A stretch of 64,000 bases of DNA, taken from positions 127-64,126 of IMG/VR virus record IMGVR_UViG_3300012936_000009. One strand, written 5' to 3'. The notes below the pieces were generated by a model. The model ran no database searches. It saw nothing but the letters and a program-made list of their open reading frames with translations, and had not been told where the DNA came from. The translations under genes and the position numbers were made by a program. Origin of the DNA: a virus. Taxonomy: Duplodnaviria > Caudoviricetes. Below are positions 1 through 64,000 of the stretch, piece after piece. How positions within the stretch are numbered: position 1 is the stretch's first letter; every line of letters starts with the position of its first letter.

Positions 1-474
1 AACTTTAAAATCGTTTGTCCAAGAACTAACTTGACCATACTTCCCTTTTGACTTGTAAGTAAAAGATGCGGGTACGGGTTCATTCCAATCGTATGCTGAC
101 CTATTACCGGTAACATCATCCGGCAGTTGCTCTAGTGCTTGGGGTGCGTTCCGCTTCAACCATTTATATGATACCCTCATGCCTCTCATGACCTGTGTAC
201 CTTCAACTCGCGCAAAAGTAGTCGGATAATCTCCAGATGCTATGATCTGCTTAATTGCAGCAACTGATTCTGCGTCAAGTGGGGAATCTCCTTTTTTGAT
301 CATGTAGCTTGAAGCTGAGAAATGTCTGTGCAGTTGCTGATACAGTTTTTTCTCTATCTCAGTGTCAGGCTCGTCAATTAGCTCTAAACCCTTTGCTGCC
401 GTTGGCCAAGCGTACTTGCCGAGAATACCCTCTTCCTTCAGCAGCTCCCTTATGTACTCGCGCAGTAGTTTCAT
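1..474 (-). CDS. Leader-bearing putative ADP-ribosyltransferase (R-S-E clade), runs off the window edge
   Basis: Not in the ORF track; translated by hand from ATG at 474 (TAATG overlap with the upstream stop): MKLLREYIRELLKEEGILGKYAWP...DEPDTEIEKKL...QVMRGMR...FTYKSKGKYGQVSSWTNDFKV. Paralogous to the C-terminal domain of 4010..5245 (LGK, DEPDTE, V-x-RG, VSSW). Confidence 0.7.
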   Translation of the reverse strand, partial: MKLLREYIRELLKEEGILGKYAWPTAAKGLELIDEPDTEIEKKLYQQLHRHFSASSYMIKKGDSPLDAESVAAIKQIIASGDYPTTFARVEGTQVMRGMRVSYKWLKRNAPQALEQLPDDVTGNRSAYDWNEPVPASFTYKSKGKYGQVSSWTNDFKV

Positions 475-980
475 TAGTTTGTCCTCACGAATATTAGCTG
501 GCCTGAGCTAGCACCGAACTGTTGCCCTAAAGAACTCCACACACGTCCCGCATCGGCTGAGGTAGAACCTGCAGAATCGCATGCGTCTGATCCAATAAAC
601 ACACCACCGCTAGACCTTGCGTATTGAATTGCTTGATCAATGGCTGCCTGATATATCAATCTACCGAAACCTTTCCCTCTGTCAGCTTCGTTGGGGATCC
701 AGACGTTATTTGTTACGTACATCTTTGGCGACCAACTCCACTTGCTTGTCGCCTCGTGCTGTTCTTTGGCTGCAAGGTACTCCGGAGATTGTTCAAGTTC
801 CATAACATTTTCTTGACAGTTCGAGTACCTTCGAGTTGAGTTGACCTCTGCATACCCTACCATTCTACCGTCTACACTGAGATTGACCCTAAAGTAATCA
901 TCGTTTGAACCCCTGTGCAGAGAAACAGAACTGGATTCCTCGGTCAGTAACTCTCTTATGTATTCGCGTAGTAGATTCAT
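474..980 (-). CDS. Leader-bearing GNAT-fold acetyltransferase
   Basis: N-terminal MNLLREYIRELLTEE; acetyl-CoA loop RGKGFGRLIY and C-terminal TSADAGRVW typical of GNAT folds. Confidence 0.7.
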   Translation of the reverse strand: MNLLREYIRELLTEESSSVSLHRGSNDDYFRVNLSVDGRMVGYAEVNSTRRYSNCQENVMELEQSPEYLAAKEQHEATSKWSWSPKMYVTNNVWIPNEADRGKGFGRLIYQAAIDQAIQYARSSGGVFIGSDACDSAGSTSADAGRVWSSLGQQFGASSGQLIFVRTN

Positions 981-1546
981 TTTATATCAATCATCCCCAT
1001 CTCTTTGAGCTTGTCGATAACTGGTGTTCCGGCTTTTCTGTACATCCTACTCAAGGAAGAATCTTCATACCTGAGCGCGTCGTCGTCATCCATCACTGAT
1101 TCACTCTCACAGTTGTCCTGCTCATCCGGGGTTAGCTTGTTGAACATGTCGTCCAATTGAGTCTTAAAAACATCTGGTCTCCTATTGTCATAGTACTGCC
1201 AGACGGCGCGAGCTTCCCTACTGACTGACAACCTGTCTGGAATTAGCCCACCAGAATATTCGATCGCGATATCATAAAGTAGTGGACCGTATCCACCCTG
1301 CGCCTCTGTTTGAGTTATTATCATTCCTCCTAGGCATGGACCGTGCATTGTAGCATTCGGCTGTCTCCAAGACACACTTCCATAGTGCATTTCATTGTTC
1401 CGGATATACACAACTCCGCCGTTACCGTGATCTTTCAGAGTGATCCACATGCCCTCGTTCTTGGCGATCTTTATGTACTTCTCAATACTTTGGTGGATAG
1501 CAGATTCAGTCAGCATCTCTCTTATATACTCGCGTAACAACCTCAT
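977..1546 (-). CDS. Leader-bearing GNAT-like acetyltransferase
   Basis: MRLLREYIREMLTES leader; AQGGYGPLLYDIAIE...VSREARAVW parallels the motifs of 474..980. Confidence 0.6.
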   Translation of the reverse strand: MRLLREYIREMLTESAIHQSIEKYIKIAKNEGMWITLKDHGNGGVVYIRNNEMHYGSVSWRQPNATMHGPCLGGMIITQTEAQGGYGPLLYDIAIEYSGGLIPDRLSVSREARAVWQYYDNRRPDVFKTQLDDMFNKLTPDEQDNCESESVMDDDDALRYEDSSLSRMYRKAGTPVIDKLKEMGMIDIK

Positions 1547-1553
1547 GTAAACC

Positions 1554-1706
1554 TCAGTACGGACAGTGGCGGCAACCGGAATTACAGCACCAGCCCCTCT
1601 CCCACAAATATTGCTCAGTCATGACTTGGTGCCCAGTATCCGGATCAATATAATAATGTTTCCCGTCTAGTACAGCTTGATCGTGCAATTCTTTAAAATT
1701 TCTCAT
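1554..1706 (-). CDS. Small Cys-rich protein, DUF5522-like (50 aa)
   Basis: Hand translation MRNFKELHDQAVLDGKHYYIDPDTGHQVMTEQYLWERGWCCNSGCRHCPY; the YxDPxTG...RGxCCxxGCRHCPY signature is present and it fills the gap with a TGATG overlap. Confidence 0.75.
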   Translation of the reverse strand: MRNFKELHDQAVLDGKHYYIDPDTGHQVMTEQYLWERGWCCNSGCRHCPY

Positions 1707-2335
1707 CAGCTAGGATTTCCTAAAATAATCTTTGTCGAAGATTTGCCACCGAATTTCTTAGTGTACCAACCCCTCACACTTTTGAAAAGCGGAGGAGCGT
1801 TTGGATCAGGATGCTCTCCATGAAAAATATAGTCGTCACCCGAAAGAAGCTGAGCAACTTTTGATTCATCTTCTACAGCAATAGCCCCTCTTTTCAGCAT
1901 AGCGTAAGCCGGCTTTCCAGAAACTTCTCCCCACCAATTTCCAATTCCCGCTATAGAACCTCCAGCGCGTAGTTGAGCTGATTTGCTTTTGTACTCGGCA
2001 GAAGCGGCAGGAGAACCGTCATTTGCTGCGGCTCCCATCTTTACACCGGCGATGTCTGGTTTACCCATTATCGCGACATCTATATCTGGATCATCATCAA
2101 TGTCTTTAACGACCCAATAGGTGTATCTTTCTAAACTGTCTGGAGAAGATATTTTGAAGTGACCGCCAATAGGTTCATAAGTCTGCTGAACAAGATCAAA
2201 TAGATTTTGCTTTACTAATTCTCTTCTGGGATCTCCCGCGGCAAGCAGAGTCCATTGATTTTCTGGAACTACTCCGCCAGCTTCAATTAGCGATTCTCTA
2301 ATAATTCTTCTAAGCTGTCTTTTCGTGATTTTCAC
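1706..2335 (-). CDS. Leader-bearing hypothetical protein
   Basis: Start reassigned to GTG at 2335 (VKITKRQLRRIIRESLIEA), preceded by AAGGA; this removes the overlap with 2347..2955. Confidence 0.7.
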   Translation of the reverse strand: MKITKRQLRRIIRESLIEAGGVVPENQWTLLAAGDPRRELVKQNLFDLVQQTYEPIGGHFKISSPDSLERYTYWVVKDIDDDPDIDVAIMGKPDIAGVKMGAAANDGSPAASAEYKSKSAQLRAGGSIAGIGNWWGEVSGKPAYAMLKRGAIAVEDESKVAQLLSGDDYIFHGEHPDPNAPPLFKSVRGWYTKKFGGKSSTKIILGNPS

Positions 2336-2346
2336 TCGTTTTTCCT

Positions 2347-2955
2347 TTAACGCAAGTTTATCGCTGTCATCTGCCATGTATCACTTGGTCGACCGTACAT
2401 ATCAGATTTCTCTGCGAATTCTGCTTTATTGTTACGACCGCTTGGGAACAAATAAACATTACCTCCGCCTGTCTCAACTATCCATGACTGACCTGAAAAT
2501 GGAGAATCTGTGCCGGTGTAAGGATTAACAGATTTAATCTCTTCAGGCTGAACTCCTGCCGTAATGTCTAGTATGTCATGCATTCTTCTCGTGTTAAGTT
2601 TCGGTTGTGCCTTTGGTTTCCCACCGCCGATATACATTGTCTTATGGCTTTTCCAAGAACCACCGCCTGATCGTTTAAACCCATATTGTTTGAGAGTAAC
2701 CTTAGAACCTGCTGGAAGTGAGCGAATCATATTTTCAAACGCAGGACCTTTTTTAGCATAATCAGCAGCTGCGTCCTGAGTAATATCAAGGCCCATCATT
2801 GGCTTAATACCGGCGTAAGCGACTTTTCCGTCAACATCAACTCGGTTGCCTGGAGTCTTGGCCCAATTGATTATTTCATCAACTTGGTTACCAGGCTGCT
2901 CAAGTAAAATGCTCTCTCTGATTATTTTTCTAAGTTGTCGCTTAGTGATTTTCAT
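2347..2955 (-). CDS. Leader-bearing hypothetical protein
   Basis: MKITKRQLRKIIRESILLEQ leader; abuts its neighbours. Confidence 0.75.
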   Translation of the reverse strand: MKITKRQLRKIIRESILLEQPGNQVDEIINWAKTPGNRVDVDGKVAYAGIKPMMGLDITQDAAADYAKKGPAFENMIRSLPAGSKVTLKQYGFKRSGGGSWKSHKTMYIGGGKPKAQPKLNTRRMHDILDITAGVQPEEIKSVNPYTGTDSPFSGQSWIVETGGGNVYLFPSGRNNKAEFAEKSDMYGRPSDTWQMTAINLR

Positions 2956-3603
2956 TTATCTACTCCCGTAGTATTTTCCAGCAAACGCGCCTTTAAGTTT
3001 TCTCGGATCGAGCTTCTTACCTCGACCGCTATCACTTGGTGCTTGCATTTTGGGCAAACCAGCATCCATCTGTGCCTCGTTGTATCCCATCATGTAATCT
3101 TCATCAGGAAACTGTGGACGTATTCCAGCTAATGAATCCTCTCTGCCCTGGTCATACATGGATACTTCTTCCATGGCTTCTCGGATAATTCTTCTTAGTT
3201 GCCGTTTGGTGATTTTCATTTTGCTTTCCTTAATTCCGGCCGGCAGCCCCAAGGAATAATAACTTAAGTCTAAAAGACCACCATTAGCCATGCGGACATC
3301 CGGAACATCATCAAAAGTCTTACCTTCTTCAGCCGCCTTTATTTTTGCGGCGTCTACTGTATCGGCTAATCGATTGACTTCGCCGTATTCGCCCCATATA
3401 TCTTCCTCTTCATATAGACCAGTGTTAAGCCTGTTTTGAATGAAACTTGCTGTTTCGTATGCGTCGTTTCTTAGTTGGTTGAAGGTCATTTGTGCGGCCA
3501 TTTGATCTCGTTCTTTCCGACGCCGATCATACTTTCCTTCTGATACTAGGGTGGCTTTCTCTTCTCGAATGATTCTTCTTAGTTGTGTTTTTGTGATTTT
3601 CAT
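2956..3603 (-). CDS. Two-module leader-bearing protein (second leader at 3219)
   Basis: MKITKTQLRRIIREE at the N-terminus and an internal MKITKRQLRRIIREAMEE. Confidence 0.75.
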   Translation of the reverse strand: MKITKTQLRRIIREEKATLVSEGKYDRRRKERDQMAAQMTFNQLRNDAYETASFIQNRLNTGLYEEEDIWGEYGEVNRLADTVDAAKIKAAEEGKTFDDVPDVRMANGGLLDLSYYSLGLPAGIKESKMKITKRQLRRIIREAMEEVSMYDQGREDSLAGIRPQFPDEDYMMGYNEAQMDAGLPKMQAPSDSGRGKKLDPRKLKGAFAGKYYGSR

Positions 3604-4013
3604 CTTCTTGGTAACCTCGTGTTTTGTGGTGGTTCTCCCGGGCCGAGATAAACCACGTCTAGCTCGGGCATTTCGCCGGGTTCATCAGCCAGCGCTAACC
3701 TGTAGTCAAAGTACTTGCGAGTCGCTTTGCCCCGGTCTACATAATCAACCTCGCCGGTCATCGGGCTGACCCCTATTACAACTACAGGCTTTCCGTTTAA
3801 AGATAAATTATCACCTGGCTGTAATTGTCTAAATTGTTCAGGCGTAGTAAGAGATTCAGAAGTCTTTAATTTAGTAGCCAACGCTCTTTTTGCAGCTAAC
3901 TCTTTTTCCTTCCTAACTTGGAACGATGACTTACGCCCGCCAGTCAATTCAGGAACTTCTGTGGACAGGGCTTCTCTAATAACTCTTCTTAGTTGTCGCT
4001 TTGTGACTTTCAC
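3600..4013 (-). CDS. Leader-bearing hypothetical protein with a small beta-rich C-terminal domain
   Basis: GTG start, VKVTKRQLRRVIREALSTE; 4-bp overlaps on both sides. Confidence 0.7.
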   Translation of the reverse strand: MKVTKRQLRRVIREALSTEVPELTGGRKSSFQVRKEKELAAKRALATKLKTSESLTTPEQFRQLQPGDNLSLNGKPVVVIGVSPMTGEVDYVDRGKATRKYFDYRLALADEPGEMPELDVVYLGPGEPPQNTRLPRR

Positions 4014-5245
4014 TTTGGTCTCCTTAAATCTATTTCAGTTTGGACTTCAGCCCACTGTTCCTCCGTGACTTCTTTGTAAACCTTAACCGCCGTTACGGTC
4101 ACAGAACCAAATGCTGCTACTTCTTTTTCGTGGCTGTGCTTACTTAGCTTTCCATATTTATATAGTTCGCTGAAATCTAAGAAATCATTTTGACTAGCGT
4201 CAGCGTACAGGATCACACCAGCGTTACCACCCCAGAGGTCGGCATTCTTTTTCGCAAATCTAGTACACACCCTATCGCTGTCTGTTGACCATGAAGACAC
4301 TTTGTTGCCGGACTTAGGGGAATATTCAAATGGGGGAATGGAGACCTTCTGGGTCATTGCCTCGAACTTCTGAAATGCATGTGTACGGCCTGTTGCACTC
4401 TCAAGTGGCAAGTCATCAAAGCCAGGTATGAGACTCCTGGCTTCTTCTAGGCTCATTCTGGTTCCTCTGCAAACTTCACCTGCTGAATGCCTGATAAATA
4501 CATCGTTATAGTCAGGGTCGTCCATGAATCGCAGTATATAAGGACCAAGTTCTCCCAGTTCTTTTGAGGATACATCACCGACAAATAAGTGGTGTGTGAT
4601 CGCACGTTTCAGGCTGGTCTCTAACTCAGTATCCGGTTCATCTCCAGCGTGGCGAGAACCTTCAGGGGCAGATTGAGAGAACACTTGTTTGCCGAGCTCA
4701 CCCTTCTCTTTCAGCAACTCCCTTACGTACTCTTCCATAAGGCCCATACTTTTATACCAACTGTGAAGCTCTTCGTTCGCATCTTCGCCTGTCCATGTTT
4801 TGTCAATTCCATTCATATAACCACGAGACTTAGAAGTCCCGTCTTGGTGAGTATTTTTCTTGTTAGCTTTGATACTGAACTCGAGCATCGACTTCACATA
4901 GTGACGAACTAGAGATTCATTCTTTTTAGCAGTTTTCTTCTTTAACTTTTCCAGGTGATCAGACCATATCTTATATGCCGCGTTTAAATTTTTCTTTTTC
5001 TCTGGATCTTTAGTTCTTTCTTTGGCGACTTTAGCGCGCTGCTTCATGACTAGGGTTGCCTGAACTTTGTGGGCGTGAGTTCTCTTTGCCTTATTGACCG
5101 TAGCTACTCCCTTTCTAGCGGTAGCAGCATCTTTAAAACCAAGACCCCTTATGGTTCCCTCTTCTCTCTCATTGGTGTAGAGATCGGAATGATTAGGGCT
5201 ACCTGTGTGCTGGCCCTTTTTTCTTGGTTTTCTTTTTTCGGCCAC
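4010..5245 (-). CDS. Multi-module protein with C-terminal R-S-E ADP-ribosyltransferase domain
   Basis: Basic N-terminal module (SDLYTNE...GLGFKD...HAHKVQA), internal leader-like linkers (NESLVRHYVKSMLE, MEEYVRELLKE), then ART motifs EVCRG / VSSWST / HEKEV. Confidence 0.7.
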   Translation of the reverse strand: MAEKRKPRKKGQHTGSPNHSDLYTNEREEGTIRGLGFKDAATARKGVATVNKAKRTHAHKVQATLVMKQRAKVAKERTKDPEKKKNLNAAYKIWSDHLEKLKKKTAKKNESLVRHYVKSMLEFSIKANKKNTHQDGTSKSRGYMNGIDKTWTGEDANEELHSWYKSMGLMEEYVRELLKEKGELGKQVFSQSAPEGSRHAGDEPDTELETSLKRAITHHLFVGDVSSKELGELGPYILRFMDDPDYNDVFIRHSAGEVCRGTRMSLEEARSLIPGFDDLPLESATGRTHAFQKFEAMTQKVSIPPFEYSPKSGNKVSSWSTDSDRVCTRFAKKNADLWGGNAGVILYADASQNDFLDFSELYKYGKLSKHSHEKEVAAFGSVTVTAVKVYKEVTEEQWAEVQTEIDLRRPK

Positions 5246-5252
5246 TTTCTTC

Positions 5253-5903
5253 TCACATCATCGCTGCAGCCATAGCATTATTAGCTTTCTTCTTAGAAGC
5301 ATAACAAGCTCTAGCTTTCATTTTAATCTTGCCTGACTTTGTTCTCTTAACACTGCCGGCTTTTTTTCCTTTATACAATTTAGGATTATTCTCTTTGTCT
5401 TTCTTCGTGACTTTGTCGTCAACGTAGGCACAATACTGGTTCCCGCGTTTTCTGACATCTTCCTCAATAACTTCGCGAATAATTTTTCTGAGCTCTGCTT
5501 CGGTTATCTTACCTTCGTTTGCTGGAAAAAGAGTTCTCATCATGGTTCCAAAAAAACCTGGAAACACCACTTTGCTTAGCGCAAAAAGAGCATCGCCATT
5601 GTTGACCATTAAAACTTCTTCCCAGTTAGAAGGAACATCTTTCTCATAACCGTCTTTTATTAACTTTTCAATCTTTTTCCTGAGTTTATCTGTAAGTTTA
5701 GCTCGTTCCGCTGTCGTTCCCTTAAAAGAGCCTTTTACAATATCAGCTCTAGTAATCGGATCACTTCTCCTTCGCCTTTCCCGAGGAGAAGCAGATGGCT
5801 CATCTCGAGAATCCATGCTGTCCCGAACTGATTTTTGTATCATATTACGCATGGCCATGTTTTCTCGGATAATTCTTCTAAGTCTTTTCTTGGTAATTTT
5901 CAT
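5253..5903 (-). CDS. Two-module leader-bearing basic protein
   Basis: MKITKKRLRRIIRE at the N-terminus; internal KITEAELRKIIREVIEE. Confidence 0.7.
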   Translation of the reverse strand: MKITKKRLRRIIRENMAMRNMIQKSVRDSMDSRDEPSASPRERRRRSDPITRADIVKGSFKGTTAERAKLTDKLRKKIEKLIKDGYEKDVPSNWEEVLMVNNGDALFALSKVVFPGFFGTMMRTLFPANEGKITEAELRKIIREVIEEDVRKRGNQYCAYVDDKVTKKDKENNPKLYKGKKAGSVKRTKSGKIKMKARACYASKKKANNAMAAAMM

Positions 5904-6865
5904 TTTTTCTTCTTTGCTTTAGACTTCTTAACGACGGCCCATGGTTTAGATGGTGTTGCTGCGTTGACTCGGGCATGAGCCCATTGGTGCTGGCTCATGC
6001 CTTTCCTAGAACCTGACGTAGCCCAAGCAGCTAGTCCCTTCCGATACTCTGCGTAAACCGAACCCGGAGTCAAACCACGTTTTTCAGCTTTCTTTTTTAA
6101 GGTAGCCTTTGTCGTGTCTGACAGTTTTCCGGAGGAAGACTTTTTCTTCGCTTTCTTTCTTTTCTTTTTCTCTTCAATTATTTCTTCGTGAAGCATTTCA
6201 CGAATATAATCCCTGAGGACTGACTCTTTTTTAGTATCTTTACGAGGGGTGTTTTTGAAATTTGGATCATCGGCAGCTTGTTTTTCCATTCTTGCTCTCC
6301 TGTCATACGCTCTCTGAATGCGCTTAGGATCTCCGCTGGCTAAATCAGCTTTCGTAGCATCTAATTTTTTAGCCCTCTTGCTTCCTCGAGAAGCGCTATA
6401 ATGAGGGTCGTGAGTCTTAGTAGACTCTCCAACAATCTCTTTTGCCTTTTCTTTAGACATTTTGACTGGATGCTCTTTGTCTCCAATTTTAACTTTATCT
6501 TTTCCATCTAAAGCAGCTTGAGCTACCTTGTAAGTAAAAGCATCTTCATCGACTTCGGCTTCAGACTTCAGAGCCTTTTCATCTTTTTGTTCGTAAATTT
6601 TAACTACCAGCTTCGTTTTTCCACGAAGCAAGCGGTGGTATTGTTCGGCCGGGATATGAAAACGATCACCCTCTCGTAAAAGAACGGGCAATCTATTATC
6701 TCTTTGGAACTTCCAACCAGAGCCGGAAATCACTTCAACGATTCTGTCGTTTTTATCTCTATGCCAAATAAGTTCATCTTGATGAGTGTCGCTACTGAAC
6801 TCTCTAAGCAGAACGTTTTTCATAATTGTTTTTTGTTTAAAAGGATAATTCATATTTACCACCAA
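5900..6865 (-). CDS. Multi-module protein: N-terminal cupin-like domain, basic modules, C-terminal DUF5824-like domain
   Basis: WHRD...FHIPAEQYHR cupin pattern; internal ESVLRDYIREMLHEE linker; C-terminal LKKKAEKRG...RKGLAAW...QWAHARVN. The true start may be ATG 6853. Confidence 0.6.
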   Translation of the reverse strand: MVVNMNYPFKQKTIMKNVLLREFSSDTHQDELIWHRDKNDRIVEVISGSGWKFQRDNRLPVLLREGDRFHIPAEQYHRLLRGKTKLVVKIYEQKDEKALKSEAEVDEDAFTYKVAQAALDGKDKVKIGDKEHPVKMSKEKAKEIVGESTKTHDPHYSASRGSKRAKKLDATKADLASGDPKRIQRAYDRRARMEKQAADDPNFKNTPRKDTKKESVLRDYIREMLHEEIIEEKKKRKKAKKKSSSGKLSDTTKATLKKKAEKRGLTPGSVYAEYRKGLAAWATSGSRKGMSQHQWAHARVNAATPSKPWAVVKKSKAKKKK

Positions 6866-7419
6866 CCCGGAATATTTCTTCCGAACATCTTAGTTAAACG
6901 ACACGACCAGTACCCTGGCGCTGTCTTGTCTGTTTTATCAGCGCAGTTGTGTCTATCGCCGAAATTCTTTCTTCTTTTTTTAGCTTCATCGCTATCACCC
7001 ATCGCGGTCGACATATCTGAACCAAATGTTACTGGTTTGACTTTTCCAGTTTTTGGATCTCTTACATAGACTTTCGCTTTCCCTCCACCGGCACGCTGAG
7101 CTCCTTTAGCTCCTAAGGTCACTTCACGACCCTTATATTTTGCTTCAATGAGGACAGGAAAATCTAGAGGGACTAGTTGTCCTTCGTAGTATCCAAACTT
7201 TCCTAAATCGTGTTCGACTACAAAATTGTAATCTTGTTCGTTTAAATCTATCAAACCTTGTTCGTAGTAGAAGCGGGCTTCATTAAAAATAGAGAAGAAC
7301 TTTTTAGAGCCTGGGCGGAAAACATTTTCTGATATTGGTATTTTATTCCTGTAGTGAAATATAAAATCTTCTGAGCAAGATTCTAGAACTAACCTTTTTT
7401 TAGATTCATTTATCTTCAT
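6856..7419 (-). CDS. Two-module phage hypothetical protein
   Basis: AGGAGAG SD; C-terminal KVYVRDPKTGKVKPVTFG...RRKNF..RHNC...GYWSC module of a kind seen in T4-like phages, joined through LIEA. Confidence 0.65.
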   Translation of the reverse strand: MKINESKKRLVLESCSEDFIFHYRNKIPISENVFRPGSKKFFSIFNEARFYYEQGLIDLNEQDYNFVVEHDLGKFGYYEGQLVPLDFPVLIEAKYKGREVTLGAKGAQRAGGGKAKVYVRDPKTGKVKPVTFGSDMSTAMGDSDEAKKRRKNFGDRHNCADKTDKTAPGYWSCRLTKMFGRNIPGWW

Positions 7420-7436
7420 TAAGAAACTCTCCTAAA

Positions 7437-7676
7437 CTATCTTAATACAGGATCTTGCTTTGTAGACTTGAGTTTGGGAAGAAAATCTTTCTTTAGTTTA
7501 AGAAGCTTTTCAAACTTGACTTTTTGTCTAGCATCTGTGTACAAGACCTGCGGTTTTCTATACTCTCCATTAATTAAAAGATCATCAAAATTATAAAATT
7601 TTGTCTTAGTTGGTTTAGGACCCGATCCCATTAATAATAGAGAAAAAATCAATAGTAAGAAAATCTCTTTTTGCAA
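7437..7676 (-). CDS. Small protein with N-terminal hydrophobic/signal segment
   Basis: IFLLLIFSLLLMG segment; fits the gene packing. Confidence 0.5.
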   Translation of the reverse strand: MQKEIFLLLIFSLLLMGSGPKPTKTKFYNFDDLLINGEYRKPQVLYTDARQKVKFEKLLKLKKDFLPKLKSTKQDPVLR

Positions 7677-7688
7677 ACTCGTACCATC

Positions 7689-8027
7689 CTACATCAATAC
7701 TTGAATAAGTATTATGCAGAGTGACAAAATTATACACAGAATAGTCTTTAAGGTAAACATGGTCTCTCCGAGAAGTAACCAAGTCATAATCGGGAAAGCT
7801 AAATAAGATATGCCGTATCCGATAAGCCTCACTGACCAAGCGGAAGCAAAGTGAGCATATAGAAATTTAGCTCCATAGTATCCACAAATTGATATCGGAA
7901 TAGAAAGAATAATGCAGATAAGAAAAGTGTCGTAATTCTTGAAATATTCAGAAAACTGGCCATTGGCACTGACCCAAGCCATCACTTGCAGTATTAAGAT
8001 TAGTAAAGCACCGTATAGTAAATTCAT
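7689..8027 (-). CDS. Small 4-TM membrane protein (DMT/SMR-like size)
   Basis: Four hydrophobic helices in 112 aa. Confidence 0.6.
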   Translation of the reverse strand: MNLLYGALLILILQVMAWVSANGQFSEYFKNYDTFLICIILSIPISICGYYGAKFLYAHFASAWSVRLIGYGISYLAFPIMTWLLLGETMFTLKTILCIILSLCIILIQVLM

Positions 8028-8182
8028 TAACCACTCTCAGATAGCTCTTCCTCAGGGACAGACTCTATTCTGCCATCAAAAATGACGTTATAAAAAATTC
8101 CGGCAAACGTCTTTATTCCAGAGACTACCACTCCAATTCGACCTCGAAGATCAACTACGATGTCTTTTTCTTTGAACTTCAT
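8027..8182 (-). CDS. Small hypothetical protein (51 aa, SH3-like beta pattern)
   Basis: Hand translation [22 protein letters not shown]...VPEEELSESG; ATGA and TAATG overlaps with both neighbours. Confidence 0.6.
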   Translation of the reverse strand: MKFKEKDIVVDLRGRIGVVVSGIKTFAGIFYNVIFDGRIESVPEEELSESG

Positions 8183-9180
8183 CTTAATATATGGGTCGAA
8201 CTCTCTATTTGAGAAGAGTTTGATTGAATTATAAATTCAGATTTGTTTCTAAACTCTTTTAAATTTAAAGAACCTGAATATGAACAAGCACTAGAAAGTT
8301 GCTTCTTCATCAAAGATATAATATCAATAATACTGCCTTTGTAAGGAATAGTAGTAGAAACTCCCTCTACAGAGTTGTGACTTCCCTTCCAGTCTCTTTG
8401 AGCTTCAATAGAAGCCATTCCTCTGTATACCTTATATTTTTTACCATCAGATGAAGCAAAAACCTCGCCAGGAGATTCATCGGTCCCAGCGAACATTGAA
8501 CCGCACATAATTAAATCAGCGCCTCCAGCGATCGCCTTTGCCACATCTCCCGTTGTTCTCATACCACCATCTGCAATTATCAAAGAGTCCCTATCAGTCT
8601 TGGAGCAGTCAATTACACTTTGTAAGGTTGGAACTCCGTGACCAGTTTGAATCCTTGTAGAACAAATAGAACCACCGCCGATACCCACTCTAATACTGTC
8701 AGCTCCCCAGTCTGATAAATCATTGAAACCTTCTAAGGTTGCAACGTTGCCAGCCATTATGTGAACAGATTTTCCAAACTTACTTCTCAGCTTTCCTAAA
8801 GCATCTTTCATTAGGATGTGGTGACCGTGAGCGACATCGACGCAAAAATATCTAATCCCTACTTCGTATAACGCCGAAGCGCGATCTATGAAATCTCCCG
8901 AAACTCCAATTGCGGTAGCCGGAAAAGCTCCTTTGGAGATAGAGTTTTTAGCTAATAGAACTTGCTCTTCTATCGTGTTGTATCGATGAATAACTCCCAT
9001 GCCTCCGCAATTAAACATCTCTACAGCCATATCTACTTCCGTGACGGTGTCCATCGGGCTAGAGATAAATGGACAACTCAATCCCAAAGAAGGAACGGAA
9101 AGATCAATCTCTTTCCTAGATTGGATTTCAGAATATTTCGGAACTAGCAAAACATCATCAAATGTTATTGTTTCTCTCAT
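8179..9180 (-). CDS. guaB: IMP dehydrogenase / GMP reductase family (short form, no CBS domains)
   Basis: [24 protein letters not shown], catalytic [21 protein letters not shown]. GuaB versus GuaC activity is not resolvable by eye. Confidence 0.85.
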
Positions 9181-9437
9181 TTTTTAACTCTTTCGTACTC
9201 TGAAGCTACACAGTATTTGTACATTTTGTCTCCCGAAAGGACATCGACTACCATTTTAATTTCAGCATACTTAGCCGCTTTTTTCAACCATGGCTTTAAA
9301 TCATATAAGATATCAGAGATATTTTTCTCGTATGGCCCTTTTGTAACTATCCCTACAGAACCGACTTCCATTTCATTATAAAAAGTGCTAGAATCTTCTC
9401 TAACTCTTTTTACGATATCATTCTTTTTTATCAGCAT
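9177..9437 (-). CDS. Hypothetical protein
   Basis: ORF in an overlapping operon. Confidence 0.6.
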   Translation of the reverse strand: MLIKKNDIVKRVREDSSTFYNEMEVGSVGIVTKGPYEKNISDILYDLKPWLKKAAKYAEIKMVVDVLSGDKMYKYCVASEYERVKK

Positions 9438-9712
9438 GAGTCTTTCATTAGAGAATATAATGTCTCTCTGGAATTTGTAACGGCGGCGATGTTCTCTAAA
9501 ACCTTCTCCAAGAGTTCCCTATCATCTGAAAAGATGCGATGAGCCCAATACCTATAAACAGAAACTTCATAGATCTCATCGGGTTTCTTGAACCTCTGTA
9601 TCTCTTTTATCCACTCTATGATGTCTTCCTTAGATTCACTCTTCAATATAGCAGGGCATTTTCCCGAAGGGACTAGAACTCTGCTTTTAGTAAATTCAAA
9701 AAAATTTTCCAT
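9431..9712 (-). CDS. Hypothetical protein
   Basis: ORF in an overlapping operon. Confidence 0.6.
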   Translation of the reverse strand: MENFFEFTKSRVLVPSGKCPAILKSESKEDIIEWIKEIQRFKKPDEIYEVSVYRYWAHRIFSDDRELLEKVLENIAAVTNSRETLYSLMKDSC

Positions 9713-10317
9713 TACTTTTTCTTACCTTTTCTTAAAAGCCTCTTTCTCTTTCTAGTTTTCAAAGACTTTATTTTAGATTTTTCTTCTTTTTCTTTTTGGC
9801 TAGTTTGGTTTCTACTTAACTTAATTTTTGACACTTTTTTGATAATCCTATTCTTCCTAAGCTGAGATAGTTTATCTATAGTCAAAACACCGTTCAAATG
9901 ATCAATCTCGTGTTGGATACAAGCAGCGGTTAATCCAGAGAATTTTTTGTTATATTCTTCTCCGTCTAAATTTTTCCAAAAAACTTCAATCTCGGAAAAC
10001 CTCTCCACTTCTACAGACAACCAAGGAAGGGAAAAACAAGACTCTGGAGATTTATTTTTACTAGACAGGAAATTAAAAGTAGGATTGATCATCAGTAAAG
10101 ATTCTGAGCATCCTTCTTTTTCTGATAAGATCTTCTCATTTATCACGATTACATTAACATTGAATCCAATTTGAGGAGCTGAAAGGCCGTATCCACCAGA
10201 TACGTTAAAAGTGTCTAACAAATCTTTAGCAATTTCTATGTCTGAATCGAAATTAAAATCTCGAGAAACGCAATTGAGTTTTTTATCTGGCCACTCTAAA
10301 ATTCTTCTATAAACCAT
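9712..10317 (-). CDS. def: Peptide deformylase with Lys/Arg-rich C-terminal tail
   Basis: GYGLSAPQIG, ESCFS (EGCLS variant), QHEIDHLNG. Start moved to ATG 10317 (MVYRRILEWP) because a separate small gene ends at 10319. Confidence 0.9.
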   Translation of the reverse strand: MVYRRILEWPDKKLNCVSRDFNFDSDIEIAKDLLDTFNVSGGYGLSAPQIGFNVNVIVINEKILSEKEGCSESLLMINPTFNFLSSKNKSPESCFSLPWLSVEVERFSEIEVFWKNLDGEEYNKKFSGLTAACIQHEIDHLNGVLTIDKLSQLRKNRIIKKVSKIKLSRNQTSQKEKEEKSKIKSLKTRKRKRLLRKGKKK

Positions 10318-10318
10318 A

Positions 10319-10471
10319 TTAAACCTTTGAAACTCTCCACGAGAGATAGCAAACACACGCAGTAGCAAAATTTAAAAAAGCTAAGTCCTTACTGATGAAA
10401 TAAAAGCTATAAACACAAAAAACTATATTTAAGACTGAGCAAGGCAACATAGTTTTGTTTAGAAAATTCAT
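10319..10471 (-). CDS. Small membrane protein (50 aa)
   Basis: Hand translation MNFLNKTMLPCSVLNIVFCVYSFYFISKDLAFLNFATACVCYLSWRVSKV; TGATG overlap. Confidence 0.5.
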   Translation of the reverse strand: MNFLNKTMLPCSVLNIVFCVYSFYFISKDLAFLNFATACVCYLSWRVSKV

Positions 10472-10800
10472 CAAGTTTCAGTCTTCTTCCTAGTTCTTCG
10501 CCTAGTAGTTTTAGGTTTAGTAACCGGTTTCTTCTCAGGTTTAACTTCCGCTTCAGACTCTGCTTCGGGCTCAACTTTTTTAGTTTTTCTGGAAACCTTA
10601 GGTTTTTCCGGTTTCTTAATTTCTTCTACTTTTCTCTCTTCTGCAATAGGTTCATCGGGAAAATATTTTTCTTTAGGAACAGTGAGATTTTTACTGATGC
10701 AATACTCCCTTAATTCCTCGTCTGAAGTTACTCCAATTTCCTTGAAAAACTTTTCCAGTTTAATATTTCCTCTAGCAATAAACCTTTCGAATGAATACAT
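10471..10800 (-). CDS. Hypothetical protein with Lys/Glu/Pro-rich tail
   Basis: AGGAG SD; low-complexity basic C-terminus. Confidence 0.65.
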   Translation of the reverse strand: MYSFERFIARGNIKLEKFFKEIGVTSDEELREYCISKNLTVPKEKYFPDEPIAEERKVEEIKKPEKPKVSRKTKKVEPEAESEAEVKPEKKPVTKPKTTRRRTRKKTET

Positions 10801-10809
10801 TTTTTCTCC

Positions 10810-11088
10810 TTAAATCATCGATTCTTCTTCTAAGTATGAAGCAACACACTCTTGGAATCTTGGATCTCGAGCGACTTTCATGATGTCTGTATCATCCATG
10901 TCATACAGTTCACAAACTCCGACAGCCATTTTCTTCATAGCTTCTAGTAAAATATTTCTAGCCGCAGAATGTTTCATCTTAAAACCACGGCTAGTCATTT
11001 CTTCTGCAATGTCTTTATAACTCATGCCTCCTGTTTTAATAACAGTAGCATATCCGTTTTCCGACTTGTAACCTTTAGGCATACTCAT
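10810..11088 (-). CDS. Stand-alone sigma region-4.2-like helix-turn-helix protein
   Basis: MSYKDIAEEM...MKHSAARNILLEAMKKM resembles a sigma-4 HTH; AGGAGG SD and ATGA overlap with the sigma gene. Confidence 0.55.
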   Translation of the reverse strand: MSMPKGYKSENGYATVIKTGGMSYKDIAEEMTSRGFKMKHSAARNILLEAMKKMAVGVCELYDMDDTDIMKVARDPRFQECVASYLEEESMI

Positions 11089-11852
11089 TTAGCGTCCCTC
11101 CTAATTTCCTTTACTTCATCTTTAGATAAAGAAAAATCTTGTTTATCGTTTTCGTTAGACTCTCCAATACCAAACCTCAAACGAATAATGTTTTCCTCTC
11201 GGCTTGTTAGAGTCTTTAAGGCAGTTCTCATGACTCCTTTTATTTTTACAGAATCCAAAACGTCTTCTACAGAAGTTGAACGCTCGTCGGGAATGATTTC
11301 AGCTATCTTTCTACCGGCACCACCTGACCTATCTCTTACGCTAGCGTCTAGCGACATTTGAGTTGAGCATTTTATCATAGACATAAGAGTGCTGGTAGGA
11401 ATTCCGAGGGCTTCCGAAACTTCATCGTAAGAAGGCTTCTGACCAAATTCATCTTCGAAGTCTCTTACCATCTCGTTCATCTTCCACAAAAGATTTCTAG
11501 TGTGAGCTGGCAACTTAATATCAGAAGCGTGGCTAGCTACGTGAGTTCTAACTGACTGTTTAATCCACCAGTAAGCGTATGTACTAAACTTGAAACCTTT
11601 TCTCCAGTCAAACCTGTCAACAGCTTTGATTAAACCCATGTTAGATTCTTGAATCAAGTCTTCTAAAGAACATCCTTTCTGCTGGTATTTTTTAGCAATA
11701 GAGATAGCCAATCTAAGATTAGATTGAATCATCTCATTTTTAGCTCTTGAATCTCCAGCTTCAATTCTTTTAGCTAAATCAATCTCTTGTTCTCTGGTGA
11801 GAAGGGGATATTTGCCAACTTTGACGAAGTATGTTTGTAACGCTTCTGACAT
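11085..11852 (-). CDS. Sigma70-family RNA polymerase sigma factor (regions 1.2-4.1; lacks the 4.2 HTH)
   Basis: YPLLTREQE, NLRLAISIAKKY, DLIQESNMGLIKAVDRFD..KGFKFSTYAYWWIKQ, PSYDEVSEALG, LTSREENIIRLRFGI; ends without TLEEVG/RERIRQIE. Confidence 0.9.
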   Translation of the reverse strand: MSEALQTYFVKVGKYPLLTREQEIDLAKRIEAGDSRAKNEMIQSNLRLAISIAKKYQQKGCSLEDLIQESNMGLIKAVDRFDWRKGFKFSTYAYWWIKQSVRTHVASHASDIKLPAHTRNLLWKMNEMVRDFEDEFGQKPSYDEVSEALGIPTSTLMSMIKCSTQMSLDASVRDRSGGAGRKIAEIIPDERSTSVEDVLDSVKIKGVMRTALKTLTSREENIIRLRFGIGESNENDKQDFSLSKDEVKEIRRDAK

Positions 11853-11879
11853 CTTTTTTCCTTGCTCCTTTTTTATTTT

Positions 11880-11908
11880 ATTATACCATATAGAAAATTA
11901 ATTTGCAC
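11880..11908 (-). promoter_or_regulatory. Sigma70-type promoter upstream of the sigma gene
   Basis: GTGCAA-17nt-TATAAT with an extended -10 TG, followed by AAGGAG. Confidence 0.6.
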
Positions 11909-12207
11909 TACTTTCTAAAAAAATTTTCGTGTGCTCTTTTTCTCCTTTGCCTTTGATCTACTTCTCTCTGGATGTAACAGATTTCTCGTTCTATAATCTT
12001 AGAAGACTTATCATCTTTTTTGGATCTAGATAACCTGAGATTTTTGTTTAGTCTATCGCTAAGAGATCTTATTTCATCATCACTCTTGTGAGCTAATTCC
12101 TCCCAATTGACGTTGATAATAACGATGGGATCGTTTCTCCGATCCTTCTTTTCTGGCTTTCTACTATTTCTGCTATTTTTCAAGATTCTTCTCCTGGTTT
12201 TTAACAA
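11908..12207 (-). CDS. Hypothetical basic protein
   Basis: ORF between groL and the sigma gene. Confidence 0.55.
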   Translation of the reverse strand: MLKTRRRILKNSRNSRKPEKKDRRNDPIVIINVNWEELAHKSDDEIRSLSDRLNKNLRLSRSKKDDKSSKIIEREICYIQREVDQRQRRKRAHENFFRK

Positions 12208-13756
12208 CTGCCGCGCAACCGACAGAGAGCAAGTTTAAAGCTGCGCTTGTAGCATTTTCAAGCGCGCTGATAGATACCTTAACTGGATCAATAATACCTT
12301 CTTTCATAATATTTGAAATTTTTCCAGTACTTGCATCGTATCCAAAATTGTTTTTTGAAGACTTTAATTTCTCTAAGATAACTTCTGGTACATCACCAGC
12401 GTTTTTAGAAATCTGATAAACTGGCATCTTAAGAGCTTGTGAAAGTATTTGATAACCTATGTCTTTCTTTTTGGAAATACTTTCGGAAATTCTAAACATA
12501 GCTGTTCCGCCTCCTGGGATTATTCCATCTTCTAGCGCAACTCGTGTTGCATTCACAGCGTCATCTACTCTGTCTCTCCTTTCGTTAACCTCACTTTCCG
12601 TCGAGCCCCCTACATAAATTACAGCAACTCCACTAGTCATTCTCTTTCTTCTACGATCTAAAACATTTCTTTCATCTATAGAAACATTCGGTTCATCAGC
12701 CCTCAATGTGATAGAAGAAATTCTCTGACTAACTAGCTCTTCATTGGAATCGCAATCTACAAAAACGCTCTTATCTTTGTATGCTTTGAAGTTCTTGCAA
12801 CTTCCCAACCTATCGAACAAAGATCCTTTCGGCCAATCCTCAGTATTCTCGTGGATCAACTGAGCTCCTAAAACAGCTGCTAGATCTTCCAACGCTTGTT
12901 CCCTGGCAATACCAAACTCCGGAGGCCTTAAAACGCAACATTTGAGATTTCCTTTAGATTTATTAAGAATCAAACCTTGAAGCGCCTCTCCGGAAACGTC
13001 GTTTGCTATAATAACCAGAGGTCGGTCTTTTCTGACGACTTCTTCTAAGACAGGCATGATACTCTTCATGTTTGTGATATTTTGGTTAGTCAAAAGAATA
13101 AAAGGGTTTTTGAAATCTACAGACTGCTTAGATTGATTATTTACAAAATAAGGAGAAATATAACCTCTATCGATTTGATATCCGTCAACTAGAACCAATT
13201 CAGTGTTGTATCCCTTAGAATTCTCTACGGAAACATAGCCATGAACACCGACTTTACTAACTGCTTCAGAGATGATCTCTCCTAAAGATTCTTCTCCGTT
13301 CGCAGAAATAGTGGCCACGTTCTTTAAATCTTTCTCGTTCCTAATATCAACCGCTGATTCCTTGAGCAAATTTATAGAAAAATCCTTAGCCTCTAAAAGA
13401 GACTCTCTTAGATCTCTTATGTTTCCACCGGTCGAAAGGTACTTTATTCCCTGTTCAAATATGGCTTGCGCCAAAACGGTTGACGTAGTCGTACCATCTC
13501 CCGCTATTTCGGCAGTTTGCCTCGCTGCTTCTTTCACAACTTGAGCGCCGAGGTTTTCAAATCTATCAACTAAATTGATAGCTTCCGCTACAGTAACACC
13601 GTCTTTAGTTAATATAGGAGGAGCATCTTCAACTTCTATCAAAACGTTTTGACCGCGGGGTCCCATTGTTATCTTCACAGCGTTAGAGAGTTTTCCTACA
13701 CCATCTAAAAGAGAAGATCTTAATTCATCTGAATATCTTAAAATTCTTTTTTGCAT
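12173..13756 (-). CDS. groL: Group I chaperonin (GroEL/Cpn60)
   Basis: TMGPRGQNV, TKDGVTVA, GDGTTT, DRGYISPYF, GIIDPVKV; no GGM tail. Confidence 0.95.
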   Translation of the reverse strand: MQKRILRYSDELRSSLLDGVGKLSNAVKITMGPRGQNVLIEVEDAPPILTKDGVTVAEAINLVDRFENLGAQVVKEAARQTAEIAGDGTTTSTVLAQAIFEQGIKYLSTGGNIRDLRESLLEAKDFSINLLKESAVDIRNEKDLKNVATISANGEESLGEIISEAVSKVGVHGYVSVENSKGYNTELVLVDGYQIDRGYISPYFVNNQSKQSVDFKNPFILLTNQNITNMKSIMPVLEEVVRKDRPLVIIANDVSGEALQGLILNKSKGNLKCCVLRPPEFGIAREQALEDLAAVLGAQLIHENTEDWPKGSLFDRLGSCKNFKAYKDKSVFVDCDSNEELVSQRISSITLRADEPNVSIDERNVLDRRRKRMTSGVAVIYVGGSTESEVNERRDRVDDAVNATRVALEDGIIPGGGTAMFRISESISKKKDIGYQILSQALKMPVYQISKNAGDVPEVILEKLKSSKNNFGYDASTGKISNIMKEGIIDPVKVSISALENATSAALNLLSVGCAAVVKNQEKNLEK

Positions 13757-13757
13757 T

Positions 13758-13967
13758 TTAACCTTTTAAAATTTTTGGCTTACTAGCACTTTCTATAATG
13801 TGGGCCGGAAGATTTTGAACCTGCCTCTTAGAACCCGTGATAGAGTTCTCAGCAATGAATAAATCTCCAAACTTATAAACCACTTCTTGTTCGTTTATCA
13901 CCTTGCTAGCCCTTAAAAAGGCTTGCGCTTCTTTACTTAAAACTACCTTCATTAGAAATTCCCTCAA
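13758..13967 (-). CDS. Hypothetical protein
   Basis: Small ORF ending KILKG; no GroES motifs. Confidence 0.55.
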   Translation of the reverse strand: MREFLMKVVLSKEAQAFLRASKVINEQEVVYKFGDLFIAENSITGSKRQVQNLPAHIIESASKPKILKG

Positions 13968-14760
13968 AAGTCTTCACATATTTAAGCCATGATTTCTCGT
14001 TGACCATACTGTTGAAATTAAGTTCGGAAAACCTTTCTCTGACTGTTTCAAAATCTCGATTAGAATCTCCAATAATAATACTTGAAACATCTTGGGGGTT
14101 TCTAAAACTTATTAAAAGTCTATTCCTTTCATACGTTTCCCTATTAGAGTCTCTCTTTTCAAGAAACTCTTTCAAAGCCGAATCATTGAGTGCTAGCTTT
14201 GCAGCAGTTTTATCACCAACCTTCGGTATCCCAGGAATATTGTCTGAGCTATCTCCTCTTAGAGATTTCCAAGTCAAGTAATCATATTCTGGAGCTTCTC
14301 TCATTTTCTTTGTAATGGGATTATATAACTCGCAATTTTCATGTTCTTGAAGCAGTTGTATGAAATCGGTATCAGAAGATACTACTACGCAGTTGTCTTT
14401 TAGGTGCTTTTCTAAAACCAAGTAAGCTATTAAATCATCTGCTTCCAAATTCAAATCTCTACACACAATAATCGGGAAAAAAGAGTCAACGATATTTTCT
14501 ATGATCCTCTTTTGGGAAAAGAAATTATCATCATGTTCTCTTACTCTATTTTGCTTATAGCCTGGGAGAATTTCCATTCTATCGCCGGGAGCACCATCCC
14601 TAACGAAGTAGCAGATATCGGGATTAAATTTTTCTACCAAAGGCCTTAAACTCCTAAAGAAGGAATACACAATAGCAGCGTCTCCTTCTCTTGCATATTT
14701 TGCAGAGTATCTAGCCCTATAGATTAAATTATTAGCGTCTAAGAGAAGTACTTTCTTCAA
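13933..14760 (-). CDS. 5'-3' exonuclease / flap endonuclease (PolI 5'-nuclease or T4 RNase H family)
   Basis: LLDANNLIYR, YKQNR, EADDLI, SSDTDFIQL, GDSSDNIPGIPKVGDKTA. Confidence 0.9.
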   Translation of the reverse strand: MKKVLLLDANNLIYRARYSAKYAREGDAAIVYSFFRSLRPLVEKFNPDICYFVRDGAPGDRMEILPGYKQNRVREHDDNFFSQKRIIENIVDSFFPIIVCRDLNLEADDLIAYLVLEKHLKDNCVVVSSDTDFIQLLQEHENCELYNPITKKMREAPEYDYLTWKSLRGDSSDNIPGIPKVGDKTAAKLALNDSALKEFLEKRDSNRETYERNRLLISFRNPQDVSSIIIGDSNRDFETVRERFSELNFNSMVNEKSWLKYVKTFEGISNEGSFK

Positions 14761-15097
14761 GTGGGTTCACTTCCATGTTGTTTTTGGCCATTTCAAATGT
14801 TTGTTTACAATCAAGCAGCATGGCATTTACGGCCTGAGTAACATGTTCATGAAGATTTTTTTCTAGTTCTTCCATGCCGGAAAACATTTTACACTTTTCT
14901 TCATTATACTTCAACTTCTGAGATTTAATTTGATCAGCTTCTTGAGAATACACTTCTAGAATATATTCGGTCTTCTGACCTTCTGTAAGAGTTTCTTTCA
15001 TAGTTTTTTCAAGAATCCTAGCCGAAAATATGCTTCCTGATTTTTCAAAAAACAGAAAGACATAATCTCCAACTTTTTTACCTTTATTTGCTTTCAA
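14732..15097 (-). CDS. Hypothetical protein
   Basis: ORF in operon. Confidence 0.6.
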   Translation of the reverse strand: MKANKGKKVGDYVFLFFEKSGSIFSARILEKTMKETLTEGQKTEYILEVYSQEADQIKSQKLKYNEEKCKMFSGMEELEKNLHEHVTQAVNAMLLDCKQTFEMAKNNMEVNPLEESTSLRR

Positions 15098-15755
15098 CTA
15101 TTTTCTCCAGTTTAAAAGAGTATTGTTTTTCTTTCCTACCCCAATTTATAATTCTTTCTATAGCTTTTTTCTTTTGATACGGCCTTTTTTTAGAATCAGA
15201 AACCACTTCTTTAGCTCTTTTGATAATTTCTTGATTTTTATCAATGACTTCCCCAAACAAAGGAGTACATTTAAGCATCGCGCTCGACTTCTTCATCCTA
15301 GACTTTCCTCTCGACCCAGAGGCTGGTGGATGGAAATCTTCTATGCACAATCCCTTAAAATACAAGACAGCTGCATTCTCGAAATCTCTGTCTACCAACA
15401 TATATAGAAAATCTAGATTTCCTTTCTTTTCAAGGGTTGCATAGTCACACTGAAGAGCCCACGTTTTATTGCTGTGGGGTGAAGTTAGTTTGCATTCTAA
15501 TTCTCTGTTTATTTCTCCGATGACAATATCAGGTTGCCCAGATCTTCCATCGTTAACGACATTAGAATATACTTTTGAAAGCTCTTTAGAGAATTCTCTC
15601 TCTTGTATAGATGACATCAAGATGTTTCTTCTGCCAATGTCCGACTTTATATCTAGACCCTCAGATTCATAAAGAGCGGATAGTTTTTGATTAAAGTCGT
15701 GCATCTTGCTTAGAGCACGACCGGCCATTTCTTCTGTTATGTATAATCCATCCAT
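15084..15755 (-). CDS. PD-(D/E)XK restriction-like endonuclease
   Basis: QPDIVI...ELECKLT catalytic pattern; start moved to ATG 15755, 6 nt after a TATAAT. Confidence 0.6.
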   Translation of the reverse strand: MDGLYITEEMAGRALSKMHDFNQKLSALYESEGLDIKSDIGRRNILMSSIQEREFSKELSKVYSNVVNDGRSGQPDIVIGEINRELECKLTSPHSNKTWALQCDYATLEKKGNLDFLYMLVDRDFENAAVLYFKGLCIEDFHPPASGSRGKSRMKKSSAMLKCTPLFGEVIDKNQEIIKRAKEVVSDSKKRPYQKKKAIERIINWGRKEKQYSFKLEKIVESK

Positions 15756-15761
15756 ACGTAA

Positions 15762-15790
15762 ATTATACACTGAAAATTAACGAATTACAT
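15762..15790 (-). promoter_or_regulatory. Sigma70-type promoter (leaderless transcript)
   Basis: ATGTAA-17nt-TATAAT, 6 nt before ATG 15755. Confidence 0.5.
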
Positions 15791-15793
15791 GAA

Positions 15794-16156
15794 TTAGTTC
15801 AAGTTTTCTCTTACTTTTTTGGAAATTTCCTGCCCCTTTCTGGTAGCTACTGCCAGGGGTTCTAACCCTAGAGCAATTCTTACTTTATCGAAAGTTTGAG
15901 GATCGAGGTTGTTTTTTAAGGTAGACATGTCAGCGTACTGATGTAAATCCATGTCGTAAATGGGAAGAGGATTGCCATCTTCCCCAGGTTCAAATTCCCC
16001 AGTTTCTTGACTTTTGAATATAAATAAAAATTTAGGCATTTCCCTACCAACGGGAACTTGTATAAAGGGAATGTGCGAACTTAGGCCGTCGGCATCTTCC
16101 TCATAACATATTTCAGGTACCCAGTTATTACTCATGTCTATCCTTTGTTTTCTCAT
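15794..16156 (-). CDS. Hypothetical protein
   Basis: ORF; likely start at MSNNWVPE after AAGGA. Confidence 0.6.
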   Translation of the reverse strand: MRKQRIDMSNNWVPEICYEEDADGLSSHIPFIQVPVGREMPKFLFIFKSQETGEFEPGEDGNPLPIYDMDLHQYADMSTLKNNLDPQTFDKVRIALGLEPLAVATRKGQEISKKVRENLN

Positions 16157-16190
16157 ATTATAAACAAGAATGTCGTTCTGTAATTGTATT

Positions 16191-17432
16191 TTATCTAAAT
16201 TGTAGAGTTTTTACTAGTTTCGAAACTTTTTCAACAATGGAGTCAGCTTCGCTGCTTAATCCTGAAAGTTCGTTTCTCATTTGTTCAATCGACTCGTAGG
16301 GAGAGAGAACTATGTCGATTACTTCACCGGTATCTTTCTGTATTTCTTGCATTATCTTAATAGCATCTTCCTGAAGGTTGGATTTCAAAGTATTAAAGAG
16401 ATAATTTTCCATCTCTGTAATGTAGTCTTTCTCTGTAGCTTTATCTCCAAGCCTCTTAAGCTTCGGCAACTTTCTCATCTTTTTGAGAAGATCAGATTCT
16501 TTTTCACCTTTTTTCTCTTCTTCTTTTCCGTCTTTAAAAGCAACGGCGATTTCTTCTTTCCCTCTTTGCAGCTCATTATCGAAATCACTGAGGTAGTTTC
16601 CTAAATCTATCCCAGCTGATTTTGCCTTATTGACAGCTGTTTCAAGGTTTTGATAGTTTTCGGCAGACATCATAGCTGCTAAAGATTCCAATCTATCTGG
16701 GATTCCTTCATCGGTGATCTCTTTTATGGCATCTTCTTTCATGCTTACGAATTCTTTAAAACCCTGCTGTATTTCGCTAGCACTAAAATCTATACCTTGC
16801 TTCTTTATCTCTTCCTCTATGTCCGCTGATATGTCTGGATTTTCTCCACCAGCTTCCATAAGGATGTTAATAAAGCCTTTCTTATAAGATTCTCCGAAGA
16901 ATAGGTTTTTCAAATCAGCCAACGCACCGCGTATCGGGCCTCTTGGTTCTGCGGTCGGCCCAGTAGGTCCGCCGGATCCTGGTTCTTCAGCATCTTTCAT
17001 AGCGTCTCTCTGTTCTTTGAAGACATCGTTGACGAATTTTCCTGCATCTATACCTTTTTTAACTGCGGCTGCTCCAAGAAAAAGGGTAGGATTCGCCATG
17101 AAAGAAATTACAGCAATTTCAGTTTTTATATCTTCAGTGACATTTTTCACGAAATCTGCATGTTCTTTATCAAACTGTTCTCTCTTTTGTTTATAAGCTT
17201 CAAGGAGTCTCTTTTTCTTCGTGGTACTGAATGTAAACAATATTCTCATGTTATATAGAACTCCGGAACCTACATCCTTCAGAGCTAGTTTGGCAGCTTT
17301 TAAAACGTCTGTGAATGGAGATACAAAGTACTGCATAAACTCATCGTTGGAAAGATATATTCCATACTGAGAAGATTCGTTAAGAGATTCTTCAACGAAG
17401 ACTTTGATGTACTTTTCTTTTAATTTACTCAT
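16191..17432 (-). CDS. Putative virion-internal helical protein
   Basis: Leader-like MSKLKEKYIKVFVEESLNES, internal FINILMEA; acidic and coiled-coil rich. Confidence 0.55.
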   Translation of the reverse strand: MSKLKEKYIKVFVEESLNESSQYGIYLSNDEFMQYFVSPFTDVLKAAKLALKDVGSGVLYNMRILFTFSTTKKKRLLEAYKQKREQFDKEHADFVKNVTEDIKTEIAVISFMANPTLFLGAAAVKKGIDAGKFVNDVFKEQRDAMKDAEEPGSGGPTGPTAEPRGPIRGALADLKNLFFGESYKKGFINILMEAGGENPDISADIEEEIKKQGIDFSASEIQQGFKEFVSMKEDAIKEITDEGIPDRLESLAAMMSAENYQNLETAVNKAKSAGIDLGNYLSDFDNELQRGKEEIAVAFKDGKEEEKKGEKESDLLKKMRKLPKLKRLGDKATEKDYITEMENYLFNTLKSNLQEDAIKIMQEIQKDTGEVIDIVLSPYESIEQMRNELSGLSSEADSIVEKVSKLVKTLQFR

Positions 17433-17661
17433 GATTATCCTCTAACCTTAATTCTATTCCTGTCTCCCTATAGTAAATATCAATCATCTCTCTTTCGAAA
17501 CTGTTCAAGCTTTGTTTTTTAGTTTTAGGATCTCTAGTGCTAAAGTTTTTTCGCATTTTTGATGGTAGTGATTTCAACATTATTTTCTTAAAATCCATCC
17601 AATCGTGGTTTTCTTCTAAGATCATAAAAGCTACTTTCATATATTTTTTATATTCTTCCAC
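17425..17661 (-). CDS. Hypothetical protein
   Basis: ORF in operon. Confidence 0.6.
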   Translation of the reverse strand: MEEYKKYMKVAFMILEENHDWMDFKKIMLKSLPSKMRKNFSTRDPKTKKQSLNSFEREMIDIYYRETGIELRLEDNHE

Positions 17662-18291
17662 TTAAACCTTCCTAAAGATTCTTAAATCCTTTACTTCATT
17701 CTGAATCACGTAAGATCTGCAATCATCTAGAATGATGTGATTTCTCTTAGATATTGTATTTTTTGTCAAACAATTTTCTAGAAATTCAAAAAATTGCTTC
17801 TTTTTTTCTTTCTTCATTTCAGAAAGAAAAGAATCTAAACTCAGCAAATTTTCTTCTAAAAACAGAAAGTCTTGCTCTTTACTGTCCCAAGAAAAAGCAA
17901 AAGGGTTTTTAGTAATCAGAAATTGACCATATTCAAAATCTTCTATATTTTCAAAAAATTCTAAACAAAAACGACGAGTCAGTAAAGAACTATAAGAGTC
18001 TATACCTATTATTTGGACGATTTTTTTGTTTTTGTTTAATTTGATCTTAGAGTAGACTGAGCTAGGATTTGAGGTTTTTATATCAAAAGAAAAAAACAAA
18101 GCCCTAACTACTTTTAAAAAATTTAAATCTGGGTTGCTAATCCTTTCTCTAAGGTTTCTATCGGAAAAAAAAGATGATCCATATGAGTCATACCCAAAAT
18201 AGACTGTATCACCTTTTATCTCGTGAAGAACATCTTCTTTAGAGAGAGAATCCAAAACCTGCGCAACGGATAATTTATTCTTGTTTTCCAT
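17662..18291 (-). CDS. Hypothetical protein
   Basis: ORF in operon. Confidence 0.55.
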   Translation of the reverse strand: MENKNKLSVAQVLDSLSKEDVLHEIKGDTVYFGYDSYGSSFFSDRNLRERISNPDLNFLKVVRALFFSFDIKTSNPSSVYSKIKLNKNKKIVQIIGIDSYSSLLTRRFCLEFFENIEDFEYGQFLITKNPFAFSWDSKEQDFLFLEENLLSLDSFLSEMKKEKKKQFFEFLENCLTKNTISKRNHIILDDCRSYVIQNEVKDLRIFRKV

Positions 18292-19090
18292 TTATTTTTT
18301 GAGCAGCTCTAAGCTGAACTCTCAAGTGTTTCAGTAGTCCATTATAACTAGATCTAACTTCCGATCCCTTGAAGCAAGAATCTCTAGAAGATTTAGCATC
18401 TTCTATTCTTTTTTCTATATCTGAAATAGAAATCTGAGAACCGAAAGAAACAACTTTCCCATTTAGACACCTGTGGTTGTTTTTGGAATTTTCCAGAAAA
18501 ATCATTAATTCCTTGCTTTTTTCCGAAACTTCTCCTACGACAATTGGAGCGTTGCCAGGAGTTTTCATAGGTTGAAATTCCGTGTCTTCTTTCTCTTTCG
18601 GTTTTTGGACATCATCTGGAACTGGAGCGTCTTCGACGTCTCCGGCTTTGTTCATTATAGTTGCAAAACCAGCCATCATAGAAAAAAGCTCCTGCTTTTC
18701 CTCTACGCTTAGATTATCAAAATATTTTAAAAGACCTTTTTTAACTTTATCGTCTTTTAAGCTAGCGCCAGATCTTAAAGCGTTCAACTGAGAAACTATA
18801 TCTTTAAACTGAATGTTCTTAGGCATCTCTTCAGGTATTTCATAAGAAAACTTTTTATCTTCCTTCTTATCTTTTTTAACTAAGCCTAGTTTTTTATCAT
18901 CTTCGCTTTCGTCATCTTCCTCGTCTACTTCGGATTTTGAAGATACTTTTTTTCTAACATCTTCGTCTTCTATTTCGTCAGATATTGAATCTTGTCTTTC
19001 CTTCTCTTCCTCAGCAGGATCTTTGACTTGATCCATGATAGATCCTAAAGCTTCATTGACTGCGTCTTTTATTGTTTTATCATCAATCAT
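18275..19090 (-). CDS. Acidic hypothetical protein (putative virion-internal)
   Basis: MIDDKTIKDAVNEAL leader-like helix; D/E/K-rich. Confidence 0.55.
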   Translation of the reverse strand: MIDDKTIKDAVNEALGSIMDQVKDPAEEEKERQDSISDEIEDEDVRKKVSSKSEVDEEDDESEDDKKLGLVKKDKKEDKKFSYEIPEEMPKNIQFKDIVSQLNALRSGASLKDDKVKKGLLKYFDNLSVEEKQELFSMMAGFATIMNKAGDVEDAPVPDDVQKPKEKEDTEFQPMKTPGNAPIVVGEVSEKSKELMIFLENSKNNHRCLNGKVVSFGSQISISDIEKRIEDAKSSRDSCFKGSEVRSSYNGLLKHLRVQLRAAQKINGKQE

Positions 19091-19463
19091 CTAATAGTTC
19101 CTCTTCATTTAAAGACAATTCTAAAATATAAGTATCTGAGTTAAACTTAAAACAATCTATAGATTCAACTGTTTCGGAATTTATAGATATGCCTAAATCG
19201 CTGCTATTTATTTCAAATTTAGAATCGAAAAGAGATCTAAGAACATCTCTACTGATAGCTAAACTAAGCCTGGAGATCTTTCTAGAAACTGGAAACATCG
19301 AAAGAGATTCAAGACTGCACTCGTGTTGGACTTCTTCGAACCTTATAGAGAAATCCATCGAATTATTTGTAGTCTTGAGCCTATCTTTTAGAGAATCTGA
19401 TATTATCTCGTTTTCTGGATTAGAAAGTATTCTTTGAAACTCTTGATTTGCGAAATTACTCAC
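19083..19463 (-). CDS. Hypothetical protein
   Basis: ORF in operon. Confidence 0.55.
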   Translation of the reverse strand: MSNFANQEFQRILSNPENEIISDSLKDRLKTTNNSMDFSIRFEEVQHECSLESLSMFPVSRKISRLSLAISRDVLRSLFDSKFEINSSDLGISINSETVESIDCFKFNSDTYILELSLNEEELLDD

Positions 19464-19827
19464 TTTGAAAACTCGCAGTTACGTCAAAATAAATGTTGTC
19501 TATCTCTAGAAAAAATTTATTAAAGTAGTGGTTACCTAATCCAGAGTGAGGAATTTTTATTTCTACCTCATCTTTTTCGAAACTGTAACCTAGGGATATT
19601 CTCATGGCATGTTGTTGTTCTAAATCGAAAACATATTCGCAGAATGAGTGCATTGAAATCCTAGAAGAAAAAGAAAAACTCTTAGAAGCAAAGCCTCCAG
19701 AATCTAACCACCCTGAATTTCCATTAACGCTACATGGAGATTTACTTTGTAATTTTTCTCTAGGTAAGAAAGATGGGTTGTTTGCTTCTCGGATAAAGCT
19801 TTCTTTCATTAAAGTTTTTAAGTTCAT
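19456..19827 (-). CDS. Degenerate pterin-4a-carbinolamine dehydratase (PCD/DCoH)-like protein with leader
   Basis: W...SKSFSF.S...MHSF..YV..L.QQH...VEIKI pattern matches the PCD fold but the catalytic HHP is absent; MNLKTLMKESFIREA N-terminus. Confidence 0.4.
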   Translation of the reverse strand: MNLKTLMKESFIREANNPSFLPREKLQSKSPCSVNGNSGWLDSGGFASKSFSFSSRISMHSFCEYVFDLEQQHAMRISLGYSFEKDEVEIKIPHSGLGNHYFNKFFLEIDNIYFDVTASFQSE

Positions 19828-21014
19828 CTTATCCCTGCTTTTTGGGCAGACTTTTGAAAATCTTCGGCGTCGTCAATAGCAGCGTAGGTTATATCCATTT
19901 TATCTTTAGTTGATTTTTTACTCCAAGCGTCTTTGACAGCTCCTAAGAAATCAACGTTTTTCATAAAATCCTTCTGATATTTTTCCGTATTAGATCTTAT
20001 GTAAGAGATAGCTTTCTTAACAAGGTTGTCAGATTCTTCAAAATTCATGTCTGGTTCTATCTTGTTAAGTTTAATCCTGATTTTTCTTTCGTTAGCTGGA
20101 GAGTTTCCAATCAACTGATTAAAAACTGTAGTCTCTAGTTGCACCGGAAATCCTAAGGTTGATATTTCTTTTTTAGCGTCTCTATCTCTTTGGTTTCTCA
20201 GAGGTTTCAAGGCAGGTTCTAAAAATCCCATGTTGAAAAAGCTAAGGAAAGCCGAATTAGTAAGAGTGTAATCAGACTTCTTTAGAGCTTCAGCTTCTTC
20301 AGGTGATATAGACTCAGTTGCCGCTAAAGCTCCAACCCAGATGTCCCTAGCGTACTTCTTAGCTTTATCTACTTCGCCCTTTGGCAACTGCTGAACTGCA
20401 GCCATTTTCTTACCAGCTCTTCCGAGATATTGCTTAACTCCTGATTCTCCAGAAACTCCTGGAATGAGGCCAGACTTAGCTAAATCAGAGAGAGAAGCTT
20501 CTCCAGAAGATTTAGAAGATTTAAATTTTTGGTCATCTTCGCCAGAGTCTTCGGGTTCTTCTACAGAATATCCAGATCTAAATTCTTCAGGCATATCACT
20601 ATCGTCAGGAAAATCTTCAAAATTACCAAAATCGTCTGAATAAGCTTCAGTAACCGTGTCTGGCTCTCCGCCAGACTTCATGATGTCTTTGATTTGAGCG
20701 TATATATCCGCGACTTCTTGATTACCCATCAACTCTGACAAAGCTTTGACAGCGGCAGCTAAATCGGATGGCGTCTTTGGAACGTATTCATCATCTTCAA
20801 CAGGGGGACGAGTCATTATAGAGTTTAAACCCATAGAGCTGTCGGGTTGAAGAGGTAACTCTTTCGGTAATTCAGGTTTAGGATCTTCTTTCTTGCTCTG
20901 ATGATGAGCAAACTGGCCAGCCCTAAAACTCTCTTCAGATCTTATGTTGTAATGAGTTTCAAACAGTATATTGTTTATAATTTTTCTAACGTTGTTGTAT
21001 TTCATGGTATCCAC
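19824..21014 (-). CDS. Hypothetical protein (putative virion-internal)
   Basis: MKYNNVRKIINNILFET leader-like start; GAGG SD. Confidence 0.6.
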   Translation of the reverse strand: MDTMKYNNVRKIINNILFETHYNIRSEESFRAGQFAHHQSKKEDPKPELPKELPLQPDSSMGLNSIMTRPPVEDDEYVPKTPSDLAAAVKALSELMGNQEVADIYAQIKDIMKSGGEPDTVTEAYSDDFGNFEDFPDDSDMPEEFRSGYSVEEPEDSGEDDQKFKSSKSSGEASLSDLAKSGLIPGVSGESGVKQYLGRAGKKMAAVQQLPKGEVDKAKKYARDIWVGALAATESISPEEAEALKKSDYTLTNSAFLSFFNMGFLEPALKPLRNQRDRDAKKEISTLGFPVQLETTVFNQLIGNSPANERKIRIKLNKIEPDMNFEESDNLVKKAISYIRSNTEKYQKDFMKNVDFLGAVKDAWSKKSTKDKMDITYAAIDDAEDFQKSAQKAGIR

Positions 21015-21052
21015 CTCAAGATTAATTATCGTGATTGATTAAAACAATTCCA

Positions 21053-21493
21053 CTAATTGGATATTTTATTTGCAACGTAACCAGCGCCTAGACTGATTAG
21101 GGCGCCGACTACGAATCCTCCGACGAACCACCACTCGGTTGCTGCTTGTTTTCTTTCTAATTCCTTGGTAGATAAATCTATCTGACTTCGAAGGAATTCG
21201 TTCTGAGATTTATATACGGATATTTCAAAGTTGTTTGCAATCTTTAGTTTCTCTATAGACAGATCAAAATTAGCTTTTTGTAACTCCCTATCTTTTTTCA
21301 ACTTCAACTCGCATTGTTCATTAGCTGACTTGATTTGAATAACAGTTTCGGCTACAGCTTCTTTATTCAATAAGGTTCCGGAAAATGGGGCAGGATCTCC
21401 CTTATTGATAGTTTTCATAACTGCTTCCTGAGCGAAGCAGGTATTAACTAAAAAAATTAGAGACAAAAATAAGCAAAATATTTTATTAATCAT
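21053..21493 (-). CDS. Exported protein with signal peptide and C-terminal TM (spanin-like architecture)
   Basis: N-terminal hydrophobic signal, coiled coil, C-terminal WWFVGGFVVGALISLGAG. Confidence 0.45.
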   Translation of the reverse strand: MINKIFCLFLSLIFLVNTCFAQEAVMKTINKGDPAPFSGTLLNKEAVAETVIQIKSANEQCELKLKKDRELQKANFDLSIEKLKIANNFEISVYKSQNEFLRSQIDLSTKELERKQAATEWWFVGGFVVGALISLGAGYVANKISN

Positions 21494-21533
21494 ATCTGAA
21501 ATAATATTTCATTAATGAAAAAGTTTAGGATTA

Positions 21534-21899
21534 TTAGTCTATATTTTTTATTCCAGTAACGTCAGAAAGCAAATTTGTAGCTTCTTCTGCATCTCCGGAG
21601 TCTAAGGCTTTTTCTATTTTTTTCTTAACTTCGTTTTTTATAGACTTCTCTTGTTTAGAAAATCTTTCTTTTATTTCATCAAGCTTCGCTGCGTGTTCTT
21701 TTTCTGCTTCTAGAGTTTTATCTCTTGCTTCAAGGTTAGATTCACTTATGCTATCGATCGCTTCTAGGCCAGAATCAGTAGACTTTTTTATTATTTCTCC
21801 AGTTCTTTCTCTTCTAGATATTAAAAAAACTCCTAAAATAGTGACAGCTATCCCTAGTAAGAATTTCCAAGTTTTCTTAAAAAAATCAATAACTTCCAT
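21534..21899 (-). CDS. N-terminal TM plus coiled-coil protein (i-spanin-like architecture)
   Basis: WKFLLGIAVTILGVFLI then a charged coiled coil. Confidence 0.45.
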   Translation of the reverse strand: MEVIDFFKKTWKFLLGIAVTILGVFLISRRERTGEIIKKSTDSGLEAIDSISESNLEARDKTLEAEKEHAAKLDEIKERFSKQEKSIKNEVKKKIEKALDSGDAEEATNLLSDVTGIKNID

Positions 21900-21900
21900 T

Positions 21901-22113
21901 TTATCCCTTATTTGCTAACTTACCATGCTTCCACTGAACAGCTAAATCTACCAAAGCTTGAGATCCAATGTACGCTAAAGTAACTGCGACCCAGTCACCA
22001 CTAGTGACAGTTCCTACGAAGCACAGACTAGTTGCTGTTATCCACGCTAAAAATTTTCTTGATATAAATCTTTCTAAATGCTTATCTGCGAAAGCTTTTG
22101 CAGCTTGACTCAT
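21901..22113 (-). CDS. Putative holin-like 2-TM protein
   Basis: SRKFLAWITA... with two TM segments, 70 aa, AAGGAGG SD. Confidence 0.5.
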   Translation of the reverse strand: MSQAAKAFADKHLERFISRKFLAWITATSLCFVGTVTSGDWVAVTLAYIGSQALVDLAVQWKHGKLANKG

Positions 22114-22164
22114 TATTACCTCCTTGCGGTTATTAGTAATTATGAATTAGCTGATTTTTTTGCT

Positions 22165-22431
22165 TTAATCTTGCTTTTTCCAGGGAGAGCCTGAAACTAT
22201 TTCGTCAAAAATGTCGATAGACTCTATGTCTGTCAACCTTTTGAGCTCTTTATTCTTTTTCTGCTCTTTTAATTTTTGAACTAATTTTTCTAGGTAAGGG
22301 TCTTTATCGATTAAGCTAGTCACTAATCCTGAAATTATTTCCTGCATTGATAGCTTATTCTTGAAAGCAAGTATTCTAAGTTCAGCATGAATACTTTCGT
22401 TAAGGTTGATATGTACAGATTTTCTATTCAA
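22165..22431 (-). CDS. Ribbon-helix-helix DNA-binding protein
   Basis: KSVHINLNESIHAELRILAFKNKLSMQEII beta-helix-helix pattern. Confidence 0.6.
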   Translation of the reverse strand: MNRKSVHINLNESIHAELRILAFKNKLSMQEIISGLVTSLIDKDPYLEKLVQKLKEQKKNKELKRLTDIESIDIFDEIVSGSPWKKQD

Positions 22432-23012
22432 CCTCCGGCATCTCCACCGCCGGCCCCGACAGCAATAGGGGTTGGAATCTCTTTTCTGTCTTGTTCTTTT
22501 TCGAAATCATTTCGAGTATCGACGTTAAACCTCGTTTTCATGATGTCTAGAAAATTAGATTCTGTATCTTCGTCGTATTTACTAAGAAGGTAATCTCTTG
22601 CTTTAGACATGATAATCTCTTCTATATCTAAAAGAACGTCTGCATTTTTTATGATTCTTGCAGTTTCGGAAGCAAACTTTTCAATATCGATTTGAGGATC
22701 TGATTCTTCTAAGAGAACGGACTTGAGGGAATAAGATTCCTTCTGGACCGCGGCTGATTTTAAGGCGTCAGTTTCAATGTCAACGAATAAAGCATTTAGA
22801 GAATCATCTAAACTTTTGTTTAACTCTATTTCTTCATCTTTATCTACTTTGACTTCCTTTGAATCATCTTCAGATTCTTCAGATTCTTCTTCAGACTCTT
22901 CTCCCGTATCTTCGGTTTCTTCTTCATCATCTTCAGCCTCAGCTAGCATTCGGCTCGATTTCTTTAAACCAGCAGCTAATTCTAAAAATTCCTTAATATC
23001 ATCTCTCTTCAT
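22428..23012 (-). CDS. Acidic hypothetical protein (scaffold/internal-like)
   Basis: Glu-rich tract after MLAEAE; internal SLKSVLLEE. Confidence 0.55.
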   Translation of the reverse strand: MKRDDIKEFLELAAGLKKSSRMLAEAEDDEEETEDTGEESEEESEESEDDSKEVKVDKDEEIELNKSLDDSLNALFVDIETDALKSAAVQKESYSLKSVLLEESDPQIDIEKFASETARIIKNADVLLDIEEIIMSKARDYLLSKYDEDTESNFLDIMKTRFNVDTRNDFEKEQDRKEIPTPIAVGAGGGDAGG

Positions 23013-23698
23013 TGTGATTTTCCTTGCTTAGCTTTGGACATAGATTCAACTTTCTTAATTCTCTCTTCTATACGAGACCATCGAAGTTCTTTCATCATCG
23101 CAAAAGTGTAAGACTTTTTGTCGCCTAAATAATCCCTAAAATACGCATGTTCCCAGCAATCTAAAACTATAACGGGATAACTAGCGAAAGGAACATGTTC
23201 GCTGTGTAAATCTACTACAACATTCATGTAACGGTTTAGGAAAAAGTTATAAACAGTTACCGCCCACCCATTTCTAGAGCTTAAAGCGCAAGCGATGAAA
23301 TCTTTCTGCCAAGCGTCAAAAGAGCCAAAGTCTCTCTCTAATCTCATGAAAGCTATAGAGTCCATATTGATTACGGAATTTTGATCTCCGATATTTTCAA
23401 AATAATAAGCGTGTAAGAAAGACGCATTCAAATTATAAACTTCGTCTTCCTTAAGAGATCTAAGCTTCGAATTATTGATGTCGGCTAACTCTCTCTCAGC
23501 CGTGTCAAGAAAAGCTGAAACTTCATTAAGTTTCTTAACATGATCTTCTAAGATTTGTTGGTGACTATCCCTAGTTTTTTGACTTAGAAGTTCTGTAGAA
23601 ACTTCGTACTTTTTGCTTTGAGTAACATAAGCCTCGTCTATATTATTTTTAAGAGACTTTTCTATTTCTGCTAAAACTTTTTTACTTAAATCTTTCAT
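23009..23698 (-). CDS. Fe/Mn superoxide dismutase with N-terminal extension
   Basis: LDCWEHAY, DFGSFDAW, GWAV; His ligands in DSH and FLHAYYF. Confidence 0.85.
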   Translation of the reverse strand: MKDLSKKVLAEIEKSLKNNIDEAYVTQSKKYEVSTELLSQKTRDSHQQILEDHVKKLNEVSAFLDTAERELADINNSKLRSLKEDEVYNLNASFLHAYYFENIGDQNSVINMDSIAFMRLERDFGSFDAWQKDFIACALSSRNGWAVTVYNFFLNRYMNVVVDLHSEHVPFASYPVIVLDCWEHAYFRDYLGDKKSYTFAMMKELRWSRIEERIKKVESMSKAKQGKSQ

Positions 23699-24063
23699 CA
23701 GTCAACCTCATAATTTTTTTCAAAATCTTCTTTATCTATAGAAAATTCAGAGTCATTCATATCCGGCATCTCAGCCATTTCTTCTTCTCTTCCAGTTATC
23801 ACTTTTTTAGAAGAAGGAGCTGACTTAATCCTAGGAGAATCAGGAGTCCTTAAAACAATCGACAATTTACCATCTCCATCGACAACCTTTTTAATGGTAT
23901 ACTCAAAACCGGAGTCTTTATGCCTCACTTTAAGGTCAGGCTCTAAAACTACTCTTCCCTTCTTATCTAAGGCAGCTGTTTCGCTTAAGATAGAGATTGC
24001 TTTCAACCTATCCTCGTATTCTTTCAACAAAAGAGCTTTTAAAAAAGTTTCTGGTCTATTCAT
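23698..24063 (-). CDS. Hypothetical protein
   Basis: GAGG SD; leader-like amphipathic start ending LSE. Confidence 0.6.
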   Translation of the reverse strand: MNRPETFLKALLLKEYEDRLKAISILSETAALDKKGRVVLEPDLKVRHKDSGFEYTIKKVVDGDGKLSIVLRTPDSPRIKSAPSSKKVITGREEEMAEMPDMNDSEFSIDKEDFEKNYEVD

Positions 24064-24497
24064 TTTAAGTCCTCATCGTTATCTAAGTATTTTCTAAAAC
24101 TTATTCCTGCTTTTTCTAAAATAGATAATCCCGTTCTGTCTCTGTAATCTTCTAGATACACCAACTCCGAAATCCCTGCATTTACTATTGCTTTTGCGCA
24201 CATTCTACAGGGACTTAAAGTTAGGTACATAACTTTCTTCTTGGGGTTATTATAGTCCATTTTTAGTAAACAGTTTATCTCTGCGTGAATAAAACCCGAG
24301 TGACCTGGAGTTTCTGACTCTACTTCGTTAGGCCCGCCAGCATAATTGCCGTTATATCCAACCGAAAGAACTTGAGTATTGTCAGACGTTACAACAAGCG
24401 CTCCGACTTGGTATCTGGGATCATAAGATCTTTTAGAGATAGATTTAGCAACTTCCGCCCAAACTTTGTCCCAGGAGGGACGGTGGTCATTATTCAT
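24060..24497 (-). CDS. dCMP deaminase
   Basis: RPSWD, QVGA, GYNG, HAEIN, PCRMC. Confidence 0.9.
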   Translation of the reverse strand: MNNDHRPSWDKVWAEVAKSISKRSYDPRYQVGALVVTSDNTQVLSVGYNGNYAGGPNEVESETPGHSGFIHAEINCLLKMDYNNPKKKVMYLTLSPCRMCAKAIVNAGISELVYLEDYRDRTGLSILEKAGISFRKYLDNDEDLK

Positions 24498-24498
24498 T

Positions 24499-25919
24499 TT
24501 AATCTTTTAGCAATCCTGCATTTTTTTGCCAAGTTTCAAACAAATTGTTTGAAGGAGAAAACTTTTCATTTAATCTTTTGTAGACAAACCTTCTAATTTC
24601 AGATTTAGTTATCTTTCTTTGCTTGCTCTCTTTGGTTTGCGCTAAAACTTGAGCCGCTAAGTCGGGAATCATTTTTTGAAGTGAATCAAAGTTCTTTTTA
24701 GCAAACCTCTTAGATTTAATCAAAGTATCTTCATGCGCTCCTCGCCAGTCTTTTACGGCTTTAGCAACTGCTCTCTGAACTGCCGCTTTTCCTTTATCGA
24801 TACCGGTAAAAATTCCATCCTTAAGCTCTTGACTTCTGTTTTTTCTCCTTAGGGTATCTTGGCTAGATTTAGAAAGAGAAGATTCCCAATCTGAAAGAGC
24901 TTTAGAAACAGCATCTTTCGGAGACATCGGCTTAGACTTTACAGCTGCTGCGGCAGCCTTAATTTCTTTAGCGGGATCAGATTCTGTCTCAGGATTTTCC
25001 GGTGGAGCCTCAACTCCCTTTTCTTCTCCCTTTTCTTCTCCCTTTTCTTCCGATTCACCTTCGCCTTTCTTCTCATCACCCTTAGCATCGTCTCCTCCCT
25101 TCGAAGCTTCTACAGCATCAGATTGAATCGACTTGATAGCATCGGTAGGAACTTGAGCTTTTTCAGCGGTAGCAGCGGTTTTTTGTGAAGCATCTCGAAG
25201 TTGTTTAAGCTGTCCATAAGTTAAGGCCATGAAATCATCAGCTAGTTTATCAGCTGGAAAATCTTCAACAGCTTCAGCTCCCGGGATTTCTGCAATTTTA
25301 GATTTACCCAATAAGCTACCTAATTTAGCCATGAACCCCTTAGGTTTAGAACCTTTGAAAGCTTTGGAAACTCCAGATTTTAAGTCGTCGGCAGTCAATC
25401 CATGCTTATCTTTATCTAAAGAATCCAGGGAAACATCATCACCAATATCTTTTCCGTCTAGTTTTTAAGAATCAACTCTAATGCATTTTTAAGAGTGGAG
25501 GATGCTGTGTTAGACTTATTTTGAAGATCTATAACAGACTGAAGAGCTCTTGCAGTGTCTATCTTTTTACCAAAAAAGCTTTGAACTTGCTTAAGCATAC
25601 CATCCGGATCTTCTAAGTCTAGTTTTGAAACAAGCTGATCGGCTTTCTTCAAGACACCTTTTAAATTGGTAAAATAGTCAGTCAAGGAAGATAACTTCAA
25701 GTTGCCAGCAACTTTTAAATTTTGATCAACGGCAGAAGTAGCTGACTGAACAGCTGTTCGAAGTTTCTCTATGTCCGCATCTTCTAAATCTTCCATCAAT
25801 AAACCGTAAACCGAGCGGTTCTTCATGGAATACTCTAAAAGATTTTTGTCGCTAGATATCTTTAGCGCAATTTCGTATAAATTTTCGGAATTTTTTTTCA
25901 TGCTATCCTCCGCATACAT
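24499..25919 (-). CDS. Single large putative virion-internal protein split by a 1-nt frameshift at ~25462 (track ORFs 25458..25919 and 24499..25398)
   Basis: The -1 frame stays open across the gap (LDGKDIGDDVSLDSLDKDKHGLTADDLK); GGAGG SD before ATG 25901; C-terminal KITKSEIRRFV and WQKNAGL. Confidence 0.55.
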
Positions 25920-25922
25920 TAA

Positions 25923-26789
25923 TTATGAAGTTTCTTCTTGTTTTTCTGGTTCTAAGGTAAATAAATCATCGATGTGTTGATCTTTCTTTAGGGTGAAACC
26001 AGCAGCTTTTCTATGACCACCTCCGCCAAACTTCTTAGCAAATTCACTCACATCAACATTATCGTGAAAAGAACGCAGACTAACTTTAGTGAGACCGGCG
26101 TCATGATCAAAATACCAGATAACAGCAAAATCGCAATCAGGGGACAATCTAGAACCTATTTCAGACATCCAATGAGATGCGTTTACTATCATAACCTTTT
26201 TATCTTCAAAGTAACGGACAACTGCTTTTTCGCAAACTTTCTTAATAACAGTTTTAGAATAAGCTAAGATGTAACTACCTCTCTTGACAGCGTCGTCAAA
26301 TACTGAATCATCTTCAAATTTCTCAAACTCTTCGAATTCAAAAGGTACCATGTCAAAAGCAGCGCTGAACTCTTTTGAGTAATCGAGTTCCCACGTCCAC
26401 AAATCTCTATCCATTATATACCTGATGAATTTTGGTGGTTCTTTTCCGGGGTGAAAAAATTCCCAAGCTAACATAGCGCCTGATTTCGTCATATCAAAAT
26501 GTGTATTAGATATGTCGTGCAATTCTACCATAGCTGACTTATGATGATCAATGACTATCAAATCTTCAGCTTCTTCAATCATTTGCTTAGTAGTTGCATT
26601 GTTAAAAGAAAAATCTAATATAGCTACAACTTTGCCGTCTACATCCGGAGGAGTTTGACCATGCTTACATGCATAATACTCAGCTCTATTTCCAAGTAAT
26701 TTCCAAGCAGAATATGCTGCACCAAAACCATCCGTGCAATCTGCATGATAAATTACGCAATTTACTTGACTAGGTTCTACCATTTTCAT
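25923..26789 (-). CDS. DHH/DHHA1 family phosphoesterase
   Basis: YHADCTDG, ILDF, IDHH, DRDLW, SLRS, FGGGGHRKAAGF. Confidence 0.9.
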   Translation of the reverse strand: MKMVEPSQVNCVIYHADCTDGFGAAYSAWKLLGNRAEYYACKHGQTPPDVDGKVVAILDFSFNNATTKQMIEEAEDLIVIDHHKSAMVELHDISNTHFDMTKSGAMLAWEFFHPGKEPPKFIRYIMDRDLWTWELDYSKEFSAAFDMVPFEFEEFEKFEDDSVFDDAVKRGSYILAYSKTVIKKVCEKAVVRYFEDKKVMIVNASHWMSEIGSRLSPDCDFAVIWYFDHDAGLTKVSLRSFHDNVDVSEFAKKFGGGGHRKAAGFTLKKDQHIDDLFTLEPEKQEETS

Positions 26790-26821
26790 ACTCTTTCAAA
26801 ATTATCAAATAAACAATTTAT

Positions 26822-26850
26822 ATTATAAAAAGCGAATTATAAATATTCAT
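26822..26850 (-). promoter_or_regulatory. Sigma70-type promoter
   Basis: ATGAAT-17nt-TATAAT in the intergenic gap. Confidence 0.45.
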
Positions 26851-26852
26851 TT

Positions 26853-27437
26853 TTATTCGTTTATGAAATGGGCAAAGCACCTGGGTTGATAAAGTTCCGA
26901 ACCACCTACCTCTATTCGATCGTGATCTTTGCCTGAAATTTTCTGTGTAAAGAAAGCATCTTCACCGCATACCGAACATACTGCTGGGCATATTTGTATA
27001 TTTGTTGCCCATGGTAGCAGCTTATTCATCTCTTGATAAGGTTCTCCGCTAGAGGAAAGCTGAAGGCTTGAGACTAGGACTGTCTTTCCCGACTTATAGA
27101 TTTTGATCAAAACGTCAGAAACGTTTTCTATCATGAAAGCTTCATCTAGAGCCACTACGTCAACTTCATATTGTTCACTATAAGATTTGAAATACCTGTA
27201 CAGCTCTAAACTCGAGTTGACTCTGATAATCTTGCTAAAGTTCTCTTTTCCGCTTTTCCACTTAAGGCCAGAGTGAGTCACTACTGAATCTTTGGAATAC
27301 CTGGTATCTATCGCTGGCTTGAACAAAAGAATATTCTTGTTTTGGTACGCGTACCTCTCTAATGAAGATAAAAGTCTTGTGGTCTTTCCACCAAACATCG
27401 GACCAGTAAATATTTCAAATCTAGGATTAATTTGCAT
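26853..27437 (-). CDS. tdk: Thymidine kinase (type II)
   Basis: GPMFGGKTTRLL, FKPAIDTRY, LDEAF, CSVC, VGG..LYQPRC. Confidence 0.9.
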   Translation of the reverse strand: MQINPRFEIFTGPMFGGKTTRLLSSLERYAYQNKNILLFKPAIDTRYSKDSVVTHSGLKWKSGKENFSKIIRVNSSLELYRYFKSYSEQYEVDVVALDEAFMIENVSDVLIKIYKSGKTVLVSSLQLSSSGEPYQEMNKLLPWATNIQICPAVCSVCGEDAFFTQKISGKDHDRIEVGGSELYQPRCFAHFINE

Positions 27438-28416
27438 TTAAGTTCCACCACTTGATAGTATTATCAAGTCCTTCTTCTAAAGAAACCTTAGAACTAAAAC
27501 CTAAAACCGCAGTTGATTTTTCTGTATCTGCTTTAGTATCGCGGACATCTCCTTTGCGAGCTGGAGCTTGATTGACATCAAAACTAAATCTTTCTCTAAG
27601 GATTTCTAAAATTTGATTGTTACTATAACTCTCTCCGGTGCCGATATTAAAAACGTCTCCTGAAAACTTCTCTTTGCTTAAAGCTGACAAGATGTTAGCT
27701 TCTACAACATCATCAATATAAACCATGTCTCGAGTTTGTTCTCCATCTCCGTCGCTCCTCAGTGGAAGAGACTTAGAAAGTTTGTCCATCCAAGCGGATA
27801 TTGCTGTTGAATATGGGCTATCCCCTAACTGACCTGGGCCGTAAACATTAAAATATCTCAAACAAACGCTATCTAAGCTGTAGAGTTTAGAATAAAGAGA
27901 ACAGTAATCTTCAACAACTTTTTTCTGTAATGCGTAAGGAGAGGAAGGAGATATATCTCCTGATTCTACAGAAGGAAAATTGCCGACTGGATCTCCGTAT
28001 ATAGCTGAAGAGCTGCTAAAAATAAACCTTTGAACGCTATCTATACAAGAAGTCATAAGGATTATAGTTTTAGTAACGTTCTGTTCTGTAGTTTTAATAG
28101 GGTTATTTACCGAATATTCTACGCGAGGCCAAGCAGCAAGATGAAAAACTAAATCATATTTCTTTTCAGCAATTCTAGATAAAACTTGCGGAGATGCAAA
28201 GTCTCCCGTTATGACTAAAGTCTTTTCACTATCTTGCAAAGAATCGTAATTAGGAAGTAATTCAGAGGTTACTACCCTCATATCGATACCGGACAAATTA
28301 CCAATATCCCCGTTAGATAAATCGTCTACAACCTCTACTTCCCAGCCTAAACTGACCAATCTCCTTGTTAAGTTCGAACCGATAAAGCCGCATCCTCCTG
28401 TAACTAAAGCTCTCAC
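27427..28416 (-). CDS. NAD-dependent NDP-sugar epimerase/dehydratase
   Basis: TGGCGFIG, HLAA, SSSAIYG, YALQK (YxxxK), RYFNVYGP, QTRDMVYIDDVV. Confidence 0.9.
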   Translation of the reverse strand: MRALVTGGCGFIGSNLTRRLVSLGWEVEVVDDLSNGDIGNLSGIDMRVVTSELLPNYDSLQDSEKTLVITGDFASPQVLSRIAEKKYDLVFHLAAWPRVEYSVNNPIKTTEQNVTKTIILMTSCIDSVQRFIFSSSSAIYGDPVGNFPSVESGDISPSSPYALQKKVVEDYCSLYSKLYSLDSVCLRYFNVYGPGQLGDSPYSTAISAWMDKLSKSLPLRSDGDGEQTRDMVYIDDVVEANILSALSKEKFSGDVFNIGTGESYSNNQILEILRERFSFDVNQAPARKGDVRDTKADTEKSTAVLGFSSKVSLEEGLDNTIKWWNLNAN

Positions 28417-29570
28417 AATTCCTCCGAAACTTGTTTTATGTTATCTTGCTTAAAATTGGTAAAACCAGAATCATCAAGTTCTCCGTTTAAATACTTTATT
28501 ACCTCTAAAGTCATATCCCTCGCTGTACAAGTCGGGACGTTTTGAGCTACGTCATTTAATCTTTTTGTCTGCAGATCGAAATCAGATGGTAGCCCCATAA
28601 GGTGCATAATTTCCCGGTGGCTCATACCTCTCGGTTGAGTTGGGTGCATAATCATCTGTAGAGTTCTACCCACTATCGCGTTAGTACACTCTTTATAGAA
28701 AGCTGGAGAATGATCGAGAAAACTTTTCCCTATAGAAAGCTTGTTTTTTATGTGTTCAAACTTTCTGACTTCTTTGTGATCTGGGTTTTTTTCTTTAAGC
28801 CAATGCAAACAATCATCAATTAGTTCATTTCTAACGATAAATTGATGAACTGAATGAGCAGGACCATTTCCGAATCTATCGATAAATCCAGCGTGATCTG
28901 TCTGGTATTTTTCTAGCAAAAAATTGTAAGAAGGAAACTTAGAAGATATAGATTCTAAGTTATAGACGTCTTGCTGATTAGATTCGTTCGGAATCTGATC
29001 TAAATACTCGAGTAAGTTCTTTCTCTCTCTGTCATAGAAGTTCATTACCGGGGCTGTTTCTGAATCCCAGAAAAAATAAAAAGTCCTCAAACGCTTTTGT
29101 GGAATTCCATGTTTGAAGGTTGAAGTCTTGTATATAGAAAAAGAATAACCGTTTTTAGCTGCTATTTCTGAGAGTTGTTCTCTAACATATTGCCCAGACT
29201 TCGTGTACAAGGCTGGAGCGTTTTCTCCCCAATAAACTCTTGGTCTTATGTTTTCTAAAACAATCTTAGAAGTTTTCATCATCCAAGCGTTTTTGCTGTT
29301 CCTAGTTTCCTGATCTTGGCTTGTGTTTAACTGGCTTAGCCCAGCGCAAGGACATACAGAATTTACGAAATCTAGATTTTCTTCAGGAAGAATACTTTCA
29401 TCTAAATCTATCCTCTCAACATCAGGCCAATAGTTGGTAAGGTGATTTTCGTTCTGTTCAAAAGCCTTAAAGCTTAAGTGGAATTTTGGTTTATTTTTAG
29501 TCGCCTGGCTGCAACCTATCGCAGATCCTCCTATCAAAGGAATCATCGTTGCCCAAGAAATGTCACTCAT
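28413..29570 (-). CDS. Divergent DNA cytosine-C5 methyltransferase-like protein
   Basis: Motif IV VCPCAGLS, motif VI GENAP, motif VIII HGIPQKRLR, motif X AQNVP; motif I degenerate (IPLIGG). Confidence 0.7.
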   Translation of the reverse strand: MSDISWATMIPLIGGSAIGCSQATKNKPKFHLSFKAFEQNENHLTNYWPDVERIDLDESILPEENLDFVNSVCPCAGLSQLNTSQDQETRNSKNAWMMKTSKIVLENIRPRVYWGENAPALYTKSGQYVREQLSEIAAKNGYSFSIYKTSTFKHGIPQKRLRTFYFFWDSETAPVMNFYDRERKNLLEYLDQIPNESNQQDVYNLESISSKFPSYNFLLEKYQTDHAGFIDRFGNGPAHSVHQFIVRNELIDDCLHWLKEKNPDHKEVRKFEHIKNKLSIGKSFLDHSPAFYKECTNAIVGRTLQMIMHPTQPRGMSHREIMHLMGLPSDFDLQTKRLNDVAQNVPTCTARDMTLEVIKYLNGELDDSGFTNFKQDNIKQVSEEL

Positions 29571-30964
29571 TTTTTTCTCCTAGTCTTTTTAACTTTGTAA
29601 CAAGAAAATTCGCGGCGGGCTTTCTTCTCGAAAAAACATAAAGACTGATTAGTAACCTGCTTTATTCCAACAGCCGGAATTTTACCTTGCTCTCTAATTT
29701 CCAGATAATCTCCAAAAGCTTTATCGCTCTGAAATAAATGAGACATTAAATCTTTATCGTTAGAAAACTTATTACAATCTTTACCAGTAGCCATGATGTA
29801 GTTAAACATTTCTGGCAAAACGTTGTCTGCGTTAAATTCTCTATCTATAAAATTAAAACTAGAATCCCTGTAGAGTTTTTGTTCTGAAGGGCTGTTAGCT
29901 ATTTCTATGAGTTTATCAGCAGTTTCCCCTAAATCTTCCCTTGAAGACCAAACAGCGAGGTAGTCATTATCAATATATCTGTTTCCATTAGAGTCAAAAT
30001 TATGTTCTCCATAATGCTTGTCAAAGACGGGAATAGTTCCGCAACCAATTATTTCAATCTGCGTATACTCCATTCTGTCTCCGTAGTTATGGGGTTCTTT
30101 TGGAAGTCTGTAAAAAGAACAAGCAAACAAAGATTTAGATATCAACTCCATACCTTCTGCATAGTTGTAAGGTCCAAAAGTCGGAACTCCATCTACGTTC
30201 CAGTCGTATCCATTAAAATTTAAGTCATACACAGAATTAGGGTGATCTATAATGTCGTACTTAGCACCAATAGATCTTTCAATCCCGTGAAGAGCAAGCT
30301 TAAAAGCTGGGTCTTTCTCTTTCATAGTCGGGTACAGATCTAGAACTCGACGAGGATCTTTCATTGAAGTCCATCGACCAACATACATTAACTTCCGTTC
30401 TTTATCGCTTAAACTATATACATCTCTGTAATTTTTCTTAAGCTCAGTTAGATCAATCCACATCTTAAAACGCTTAGTTCTCTCTCCCAAAACCTTGGAT
30501 GGAAAATAAGAAGAAAACTCACTAGAGAAGAATGTCTTTTCCGAGAAGTTGTATACAATATCACAATAATTTAAAATTGGCAAAATCATTGGAATAGCAT
30601 CAATATTAGCCTTCTTAATTTCATGCATCATTCCAACTAAAACAGGTTTGTCTATTTTTTTAACCAAATTTTCATAAAAAGCAATAATAGCAGCCGGATC
30701 GTGCTTTGAAGAAGGGTAAGAATTAAGGATTACAATGTCATAGTTGCTATTGAGTTTCTCAACTAGAGAAGGGATCTCTGTGTGCTTGAACTCAATTGGA
30801 TCTATCGGCATAGAGTGTCCTTTTGCTCGAGCGAAACTTCTTCCTTTCATAGAATAAACATGAAACTGAACGTTGTTCCTTTGAGCCCATGTAGCTATCT
30901 CTACTGCCCCTCTCTGAACTCCGCAGCCATCTAGTCCCTTACCAAAAATCATCGCAATCTTCAT
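29567..30964 (-). CDS. agt: DNA alpha-glucosyltransferase homolog (T4 AGT family, GT-B)
   Basis: GKGLDGCGV, LNSYP, VGRWTSMK, GIERS, MEYTQIEIIGCGTIPVF parallel T4 AGT (GLEGCGV, INSVP, IGRTTTWK, GLERS, LEYTHLELGACGTIPVF). Confidence 0.8.
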   Translation of the reverse strand: MKIAMIFGKGLDGCGVQRGAVEIATWAQRNNVQFHVYSMKGRSFARAKGHSMPIDPIEFKHTEIPSLVEKLNSNYDIVILNSYPSSKHDPAAIIAFYENLVKKIDKPVLVGMMHEIKKANIDAIPMILPILNYCDIVYNFSEKTFFSSEFSSYFPSKVLGERTKRFKMWIDLTELKKNYRDVYSLSDKERKLMYVGRWTSMKDPRRVLDLYPTMKEKDPAFKLALHGIERSIGAKYDIIDHPNSVYDLNFNGYDWNVDGVPTFGPYNYAEGMELISKSLFACSFYRLPKEPHNYGDRMEYTQIEIIGCGTIPVFDKHYGEHNFDSNGNRYIDNDYLAVWSSREDLGETADKLIEIANSPSEQKLYRDSSFNFIDREFNADNVLPEMFNYIMATGKDCNKFSNDKDLMSHLFQSDKAFGDYLEIREQGKIPAVGIKQVTNQSLCFFEKKARREFSCYKVKKTRRKK

Positions 30965-31416
30965 TTATTTTTTCCTCCTGCTTCCAGCACTCTTTCCCTT
31001 AGTTGCGTAGTAGAAAAAGAATGTCTTCTCTTATTGTAATGAATAGGACATAGTCCTACGCCTGTGTGGTCAGTACCCTTGTACTCTTCGCCAACAATGC
31101 GGATATCTGGATTTATAGTTAAAATCAAATCAACCAAGTCTTGCTCAGATCCGAATGGAATAATTTCATCAACATATTTGCAAGCTGCTAACTGAAGATA
31201 TCTTTCCATGACGCTCTGGACTGGTTTATTCTTAGTATCTGGGCGATCTATAGTTGGATCAGTTAAGAGTCCAACCACCAGATAATCGCAAAGAGATTTG
31301 CTCTCCTGTAACATTACCACATGTCCAGCGTGGAAAAGATCGAAAGTAGAACAAGTAAAACCCACTACTGGATCTTTACCGATTTCGTTGGCCAACTTCT
31401 TCTTATCTAAAAACAA
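30961..31416 (-). CDS. HxGH cytidylyltransferase (TagD / glycerol-3-phosphate cytidylyltransferase-like)
   Basis: STFDLFHAGH, DYLVVGL, KYVDEII, FSTTQLR. Confidence 0.85.
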   Translation of the reverse strand: MFLDKKKLANEIGKDPVVGFTCSTFDLFHAGHVVMLQESKSLCDYLVVGLLTDPTIDRPDTKNKPVQSVMERYLQLAACKYVDEIIPFGSEQDLVDLILTINPDIRIVGEEYKGTDHTGVGLCPIHYNKRRHSFSTTQLRERVLEAGGKNK

Positions 31417-32491
31417 CTCTTACTTCCCTAAAAATGTCTTGTATTCTTTTTCTCACGATAGGCTTTTGATCTTCATTCTTATACTTTAACATTCTGATAT
31501 AGTGGATCATTTCACAAAGCAAAAAATATCTTGAAAAATTGCCTCTAAACTTAGTTTCTAGATACGCGAAAAGCCTTTCCTTATCAACCTTACTTTCAAA
31601 TCCCGAAAAGTTTTCTTCGTAAGAATAGTGAAGAGACTGATAAATTTTTCCAATGTCCATGACCCAAGAGCTGTAAATATTATCCGGACAGTTAGGGTCA
31701 ATTAGATATACCTTGTCGTCTCTAACAATGCAGTTTTCAAAAGTAAGATCACCGTGAGAAAAGCTAGCTTGACTTTCCATAAAATCTCTAACTTGTTTGC
31801 TTTCTAGGAGGCTTATAATCTCTCTTTCATTTTTTACGGCATTAAGAGACATGTGATCTTTAACTCTGTCGACCATTGTTTGCCAGTTACTATTCGGAAC
31901 TCTGATGTCACTAAAGCGAGCTAACAAATCGACTAGATAATCTATATGTTCCTCATTACAAACTTCGTTCAAACTTTTGCCGTTTAAATACTCCATGTCT
32001 AAGGTGTCACCGTAGTAAGTATTGATTTCTGGTACGTGGCAAAGGCTCGCTGCTGAGCTATACCATCTAAATTGCTCGCGAGCATTTTTAGCTTTCTTTA
32101 TAATTCTGTTTCCTACTTTTTCTACAGAACCCCCAGAACCTCCCTTAAGGACTTCATAATCCAAACTCATAAATTCTTCTGGGCGCATTGCTTTGTCGTC
32201 TATATAATAGACTCCAATAGGTTTTCCAAAAATGAGTTCGTGATACTTAACGCCATGTTTATCCATCCAAGATTCTAATACAGGGCGCCTAAGTTGATTA
32301 ATCAACTCTAAGTCTCCGTTACAAGACACTTGACCGCGCGCGGTGAAATATATGATCTTCCACCCAGATTCGTACATTTTATTAAGCTTGCTAATGATCT
32401 TAGTATGGGGAATAGCGTTTTCGTAATCACGGTTGATGTGAGTTGATATCGTATCATCAACATCTACGACTAAAGTCCTAGTTTCTACCAT
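31403..32491 (-). CDS. HAD phosphatase (capsule-biosynthesis type) fused to an APH/choline-kinase-like phosphotransferase
   Basis: DVDDT, FTARG, GKP..YYIDDK; then GGSG, MEYL, HGDLTFEN, LIDP. Confidence 0.8.
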   Translation of the reverse strand: MVETRTLVVDVDDTISTHINRDYENAIPHTKIISKLNKMYESGWKIIYFTARGQVSCNGDLELINQLRRPVLESWMDKHGVKYHELIFGKPIGVYYIDDKAMRPEEFMSLDYEVLKGGSGGSVEKVGNRIIKKAKNAREQFRWYSSAASLCHVPEINTYYGDTLDMEYLNGKSLNEVCNEEHIDYLVDLLARFSDIRVPNSNWQTMVDRVKDHMSLNAVKNEREIISLLESKQVRDFMESQASFSHGDLTFENCIVRDDKVYLIDPNCPDNIYSSWVMDIGKIYQSLHYSYEENFSGFESKVDKERLFAYLETKFRGNFSRYFLLCEMIHYIRMLKYKNEDQKPIVRKRIQDIFREVRVVFR

Positions 32492-32925
32492 TACTTAGTA
32501 CCCGTACTTCCAAAACCGCCAGAACCTCTTTCAGTGGTTTCCTCAAAGAGGGTACCCTCTTCAACAACGTCTATAGTCTCGTAAGCGACTGGAACTAAAA
32601 CGAACTGAATTATCTTTTCTCCAGGTTCTAAGTGAACAGTTTCATTGCCTACATTTGTTAAGTTGATGTGAATCTCTCCCTGATAATCTTCATCTACTAC
32701 GCAAGCCCCAACATGCAAACTCTTCTTTACAGCCACTCCACTTTTGTTAAAAGCCACCAGCGCATGATTTTCCGGTACATTCGCTTTAATGCCGCTAGGA
32801 ATTAAACAAGACTTTCCCGGACCAAGAGTCTCGTGAATTCCGCTAGGAATAAAAAAATCAATCCCAGCACTCAAGGGAGTTCCCCTAGTTGGAGTTTTTA
32901 CTTCTCTTACTTTACTAATTTTCAT
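32491..32925 (-). CDS. dut: Trimeric dUTPase
   Basis: SAGIDF, KSG, VVDEDYQGEI, ERGSGGFGSTG. Confidence 0.9.
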   Translation of the reverse strand: MKISKVREVKTPTRGTPLSAGIDFFIPSGIHETLGPGKSCLIPSGIKANVPENHALVAFNKSGVAVKKSLHVGACVVDEDYQGEIHINLTNVGNETVHLEPGEKIIQFVLVPVAYETIDVVEEGTLFEETTERGSGGFGSTGTK

Positions 32926-33202
32926 CTTTAACCTCTTCTATAAAATTTTGCCAAGCACCTAAATAAGCAACTGCGTCAAGCAGGTTGTCCTCTTTAAAGT
33001 TATAAGACTGGCGACTTAACTTAAGAGCAACCAAAGCGATATACATATCATGAGCATTAACGTCTTTTCCCGACATTCCTGAGGCTATTTTTGCTGCTCT
33101 CTTCATTCCTTCGCTGAAGGGGCCGTATTCACGCTCTTTTTCTTCAGACCTTTTATTGACAATCTCATTAGCTCTTTCTAAAATGCTATCGTTTTTCAAC
33201 AT
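32915..33202 (-). CDS. DUF6378-like all-alpha protein (possible dNTP pyrophosphatase)
   Basis: ILERANEIV..R...YGP...LKLSR.....DNLLDAVAY pattern. Confidence 0.55.
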   Translation of the reverse strand: MLKNDSILERANEIVNKRSEEKEREYGPFSEGMKRAAKIASGMSGKDVNAHDMYIALVALKLSRQSYNFKEDNLLDAVAYLGAWQNFIEEVKDEN

Positions 33203-34022
33203 CTAAAATCTCCTCAGTACAGTTATCAACGTAACCGTAAATTTCTTCCTTTTCTAATTCATAAGAAGGAAAAGAAAATTTTCTATCAATTAAATTCCAA
33301 TCTACATCCTTACTCAAAATACAAGTTTCTTCAGAAATGTCAATAGGAAAATCAGAATTACTGATTTTTTCTATCATTGGAAAATGCTTTTCATATACAT
33401 GCAAACTTCCGGCATGGTGAAAGTAACTACCAAGCTCAAGATCTAACCCTATGCTATTTAGTTCATTAAGCATGAGTTGCTGAAATAGAGAAAAAGTAAA
33501 AACATCATTACACAGACCGTAAACTAGATCATTAGACCTCATGTTTACTCCTAGGTGAAGTTTATTGTCTCTTACGAAAAACTGTATGTAGTGAGTACAT
33601 GGATAATCACTTGAGTTCTTGAACTTGTGGTGAGGCTGGTTGATTACAAAAGTTGCTCTTCTTGTATCTCTGTCTTTAATAATCTCGTTCTTAACCCAGT
33701 TCCATTGTGGCTTTAGGTAAACTCCATAGTTAGATTCTACTTCACAAAACTCATCTGAAATCATTCTCCAAATTTGAGCTAATTTTCCGATATTGAGAGC
33801 AAGAGGGTTGGCAGACAAATACCAGAGCCATTCAGCCAAAGCATACTTTTTGTTAAATTTCCTGCTGGGTATTGTAATGTTTACTCGAGTTGGATCAGAA
33901 AGTTCAAAGCTTTCAAAAATAATCTCTTTCTGCTTTGAGTTTCGAGCTTGGACCTCAGGAGCATCCAAAAGTAAGCAACTGTAATGTTGCAATAATTTAT
34001 TCATTGATTCAAATTTACGCAT
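33186..34022 (-). CDS. Thymidylate-synthase-fold enzyme, dCMP hydroxymethylase-like
   Basis: SNYG, TRRA, DYPCT, MRSNDLVYGLCND, HAGSLHVYE; Asp at the specificity position as in T4 gp42 (MRSNDVVFGFRND) rather than the Asn of thymidylate synthase. Confidence 0.75.
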   Translation of the reverse strand: MRKFESMNKLLQHYSCLLLDAPEVQARNSKQKEIIFESFELSDPTRVNITIPSRKFNKKYALAEWLWYLSANPLALNIGKLAQIWRMISDEFCEVESNYGVYLKPQWNWVKNEIIKDRDTRRATFVINQPHHKFKNSSDYPCTHYIQFFVRDNKLHLGVNMRSNDLVYGLCNDVFTFSLFQQLMLNELNSIGLDLELGSYFHHAGSLHVYEKHFPMIEKISNSDFPIDISEETCILSKDVDWNLIDRKFSFPSYELEKEEIYGYVDNCTEEILDVEKR

Positions 34023-34027
34023 ATTAT

Positions 34028-34056
34028 ATTATACCTCAAAAACTTTGATTTTTCTA
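34028..34056 (-). promoter_or_regulatory. Sigma70-type promoter for the modification cluster (leaderless)
   Basis: TAGAAA-17nt-TATAAT, 5 nt before ATG 34022, no SD. Confidence 0.5.
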
Positions 34057-37000
34057 AATTGAGTTGAAAAACCGAAATCAGACTTATCTAGCTCGGCAAC
34101 GCAAAGAGAGTATGGGTTAAGAACTGAATCCTCTCTTGTTCCCCAACAGAATATTCTATTCTTTTCTCCGTTAGAGCCAATTGCCTCAAGCAAAAAGTAG
34201 GGTTTTCCATTTTTAGTTTTCTTTTTCATAACCTTTACAACAACTAGCCAGTAAAGATTTTTAGCACTCCACTCCTCCATCGGAAGAATAGAAAGTTCTT
34301 CAAACCTATCTGATAACTTGCTTGGAATTACATTAGCAACGTTTATAGTTCCGAGCAAAGATTCTTCAAACTCCATGTTATCTTTAATGTTCCAATCATC
34401 ATTAGGATAACTGAGTGTTAGTTCACTTAGGTTATCTCGACCTTGAAAAGGGTTTTTCTTAGTACTCTTTCTAAGCATGCTCCAATTTTCACTTACACAA
34501 TCATAAAATTGCTTGTAAGATTCGAAATAGCTTTGCCAGTCTAGAGAATCAAGAGCTCTAATTTTCAAAAGAGATTCAAGAGTTTTCTTATTTAACTTCG
34601 AATGTTTCCACTTTCCGTCTTCGTTCCAAAAAAGATCATCGATACTTTGATAAGGGCGATTGGCCAAGATTTCCTCTATAGCCGCCTCGCCGATACCTTT
34701 GCAAGAGAAGAAAGACGGCATCAAAACCTTTTCGCTTACTGGAGTCCAGTTCTTACCAGCCTTGTTGATGTCAATCTTAGTAGTCGTATATCCCATCTTT
34801 TTAACTTCACTTAAAGCTTTCGAAAGTTTATTAGGATTAGATGAAACAGCTTCAAGATATGCAGTTACCCACTCAGTCTCGTAGTAAGTCATAAGCCAAG
34901 CGCAGTAATAAGAATTGATAGCGTAAGAAACCGCATGTGACTTATTGAAACCATAACCAGCAAAATAAAGAATCTTTTCGTAAAGATCTTCAGCAATATG
35001 CTTTTGTACTCCGTTAGCAATAGAGCCAGAAATAAACTTTTCTTGCAAAGCCTTTGCTTTTTCAATATTTTCGTTTCCAGAACCAACTGGCTTCATCATC
35101 TTTCGCATCGCGTTGCATTCATCTTTAGGAATACCAGCAACTACGTGACACAAGTTCATTACTTGCTCTTGAAAGATAATGCAACCGTAAGTCTCTTTCA
35201 AACATTCTTCAATCAAAGGGTGGCCATACACAACGCTTTCAGGATTCTTTTTAGCGCCAATATAAAGCTTGTCAACTTTTGCGCTTAGAGGGCCAGGACG
35301 ATATATAGAAGTCAAAGTTGCAATATCAACTATTGATTCTGGTTTTGCACGCTTAAACAAGGCCTGAGCACCTCTCTGTGTACATTGAAATATAGCGGCC
35401 CATTTACCAGCATGATAAACGTTTTTATAAACTTTTTGATCATCGAAGTCAATAGTGTTAGTAGACATGTTAGAATCAAACCAATCTTTAACTTGACTAA
35501 ATTCTGGATTTTCAACTCCTTGGCCCTGAAGAATTAACCTAATAGTTTGTTCAATAATTCTTAAAGTTTCTAGACCTAGCAAATCAAACTTGATCCAACC
35601 AAAACTCTCTAGATGCTTGTAGTTCATACCTTCAACCCAGGGAGTTTGAGCTTCTCCACGAGCTAAAATTAGTGGCATACGTTCAGCAATTTTTTCAGAA
35701 ACTATTACACCGCCTGCATGACGACCGAGAGCCTTGTTTTGTTTAAATAGAACCTTTAGAGGATCAAGTATTTCTGGGTATTTTTCTAAATAGTTACGTA
35801 AGGATTCCGAATATTTTAGAGCTTCGTCAATATGAATGTCAAAAGAATCTTCAGACTCAGCATCGTTCTTGCGGCCGCGTTTTACATCGACTTCTAGAGG
35901 AGCTAGCGCCTTGTTAGCTTCTTCGAAAGGAACTCTGTAAAATCTCGAAACGTCCTTAACTAAAGACTTCAGTTTAAAAGTATTGTAATTAGAAATAGGA
36001 ATAACATTCAAGTCGCCAAAATTTTCTCGAAGCAAAGATATTAACTCATCTCTATCTCCAACATCAGAATCAATATCTGGCATCTCATTGCGCTCCGGAG
36101 AAAGAAACCTTTCGAAAAGCAAACCATTAGAAACTGGATCAACGTCAGTAATACCTAAAACGTAGTTGACTAAACTACCAGCACCTGAGCCGCGGCCTGG
36201 TCCGATAAGCATCTTCTCTCTCGCAATATCAAGAATAGCTTTCATGGTGATAAAGTATTCCGAGAAATTTTTACTCTTTATAACTTTAAATTCTGTGCGA
36301 AGCCTATCAATATAAACAGGATCTTCGTGAAGACCACGTTCAACTAAGCCTTTCTTGCAAAAATCTAAAAGAGCCTGGTTAGCTGTCTTGCCTTTAGGAA
36401 TTACGTAAGAAGGAAGCTTCATAGAGCGATCCGGGTGGATTTCCCCAATCTCTTCATGAACTACAGAGTGAGTTCTTTCAATAGCATCAAAAACTTTTTG
36501 ATCATCGTAAAAAGACATGCCTTTAGTTGTCTCTTTATAAGAATTCCATACTTGCTCTGCGTTCTTTGGGTAAAGCTCACAAGATAAATCTTCCCTAGAT
36601 TTAGGCAAAGAATCAGGATCGAAATCTTTGAAATTTAGCCAACCTAATTTTTTGTATATCTCTCTTTCTCTCCAATGTTCGGGATGAGCGTAATGAGAAT
36701 CGCAAGTTACAACTAGCTGATCGGTCAAGTTATGCTCATTAGCAAACTCAATAATAGCCCTGTTGACTAGATGCTGAGCTGGCAACTTGTTAAATTGCAA
36801 CTCTAGCATGAGGTTTTTGATCCCTACAGCGTCAGAGAGAGCATCATAAGAATTAGATATACCATTTTGAACCTTTCTCATAAGAGAAGGATCGTCTAAA
36901 AGATTCTGATTTAAATCATTAAATTCAACTTCTTGTAAATGCTTAAAAACTTCATAACTAAGAGGACCTCCTAAGCAAGCAGTCGAAATCATAATATGAT

Positions 37001-37610
37001 CACCCTCAGCTGCTTCCTTCAGCATTTTGTAATCAACACGAGGAAAACGGTAAAAACCTTCAAGGTAGCCGCGAGAAACTAGATTAAAAAGTCGCTGTAG
37101 ACCAGTCGAAGTTTTCGGAAGAACAACTAAATGATGACGCCTCTTTACTGGGTCATAAAATTTTGCAGACTTTGACTCTTCTTCATTTTCGATAGTCAAA
37201 CTGCCTTCGTCTGTTGAAATGTCAACTGTTTCGTCATCGCCATCAACTTTGGCGAAAAGAGGAGTTCTAATCTTTTCTCGTTGTTCTTTAAGCTTGAAGA
37301 TAGCTTCTTTGTCACCTTTCTTTGCAGCTTTAGCTAGTTCATAATCTAAGTTCCAGATATCCAAATCCGGATGAACGTACATTTCGCAGCCTGGGACAAA
37401 TTTGAAGTTTCCTCCTCGTTTGCGAATCTTTTCAGCATGTAGAAACGCATGAGCAAAACTGTTCATATGCCCGTGATTTGTCAAACACCAGCTATCCATT
37501 CCATTCTGCAACACGAAATCGATATGTTCTTGCGGGTATCCTAAACCATCAAAAGTTGAGAATCCATCATGAGCATGGAGAGAGGTAAAATTCTTTGGAA
37601 TTTTATTCAT
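34029..37610 (-). CDS. dnaE: DNA polymerase III alpha subunit
   Basis: PHP motifs (HAHDGFS, TNHG, GCE, CDSHY), GPGRGSGAGSLV, FERFL, MPDIDSD, HAGGV, KFDLLGL, YGFNKSHA. Confidence 0.95.
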   Translation of the reverse strand: MNKIPKNFTSLHAHDGFSTFDGLGYPQEHIDFVLQNGMDSWCLTNHGHMNSFAHAFLHAEKIRKRGGNFKFVPGCEMYVHPDLDIWNLDYELAKAAKKGDKEAIFKLKEQREKIRTPLFAKVDGDDETVDISTDEGSLTIENEEESKSAKFYDPVKRRHHLVVLPKTSTGLQRLFNLVSRGYLEGFYRFPRVDYKMLKEAAEGDHIMISTACLGGPLSYEVFKHLQEVEFNDLNQNLLDDPSLMRKVQNGISNSYDALSDAVGIKNLMLELQFNKLPAQHLVNRAIIEFANEHNLTDQLVVTCDSHYAHPEHWREREIYKKLGWLNFKDFDPDSLPKSREDLSCELYPKNAEQVWNSYKETTKGMSFYDDQKVFDAIERTHSVVHEEIGEIHPDRSMKLPSYVIPKGKTANQALLDFCKKGLVERGLHEDPVYIDRLRTEFKVIKSKNFSEYFITMKAILDIAREKMLIGPGRGSGAGSLVNYVLGITDVDPVSNGLLFERFLSPERNEMPDIDSDVGDRDELISLLRENFGDLNVIPISNYNTFKLKSLVKDVSRFYRVPFEEANKALAPLEVDVKRGRKNDAESEDSFDIHIDEALKYSESLRNYLEKYPEILDPLKVLFKQNKALGRHAGGVIVSEKIAERMPLILARGEAQTPWVEGMNYKHLESFGWIKFDLLGLETLRIIEQTIRLILQGQGVENPEFSQVKDWFDSNMSTNTIDFDDQKVYKNVYHAGKWAAIFQCTQRGAQALFKRAKPESIVDIATLTSIYRPGPLSAKVDKLYIGAKKNPESVVYGHPLIEECLKETYGCIIFQEQVMNLCHVVAGIPKDECNAMRKMMKPVGSGNENIEKAKALQEKFISGSIANGVQKHIAEDLYEKILYFAGYGFNKSHAVSYAINSYYCAWLMTYYETEWVTAYLEAVSSNPNKLSKALSEVKKMGYTTTKIDINKAGKNWTPVSEKVLMPSFFSCKGIGEAAIEEILANRPYQSIDDLFWNEDGKWKHSKLNKKTLESLLKIRALDSLDWQSYFESYKQFYDCVSENWSMLRKSTKKNPFQGRDNLSELTLSYPNDDWNIKDNMEFEESLLGTINVANVIPSKLSDRFEELSILPMEEWSAKNLYWLVVVKVMKKKTKNGKPYFLLEAIGSNGEKNRIFCWGTREDSVLNPYSLCVAELDKSDFGFSTQFRKIKVFEV

Positions 37611-37674
37611 TTATTTTCCTGTTGTGGTTGAACTTAATATAAGGTACAGTTCTATTATAAAAGCAAAGGTAGGA

Positions 37675-38367
37675 TTATTCAGCTTTTATTTTAAGTAAAA
37701 TATCGTCTAGAATGTCTTGGTTTTGTACGCTTATTCCATAATGAGGAAGTACAGAAGCTAAAACTTTTTTCCTCAAAGATAAGTCTTCGTAAGCTTCGCA
37801 CCATATCCACGGGAGGGATTCTGTGATCTTTTTTAAATCATCCCGGATGCTATCTTGCCGCTTAACATTGTATTTGAGTTCTGTTTCCGGATCTATATCG
37901 TTTTCTATTCCTAAAGTATTACAAATCTCTATGAGCAAATCGTAATTTTCTTCAGAGATAGCCGAATTAGCTTTGGAGTAAAGTTCTTCCATCTCTTCAG
38001 CATTTTCGTGATCTTGCAATTTATCCGGATGAGTTTTTAAAGCAATTTTCCTAAAAGCTTTTTTTACCCATTTTGGAGCATTAGATTTTATATTTGGCTC
38101 TTCCCTCTCTTCTTGAGTCTCTTGACGAAAGTTACTATTTTGAAAATTATTAGAAGTGTTAACTTCCGAAATAGATACATCGTCTTCTTTTTTCTCTCCA
38201 GACAGTTCAGAGATTATAAAGTTGATATCTCTATTCCATTCTAGAGAATACTCTTTTAGAGCTTCCTCGCATTCAAAAAGATATGACGTCAACATAGAGA
38301 GTTCAGCTTTAGCTTTTCTAAGCTCTCTTAAGTTTTTTCTTTGGCTAATTTTTTCTTTATTTTTCAC
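37675..38367 (-). CDS. J-domain protein
   Basis: KKAFRKIALKTHPDK. Confidence 0.8.
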   Translation of the reverse strand: MKNKEKISQRKNLRELRKAKAELSMLTSYLFECEEALKEYSLEWNRDINFIISELSGEKKEDDVSISEVNTSNNFQNSNFRQETQEEREEPNIKSNAPKWVKKAFRKIALKTHPDKLQDHENAEEMEELYSKANSAISEENYDLLIEICNTLGIENDIDPETELKYNVKRQDSIRDDLKKITESLPWIWCEAYEDLSLRKKVLASVLPHYGISVQNQDILDDILLKIKAE

Positions 38368-38390
38368 AAAGATAATTATCGGAAGGTTTG

Positions 38391-38618
38391 TTAGTTTTCT
38401 GAAGTTTTGATTTGATTAATCTCTTCTAGCATTTTGCCAATGTTGGTGTCGAATTCTTTCTCGTAGTTTTCATGAATCGCTAGGATTCCATCTTCAGATT
38501 CCTTAAGTTTCATCATCCTCAAGTTGTCGACTATATCGGTACCGGTGAGTATGGCTACTTGAAGAACTTTTGCAACGCTAGCTATTACTTCATCATTAAA
38601 TCTTAATTCTTTACTCAT
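38391..38618 (-). CDS. Hypothetical protein
   Basis: GAGG SD, compact ORF. Confidence 0.6.
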   Translation of the reverse strand: MSKELRFNDEVIASVAKVLQVAILTGTDIVDNLRMMKLKESEDGILAIHENYEKEFDTNIGKMLEEINQIKTSEN

Positions 38619-38621
38619 AAT

Positions 38622-39428
38622 TTACCTCTGAATTTCTGGTACCCAATGTGTTGTTCTACCATCGGGAGTTTTTTCTTTTATGACTTCATTTCCATCAGGA
38701 TCGATTTTCTGATTATATACTAAAAATCGAGAACTGAAACTTCCTGATTCTCCGTAAAAATCTTTATAAGATTTTATGGTTGCTCCTCCAGTCTTGAAAG
38801 ACTCTCTCATAACTGACTTTATTGTTTTATTAAGAATTTGTAAATTTGAATCAGATATGTCTGAAACTTTTTTAAATGGGCTTATCCTAGCCAAGTAAAG
38901 AGATTCAGCCTTTATATAATTTCCAACCCCGGCAATAACTGATTGATCCATCAAGACTTTCGTAATGTTTTGATCATCTTTTTTTCTTATAGACTTTAAA
39001 AAATTTTCGCTAGTGACATCTTCAGCTAGCATATCGGGTCCAAAAGAGGATAATTTACTAGCTAGTTGTTTAGGATCTTGAGACAGTTTTATTGTTCCAA
39101 AATTTCTCATGTCATTGAAATAGACTGATTTGCCGTTTTCGAAAGAAAATTTTAACCTAGTATGCTTTGTTTCAATATTTTGCCAAGCTCCAGACATTCC
39201 CAAAGTTGACCACATACTACTCTTATCTTCAAAAATAGTGTATATGAACTTACCGTGAACTCCAACTCCCTTAATTTCTAAAGGAAGCTTTTCGTTAAAT
39301 TCTTTCAATCCCGGGAGTTCCTTTTTTGTGTACCTACCCGAAACTACTTCTACCTTTGTCAGTTTTTCTCCCCCGGTATAATCTCCGAGAAATAAGGCAT
39401 ACCTTCTGCATTCTGGACCTTCAGGCAT
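38622..39428 (-). CDS. Fpg/Nei DNA glycosylase with zincless finger
   Basis: MPEGPE start (ATG 39428), HGKF, LGMSG, DMRNFG, MDQSVIAGVGNY; C-terminal DGRTTHW without Cys. Confidence 0.9.
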   Translation of the reverse strand: MPEGPECRRYALFLGDYTGGEKLTKVEVVSGRYTKKELPGLKEFNEKLPLEIKGVGVHGKFIYTIFEDKSSMWSTLGMSGAWQNIETKHTRLKFSFENGKSVYFNDMRNFGTIKLSQDPKQLASKLSSFGPDMLAEDVTSENFLKSIRKKDDQNITKVLMDQSVIAGVGNYIKAESLYLARISPFKKVSDISDSNLQILNKTIKSVMRESFKTGGATIKSYKDFYGESGSFSSRFLVYNQKIDPDGNEVIKEKTPDGRTTHWVPEIQR

Positions 39429-39864
39429 ATTCTTGAATCCTATCAAAATTTTCGTTTAAATAATCATGGTAAAAAACTAAAGCGTGATCATTAGGGACAA
39501 CTTCTTTCCATTTTCCTTTTATAAAGATTTCATGAGCATCATTCGCATATTTTCCGCAGCCATATAAATCCTTAGCGTTTTCCCAATCTAAGTTAATATA
39601 ATCAGAGGAAAACTTTTTGAGAGTTTTTACTCTTCTGTTAGCTAACCCAAGAGGCTTTAAGATTGAAAAGAGATCTTCTTCTTTAGAATCTAAAATAGAT
39701 TTTGGATCAGGATATTTCGAAAAGAAATCGTGTATCATCGGTTCGACTTGCTTTCTAGAAGTTTGATTAAGCATCAAACAAACAACTAGTATCTTCCACT
39801 CATTTGGCCAGAATCTTTCTTGCAACAAATCGTACGGAGATTTAGGAGGTATCCATTTATTCAT
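39421..39864 (-). CDS. MBD4-like HhH G:T/U mismatch glycosylase
   Basis: WIPPKSPYDLLQE...WKILVVCLMLNQTS...PLGL...LYGCGKYAND...PNDHAL matches the MBD4 glycosylase domain. Confidence 0.8.
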   Translation of the reverse strand: MNKWIPPKSPYDLLQERFWPNEWKILVVCLMLNQTSRKQVEPMIHDFFSKYPDPKSILDSKEEDLFSILKPLGLANRRVKTLKKFSSDYINLDWENAKDLYGCGKYANDAHEIFIKGKWKEVVPNDHALVFYHDYLNENFDRIQEYA

Positions 39865-39870
39865 AAATGA

Positions 39871-39898
39871 ATTATAACTTAGGAGAGTAATTTTTCAG
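39871..39898 (-). promoter_or_regulatory. Sigma70-type promoter (leaderless)
   Basis: CTGAAA-16nt-TATAAT, 6 nt before ATG 39864. Confidence 0.5.
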
Positions 39899-39901
39899 GT
39901 A

Positions 39902-40240
39902 TTATTTGATGAATTTCATTGCAAACATGACAGCAGCCATAGCGAATTGAACTACTGCAAATATCGTGACTGCTTTAGTTTTAAAAGTTTTAAGAACTTC
40001 AACTTCTTCCGTCAAAGTCTTTAATTGGGTTGGGGAGGCAACTTCATCAATTTTTTCTTTCCATTGCCTTAGTTCTGTGACTCTATCTTCTCTATCACGA
40101 AGAAGAGCAATGTCTTGTTTTAGGTCTTGCATCTCGTCTTTCAGAGAATCAATGCCAGTTGCTAACGTCTCAAGTTCCTTTAATACCAGTTTTGAATATT
40201 CCGCCCATCCATTTTCAGACATTGTCTTCAGCTCCACCAC
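39902..40240 (-). CDS. Coiled-coil protein with C-terminal TM
   Basis: NGWAEYSKLVL..., C-terminal hydrophobic helix; start probably ATG 40222. Confidence 0.6.
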   Translation of the reverse strand: MVELKTMSENGWAEYSKLVLKELETLATGIDSLKDEMQDLKQDIALLRDREDRVTELRQWKEKIDEVASPTQLKTLTEEVEVLKTFKTKAVTIFAVVQFAMAAVMFAMKFIK

Positions 40241-40439
40241 TTATTGTTTCTTTTATTGAAGCCTGAATTTCTCTCAACTCTCGAATGATATCGTCATTCT
40301 CTTTACAACTAGGCTTATATTTGTCTAAACATTCATCAAACTGTAACCAGAGAGAAACTAAAGCAGAGCTGACCTTCTTGCCTCTAGCACGAGAAGCCAA
40401 CTTCTGCCTTAATTCTTCTAAATGGTCGTATTTTCCCAT
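40215..40439 (-). CDS. Hypothetical protein
   Basis: ATAATTA motif 5 nt upstream of the start. Confidence 0.55.
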   Translation of the reverse strand: MGKYDHLEELRQKLASRARGKKVSSALVSLWLQFDECLDKYKPSCKENDDIIRELREIQASIKETISGGAEDNV

Positions 40440-40447
40440 AAACTTAA

Positions 40448-41179
40448 TTATGGAGAAAGATTACATACTACACTCATGACTTCGTGAAAAGCTTGAGAAT
40501 TAGAAAATAAATCTCTTAATTCAATGCTGTTGTCTACGATGGAAGAATTTTCTATTTTAGAAATTTTCTTTTTTTCAGCTGCTTTTATTTTTCTGTTTAA
40601 TTGGAGAGATAGTTCTAAAAGTTTTGAACTTTTCCTAGATATAGTAGAAAAAGTAACATCTTGGTTAGTAAAAAAATTAAGGCAAAAGTATCTAACAAAT
40701 TCAATATCGGAAATCAAATCTGCTACTGAACTACTGCTAATCTCTAAAGAAACTTCTTTATCAGAGATTTGTCTTATTTTGTTGACAAAAATTCCGGAAT
40801 TTATTAAACTTTCCGCAAAGGATTTTAAGGATTGATTCACGTTAGGGTTGATGCTAGCATACCCCATGTTAGAGTATGATTCTTTTCTTATCTCACTAGA
40901 AATTATTTCTAGCGGAATCTTAGCAGTAGCTGAAGAAATTATAATAGAAAGGTTTTCAGCTAAATCTTTTATCTCTTTAGATTCTTTAGAACAGTAGCAT
41001 ATGAAGCCGTGCTCAGCGTTTCTATACATTTTTAATATAGCAGATTCTTCTTTTTCAAAAACAGCCCCACCGATTATGTAAGTCAATTCTCCATTTACCT
41101 CAGTTTGTCTCAAAAACTCAGAGTAAGAACGAAAAAAAGATTCATCCTGGGGCATATTTTCAAAATAGGTAACCCACAT
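40448..41179 (-). CDS. Hypothetical protein
   Basis: TAATG overlap with clpP. Confidence 0.55.
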   Translation of the reverse strand: MWVTYFENMPQDESFFRSYSEFLRQTEVNGELTYIIGGAVFEKEESAILKMYRNAEHGFICYCSKESKEIKDLAENLSIIISSATAKIPLEIISSEIRKESYSNMGYASINPNVNQSLKSFAESLINSGIFVNKIRQISDKEVSLEISSSSVADLISDIEFVRYFCLNFFTNQDVTFSTISRKSSKLLELSLQLNRKIKAAEKKKISKIENSSIVDNSIELRDLFSNSQAFHEVMSVVCNLSP

Positions 41180-41781
41180 TATTCAAGCTCAATATCAACG
41201 CTGACGTCTACAGTTACCTTTGGTACTCTTAACTGGTTAGCCAGTTTGTGCTTTTTGGCTTCTTGTGCATCTAGAAACCAGTCAGCATGCTTCTTTTTGT
41301 CTACTATCTTCATAAAATAGTCATCTTTTTGTCCGCAGTTTCTAGCCATCATCGTATAAATCTTTGTGTTTAATCGATCAGCTTCTTTCGCACCTGCTTT
41401 TAGCTCTTCTACCTTGCCGAAGTCCATCGAAGAAACATCGTGGATCATGACTGTGGCATCCGGATCCATAAACCTCAACCCTTCTTCACCGAAAGAGAAA
41501 AGAATAGCACCGCAGCTCATAGCTTTTCCTTCTACGATCGTAGCAACCGGCAATTCAGCATGTTTGATTGCTGAAATCATAGACATCAAACTATAAACTT
41601 GCCCTCCATAAGAATCAATAACGACAGGAATAACTTTCTGCCCCGTATTATGTGCTCGAGCAACTTCTTGATCAAATTTTCTAGCCGAATCTTCGTCAAA
41701 CTTATTTACTCTTACGATAACTGGATTGTATCTCATCTCTACCTCTTTTATGAGAGGCGATATTTTAGTAGTCCACTTCAT
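41179..41781 (-). CDS. clpP: ClpP-family protease
   Basis: IDSYGG, GKAMSCG (Ser), MIHD (His), DWFLDAQEAKK (Asp). Confidence 0.85.
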   Translation of the reverse strand: MKWTTKISPLIKEVEMRYNPVIVRVNKFDEDSARKFDQEVARAHNTGQKVIPVVIDSYGGQVYSLMSMISAIKHAELPVATIVEGKAMSCGAILFSFGEEGLRFMDPDATVMIHDVSSMDFGKVEELKAGAKEADRLNTKIYTMMARNCGQKDDYFMKIVDKKKHADWFLDAQEAKKHKLANQLRVPKVTVDVSVDIELE

Positions 41782-41791
41782 TATTTTCTCC

Positions 41792-44260
41792 TTATGAACA
41801 TTTCGAGTAACCGCACGACGTACATGTTACACAACCTTCTTGATAAATTAAGGAATCCTCTGCAGAGCATTCCGGGCATGTTTTGCTTCCACCAGGAACA
41901 GTGCCGTCATCGATATATTTTTTCAAAACTCTAGCAACTACCCTAGCGAAAGAGAATAGGTGAGCATCTCTATCCTTTTGAAGCTGCTCAACGATATATT
42001 GTATTGGAGCTCCGTGCCTCAAAGCTAAAGAAATCACTCGAGTAAAACCAGCATAGTCTGGATTATCGAATACCTTGACGATGTCTTTAACAACAACTTC
42101 GCTTCCATTTTCACCAAAATGTAAATCATACTTTGATGGCATTGTTTTTCTAGATCTTTTAGTAATTTTTCCAGAATCGTAAGAAGAGGGGATTTCTATA
42201 AACTCCGATTTTCCTCCTAAAACTTCGTAAGGCTTTCCGTCCATCATCCCTACCAGGATAGTCCAAGCCTCTCCCTTAACCTGAGCCCTGTGTATTTCAC
42301 ACTGCAAATTTTCAGGACGTTTTGGAGCGTTTACTGTATCAAAAGAAGAATCAGAATTTTTGCTATCTGTACTCACCAGTACTCCGGAGCGTGAACCGTC
42401 TCTATATACAGTCACACCTTTCAAACCTTGCTTCCAACCTCTCCAGTAAACTTTCTTTACGTCATCTACTGAAACATCGTTTGGAAGGTTGATTGTTTTA
42501 CTTATCGCATGGCAAACCCAACGCTGAGCCGCGGCCTGGACATCTACTGCTGATTCCCAATCGATTTCATTAGCGGTAGCTAAATGATAAGGGCTATCTG
42601 ATATTTCCTCTTTTCCGCTAGTATCCATCCACCCTTTAAAGCCATGATGATAGACGGTGAATTCCTGCCACTTATCTCCCAAATCATCAACAAAATCGAC
42701 TGTAGCACTTGGGTCGCTTGGGTTAACCTTTTTTCTTCTTTTATATTTCAACATAAAAGCCGGCTCAATACCTGAAGTTGTCTGAGTTAACATGGAAACA
42801 CTTCCACATGGAGCAGTAGTTGTCAAAGCTATGTTTCTTCTGCCATGTTTAGAGTGCAATTCTCTAACCTCTGGACTTGCTTCAAATATCCTCTGAATGA
42901 AAGGATGCTCTTTTTCTTTTTCAAAATCGTAAACAGGAAAAGAACCTCTCTCTTTTGCTAAGATGCATGAAGACTTATAAGAAGACAAACAAAGAGTTTT
43001 ATAAATTTTTTCGGTCTCTGTAACGCTGTTATTACTTCCGTAAGTCAAACCAAGCATAGCTAGAGTATCGCCTAACCCTGTTACTCCCAACCCAGTTCTT
43101 CTACCGTTTTGGGCTGCTTCCTTGATTTTCCTCCACAGCTCTAACTCGTTAGCTTTTACTGAGTCAGGCTCTGGATCAGATTTCACTTTCGAAACAATCT
43201 TATCAACACATTCCATCTCGAGATCGATAAGATCATCCATCAACCTTTGAGCTTTCTGAGTGTAAGAGTTGAACAGATCATAATCAAAACTACTGTTCTC
43301 CGTAAATGGTTCTTTAACAAAGGAAGTCAAATTAAGAAGCAAGAGTCGGCAACTATCATAAGCAGAAAGAGTTATTTCGCTACAAGGGTTTGTGCTGACG
43401 GTATGGAAACCATCTTCACTATAAGCTTGAGCTGGCGTATAATTTAAAACATTGTCCCAAAACAAAAGTCCAGGCTCAGCAGACGCATGAGCTGATTCGA
43501 TTATTTGCTCCCAAAGAACAGAGGCGTCTACTTTTTTAGAAACTAATTTATCACCCTCTCCATCTACAGGATATCTTAGTTCAAAATCTTCGTTATTCTC
43601 AACAGCACTCATAAACTCATCGGAAAGTCTAATAGAGATATTTGCGCCAGTCACTTTAGTGAGGTCTCTTTTGATGTTGACAAACGTTTCAATGTCTGGA
43701 TGATGAACACTGATAGTTAGCATCAAAGCTCCTCGTCGGCCACCTTGAGCCACCTCACGGCAACTATTAGAAAACCTCTCCATGAAAACCCCGATGCCAT
43801 CAGTAGTTTTAGCAGCATTAGAAGTGCTTAGACCTTGAGGGCGAATCGAAGAAATGTCAAACCCAACTCCGCCGCGGCGTTTCATGATTTGAACTTGCTC
43901 TTGATCAGTTTTCAAAATCCCCCCATAAGAATCGTGAGGAGACTCTACTACAAAGCAATTAGATAAAGATTGAATCTGCCCGGTATTACCGATGCCAGAC
44001 ATAGGAGAACCTTGGGGGACTACAAATTTAAAATCCTTGAGTAAGGAATATATTTCCTCTTCGCCCATGGGATTATCATACTTAGATTCAATTCTAGCAA
44101 ACTCTGCAGCGATTCTTTTGTGCATGTCGTCTGGAGTTTGCTCTAAATAACTTCCGTTTTTCGAAACCAAAGCATACTTGGTCGCAAAGACGCTAGCTGC
44201 TAATTCGTCTCCACCAAAATACTTGGTGCTTGCTTTCATAACTTGATCAAAAGTATACAT
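41792..44260 (-). CDS. nrdJ: Class II (adenosylcobalamin-dependent) ribonucleotide reductase
   Basis: SNCFV, QGGRRGA, TNPCSE, TTAPCGS, SGIEP, ISKTIN, KGVTVYRDGSR; C-terminal TSCPD-like domain and CxxC pairs; no R2 gene nearby. Confidence 0.9.
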   Translation of the reverse strand: MYTFDQVMKASTKYFGGDELAASVFATKYALVSKNGSYLEQTPDDMHKRIAAEFARIESKYDNPMGEEEIYSLLKDFKFVVPQGSPMSGIGNTGQIQSLSNCFVVESPHDSYGGILKTDQEQVQIMKRRGGVGFDISSIRPQGLSTSNAAKTTDGIGVFMERFSNSCREVAQGGRRGALMLTISVHHPDIETFVNIKRDLTKVTGANISIRLSDEFMSAVENNEDFELRYPVDGEGDKLVSKKVDASVLWEQIIESAHASAEPGLLFWDNVLNYTPAQAYSEDGFHTVSTNPCSEITLSAYDSCRLLLLNLTSFVKEPFTENSSFDYDLFNSYTQKAQRLMDDLIDLEMECVDKIVSKVKSDPEPDSVKANELELWRKIKEAAQNGRRTGLGVTGLGDTLAMLGLTYGSNNSVTETEKIYKTLCLSSYKSSCILAKERGSFPVYDFEKEKEHPFIQRIFEASPEVRELHSKHGRRNIALTTTAPCGSVSMLTQTTSGIEPAFMLKYKRRKKVNPSDPSATVDFVDDLGDKWQEFTVYHHGFKGWMDTSGKEEISDSPYHLATANEIDWESAVDVQAAAQRWVCHAISKTINLPNDVSVDDVKKVYWRGWKQGLKGVTVYRDGSRSGVLVSTDSKNSDSSFDTVNAPKRPENLQCEIHRAQVKGEAWTILVGMMDGKPYEVLGGKSEFIEIPSSYDSGKITKRSRKTMPSKYDLHFGENGSEVVVKDIVKVFDNPDYAGFTRVISLALRHGAPIQYIVEQLQKDRDAHLFSFARVVARVLKKYIDDGTVPGGSKTCPECSAEDSLIYQEGCVTCTSCGYSKCS

Positions 44261-44262
44261 TT

Positions 44263-45672
44263 TTACCTCTTTAGTTCATCCCACTTTTTCTTTAAGTTTT
44301 CCTTCATAGCTTTTTCGTCGCTTTGTACTGCCTCTGATAACGTCTGAATGTCTTCATTTAAAATTTCAAATTTAGACATGCTAGTGTCAATGTGAATCGG
44401 AAAAAGAATCCCATCTTTACCAGCCCTGTTTTTAGCAACAAAAAGTCTAGCGTGTCCAGTAGATTTTTCTATAGGTTTTCTAGATAAGGAAACTACAAAA
44501 TCTGCTACCATCGCTTTTCCGTAAGCTTCGGACATGTTTTCAAGACCGACGATATCAGAATTCGCAGAATCGCGGTTGGCTTGAGAAGCTGTCCAGATTG
44601 GTATACTCATTTCCATTGCTAAATTTCTTAACTCTTCGTATATTAGTTTTAGTTCATGCCGCAAAGAATCATATTGTCGCGTCGACCTCATGATATCCGC
44701 GTAGTCAATCACGATCACGCTTGGTTTAAAACCTCGCAAAGTCAGTTTATCAATGTGATTCCTAATTGTAATAACCGAAGCCGAATTTGTAGGATACTCC
44801 TTGATTATCAAGCGACCTAAATCTTCGTTGCTTTCATAAAAATTAATCACTTTTTCTTTCTGGTTAATGACGTCAGAAGAATTAATTCCACAAAGATTAG
44901 AATCATACCTTAAACCAACGGCTTGTTCGGTAAGTTCGAAAGTGTAATGAAGAACATTTTTTCCAGCCCTCATAGCATTAGCGCCCATGGCTACAAGCCA
45001 ATGAGATTTACCGACACCGGTGTTGGCCGTGACAATTCCAATTTCTCCGCGACCGAGTCCTCCGTTAAGGATGTCAGCTGCATCAAGTTTACTTAGCCCT
45101 GTTGGGCAAACTTGACGATTAATTTTTACAAATCTTGCTTCTATATCTTCAAAAAAGTCATGACCGGCGGAATTTGGTAGCCCGATTGAAACAGCATTCT
45201 TCATGAGAGATAAAACATTTTCAAACTTATCTTCCGAAATAAGCTCTACAGATTTTTCCAAAGCTTCCTTGAATGCCTGTCTTTTGCAAAAATCTAGTAT
45301 CTTCTCTTTGACATAAGCAACATCTCCAGGATGCGGATTCTTCTTCATACGATGCAAAAAATCAATAACTTGTGTCTTCAAAAGATCGTCGTTTTCTTCT
45401 TGAAAAGACTCTTTAATTATAGAGACAAGCAACTGGTTAGTTGGGAAACACCTGTACCTAAAGTAGTAGTTAAAATACTTCTCACAAAGAAATTTTAGAT
45501 AGACTAATTCAAAAAAGTCATACCTCATGACTTCCACCATTTGAGCTGCCCACCCGTGGTCAGTCAAGAGACCTTGCAAGATCTTTTCCTGAAATTGTTT
45601 GTTATATTTTGAAAACTGACCTGAAGGTACGTTATCTAGAATGCTTGCTTCGTATTCGTTATTTTCCATCAC
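44263..45672 (-). CDS. Replicative helicase (DnaB / T4 gp41-like)
   Basis: ANTGVGKS, TFELT, IDYAD, WTASQANR, KNR. Confidence 0.9.
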   Translation of the reverse strand: MMENNEYEASILDNVPSGQFSKYNKQFQEKILQGLLTDHGWAAQMVEVMRYDFFELVYLKFLCEKYFNYYFRYRCFPTNQLLVSIIKESFQEENDDLLKTQVIDFLHRMKKNPHPGDVAYVKEKILDFCKRQAFKEALEKSVELISEDKFENVLSLMKNAVSIGLPNSAGHDFFEDIEARFVKINRQVCPTGLSKLDAADILNGGLGRGEIGIVTANTGVGKSHWLVAMGANAMRAGKNVLHYTFELTEQAVGLRYDSNLCGINSSDVINQKEKVINFYESNEDLGRLIIKEYPTNSASVITIRNHIDKLTLRGFKPSVIVIDYADIMRSTRQYDSLRHELKLIYEELRNLAMEMSIPIWTASQANRDSANSDIVGLENMSEAYGKAMVADFVVSLSRKPIEKSTGHARLFVAKNRAGKDGILFPIHIDTSMSKFEILNEDIQTLSEAVQSDEKAMKENLKKKWDELKR

Positions 45673-46631
45673 TAGCCTAAATTCCTAACTGCTAAAAAAA
45701 ATCTTTCTACATCAAAATTCTTAACGCCTATTGCGTTTTGTTCACGAATAAAACCAAGTTTATCCCTTTTTTTATCTTTGCAATTTTCAATATAATTTTC
45801 CACTTTATGAATTTGAGAAGCTGACAAGTTTCTAATACCTAAATTCATAAGTCTCCAATTTTTTTTCGGTACCTCTGGATTGCTAGCAATTTCGGAATAA
45901 ATCTTTAATTTACTGTTAAGATTTTTTTGCTCAGCTAGTCTAATTAGATCGTCTATTAGCAAGCTACTCTCATTAATTTCCGGGAATCTCTTCACCATAC
46001 TTTTGAAACCAGCTCCTTTTATACCTTGCAAGTTGTCAGATGGATCTCCAACAAAAGATCTTACTAAACAAAAATTTTCTGGATAAACTGAAAATTTCTG
46101 CTTCACAGCTTCTTTGTCTACTATCTTCTTCTGGCCAGGCGACCATTGAAGAGTTTTTTCATCTATAAGCTGATATAAATCTTTATCTGAAGATACTACA
46201 ATTTTGTTTTTATCCCTAAATGAATTCTTGCACATATATCCTATGACATCATCTGCTTCACAGTCAGATATATACAATTGGTTTATTCCAGACTTGTTTA
46301 AAAGCTTTATCAAGTTAGCAATCTGCCAATTTCTGTTTTCATAAGTATCTGGTATTTCATCTTCTGAGTAAAACCTGTTTAGTTTTTGCGGTCGTTTCGT
46401 GTGTTTATAAGAAGATTGCAGAGCCCTTCTCCTGGGAGATCCTCCACCTTCCCATACAACATATATTGAAGATGGAGAAAATCTCTCAGAAAGAAGCTGA
46501 ATTGCTTTTAAAAACCCAACCATCCCTCCAATGTGTTCACCATTATTAGAAATGGTTGGGTTTGCTATAAAATGCCTGGTAAACAGGTTTAGAGAGTCTA
46601 TTATAAGAAGAGGTCTGAAGAATGATTTCAC
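45672..46631 (-). CDS. Second 5'-3' exonuclease / RNase H-like nuclease
   Basis: IDSLNLF, EADDVIG, SSDKDLYQ, GDPSDNLQGIKGAG. Confidence 0.85.
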   Translation of the reverse strand: MKSFFRPLLIIDSLNLFTRHFIANPTISNNGEHIGGMVGFLKAIQLLSERFSPSSIYVVWEGGGSPRRRALQSSYKHTKRPQKLNRFYSEDEIPDTYENRNWQIANLIKLLNKSGINQLYISDCEADDVIGYMCKNSFRDKNKIVVSSDKDLYQLIDEKTLQWSPGQKKIVDKEAVKQKFSVYPENFCLVRSFVGDPSDNLQGIKGAGFKSMVKRFPEINESSLLIDDLIRLAEQKNLNSKLKIYSEIASNPEVPKKNWRLMNLGIRNLSASQIHKVENYIENCKDKKRDKLGFIREQNAIGVKNFDVERFFLAVRNLG

Positions 46632-47818
46632 GTATCCAATTCCATAAAAGCTTCGTTATCCAATGAAATAGCTCTTACCTCTTCATACGACTCTGGATCA
46701 ATATCTACCTCTTCGGGGTTAGACATTTTTCTGACCATAGTTGCTTCTAGCAAGTCGTCAACGTAACTGGTAAACTCGGGATTGCTCCACACTTCACCAA
46801 AATCAGACTTGTAGAATTTCTTTTCAGCTAGAACTTCTCCAGTTTTTTGATTGTGAACCATTAGAGTCTTCCACGCACCGGTACCAGCAAGCTCAATCTT
46901 ATTATCCCCAACTGTAGCAGCGCCAGCTTTTCTAAGTTCGTCAAAAACTTGTTCATGCTCCATAATTCCTTTTCCAAAATGAATTTCGAAATTAACAGTC
47001 CTAAATGGCGGAGCAACTTTGTTTTTAATAGTCTTTGCAGACACATTGATTCCAATTACTTCTTTCTTCTTGTTTTCAATCTTTTGGCCAGCGCCAAGTT
47101 TGATCCTGACAGAAGAATGAAATGGAATCGCTTTGCCTCCAGGGGTGGTCGTTGGATCACCATACATCACACCAATGTTAGTCCTAATCTGATTTAAACA
47201 AATCATCAAGGTATTAGTTTGACCAATAACTCCCGTAATTTTCCTCATCCCCTTAGATATAGCTCGAGCTTGTAAACCTATTGAGTTTTGATCGTAGTCA
47301 CCAACAAGTTCTGCCTTAGGCGAAGAAGCTGCCACTGAATCCCATATAATAGTAATAGGAACATCTTTATCCATCGCTTTGGCCTTTATAATAGTTGCTT
47401 CGGCAATAGACAAAACTTCTTCAGTACAATGAGTATCAACATAGACAAATCTCTTAGTTATGTCTACGCCAAGAAGGGCTAGATTTTCAACGCTTGTAGC
47501 ATTTTCTGTATCAATATAGACAACAATACCACCCATCTGTTGAGTTGACCTAGCGATCTGAATTGCTATGTGAGACTTACCAATTGAGGGAGGACCAAAA
47601 ATTTCTATGATCCTTCCCTCTGGAAGCCCACCTTCTCTCTTGTTAGAAATAATATAATCAAGCTGTTTAGAACCAGTGCTAATCCACCTCTTTACATGAG
47701 TTGGCGAAGAATCGGTGTGAAGGTTATAAGCAACCTTCGAGCCGTGCTCTTTGTTCAAAGACGAAATTAGATCACTTGTAAAATCATCAGTTTGATTTTT
47801 GGACTTTCTTTTTGCCAT
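46628..47818 (-). CDS. recA: RecA/UvsX recombinase
   Basis: ISTG, GRIIEIFGPPSIGKS, IDTE, WDSVAA, NQIR, TTPGGKA, KNKVAPPF. Confidence 0.9.
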   Translation of the reverse strand: MAKRKSKNQTDDFTSDLISSLNKEHGSKVAYNLHTDSSPTHVKRWISTGSKQLDYIISNKREGGLPEGRIIEIFGPPSIGKSHIAIQIARSTQQMGGIVVYIDTENATSVENLALLGVDITKRFVYVDTHCTEEVLSIAEATIIKAKAMDKDVPITIIWDSVAASSPKAELVGDYDQNSIGLQARAISKGMRKITGVIGQTNTLMICLNQIRTNIGVMYGDPTTTPGGKAIPFHSSVRIKLGAGQKIENKKKEVIGINVSAKTIKNKVAPPFRTVNFEIHFGKGIMEHEQVFDELRKAGAATVGDNKIELAGTGAWKTLMVHNQKTGEVLAEKKFYKSDFGEVWSNPEFTSYVDDLLEATMVRKMSNPEEVDIDPESYEEVRAISLDNEAFMELDT

Positions 47819-47830
47819 CTATAGTCTTCC

Positions 47831-48631
47831 TTAAAAATCGCCTTCTAAATCTGCAAATGCATCATCTAAACTACTGAATTTTTTCTGTGCAGTGTCAGTA
47901 GTAGTATCGTTATTCTCGGTAAGATTTGCGTTTCTCGTAGTTCCAGTGCTTTGGAATCCAGAATCAGAATCTTCTAGATCACCATTAAGCCAATCATTAA
48001 TGATTTTCTCAAGTTCTTCGCTAGACTTAAGAGAGTACATATCATCCAAGTCAGGAATATTAGAAGTCCAGTTCTTAATCTGATCTGTACTTTCCGACAA
48101 CCTGCTTTGCTTTCCTCGAGGACGAACTTCAGTTGTAGCCCACATTCTACCAGGAGCCTTTGTACAAATTACCTTGACGTCTCTTCCCTCGGCAACGTCT
48201 GTAATGTCACCGTAGTCTTCATCAAGCATAATATTAAGAAGAGACTGATAGACTGTCTTTCCAAAAGACCAAACTCTAACTCCCTTATCCTCTTCACCCC
48301 TAACTACAACCGGGGCGTAGTAACGAGGCTTTGGGTAAAGCTTCTTAGCTAGCTCGTAAGACTCCTTAGTTCCTTCATCGCGAAGCTTGTTGATCAAATC
48401 CTGAATCGGATCTGGCTTACTGAACTGGTACGGCGCTAAAAGTCCCGGATTGTTTCCAATGTTGTAGTAGAACCACCTCTCTGTAAAAGGGAGACCATCA
48501 TCATTCTTAAATGATAAAATTCTAACTGTAACTTCCTCTCCTTCTTGAGGACGCCACATTACGTTTCTCTTATTACCTTGACCACTTAACTGGTTTAACT
48601 TGCGACGAATCGCTTCAAAATCAACTGCCAT
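47831..48631 (-). CDS. ssDNA-binding protein (T4 gp32-like)
   Basis: WRP...VRIL, YGDITD...GRD, acidic C-terminus LDDAFADLEGDF; next to recA. Confidence 0.75.
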   Translation of the reverse strand: MAVDFEAIRRKLNQLSGQGNKRNVMWRPQEGEEVTVRILSFKNDDGLPFTERWFYYNIGNNPGLLAPYQFSKPDPIQDLINKLRDEGTKESYELAKKLYPKPRYYAPVVVRGEEDKGVRVWSFGKTVYQSLLNIMLDEDYGDITDVAEGRDVKVICTKAPGRMWATTEVRPRGKQSRLSESTDQIKNWTSNIPDLDDMYSLKSSEELEKIINDWLNGDLEDSDSGFQSTGTTRNANLTENNDTTTDTAQKKFSSLDDAFADLEGDF

Positions 48632-48678
48632 ATTTCACCTCCGTTTTTTAAATTGGCAACTTATCAACTTGTAATTTG

Positions 48679-48707
48679 ATTATAAGTTTAGGAGGATGAA
48701 TTTTCAG
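48679..48707 (-). promoter_or_regulatory. Sigma70-type promoter for the ssb-recA-helicase-nrdJ operon
   Basis: CTGAAA-17nt-TATAAT, downstream GGAGG SD. Confidence 0.55.
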
Positions 48708-48719
48708 TATGATTTAATT

Positions 48720-48959
48720 TTATTTTTTCTTTTTCTTTTTAGTTCGTTTGACAACTTTGGCAGGGTAAGTAGGGCCAGTTCCAAGTGGGGTAGAAACTCC
48801 TGGCATGCCGGCGGCAACTGAGGCTTCGTCGCGCTTTTTAGATTTTTTCTTTCTTTCTTTTTCTCTTGTTTCTTGGTTAGTTAAATCAGGTTCGCCTAAA
48901 ACGTTATCCCTTCTCTCGAGAAAAAGCCTTATATATTGTCTTAATAATTTTCCGTTCAT
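48720..48959 (-). CDS. Small leader-bearing basic protein
   Basis: MNGKLLRQYIRLFLE leader; poly-Lys tail. Confidence 0.65.
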   Translation of the reverse strand: MNGKLLRQYIRLFLERRDNVLGEPDLTNQETREKERKKKSKKRDEASVAAGMPGVSTPLGTGPTYPAKVVKRTKKKKKK

Positions 48960-48967
48960 AAATCTAA

Positions 48968-49789
48968 TTATTTAGAAAATCTGAATTTTGGATCAATTTC
49001 GAAAATTTGTGGCTCCACTCCTGGTAAATTTTCTAAAAGCCAGGCTTCTTCGACTTTCCCCTGTTCTCTATCTTTAATAGAAAGCCACCAAGATCCAACA
49101 TCTGGATTCCAACGATACCTCCTGTCTTTCAAGAGCTGGTTCGAACCTCTCGGGGAATTAGCTGCGAATATCTGCAAATCTGGCTTGCCGGAATTTTCTA
49201 GCATCTCCTTAGACTTTGAGTTTAAACTTAAAACGTGCGAAAGAGCTTCTAGAGCAACCGCTGAGTCATTGAAGTCATAGAAAAAGCCAGTAAATACAGA
49301 AAGGGTTGGTAAGTTTCTCGCAGGGAAACCAGATAAGTTCCAGTCAACGTGCTCTACAGTGCAACCCCATATTGTTTTTAAATTTCCGGTATATTTTTCT
49401 ATCCATGGTTTCACGAAAGAAGAATTATGAGAAACAACTAAATCGGCTCCGGAAAATAAACTGGTAATTAAATCCCAATCAATCTTAGAATTTTTCTTTT
49501 CCTTAATATCAAAATCTAGAAATTTTGACTCTTCTTCGTTTAGCTCTCTTTCAGGATCGTTAAAGAAAGAAACGGTTTTTCTAGACTTTGAAAAACCACC
49601 TTCGTTATCTAAATAGCAAAGCTTTAAATTTACCCTAAGTAAGTCTCCAGAAGATGGGTTCATGGAAGTAGTTACAATACTACAGAATATAACCTTAGTA
49701 TCTTCTGATGAGGCCTTACTTAAAGGTATAGGTTCTATCTCTGAAATGTTTTTTATTTCAATCTTGTTTTTATTAGCATCAATTATCAT
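48968..49789 (-). CDS. Degenerate DEDDh (DnaQ-like) exonuclease
   Basis: Fold cues (TT, VVSHN, W.C..., LKDRRYRWNP) are present but ExoI reads CSIVTTS instead of DxETTG; start probably ATG 49789. Confidence 0.55.
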   Translation of the reverse strand: MIIDANKNKIEIKNISEIEPIPLSKASSEDTKVIFCSIVTTSMNPSSGDLLRVNLKLCYLDNEGGFSKSRKTVSFFNDPERELNEEESKFLDFDIKEKKNSKIDWDLITSLFSGADLVVSHNSSFVKPWIEKYTGNLKTIWGCTVEHVDWNLSGFPARNLPTLSVFTGFFYDFNDSAVALEALSHVLSLNSKSKEMLENSGKPDLQIFAANSPRGSNQLLKDRRYRWNPDVGSWWLSIKDREQGKVEEAWLLENLPGVEPQIFEIDPKFRFSK

Positions 49790-49790
49790 A

Positions 49791-50294
49791 TTACGAATCC
49801 CAGGTTCTCTTTTCACCTGAGTATATTATAATCGATCCTGAATTATTTTCAATTTGAATCAAAGAATCTAATTCTAGAATACCTGCATTTTCAGCACCCA
49901 CTAGCGTGTGATAAAGATATTTTATACCATCTCTTGCTTTTATAGCTGAAATTTTAACTCTCAGCCCCCGCTTGTTACCCATGGTTACGATAGACAATCC
50001 CGTGTACACATTTTTCATAGCGTCTGCCCCGGTGAAAGCTTGGCGTAACATATTTTTTATTTTCTCAATGTCATCAGAACCCATAGCGCTGCTGATATTT
50101 AAGTTCTGCATCAACTGCTTAGGATTCTCGGAAGCTAAGGCGCCAGCTTCTTTGACGCCGGCCGAAAATCTACCCGACCCTGTAGAAGCTTCAACTCCAG
50201 CCTTAGAAGACTTTTCTGGTTTCTTTTTCTCTTTTTTCTCTTCATCTTCTAATAAAATATCAGAGACGACTTCCTTAATGTTAAACTTCATCAA
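49791..50294 (-). CDS. Hypothetical protein with leader-like N-terminus
   Basis: MKFNIKEVVSDILLEDE. Confidence 0.6.
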   Translation of the reverse strand: MMKFNIKEVVSDILLEDEEKKEKKKPEKSSKAGVEASTGSGRFSAGVKEAGALASENPKQLMQNLNISSAMGSDDIEKIKNMLRQAFTGADAMKNVYTGLSIVTMGNKRGLRVKISAIKARDGIKYLYHTLVGAENAGILELDSLIQIENNSGSIIIYSGEKRTWDS

Positions 50295-51442
50295 CTACAC
50301 TCCAAATAAAAATGTCCTAAATCAGATATCTCTATCCCTTCTTTAACTATCTCTTTAACAGAAGCTAATTCATCTTTGTGTACATCTAAAACTAAAGCGT
50401 CATGAATAACAGCCAAAGATTTAACAGAATCAGGAAATTTTTTCATTAGGTTAGAAAAACCAACCAGGGAAACATCAACTCCAGAACTTTGAATAAAATT
50501 ATTAATGGCTACATTAGATGTCTTTTTCTTTAGGTTTATCGGTCTGCCAAAGTGGTTGTATATCTTTCCAGATTTGAAATCTCCTGCAGATTCTAAAATA
50601 GACTTTAAATCAAAGTAGTCTTCTATAGATTTCTTGATCAAAAAAGCATCTTTCCCAACTATTTCTGTCAGTTTTGAAATACCCGCTCCAAAAAGAGTAG
50701 ATAAAACTGCAGCTTTGATTGTTTTTCTATCGTGAGAAAGATCATATTCTTTAATGATATCGCTGTAAATATCGACTTTTGTAGTCTTCGAATTCAAGAG
50801 TTTGGCCAGTCTAGGTTCTAGGGAAACATAATCCACCCAAACAATAGAGCCATCTTTATACCTACTTTTAAATATATTTTTTGATTCCCTAGGAAGCAGC
50901 AAAACTTGTGGACCGGATTTAACTACTAACCTTCCAGTAACTGTTTTTAAACGATCATAAGTTAAGCGAGAAGTAAATCCGTCTTCCTTAGGAGAAAAAG
51001 AACTTAATATTTTTCTAACAGTTGGATTTTCTACTTTCGTTCCTAAAACAGATTCATCAACCTTAAAAGTACTTAAATTATGAAGTACTTCGTTTCCAGA
51101 AGAGAAAACTTTTGAATATCTTTTATTAGATAGAGACTTTGCTTCATCTAAGAAGATCTGCAGTTTATTCATTTTTTCAGAATAAACCCTGTAAGGAAGA
51201 ACTTCTTTCCATGGAGGGTTAGAAGAACTAACTACCTGCATCATATCTAGATATTTTTTCTCCAGGAACTCCAGCCTGTCCAAACCATGAATTTCAAAAT
51301 AATCGTTTAAACTATTTGATTTTCCGACATCTAGAAACAAATCCACAGATTCTTGTTTTTTACTACACCAAGAAAATTCTGAGTTTTGTATAACCAGGTA
51401 TTTTTGATTATTGAAAAAACTTTTGTCAATCATAATTTTCAT
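50291..51442 (-). CDS. Minimal family-A DNA polymerase domain
   Basis: TVTGRL, motif A VDYVSLEPR, motif B RKTIKAAVLSTLFG, NNFIQSS, motif C VIHDAL; only 383 aa and no exonuclease domains. Confidence 0.75.
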   Translation of the reverse strand: MKIMIDKSFFNNQKYLVIQNSEFSWCSKKQESVDLFLDVGKSNSLNDYFEIHGLDRLEFLEKKYLDMMQVVSSSNPPWKEVLPYRVYSEKMNKLQIFLDEAKSLSNKRYSKVFSSGNEVLHNLSTFKVDESVLGTKVENPTVRKILSSFSPKEDGFTSRLTYDRLKTVTGRLVVKSGPQVLLLPRESKNIFKSRYKDGSIVWVDYVSLEPRLAKLLNSKTTKVDIYSDIIKEYDLSHDRKTIKAAVLSTLFGAGISKLTEIVGKDAFLIKKSIEDYFDLKSILESAGDFKSGKIYNHFGRPINLKKKTSNVAINNFIQSSGVDVSLVGFSNLMKKFPDSVKSLAVIHDALVLDVHKDELASVKEIVKEGIEISDLGHFYLECS

Positions 51443-51447
51443 GATTA

Positions 51448-51476
51448 ATTCTAAATGAATAAATCCGAATTTTCAA
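51448..51476 (-). promoter_or_regulatory. Sigma70-type promoter (leaderless)
   Basis: TTGAAA-17nt-TAGAAT, 5 nt before ATG 51442. Confidence 0.5.
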
Positions 51477-51477
51477 A

Positions 51478-54417
51478 TTAATCTGATTCAATTTCCGCTA
51501 TAGCTTGATTGACAGAGTTTCCGATATTGGTATATGTTCCATAAGCGTTCAGTGGTTGAAAAGTCCAGCTTGTCTCAAATTTTCCAGCTGATATCTCATG
51601 GGAAACTTTAGAACAACAATATATGTTATCCGCACTAGTACCAGTACCGAAATCAATAAAGAAAGTTTGTCCTATGGAAGCTATCGGGAATCCAAAAGAA
51701 GTCATAGACAGAGAAGTTGGAGCTATTTGAAGTGGCAAACCTGTATCTCTAAGCCCTAGAGCAGTCGTGCCAGTTCCCATTCCAGATCTTCTCATATTGA
51801 TATTAGCCAGAGCGGGATTGTTCATAGACGCAAGGTTGGCGCTGGTTATATTGGTAGCGCTACTTCCATAAACCAAACTAGGCATCGTAGAAGATAAGAA
51901 AGATTTTATTTTTTGAAAATCCGTTTTTACCCTAAACCTAGTTCCTCCACCCTTGATATCAGCCATTGTTAAGTTAGTAGTGTTGGGTATGGCCTCTATT
52001 ATACCGTCAGACATTGCAGATTTTAAGTGTGCCAACATCGCTTCTTTGTTGCCAGATTTATCTTTTCCTTTTTTCATAGCTGTTTTAGAGACATCCGCTA
52101 GAAAAGGAGCTAATGCTTCCTGTTGAGCTGACTGTAATATTTGTGACAATGTGGAGTAAGAAGTACAATTTTGATCAAAAATGTGTATCCTATATATAGA
52201 TTTTCCATCCTCATCGGCAGTTAAACACTCGGCCTGCATTTGAATTCTAGGAACTTTGAAACCAAAATCTTTTTCTTTGTCTTCTATTCCGTAGGCATCC
52301 ATCAATCTGATATCTTTCTGCTGCCTAAGGAGATCTTTTCCAAACTTTTGGTCTTCAAAAACTTTCTTCAATTTAAGCTTACCAGTTTCTTTATCATTTT
52401 CATACAATTCAGTCAACCCATAAGCTTCTGCTGTTTGGCTAGAAACGAAGTTTTTAGTTAAAAATTTTATGAATGCCCCTATAGGCATGTTAGTGCTAGT
52501 TTTGCAAGCTTCCTTAAATTTCTCAGTAAAATTCTGAAAGTTTATTGGAAAGCTAGAAATTGGAGCATTCTTCATATAAGAGGCTTTATCATTAAAAGAA
52601 TAAAACACGAATTGCACTTCGTCAAATTGCCCGGTGCCGCATAGAGGAGCACCCGCAAACGCTAAAACTAGACTTCCAAAAGTTGTATAACCCGGATCGT
52701 CTTCCCTGATATTGACGAACTTTTTAGTCTTTCCAGAGAAACTTTGTGCAAATGGATCTTTTTGAGGGTGCTTATCTTTTTTAGCAGTAAACCGCCTCTT
52801 AACTTTGTGACCTTTTAGTTTAGCATCTACTATGCTAGCCATTTTTTTACGTGCAGCAGGAACGGTAGTTTTCATCTTTTGAAGCAGCGGGAGTATCTTT
52901 TTTAAATCCCCAGGAGAACCCGCTTTTCTAACATTCACGATGTATTCATTAATCTCTTTTTTCAAATCTCCATCAAAACCTAGAGCAGATCTAGTATCTG
53001 ACATTGAAGAAAGAATCTTACTTCCTGTGATACTCTTAGATCCCTTTTTATTACCTTTCCCTTTTCTACGAATAGACTTTATAGCTTCAGTTAGATCGTT
53101 AATGTCTTTTAAAGCATCGGCTACTGCAGTTCCCTCTGTTATTCTCGAAAGTTCTACTTGGGCTGAACCTTTTAGAGATAGTTTTAGATTAATAGACACT
53201 TGGCCAACCTGATCAAATGAAAAGCTAGAGTTTATAATTCCGTACTTCTCTGTACATTTGAGGCTATCTAGAAATCTACCATATACATTCCCAGGCAAGT
53301 TTCCGTCGGGATGAGACCATCCGTACGTAATAAGCATTTGAGTTTTTCCATATAGGTCAGGCTTCACGAATTCGGCAACCTCTGACAATCTTGATCGATC
53401 ATGAAGAATCAAAGACATCGTAGCTGTTTTGAAAGTTAAGAGTCCTGCAGAAGGTGCTAAGTCAACTTTAAAATTTTGCAAACTCATTAGGGGTCTAAAT
53501 TTGTCTATTATAGCTGATCCCCTAGTTGCGGAAATGCTTCCATCTCCGTAAGAGTCGTCTCCGTCTACTAGGGTTTGCGGAGAGGTAAATATTTCCATAC
53601 CAGCAGAAGTTGTTGAAGGATCGTTTCTTTTCTTGCTTTCATCGAAAACTTTAGGCGGAGGAGTGTTCAAGATGTTCTTTCTGACTCTTAGATCTACTCC
53701 TTTCGCAATCGACTCATCAGCAGATCCAGGGGCAGGTTCAAAATTTCCTCTTAAAAATTGCAGCATCGAAATAGTTTGTACTCTACCATTATCAGAAAGA
53801 GCTGGAGAAGATGGAACCAAAGTTACATCTAGGAAAGGAACGCACCTCGACATTTCAATAGTGGGAATCGCGTTAAGAAATATCTCAGCAGAGGGAGTTG
53901 CTCTCTTAGACGGGTTCAAAGAATTAGGACCTACGACAAAAGCAGACAAGGCAGGTTTTGACTTACTAGGATTCTGCGGATCCATATTCACCGAAAGTAA
54001 GGGCTTATCTTGAGGACCGGCCTTGAAAGGTTCAGTGAGATCTTTTAAGCTAGTTTTGCAACCGATCTTGTCCCCGCCCGAAGTAATCGCAGACTCTGAA
54101 TCCTCATACACAACAAACAAGGTTTTCTCTAGCTCTTTAGCAGCATCCGAAGATTTTGTAGAGAACTCGTTTATTTTCGCTATTATTTCATGAGCAAAAT
54201 AAGCAGTATCTTGAGATTGCAGTAAAGATATAATACTAGCAATTCCAGATTCTGGAAGCGGTTTTCCTTCTATGATATCAAAATACAGCTTTTTGACATC
54301 TTTAGCTGAAGATGCACCCATCAAAATACTAAACATATCGTCTTGTGATAGAACACCGAAATAAGATTTTAAATCTTCAACGGACTGCTGTAGACGTGTT
54401 TTTGATCCCCTAGGCAT
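51478..54417 (-). CDS. Baseplate hub-like structural protein
   Basis: Position after the LysM gene; ITYGWS and C-terminal G.P....GQTFFIDFGT...Y....VSHEISAGKFET hub-type pattern. Confidence 0.6.
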   Translation of the reverse strand: MPRGSKTRLQQSVEDLKSYFGVLSQDDMFSILMGASSAKDVKKLYFDIIEGKPLPESGIASIISLLQSQDTAYFAHEIIAKINEFSTKSSDAAKELEKTLFVVYEDSESAITSGGDKIGCKTSLKDLTEPFKAGPQDKPLLSVNMDPQNPSKSKPALSAFVVGPNSLNPSKRATPSAEIFLNAIPTIEMSRCVPFLDVTLVPSSPALSDNGRVQTISMLQFLRGNFEPAPGSADESIAKGVDLRVRKNILNTPPPKVFDESKKRNDPSTTSAGMEIFTSPQTLVDGDDSYGDGSISATRGSAIIDKFRPLMSLQNFKVDLAPSAGLLTFKTATMSLILHDRSRLSEVAEFVKPDLYGKTQMLITYGWSHPDGNLPGNVYGRFLDSLKCTEKYGIINSSFSFDQVGQVSINLKLSLKGSAQVELSRITEGTAVADALKDINDLTEAIKSIRRKGKGNKKGSKSITGSKILSSMSDTRSALGFDGDLKKEINEYIVNVRKAGSPGDLKKILPLLQKMKTTVPAARKKMASIVDAKLKGHKVKRRFTAKKDKHPQKDPFAQSFSGKTKKFVNIREDDPGYTTFGSLVLAFAGAPLCGTGQFDEVQFVFYSFNDKASYMKNAPISSFPINFQNFTEKFKEACKTSTNMPIGAFIKFLTKNFVSSQTAEAYGLTELYENDKETGKLKLKKVFEDQKFGKDLLRQQKDIRLMDAYGIEDKEKDFGFKVPRIQMQAECLTADEDGKSIYRIHIFDQNCTSYSTLSQILQSAQQEALAPFLADVSKTAMKKGKDKSGNKEAMLAHLKSAMSDGIIEAIPNTTNLTMADIKGGGTRFRVKTDFQKIKSFLSSTMPSLVYGSSATNITSANLASMNNPALANINMRRSGMGTGTTALGLRDTGLPLQIAPTSLSMTSFGFPIASIGQTFFIDFGTGTSADNIYCCSKVSHEISAGKFETSWTFQPLNAYGTYTNIGNSVNQAIAEIESD

Positions 54418-54426
54418 AAAAATTCC

Positions 54427-54714
54427 TTAAACCAAAGCCGCTACCTGAACTAAATCGGTTGGAACTAGTAAGTAAGTTCCTGGAGGGACCTGAAGATTCC
54501 AGCCTATACCACTAGCCCCAGCTATGACCCACCAAAGTCGAGAGTCTCCGTATTCTGCTCCTGCTATAACGTCTAACCTCTCACCTTCACGCAGATAATC
54601 CTTCCTGACGGAAATTAAACCACGGGTGGCCGCATCTCTTAAGATTTTACTCGGAACGTAGGTTCCATAAAAAGTCCCCCCTCCGAGTACTGGTGATGGT
54701 AAATATCTCCTCAA
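54427..54714 (-). CDS. LysM / gpX-like baseplate protein
   Basis: EGERLDVIAGAEYGDSRLWWVIAGASGI...PGTYLLVP. Confidence 0.8.
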   Translation of the reverse strand: MRRYLPSPVLGGGTFYGTYVPSKILRDAATRGLISVRKDYLREGERLDVIAGAEYGDSRLWWVIAGASGIGWNLQVPPGTYLLVPTDLVQVAALV

Positions 54715-54725
54715 AGTTTCCTCAC

Positions 54726-57700
54726 TTAATCATCTTGTTTTCTTCCAAGGGAAGATTGGTTTTTAACAAAATTAACCTGTGCCTCGGATTCGTTAGTGCC
54801 GTAATCATAAACATTGGCTAATTCATCTCCCGCAAGGTGAGAAGATATATCACCAACAGGATAGAGGGGAGCTCTAATTCCGCCCTGACTGTCCATCCCA
54901 GGAGCGATGTCGTGGATAGGAGCAAACGATATACTAACTTTTACCATCTTAGGAGCTCTTTTTGTCAGTTTACCTGTTTCGTAAGTAGCTTCATTATAAT
55001 CAAAATCTAGACTGGTTATAAAACCAGCTAAACCACGACCCCTAGTTGATTCGTAAGCTTTCATAATAGAATTCTTCTCGGGATCAAAAAATGTTGAAGC
55101 GTCTCCCTCTAACTCTCCTAAAGTATTCTCAACCGGTTCTGCCTCAGTGGTTATCAACTTCAAGTCAGAAGCCAACACTATCATTTCAGCTTTTAGATTA
55201 GTATAAGGATTAGCTGGGTCCTTAGGGTTTCTAAATTCTACCCGGTATTGATACGGCTTCTTGATAACAAACTCTTCTCCTAAGCTGTCATCAACTTTTG
55301 GTCCACCTGGTCGATTTTCAGATTTTATTATCTTTACTACAGCATCAGATCTAGTCCAGGTATGAACCGGCGTTTTTGGTGGACCGAGAAACCCTCCACC
55401 AGAACCCTTCTCCAAAGTAATATAAGGGTGTGAAGTTGATCTCTTCAAAATTGCAAATCCGCCTGCGGTAAAAACTTCGGTTGCGCTAGCTTCATCTCCA
55501 GCGTTAGTAAATTGTCCCCGGTGTTCTTCTACCTTTTTGTTTGCATTCTCAGCAGTAATACCCGGGTGAGTTCCGAAAGTAAACTTAGGTTCTTCTCCAG
55601 CGCCTTCTTGAAGTCCAAAAAGTTTCATTAAATTAAACTTGGAGCCATTTGATCTGACGTAATCTCCAACTCTTAACCTAATCATAGGACTAGCAGTCGG
55701 AATCTGAGAAAATGGCATAATAAAACTTTTTCCGCTAGAAGCTAATTGACGACCAGCTGACCATTGAGGGTATACCATATTAGTTAGTTTATTTATGCTC
55801 AACCACATAGAATCAAAGTCATCTTCTGATGTAGAAATCAACCAGAAACCTAAGCTGATACTTCTTGCTGTCTTTTGGTAAATTTTAACAGCATCAACTC
55901 GACCGTAAGCATCGGTATCAGCATAAGAGACAGAAAAAGAGTCTTTCATATCGGTTATAAAAGCGTGAAAGCTTATTATTTCGTTTGTCCTAAGATCATG
56001 AAAATAGAAGGGCATATATTCTGATTCTAGCTCGTCTTCAAATTTTTGAACTTCAGCGCTATCTATTCTTCCGTTAGAAACAAAGTCTATTCTCCGGCGA
56101 TTGTTTTCAGTTCCTTCAAAGTCCCCAACCTTAGCAGCTACTGCTTGCATTATGTCTGGAGCGTTATTAACCATTCCTTTCGCATTGAGAAGTTCAACGG
56201 GAAGAATCATCTTAGCCGGTGCTGAGCGGTGTCTCCAAACTAAAGCATTTGTTACTTTATTAGTTCTGCTCTTGGTAACCCTTGTAACGCCATTATCGTC
56301 CAACCTGTCTATAAGTTGGCCACTTAAACCAGAAAAGTCAAGAATCTCTCCCATCTTGCACCTCTCTCCGACTACAGCACAAGCCATGAAAAACTTGAAA
56401 GATGCAAGGCCACTAAACAAGGAAAGAAGTTTGACTAAAACAGCTTTTACAGAACCTCCTAGAAGTGCAGCTTCACCTACGGCACCAAGTACCATAAGGG
56501 GATCGGAGAAAATATCGATAATTGTATCGTTATCCCTCATGATGTTTCTGATTATGTTTACGTAAAACCCTTTAGACTCGTTAATTCTATCGATAAAGTC
56601 TAAAATATTGATAGCCTCTCCAGCAAACCAGATCCCTAAGGAAACAAAATTACCAAGATCGTCTGGTCTAGCTTTTGGCCACTTCATCCTAAAGAAAGCC
56701 GCTAATCCATAAGCTATGCATGTGAAAACTGGAAATCTAAGATGAGGAACCCCTATGTTCACCAGCTCAGCAGCGGGAGCGTCGGTCGATTGGCCCATAG
56801 GTAAAGAACCTGGATCTTTCCCTTGCGCTCTTTCATCAGTAAATTCCTTGAAAAGAAACTCTAAAAAAATACCAATGACAAAACTTAGACCAAAAAGAGT
56901 TACTAAACCCTGTAGAATGAAAGTTGTGGCTGCTAATGGGTTACCAGTAAAAGTTTCTAGATAGGAGTTTGTGGCACCATACGATTTCCCATCGTTGATT
57001 GACACGAATTCTCCCGATCCGTCAAAAGGGTTTTGTCCATCTGCCCAGCTTTCCTCGGCATCGTCAGCAACTCCAATATCAACCTTAGGGCGATTTCTTC
57101 TATTGGAACCTTTGTGGGCATTAGCTGCGTATGTATCGCCTATAGAAACTCGGGTGTCTATAAAAGAGCCTGGAACGACAGTAAAAAAATTCTCGTCGTC
57201 TGGATCGCTATTACCGCCGGCGTGGCCAGTCTGTTTTAGCATTAGAGAAGTAGCAATCTTTCTTAAATCTTTGATAGCTAAATCTCCCAGGGGAGAATTT
57301 TTTGTATAAACACCAAGCTCTGGCTGAATTGATCCGTAAGCAGAATCAGGATTGGTGAAAGCTGAGTCTCTAATATACGGAGATTCCGCGGAGGGAGAAA
57401 ATCTGTTAGTAGTCAATATAGACGAAATCCTCTTTTGAACGACCGGCGCGTCTTCAGGGACTTCATAAAGCTCTTTTTTATCTCGACCAGTCGTGTCAAC
57501 CCGGGTAGATTTTATATCTCTTAAAAGGTTGTGTCCTTGCCCTCTAGCATTTTTGTCAAAAAAAGTCTTAAGAGTTGCAGTTTTGTCTTCTAGATCGGTA
57601 AACTTTCCAGAGTCTGAATTAGACCTTAAGCCACGCGCTGATTCTGAATCCCCTGCCAAGGATACAAATTGGCTGTCATTAGTGTCTGTTCTTATCTCTG

Positions 57701-57965
57701 CGATTCTTTCTTCGGAATTAGCGTGGATTCCTATTTCTTCATCTAAACTCGTCTTCTCTTTGGTTCTAGGGTCCTCTATTGAAGTATGAGATATCGGGAA
57801 AGCATTCTTTTTTTCGTGGGTCAATCGGCTTAAGTAATCCTTAAGCGTTGCTTTAGTATGTTCCTTGATATCATCCTTATCGATCTCTACCTTTCCAGGT
57901 CTTCCGTTATCCGGAGCGCCAAAATCGCCAGAACCTTCAGGATATATCTTTTTTTCATCAGACAT
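54726..57965 (-). CDS. Large tail/baseplate protein with tube-initiator-like domain
   Basis: FHAFITDMKDSFS...YGRVDAVKIYQKTARSISLGF...GFITSLDF...P..VKVSISF; located between the tape measure and LysM genes. Confidence 0.6.
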   Translation of the reverse strand: MSDEKKIYPEGSGDFGAPDNGRPGKVEIDKDDIKEHTKATLKDYLSRLTHEKKNAFPISHTSIEDPRTKEKTSLDEEIGIHANSEERIAEIRTDTNDSQFVSLAGDSESARGLRSNSDSGKFTDLEDKTATLKTFFDKNARGQGHNLLRDIKSTRVDTTGRDKKELYEVPEDAPVVQKRISSILTTNRFSPSAESPYIRDSAFTNPDSAYGSIQPELGVYTKNSPLGDLAIKDLRKIATSLMLKQTGHAGGNSDPDDENFFTVVPGSFIDTRVSIGDTYAANAHKGSNRRNRPKVDIGVADDAEESWADGQNPFDGSGEFVSINDGKSYGATNSYLETFTGNPLAATTFILQGLVTLFGLSFVIGIFLEFLFKEFTDERAQGKDPGSLPMGQSTDAPAAELVNIGVPHLRFPVFTCIAYGLAAFFRMKWPKARPDDLGNFVSLGIWFAGEAINILDFIDRINESKGFYVNIIRNIMRDNDTIIDIFSDPLMVLGAVGEAALLGGSVKAVLVKLLSLFSGLASFKFFMACAVVGERCKMGEILDFSGLSGQLIDRLDDNGVTRVTKSRTNKVTNALVWRHRSAPAKMILPVELLNAKGMVNNAPDIMQAVAAKVGDFEGTENNRRRIDFVSNGRIDSAEVQKFEDELESEYMPFYFHDLRTNEIISFHAFITDMKDSFSVSYADTDAYGRVDAVKIYQKTARSISLGFWLISTSEDDFDSMWLSINKLTNMVYPQWSAGRQLASSGKSFIMPFSQIPTASPMIRLRVGDYVRSNGSKFNLMKLFGLQEGAGEEPKFTFGTHPGITAENANKKVEEHRGQFTNAGDEASATEVFTAGGFAILKRSTSHPYITLEKGSGGGFLGPPKTPVHTWTRSDAVVKIIKSENRPGGPKVDDSLGEEFVIKKPYQYRVEFRNPKDPANPYTNLKAEMIVLASDLKLITTEAEPVENTLGELEGDASTFFDPEKNSIMKAYESTRGRGLAGFITSLDFDYNEATYETGKLTKRAPKMVKVSISFAPIHDIAPGMDSQGGIRAPLYPVGDISSHLAGDELANVYDYGTNESEAQVNFVKNQSSLGRKQDD

Positions 57966-58137
57966 TGTTTTTATCGACTAACTCTTCTTTAACGTATTTT
58001 AGCAACCCCTTCCTAGCAGATGGGTGATCAAATAGCTTTCTTATATTATCTATGATATCATCATACTTATCGAAAGGAAAATTTTCCAAAATTGATTCAT
58101 AAGATTTTTTTATTTTCTCTCTCTCTTCTTCAGTCAT
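57958..58137 (-). CDS. Small hypothetical protein (59 aa)
   Basis: Hand translation MTEEEREKIKKSYESILENFPFDKY...VDKNNV; GGAG SD. Confidence 0.55.
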   Translation of the reverse strand: MTEEEREKIKKSYESILENFPFDKYDDIIDNIRKLFDHPSARKGLLKYVKEELVDKNNV

Positions 58138-58152
58138 TTCTCCATCCTAAAA

Positions 58153-61100
58153 TCAAGATCCAGCTGCTAACTGAACAGTTCTCTTACCCATCGTCTTCTT
58201 GTCAGACAGCTGGTCAACCATCTTTTCAGCGTCTAGGTCAACCTTTATATTGACCGTGAAGTTTAGTTGCTCATTCTTTATCTTGAAAGTTTCCCTGCTC
58301 ACGCCCATAGCGTCGGCAAAGTCTGCCATTCTCATTTTTAGATCTATTGGTTCGGCTGTTAAATTATGTAGAGCTTCGTAGGTTGTATTATAAGACTCAA
58401 TTATCCCAGTCGTTGCTTTAACGATAATTCCCTCTGGGCCGAAATAACTAGCGTTATAATTTTTAAAAGTATTAGATATTCTATTGAGAACTCTAGCTAA
58501 GGCTTTCAAAGGTTTGAAATCAACTTTTATGTTAGGTAAGTTGCTGACTAGGCTTACTGATCCTAAAACCTGCCTAATCGATTCAACCATGGCCACGACT
58601 CCAGCCTTTAGCGAATCCCAACTAACCGCGTTTGTGGCTTTCATAGCCTCATTAGCAAATGTATGTACTTTACGCATGACTCCAACAACCATATCTAACT
58701 TAGCTAGTTGAGCTTCATCTGGCTTAAAATACTTAAGATAGTAGAAAATATCAGATATGTCGTAATACCCTTCTGTAGGCCCTATTGACTCGATCACATC
58801 CTTAGCTATAGCTGAAATCCAAAAATGCATCGATTTATTACCTTTACGTGCATATGGCTTGAGCCTGCTCATAAACTGGCTGAATTTAACTATTGCATCC
58901 ATAGCGCTGTTAATGACATCGATTTTTTTAGAAACGAACTCTGGAGAACCGCCTATAGGCATTGATGTTATTGAAGAAATTAGAGGTGCTAAGTGATCTT
59001 TAATTTGGCTTACGATTGATTTCGTCGCAACCATCATCCTTGCCGTTCGAGTCTTCATAGAGTCTGAAAATATTTTACCTGTATCTGGTGGAATATTCTC
59101 CATTGCTGCTCCCAGACCTTCAGAAAAGGTACCGATCGAGCCAATCGCCTTTGCAACAACTTCCATTTTAGGACCTTGAGTTTTAGGATCTCCAACCTTT
59201 TTAGAGAGATCGAGAACTTCTGTAACGAGAGGTGGGAGGTTATCTTTGATCGCAAGAATTATCTCTTTAACGCCATCCACGACTTCTTTCATTGTTTCTT
59301 TTACACTTGGGCCAAAAATGGATCCGCCGAGTTTTTCAACTGTCTGTAAAGGTCTCATCATTCCGGACGCTAATTGAGCTACAGCCCCTATTATTTGAGC
59401 AACTATCTTTGCTTTTTCGTTATTTTGCTTTCCACCTGGAAGAGAACTAGCTAACTTAGTTATTTCTCTAATGACTATACCTAAGGAGACACCAATCGAA
59501 AGAATAAATTTACTCATAGTATTTACTATTTTAGTCATCGAACCGCCACCTAACAGTTTAGAGACCAGGGCTAACTTTGTAGCTTTGATACCCATATTAG
59601 CAAACTGTTGCATAGCGGAAACTGCTGCAGCGACTATTTCTATCTGGAGCTTAACAGATTTTTTATTCCGGACTTTGATTTTCGATATAGCCTTGATCAT
59701 TTTAATAAGGGTTGGGGTAGTCTTAACGAAGAAATCACCTGCAGATTTGATTCCTTTTCGAAAACGTCCTCCAAATATAGCGCTCATAATGCCAAAACTC
59801 TTGGCTACTTTTTTCAACTTAGTAATAGAAACAAGTATCTTATCTAAAGCTTCTAAACCGAAAGAAACAGCTTTCTTATTCTTATACATTATATTGAAAG
59901 CTGGAACTGAATCTTTAATAGCATTTGCGAATATCGTTATCGCCCCTTCGAAAAAGATAGCCCCGGCTTTTAACCCAACCGCAGCAACGACGAAACCTAA
60001 ACTACCTAATGCCATTATTGCACCTGCCGCAAATAGACCGGCGGTAGCAGCGACTGCTACTGCGACCCCTCCGAGAGTAGACGCGAATTTCTTCCACTTG
60101 ATATCACCGGCTTTTTCTTGAACAGTTTGTATACCCTTAGAATAAGCTAAAACACCCACTGTAAAGAAAGTTGCTGCGGCTACCAAGCCAGCCGCGGCGA
60201 CTACGAAACCAAAACCGGCAAAGGCCGCTATTGCCCCAGCTACGAACAAGGCGGCTGTAGCGCCTATTGCAATTCCTACTCCAGCAAGTTGTTCAGCAAA
60301 CTTAACCCAATCAATTTTATTCGTATATTTAGTAACAATATCAATAGCTTTACTATAAGCCAGAACTCCTACCGCGAAAAAGACTGCTGCTCCTACTAAT
60401 CCTAAACCGGCACCGACCATAAACGGAAGCAACTTAGCTAAACCTATACCGATGCCAATAAGTTTCGTCGTTGCCATTATCGCTACGCCAACCACCACGA
60501 AAGTTTTGACTATAGCGCCCCAAGAAACTTTTTCAAGCATCCTGGCCGACAAAGCAACCGCTCCCGAGAAAGCAATTACAGCCACCGCAAAAAGGCCGGT
60601 TAAAGCGAGTAGAACAACAACAGCTTTTCCAATAACTGGCCACGGTATAGCAGCAAATGCGCTCACGAAAGCGCCGAAACCTCCTGCAGCCGGAGCGGCT
60701 GCTCCGGCCGCGGCACCAGCCGCGGCGGTAGACTTGGCCGCTAAGACTATCCCAAGCATCTTGGCTGCTAATATCTTAACCAAGGCTCCACCAGCGGCAA
60801 AAGCAATACCTTTTATCATCGCCAAAACAAACATTGGAGCAATAACATATTTCGCAATAAACATTGCAATTGGCTTCCAGTTTTGTGAAAGATAATCAGC
60901 AACAAAATTAAATGCAGTCATCAAGTAAGGTTTAGCTTTTTTCCATATAAATTGACCGACAACTTTAAGGGTAACTAAGAGAAACTCTCCTAACCTGAGG
61001 AATGCGTTACCGATTTGACCCATCGCCTTACCCTTGCCGCCTATAAAGCCTGATATTTTATCGACGAATTCTTGTAGTATATCTTCAGGGTTTCCCTTTC

Positions 61101-62769
61101 CGGTAATTAAGAAATCAGCAAATTTTTCTACCGTTTTGATTATATCTTTGAAGAAAATTCTGAATTTAGCCGGATCGAATAGATCCATCAATCCCTTAAA
61201 CATTCCGGTAGATTTCATGATCTTCATGAAAACTTCGCCTATCCCTTTACCGAAATTAAAAACTTCTCTCAAGAATTTCCTGATGGTACGCATTAACGCT
61301 CTCATGTCTTTATCTTTTGACATGGCCCGCATGAAACCTTTTCCAAAAGCGTCTCCAATACCGGAAAAGCTTTGGCCTGCTTCGGCAATCTTCTCGATAG
61401 CTTTGGCCAGTTTAAGCATCACTTCTTCTTGAGAAAGTTGATTCTCCTCGGCGTCTCCTGCGGCATCAGCAAAATCTTCATAAGCAATACCCTGATTCTC
61501 GGCAGCAAACGCGTTCTTTAACGCCGACTCTGAAAGTCCTGTTTGAGCCATCAAGAGTTTCTTCTCTTGACGCGTCATGTTTTCGATTGATTTACCTGCT
61601 GCGTGGAAAGCATTGCGCATCATGTCAATTCTCTCAGCAGGATTTTCGGCGTTCATCATCTTCATGGTATCGAGCTGAATACCGAAAGCTTGATTCAATT
61701 GAGAAACGCTGTCAGCTGCGCCTTCGAAGTCGTCAAACTTATCAACAACCCCTTTAAGATCTTTCATGTCCATGCCGAGTTTTCTAGCGTAAGCTGAAGC
61801 AGCACCCATTTGAGCAGTACTCATATTGCCGAAGCTGACAAAGTCGCCTTTCATGTCAGCAATATCTTTACCGATATCTTTAGAACTTAATCCAAACTTT
61901 TTAGCCATCTGGAGAGACATGCTTCCGACTTCGGTCATCATATCTGATTGAGATTGACCTGAAAGCTTGGCGTCTTTCATCAGTTTACCCATCTGTTCGC
62001 CGGATAAACCTAAACCCTTAGAGAACATAACCGCTTTTTCTGCGTTCTTTCCAAACTCATCTCCTAATAAGTTTAGAGCAGGGCCTAGGCCTTTAGCGAT
62101 GTCGGCAACGGCGCCCATCATCTTGGCCATTCCGTCTGGTCCGTAGCCGAAAACTCTAGAAACTGATAGCCCTGTGCCGCCTAAATCGCCGGCTGAGCTA
62201 CGCATGTCCTTAAAGCCAGCAATCACATTTTTGCCAGGCCCTTCAGCAAAAGAACCAAACTCTTTACGCACATCTTCGAAAGCTTGTCTTAACGCAGTAC
62301 CCGCACCGGCAGCGCTGTTCGCCATTCCAATAAGGCCGGTAAACATTTTAAACGGAATTGCAATGATCGCAGCACCAACACTGAAAATACTCTTAGTAAA
62401 ACTCTTAAGTAAGTTTCCTGCACCGCTGAGCGATATTCCCATATCTTTGAAGCCAGAAACAAGTCCCATGATGCCACCAACACCCGCTGCAGTTCCTGTA
62501 GACATACTGCTAAAGAAACCATCAGCTGATTTAGATTGTTTATCTTGAGATTTTCTGGCTTTATCTTGGGCTTGAGCTAATTTTTCAGTTTCAGCGACGT
62601 TTTTTTGCTGCGCTGCTCCGGCGTCTTCAGCGGCTTTTTTCATTCCCTCGCCTTGTGAGCATTGTTTACCGCATGCGTCATTTAGCTGGTTTTGAAGTTT
62701 GATTCTATCTTGGAGTAGTTTGTTAAGTTGACTTTGGAGTTCAACTTGTTTTCCTAAATCTTCAGACAC
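58153..62769 (-). CDS. Tail tape measure protein
   Basis: 1538 aa, Ala/Gly-rich helical with a hydrophobic central region; located in the tail module; GGAGG SD before GTG. Confidence 0.85.
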   Translation of the reverse strand: MSEDLGKQVELQSQLNKLLQDRIKLQNQLNDACGKQCSQGEGMKKAAEDAGAAQQKNVAETEKLAQAQDKARKSQDKQSKSADGFFSSMSTGTAAGVGGIMGLVSGFKDMGISLSGAGNLLKSFTKSIFSVGAAIIAIPFKMFTGLIGMANSAAGAGTALRQAFEDVRKEFGSFAEGPGKNVIAGFKDMRSSAGDLGGTGLSVSRVFGYGPDGMAKMMGAVADIAKGLGPALNLLGDEFGKNAEKAVMFSKGLGLSGEQMGKLMKDAKLSGQSQSDMMTEVGSMSLQMAKKFGLSSKDIGKDIADMKGDFVSFGNMSTAQMGAASAYARKLGMDMKDLKGVVDKFDDFEGAADSVSQLNQAFGIQLDTMKMMNAENPAERIDMMRNAFHAAGKSIENMTRQEKKLLMAQTGLSESALKNAFAAENQGIAYEDFADAAGDAEENQLSQEEVMLKLAKAIEKIAEAGQSFSGIGDAFGKGFMRAMSKDKDMRALMRTIRKFLREVFNFGKGIGEVFMKIMKSTGMFKGLMDLFDPAKFRIFFKDIIKTVEKFADFLITGKGNPEDILQEFVDKISGFIGGKGKAMGQIGNAFLRLGEFLLVTLKVVGQFIWKKAKPYLMTAFNFVADYLSQNWKPIAMFIAKYVIAPMFVLAMIKGIAFAAGGALVKILAAKMLGIVLAAKSTAAAGAAAGAAAPAAGGFGAFVSAFAAIPWPVIGKAVVVLLALTGLFAVAVIAFSGAVALSARMLEKVSWGAIVKTFVVVGVAIMATTKLIGIGIGLAKLLPFMVGAGLGLVGAAVFFAVGVLAYSKAIDIVTKYTNKIDWVKFAEQLAGVGIAIGATAALFVAGAIAAFAGFGFVVAAAGLVAAATFFTVGVLAYSKGIQTVQEKAGDIKWKKFASTLGGVAVAVAATAGLFAAGAIMALGSLGFVVAAVGLKAGAIFFEGAITIFANAIKDSVPAFNIMYKNKKAVSFGLEALDKILVSITKLKKVAKSFGIMSAIFGGRFRKGIKSAGDFFVKTTPTLIKMIKAISKIKVRNKKSVKLQIEIVAAAVSAMQQFANMGIKATKLALVSKLLGGGSMTKIVNTMSKFILSIGVSLGIVIREITKLASSLPGGKQNNEKAKIVAQIIGAVAQLASGMMRPLQTVEKLGGSIFGPSVKETMKEVVDGVKEIILAIKDNLPPLVTEVLDLSKKVGDPKTQGPKMEVVAKAIGSIGTFSEGLGAAMENIPPDTGKIFSDSMKTRTARMMVATKSIVSQIKDHLAPLISSITSMPIGGSPEFVSKKIDVINSAMDAIVKFSQFMSRLKPYARKGNKSMHFWISAIAKDVIESIGPTEGYYDISDIFYYLKYFKPDEAQLAKLDMVVGVMRKVHTFANEAMKATNAVSWDSLKAGVVAMVESIRQVLGSVSLVSNLPNIKVDFKPLKALARVLNRISNTFKNYNASYFGPEGIIVKATTGIIESYNTTYEALHNLTAEPIDLKMRMADFADAMGVSRETFKIKNEQLNFTVNIKVDLDAEKMVDQLSDKKTMGKRTVQLAAGS

Positions 62770-62800
62770 GCTGCCTCCAAAAAAAATTAACTTCTAGAAT

Positions 62801-62807
62801 TAATTAT
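62801..62807 (-). promoter_or_regulatory. Putative late-promoter motif ATAATTA upstream of the tape measure gene
   Basis: The same ATANTTA heptamer recurs upstream of several structural or leader-bearing genes (see findings). Confidence 0.4.
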
Positions 62808-62835
62808 TATGTACTGGAAAATGCTGTGAAATAGA

Positions 62836-63093
62836 TTAAAAAGGCCAAACTAAACCAGTTGCATTGAAGAATTTTTTAGAAGCTAATTTCTTTTCCATCA
62901 GTATAGACTTAATCTCTTCCAAGGAAGAGTTTTCGGAGCTTAGAGCTTCGTATAATTTCTTAGAAGAGGATAAAGCATTAGCCGTAACTAAAGCTAATTG
63001 CTTATTTCCGTTAATTTTAAAGTCTAGATTCTCTCCCATGACATACTGCGCGCAGTCAGAGAAAAAATAATTCCATTGTATTTCTTTCAGCAT
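62836..63093 (-). CDS. Hypothetical protein
   Basis: ORF ending TGLVWPF; ATAGTTA 5 nt upstream. Confidence 0.6.
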   Translation of the reverse strand: MLKEIQWNYFFSDCAQYVMGENLDFKINGNKQLALVTANALSSSKKLYEALSSENSSLEEIKSILMEKKLASKKFFNATGLVWPF

Positions 63094-63101
63094 ATTATTA
63101 A

Positions 63102-63326
63102 CTATGTAAATCTTCTCAATTTTGCTGGTACTTGTGCACGATGCCTACCTAATAATGCTCGTGTTTGAGGATCATTTTGATGAGCAGCTCTCGTTTGGGC
63201 ACCTTCGCCACCATTTCTCTTGTTTGTCTCAGTAATTTCTCTGTTTATTCTGTCTAAAAACCAAGTTCTTTGCCAAACAGGAAGTAAATAGGATTCCCAG
63301 TAAGAGAATCCCATATAGTACATCAA
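63102..63326 (-). CDS. T4 gp51-like / tail chaperone second segment (probably made as a frameshift extension)
   Basis: MYYMGFSYWESYLLPVWQRTWFL pattern; the frame stays open upstream to the T7 run at 63375-63381. Confidence 0.6.
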   Translation of the reverse strand: MMYYMGFSYWESYLLPVWQRTWFLDRINREITETNKRNGGEGAQTRAAHQNDPQTRALLGRHRAQVPAKLRRFT

Positions 63327-63360
63327 TAAAAATATTTGATTTAAAAAAACTTCCTTGTAA

Positions 63361-64000
63361 TCAGGCGTCAGGCCAAAAAAACGAGGCTCCCAGAGGGAGC
63401 TTTACCTCCGAAGTTTCTGTGCAATGAATACACTCTAACCAACCGGTCAAATCAATACCAGGTTCGTTTTTATCTAAGTAACGCCTTAACGCAAGGGAGT
63501 CTCTAGCCGGCATGTTTTTGACAAACATACTAATTTTAGTCTTGTCAGTAATTCCATTTACAGAGATAATAGAATACTCTAATCGCTGAGTTACCATATT
63601 GTCTCCGGAGATTCCTTTTTTCTTACGACGCTCAGCGATGGTCATAATTTCTCTTTCGTCTTCCCCAGTTAGAAACTTAAATTTTACCGGAAGTCCAGTA
63701 GAAGGTAGCTTAAATTCAAAAGCGTTAGCACCCAACGAAATAGGTTGAACTTCTAAATTGTTGATAGGCATATCAGTAAGATCAAAAGCTTGCTTATTTC
63801 TCTCTCCGCAAGCTGGACAATCTACTTCTACAGTATATTCAGGTCCATAACCTGTAACTCTTAATGCTGTCATAATAGCATTTCTGTCTCCGGATAAAAG
63901 ATGATCAGGATCGATTGACTTATCCATTAAGCATGATCTCAAGAGAGAAGTAATAACGGTACCCTTCTTGATTAATGCGCGAGAAGTCAAGATGTCTTCA
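63361..64000 (-). CDS. T4 gp26-like baseplate hub / tail assembly chaperone (5' end outside the window)
   Basis: EDILTS..., GDRNAIMTALRVTGYG, CPAC, F.LP, KFLTGEDE, PGID, CIHC, ends FFWP. Confidence 0.75.
   Translation of the reverse strand, partial: EDILTSRALIKKGTVITSLLRSCLMDKSIDPDHLLSGDRNAIMTALRVTGYGPEYTVEVDCPACGERNKQAFDLTDMPINNLEVQPISLGANAFEFKLPSTGLPVKFKFLTGEDEREIMTIAERRKKKGISGDNMVTQRLEYSIISVNGITDKTKISMFVKNMPARDSLALRRYLDKNEPGIDLTGWLECIHCTETSEVKLPLGASFFWPDA

Follow-up and report, generated by a model that had tools for sequence, protein, structure and literature searches.

The 64-kb fragment analysed here (64,000 nucleotides in full, referred to as the window) originates from an uncultured marine jumbo phage and has a CheckV completeness of 19%. 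According to the ORF coordinates, ten overlapping genes form one tight block on the minus strand (26853-34022). All genes that an earlier note had listed for this region were recovered by ORF and domain searches on the minus strand, and the following features were assigned:

34029..37610, minus strand: replicative polymerase of the DnaE type (Pol III alpha), located immediately upstream of the operon (phmmer versus PDB 2hpi, 1.7e-93)
33186..34022, minus strand: thymidylate synthase (TS) homologue, predicted dCMP hydroxymethylase with a GLCND motif (PF00303, 2e-15)
32915..33202, minus strand: DUF6378 small helical protein (PF19905, 2.5e-11)
32491..32925, minus strand: trimeric-type dUTPase (PF00692, 3.3e-22; TIGR00576, 1.4e-30, above cut-off)
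31403..32491, minus strand: bifunctional protein with an N-terminal HAD phosphatase (TIGR01689, 1.4e-23, residues 6-116) and a C-terminal APH-like sugar kinase (APH/Bud32-like, residues 134-293)
30961..31416, minus strand: small HxGH nucleotidyltransferase (CTP_transf_like; PF01467, 1.6e-15)
29567..30964, minus strand: homologue of the T4 alpha-glucosyltransferase AGT (PF11440, 2.1e-11; 1xv5, 4.2e-19, residues 1-390)
28413..29570, minus strand: C5-cytosine methyltransferase (C5-MTase)-like enzyme of a distinct phage family (PF00145, 5.2e-16)
27427..28416, minus strand: NAD-dependent SDR nucleotide-sugar epimerase, GalE/WbpP-like (PF01370, 4.3e-47; PDB 4zrm, 1.2e-52)
26853..27437, minus strand: thymidine kinase (TK), last gene of the overlapping block (PF00265, 9.6e-38)
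25923..26789, minus strand: DHH/DHHA1 phosphoesterase, downstream (PF02272 and PF01368; phrog_4771, 2.5e-76)
24060..24497, minus strand: dCMP deaminase-type enzyme, downstream and syntenic (TIGR02571, 1e-16)

From the TS homologue through TK, consecutive ORFs overlap by 1-17 nt; the gap between DnaE and the TS homologue is 6 nt and that between TK and the DHH gene 63 nt. The operon boundaries are based on the overlaps only, because a simple promoter/terminator scan yielded no excess over shuffled sequences (37 versus 37.5 ± 6.3 and 8 versus 8.7 ± 2.5). The full gene order is kept in four viral contigs (IMG/VR loci L003-L006) at protein identities of 58-94%, a recurrence far beyond chance. DnaE is syntenic and 82-87% identical in L005 and L006, and the DHH/DHHA1 gene is syntenic with the operon in L003, L005 and L006. 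In Agathobaculum phage AB434P2 the order is fusion, nucleotidyltransferase, an unassigned ORF of 328 aa, TS homologue, a second unassigned ORF and DnaE. The polymerase match agrees with the earlier proposal of replication by DnaE; a family-A polymerase-like ORF is also present in the window.

The closest solved structure to the TS homologue was the T4 dCMP hydroxymethylase gp42 (1b49, 2.2e-21), with thymidylate synthases matching only at E-values of at least 1.4e-10. Using the C148S and D179N mutant entries 6a9a and 6l18 to locate the respective columns, we found that the catalytic Cys and the cytosine-specifying Asp equivalent to gp42 D179 are retained, and that both proteins carry an Asp three residues ahead of the catalytic Cys, the overall signature being D-C-D-D. 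As described in the accessible part of a 2026 NAR paper (PMC13326640), 5hoC synthases are recognised by an Asn at the ThyA-169 position. The TS homologue has an Asp at this position and lacks the Asn of the 5hoC synthases, so that 5-hydroxymethyl-dCMP is the likely product. Of the two modified bases previously considered, hydroxymethylcytosine is thus favoured over hydroxycytosine by the sequence.

The HAD residues D10, D12, T50, K90, D98 and D99 and the kinase residues K132, H246, D248 and D265 of the fusion protein are invariant in 18 diverse homologues; a search for relatives of the fusion gave 306 homologues at E≤1e-5. Among cultured phages, the nearest relatives of the HAD domain (41-50% identity) are found in arabinosyl-5hoC phages, including Serratia LC53, Shewanella Thanatos and phages of Acinetobacter. 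For the nucleotidyltransferase, the best curated NCBIfam match was the heptose-1-P adenylyltransferase rfaE_dom_II (1.2e-21, 77 bits) and not TagD (7.5e-16, 58 bits), both below cut-off. The two genes represent a widespread viral cassette, usually located beside a DNA glycosyltransferase; of 80 IMG/VR loci carrying the kinase fusion, 71 have the nucleotidyltransferase next to it. Within -3 to +4 genes of the fusion, the 80 loci contain TAGT (34 loci), AGT-like (11) or GT1-like (6) enzymes; 15 further loci have a 408-aa family in this slot and 14 none of these types. Where an AGT-like gene occurs, it comes after the nucleotidyltransferase in 9 out of 11 cases. Since the cassette was also detected beside a Tet_JBP gene (9.1e-28) and, in four loci, beside uracil-type TS homologues, it is a donor module that can be combined with different systems for glycosylating DNA bases. 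The AGT homologue itself, 47.5% identical to gp306 of Bacillus phage G, very probably uses a donor other than host UDP-glucose, as the earlier note had suggested. These comparisons establish the identities of the genes, their catalytic motifs, the synteny and the linkage of cassette and glycosyltransferase. A cytosine hypermodification operon with its own nucleotide-activated donor is supported.

Two genes of the island behaved differently. The epimerase, previously counted as a fourth enzyme of donor synthesis, is present in only 6 of the 80 loci and is retained in a sister lineage that has no cassette, and for these reasons we place it outside the donor cassette. This lineage also keeps the C5-MTase-like gene, which likewise lies outside the cassette, but lacks the kinase, transferase and AGT genes, which are replaced by an inositol-phosphate-synthase-like gene and another whose product has a 5-hmdU-DNA-kinase-like domain. 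The GxxGxxG, SSS and YxxxK motifs of the epimerase are invariant, and it matched WbgU and WbpP at 1e-40 to 1e-43 and HldD (3sxp) only at 3e-21. Its closeness to UDP-hexose/HexNAc 4-epimerases and its retention without the cassette hint at a second donor, and its probable role is to provide or modify another nucleotide sugar. The C5-MTase-like protein belongs to a family of 975 proteins co-occurring with cytosine-type TS homologues, with invariant PLxGG, NE, CPCAGLS, GENAP, HGIPQxRxRTFYFFW and AQNVP motifs. Foldseek searches with its model (pLDDT 89.7) returned ZMET2, MET1, DNMT1, M.HaeIII, M.HhaI and CmoX (8yf3) as top matches. CmoX, a Cx-SAM-dependent DNA cytosine C5-carboxymethyltransferase of Synechococcus phage S-B43 according to the accessible text of PMC12783734, likewise represents a phage C5-MTase fold engaged in hypermodification; however, the family fails both of its defining features, with CPC instead of SPPC and an Asn replacing the carboxymethyl-binding Arg. 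The family also differs from the single TET-neighbouring methyltransferase with which it was compared. Most simply, the enzyme would methylate cytosines that escape replacement. The separability of both genes from the donor cassette and the distinctness of the methyltransferase-like family are the newly recognised features of this locus.

We predict that the operon replaces dC by 5hmC, produces its own activated sugar and places this sugar on the DNA; the pathway set out below, including its heptose product, has as a whole a probability of about 0.6. In the pathway, of which we infer all substrates and products, the gp42-like enzyme would convert dCMP to 5-hydroxymethyl-dCMP, which would be phosphorylated by kinases outside the genes found in the fragment and incorporated into DNA in place of dC. 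The C-terminal kinase of the fusion would act at C1 of a sugar phosphate supplied by the host, the likeliest substrate for this phosphorylation being D-glycero-D-manno-heptose 7-phosphate, the N-terminal HAD domain would strip the distal phosphate, and the HxGH enzyme would turn the sugar-1-phosphate into an NDP-sugar. The AGT homologue would then move the sugar onto the 5hmC hydroxyl in duplex DNA, yielding heptosyl- or possibly oligo-heptosyl-5hmC and a genome shielded from nucleases. Transfer of a phage-made NDP-sugar to 5hmC we consider quite probable, and a heptose is slightly favoured as this sugar. No match to a heptose isomerase (PF13580), to Tet_JBP (PF12851) or, in the dNMP kinase search proposed earlier, to the thymidylate-kinase family (PF02223) was obtained in the 64-kb record or in a 143-kb relative (52% complete), and no dCTPase was detected in Pfam scans of 60 window ORFs. 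Because isomerase, thymidylate kinase and dCTPase were not found, the pathway as drawn needs host enzymes or genes located elsewhere.

The heptose assignment draws on the 'contig 53' subclass III cluster described in 'Virus-encoded glycosyltransferases hypermodify DNA with diverse glycans' (bioRxiv 10.1101/2023.12.21.572611), in which a HAD-like/APH-like enzyme, a cytidylyltransferase and a GT-B enzyme are adjacent. As far as the accessible part of this preprint states, expression in E. coli gave mono- and di-heptosyl-5hmC, all three enzymes were required, and heptosyl-5hmdC has a mass of 449 amu. The parallel is drawn from common domain architecture and from look-alike loci. One such locus, L061, encodes a C5-MT, a Tet_JBP-like protein, the fusion, a nucleotidyltransferase (69% identical to that of the window) and a 426-aa protein, which is the parts list of the 'contig 53' kit as given there. 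In 'contig 53', 5hmC is described as arising post-replication by C5-MT and TET, whereas here it would be made pre-replication by the gp42-like enzyme; the present operon adds the SDR epimerase and the distinct C5-MTase-like gene. Moreover, its transferase is AGT (alpha-GT)-like and that of the tested kit is described as beta-GT-like, so that donor choice may differ. Because enzymes of matching composition were shown in 2023 to make heptosyl-5hmC, the 'new DNA glycan' proposed earlier is most likely heptosyl-5hmC, and the operon most likely represents a variation on an established anti-restriction strategy rather than new chemistry. Counting against the heptose pathway, the NCBIfam equivalog-level scores for it were all below the cut-offs.

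The same architecture might instead deliver another sugar, either an NDP-pentose (with, for instance, arabinose or ribose derived from a pentose 5-phosphate of the host) or a different hexose, or the AGT homologue might accept a UDP-hexose/HexNAc epimer from the GalE-like enzyme; the result would be pentosyl-, galactosyl- or HexNAc-5hmC and perhaps a mixed glycan. We consider this unlikely, but the HAD similarity to arabinosylating phages speaks for it, as do the best matches of the epimerase to UDP-Glc/GlcNAc 4-epimerases. In the accessible text of PMC13326640, bisphosphate logic yields UDP-arabinose in such phages, and in that of bioRxiv 10.1101/2023.12.21.572611 GT and epimerase pairs give epimerase-dependent hexose, HexNAc and hexuronic-acid adducts. 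In this Afh-type UDP-arabinose/arabinosyl-5-hydroxycytosine pathway (RB69, DLP3, HY126; PMC13326640), the route resembles the present one in its anomeric APH-like kinase, HAD phosphatase, nucleotidyltransferase and DNA glycosyltransferase. As described, however, the fusion partner of its kinase is a MurU-like NTP_transferase and not HAD, a separate arabinose-5-P isomerase is encoded, and the base is 5hoC. Pfam scans revealed neither this isomerase nor an NTP_transferase-APH fusion in our operon, which has an HxGH transferase and a TS homologue not of the 5hoC type. Furthermore, the nucleotidyltransferase scores highest against the heptose enzyme, and heptose was the sugar obtained with the sole tested kit of this architecture in the preprint.

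The APH fold includes choline and ethanolamine kinases, and the nucleotidyltransferase also matches glycerol-3-phosphate cytidylyltransferase (TagD). Kinase and TagD-like enzyme might therefore produce a CDP-alcohol (CDP-glycerol, -ribitol, -choline or -ethanolamine) for attachment of a phospho-alcohol or polyol to the base. This is very improbable: the preference for the heptose enzyme over TagD weakens the CDP-polyol option of the earlier note, a HAD phosphatase-kinase fusion suits a bisphosphate route to a sugar-1-phosphate instead, and the cassette neighbours are Leloir-type glycosyltransferases (AGT, TAGT, GT1), not CDP-alcohol phosphotransferases. Equally hard to credit are sugar genes acting as auxiliary metabolic genes for the host envelope or virion proteins, with the TS homologue alone being DNA-related, even if JGI labels the fusion 'capsule biosynthesis phosphatase' and marine myophage genes of similar kind are read as LPS-modifying in the accessible part of PMC7029224. 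The overlapping block is headed by the TS homologue directly after DnaE, the transferase is homologous to a DNA glucosyltransferase over its full length, and in the 80 loci the cassette accompanies TS homologues, Tet_JBP and TAGT. Both readings also conflict with the tested kit, which, according to the available preprint text (bioRxiv 10.1101/2023.12.21.572611), modified DNA and yielded heptose.

Several known systems lie close to this operon. T4 synthesises glucosyl-hydroxymethylcytosine with gp42, gp1, gp56 and alpha- and beta-glucosyltransferase, and with host UDP-glucose as donor it needs no donor genes. The gp42-type active-site signature, full-length AGT homologue, dCMP deaminase and thymidine kinase are shared. 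Pfam scans recognised no counterpart here to the family-B polymerase, MazG-like dCTPase or dNMP kinase of T4, and the C5-MTase-like gene is absent from T4. The LPS-heptose route (HldE/GmhA/HldD) has the same order of kinase, HAD phosphatase, HxGH adenylyltransferase and SDR epimerase, with HldE domain II as the best curated match of our nucleotidyltransferase; in contrast, the kinase here is APH-fold and not PfkB-fold, GmhA was not found, the epimerase is nearer to GalE/WbpP than to HldD, and the predicted acceptor is DNA instead of LPS. By annotation, the gp301-gp319 region of Bacillus phage G (NC_023719) brings together two AGT homologues (43-47.5% identity), a C5-MTase (22%) and a TS homologue (28%) with a HAD hydrolase, a nucleotidyltransferase, dCMP deaminase and Fpg. 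There, separate genes are spread over both strands, the nucleotidyltransferase belongs to the glucose-1-P thymidylyltransferase type, and the kinase candidate gp311 is a weak match (24%, E 0.001).

The DUF6378 protein has 1902 relatives and a predicted four-helix model (pLDDT 75.5), for which a fold search gave no convincing match. The dCMP deaminase-type ORF also matched a model for anti-phage dCTP deaminases, though below its cut-off (4e-19), and pool sanitising is a possible role of the dUTPase.

The viral record comprises 64,126 bases, nearly all of them within the window, and has a CheckV completeness of 19%. All long ORFs of the window lie on the minus strand, and according to their coordinates ten of them (34022 to 26853) follow one another with neighbours overlapping by 1–17 nt. 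The genes identified in this operon are, in order:

34022 onwards, minus strand: thymidylate synthase (TS) homologue, first ORF of the block 34022–26853
32915–33202, minus strand: DUF6378 protein, 95 aa, four-helix
After DUF6378 in the block, minus strand: dUTPase
Within the block, minus strand: HAD/kinase fusion, 362 aa
Within the block, minus strand: CTP_transf_like nucleotidyltransferase, 151 aa
Within the block, minus strand: T4 DNA alpha-glucosyltransferase (AGT) homologue, 465 aa, overlapping the nucleotidyltransferase gene by 4 nt
Within the block, minus strand: C5-methyltransferase (MTase)-like protein, 385 aa
Within the block, minus strand: SDR epimerase, 329 aa
Last ORF of the block, minus strand: thymidine kinase

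The DnaE gene ends 6 nt upstream of the operon, and downstream follow the genes for a DHH phosphoesterase and, farther away, a dCMP deaminase. ORF coordinates and domain matches identified every gene named in the earlier note, and its interpretation of the locus as a cytosine-hypermodification operon holds in outline. Elsewhere the window encodes ribonucleotide reductase, DnaB, RecA, a gp32-like protein, two flap endonucleases, GroEL, sigma-70, peptide deformylase, a GMP-reductase-like protein, ClpP and a T4-type baseplate protein. A family-A DNA polymerase domain (4.3e-12) was detected in a 383-aa ORF at 50291–51442, on the same fragment as DnaE. The genes of a formamidopyrimidine glycosylase (Fpg) and an HhH-GPD glycosylase overlap at 38622–39864, just upstream of a DnaJ-like gene and DnaE.

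The full operon order was found again in four IMG/VR contigs at 58–94% protein identity, one of them 143 kb long, and near-identical copies of two operon proteins occur on contigs of 209 and 275 kb. The window is therefore a piece of an uncultured jumbo phage. Megablast with the entire operon against 50,697 phage records gave no match, and a promoter and terminator scan for the operon boundaries yielded no excess over shuffled sequences. As contigs, and in no case as raw or long reads, parts of the stretch are present in 20 of the 24 listed sequencing runs (8 studies; marine, seawater and estuary metagenomes). Two RNA libraries (metatranscriptomes X19 and X20 of one study) contained short contigs 90–99% like pieces of most operon genes (26853–34056), for which DNA carry-over is a possible source.

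To judge which base the operon makes, the TS homologue (PF00303, 2e-15) was compared with proteins of known structure. Its best PDB match was T4 dCMP hydroxymethylase (1b49, 2.2e-21), followed by the CMP hydroxymethylase MilA (6.5e-19), with true thymidylate synthases trailing (best 1.4e-10). The alignment to T4 gp42 places 'PCT' over 'MCT' and 'GLCND' over 'GFRND' and reveals both the catalytic Cys (gp42 C148) and the cytosine-specifying Asp (gp42 D179; Asn177 in ThyA); the two columns could be identified because the mutant entries 6a9a (C148S, D179N) and 6l18 (D179N) were aligned. An Asp three residues N-terminal to the Cys is common to the TS homologue and gp42. According to the accessible part of a 2026 paper in which nine enzymes were tested, Asn replacing Asp169 of ThyA is the mark of 5-hydroxy-dCMP synthases (PMC13326640). 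The window protein carries Asp at this position, within 'MRSND', and the Asn of the RB69 gp48 and DLP3 gp80 type is absent, at odds with this 5hoC-synthase type. In an alignment of 55 rows (the window protein and 54 TS homologues of related loci), 50 rows showed the signature D-C-D-D, four the uracil-type signature D-C-D-N and one was a truncated ORF; all 54 full-length rows, the window protein and 53 linked homologues, have Asp at the ThyA-169 position. Judged from these active-site residues (Cys, cytosine-specifying Asp and Asp at ThyA-169), the expected product is 5-hydroxymethyl-dCMP, with 5-hydroxy-dCMP and dTMP both disfavoured.

The earlier note had suggested searching for a dNMP kinase; none appeared in Pfam scans of 60 window ORFs, and the thymidylate-kinase family (PF02223) had no match in the 64-kb record or its 143-kb relative, both of which are fragments. 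Tet_JBP (PF12851) likewise had no match in these two fragments, nor in the control genomes. The DUF6378 gene always lies between the TS homologue and the dUTPase in the window's lineage. It is extremely well conserved: its family counts 1902 relatives, and 38 positions are invariant among 15 homologues. Considered as a MazG-like dCTPase or all-helical pyrophosphatase, the DUF6378 model (pLDDT 75.5) found no Foldseek match at E<=0.001; the DCTPP1 entries 2oie and 7mu5 appeared only at E 7–10, and the best hits of a wide VIA search (Z up to 6.7) were unrelated helical proteins.

The AGT homologue matched PF11440 with 44 bits, above the cut-off of 25 bits, over profile positions 1–351 of 355. Its residues 1–390 aligned to T4 AGT (1xv5, 4.2e-19), and the protein has the feature of a full-length family member. 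With gp306 of Bacillus phage G it shares 47.5% identity. Phage G carries two AGT genes near genes for a HAD hydrolase, a nucleotidyltransferase, a C5-MTase, a TS homologue, a dCMP deaminase and an Fpg; the accessible part of the literature on this phage mentions the duplicated alpha-GT genes and is silent on DNA chemistry. The phage G Fpg beside the AGT cluster is 31% identical to that of the window.

In the fusion, a HAD domain at the N-terminus (TIGR01689, 1.4e-23) precedes an APH/Bud32-like kinase domain at the C-terminus. The fusion family comprises 306 proteins at E<=1e-5 among 1451 candidates. Across 18 homologues, down to 34% identity, the nucleophile pair, Thr, Lys and Asp pair of the HAD domain are invariant, as are the Lys, the HxD catalytic loop and the metal-binding Asp of the kinase domain. 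A pattern scan of IMG/VR yielded 204 relatives, and the best 80 loci were analysed; many of these are near-duplicates, and the numbers given here count contigs. Glycosyltransferases were recorded among the three preceding and four following genes of the fusion. Among these best 80 of 204, the nucleotidyltransferase was present in 71, nearly always as the next gene, a TET-associated glycosyltransferase (PF20691) in 34, an AGT-like protein in 11 and a GT1-like protein in six; a 408-aa family occupied the glycosyltransferase slot in 15, and 14 loci had none of these four types. A PDB sequence search with the 408-aa family and a 213-aa neighbour family gave nothing below E 0.19. The base-activating gene near the cassette varies as well, being a cytosine-type TS homologue in the window, a uracil-type TS homologue in four loci, or a Tet_JBP dioxygenase (9.1e-28 in the L031 record; the same 307-aa family in seven loci). 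This variety of glycosyltransferases and base enzymes beside fusion and nucleotidyltransferase forms a plain pattern and marks the two-gene cassette as a portable donor module for DNA-base glycosylation. The cassette is also carried by the gut Firmicute phage AB434P2 of Agathobaculum, in the order fusion, nucleotidyltransferase (50% identity), 328-aa ORF, TS homologue (40.5%), another ORF and DnaE-like gene.

With regard to the sugar, the kinase would act at C1 of a sugar phosphate, the HAD domain would then remove the distal phosphate, and nucleotidyl transfer would follow, giving the activated sugar. C1 kinase, distal-phosphate removal and nucleotidyl transfer have the same order in ADP-heptose synthesis, and the UDP-arabinose route of RB69-like phages follows the same logic according to the accessible part of its description (PMC13326640). 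Heptose is favoured because of three observations. The best curated match of the nucleotidyltransferase is heptose-1-phosphate adenylyltransferase (rfaE_dom_II), although at 77 bits (cut-off 181.5) it remains below the cut-off, as does TagD with 58 bits. A published gene kit, contig 53, encodes a bifunctional HAD-like/APH-like enzyme, a cytidylyltransferase and a GT-B, and in the accessible part of that preprint all three enzymes were needed in E. coli for the formation of mono- and di-heptosyl-5hmC, to which masses of 449 and 641 amu are assigned (bioRxiv 10.1101/2023.12.21.572611). Finally, the IMG/VR locus L061 (L061:4494-10669) has the order C5-MT, Tet_JBP-like protein, 365-aa ORF, fusion, nucleotidyltransferase and 426-aa protein, which is the parts list of contig 53, and its nucleotidyltransferase and fusion are 69% and 32% identical to those of the window. 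Compared by parts list, both contig 53 and the window combine a bifunctional HAD/APH enzyme adjoining a cytidylyltransferase-family enzyme with an adjacent DNA glycosyltransferase, of GT-B type in contig 53. The DNA glycan chemistry, which the earlier note had held to be possibly new, thus has a precedent in heptosyl-5hmC, as far as the accessible part of the preprint shows (bioRxiv 10.1101/2023.12.21.572611).

In contig 53, as far as the preprint could be consulted, 5hmC arises from C5-MT plus 5mYOX/TET; the window has a gp42-like enzyme instead. The ADP-heptose pathway uses a PfkB-type heptose-7-P kinase, whereas the kinase domain of the window matches the APH and Bud32 families only.

Nevertheless, several findings count against certainty on heptose. 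The contig 53 transferase is described as beta-GT-like, whereas that of the window is of the alpha-GT (AGT) family. Neither the 64-kb record nor its 143-kb relative, both fragments, matched the heptose isomerase GmhA (PF13580), and this absence also weighs against certainty; such an isomerase may be supplied by the host. The HAD domain (residues 1–110) points to arabinose: among cultured phages its nearest relatives are the HAD genes of arabinosylating phages (Serratia LC53, Shewanella Thanatos and Acinetobacter phages; 41–50% identity), and it shows the feature of the AfhF-like HAD phosphatase of the Afh-type UDP-arabinose pathway. Neither the NTP_transferase-APH fusion of this pathway (AfhE) nor an arabinose-5-P isomerase was found among the 60 window ORFs scanned with Pfam. 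An arabinose-type donor set joined to a hydroxymethyl-type base enzyme was observed in another IMG/VR locus (L118:5107-12384), which encodes a separate HAD gene, an AfhE-like NTP_transferase-APH fusion, an AGT-like protein, a second GT, two tandem paralogues of the MTase-like family and a cytosine-type TS homologue.

The epimerase has intact SDR motifs, and its best matches are UDP-glucose/GlcNAc 4-epimerases (4zrm, 1.2e-52; WbgU and WbpP, ~1e-40 to 1e-43), with HldD at 3e-21. The heptose_epim model scored 127 bits (cut-off 274.6) versus 155 bits for the GalE model. An epimerase occurs with the fusion in only six of the best 80 loci (of 204 relatives), and that of the window is not part of the donor cassette. 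In a sister lineage (L091-L095), whose DnaE is 62–67% identical to that of the window, two blocks of the operon are kept, one of TS homologue, DUF6378 and dUTPase and one of MTase-like gene, epimerase (55%), TK, DHH and deaminase. Between them (e.g. L092:5156-10001), fusion, nucleotidyltransferase and AGT are replaced by the following genes:

Sister lineage L091-L095: 352-aa ORF
Sister lineage L091-L095: myo-inositol-1-phosphate-synthase-like protein (6e-21)
Sister lineage L091-L095: FkbM-type methyltransferase
Sister lineage L091-L095: 138-aa ORF
Sister lineage L091-L095: 481–608-aa protein with the helical domain of 5-hmdU DNA kinase (3.4e-7)

This replacement between two kept blocks indicates that the operon slot accepts alternative donor/transferase cassettes. 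The replacement genes may lead to a different, undescribed cytosine adduct via kinase chemistry. Whatever the epimerase acts for must be shared by the two lineages, and may be a host UDP-sugar. For pairs of GT and epimerase, the accessible part of the contig 53 preprint reports epimerase-dependent adducts of hexose, HexNAc or hexuronate (bioRxiv 10.1101/2023.12.21.572611). A GalE-like epimerase together with an alpha-type transferase could yield an epimerised heptose or an undescribed mixed glycan as the adduct.

The MTase-like protein (PF00145, 5.2e-16) belongs to a family of 975 proteins at E<=1e-5 among 2291 candidates. In 18 members the motifs PLxGG, NE, CPCAGLS, GENAP, HGIPQxRxRTFYFFW and AQNVP are invariant. 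The orthodox C5-MTase catalytic motifs IV, VI, VIII and X (CPC, GENAP, QxRxR, QN) are thereby kept, including the nucleophile Cys, the cytosine-holding Glu and Arg and the motif X Asn, as is the motif II Glu (E41) for the cofactor ribose. Motif I, in contrast, reads PLxGG instead of the canonical SAM motif FxGxG; the N-terminal 35–60 residues have no alignment to ordinary MTases, and Pfam and hhalign alignments start after motif I. With the structural model (pLDDT 89.7), Foldseek matched ZMET2 (1.7e-12), plant, fungal and animal maintenance methylases, M.HaeIII, M.HhaI and CmoX. The carboxymethyltransferase CmoX is defined, in the accessible part of its description, by an SPPC motif and Arg at the HhaI N304 position (PMC12783734); this type was rejected, as CPC and Asn344 are invariant in the 18 members, at odds with both defining residues. 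Membership in the TET-partner methylase subfamily was rejected for one example: the L061 MTase beside the Tet_JBP-like gene aligns to the family over motifs IV–VIII only (hhalign 7e-11), as does an ordinary Streptococcus phage MTase, and is no closer than ordinary MTases.

The neighbourhood of the MTase-like gene was analyzed in 79 IMG/VR loci (the best 80 of 576 relatives minus L004, one of the contigs with the complete operon order). In this set 37 loci have an epimerase-like SDR no more than 5 kb away, usually as the adjacent gene. Within 10 kb, a TS homologue occurs in 36 loci and an AGT-like gene in 13. TS homologues beside an MTase-like gene were of the cytosine type in 45 of 46 cases, the remaining one being a truncated ORF, and all four loci with a uracil-type TS homologue are without an MTase-like gene. 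In a T4-like group (L096-L116, e.g. L097:3761-12261; G007, G008), no TS homologue occurs within 10 kb, and the MTase-like gene lies in an island of GT2, NTP_transferase, SDR and family-B polymerase, together with two further ORFs whose glycosyltransferase look-alikes in the Atlas are leads. Two long records of this group (140 and 91 kb) encode a gp42-like homologue with the same signature ~56 kb from the MTase-like gene; in two 69-kb fragments none was seen. The cytosine-type TS neighbours and these gp42-like homologues thus suggest that the family accompanies phages which pre-install a C5 substituent on cytosine, a base unusable by a plain C5-methylase.

Two explanations of this association were weighed, both of which fit the data. 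In the mundane reading the enzyme methylates cytosines that escape replacement; because no dCTPase was recognised in the Pfam scans of 60 window ORFs, replacement of cytosine may indeed be partial. In the bolder reading it reacts on the substituted base and could exchange or further derivatise the hydroxymethyl or glycosyl group via an exocyclic-methylene intermediate. The Cys/Glu/Arg machinery for C6 attack is kept but the cofactor motif is remodelled, and MTase-like genes sit beside glycosyltransferases, SDRs or a DNA-kinase-like gene. That the family is more than a plain methylase and the final adduct is also other than heptosyl-5hmC is, taken together, unlikely, at perhaps one chance in five.

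What is new here is the combination of a predicted pre-replicative 5hmC route, an alpha-type transferase and a heptose-type donor cassette in one locus, together with two unexplained conserved companions and evidence of cassette swapping at this locus. In the literature searched, with most subscription journals outside the search, there was no description of this operon type or of a function of the MTase-like family. The restriction, CRISPR and type IV defences that a phage can evade depend on its base hypermodification, which is also behind sequencing and cloning failures. The operon would connect a heptose-type cassette to the pre-replicative T4-type route, by which all cytosines of this marine jumbo phage would be modified; tests of such a cassette have so far been confined to a post-replicative TET setting. 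A single fixed genomic slot with differing donor/transferase cassettes makes it easy to look for further DNA adducts. The MTase-like family, which is large and accompanies 5hmC-making phages, could be studied biochemically at little cost and might supply an enzyme for DNA labelling.

Members of the MTase-like family were also observed in known phages. Cyanophage S-TIM5 and three relatives carry one (29% identity over 95%) ~2.4 kb away from genes for a TS homologue and a polymerase. In the cultured marine Pseudoalteromonas phage vB_Psh_XG4, a possible laboratory model whose record carries no annotation, three related genes lie within 7 kb (record positions 253–6571), encoding a TS homologue (31%), a HAD protein (50%) and an MTase-like family member (33%, with 99% of the query aligned).
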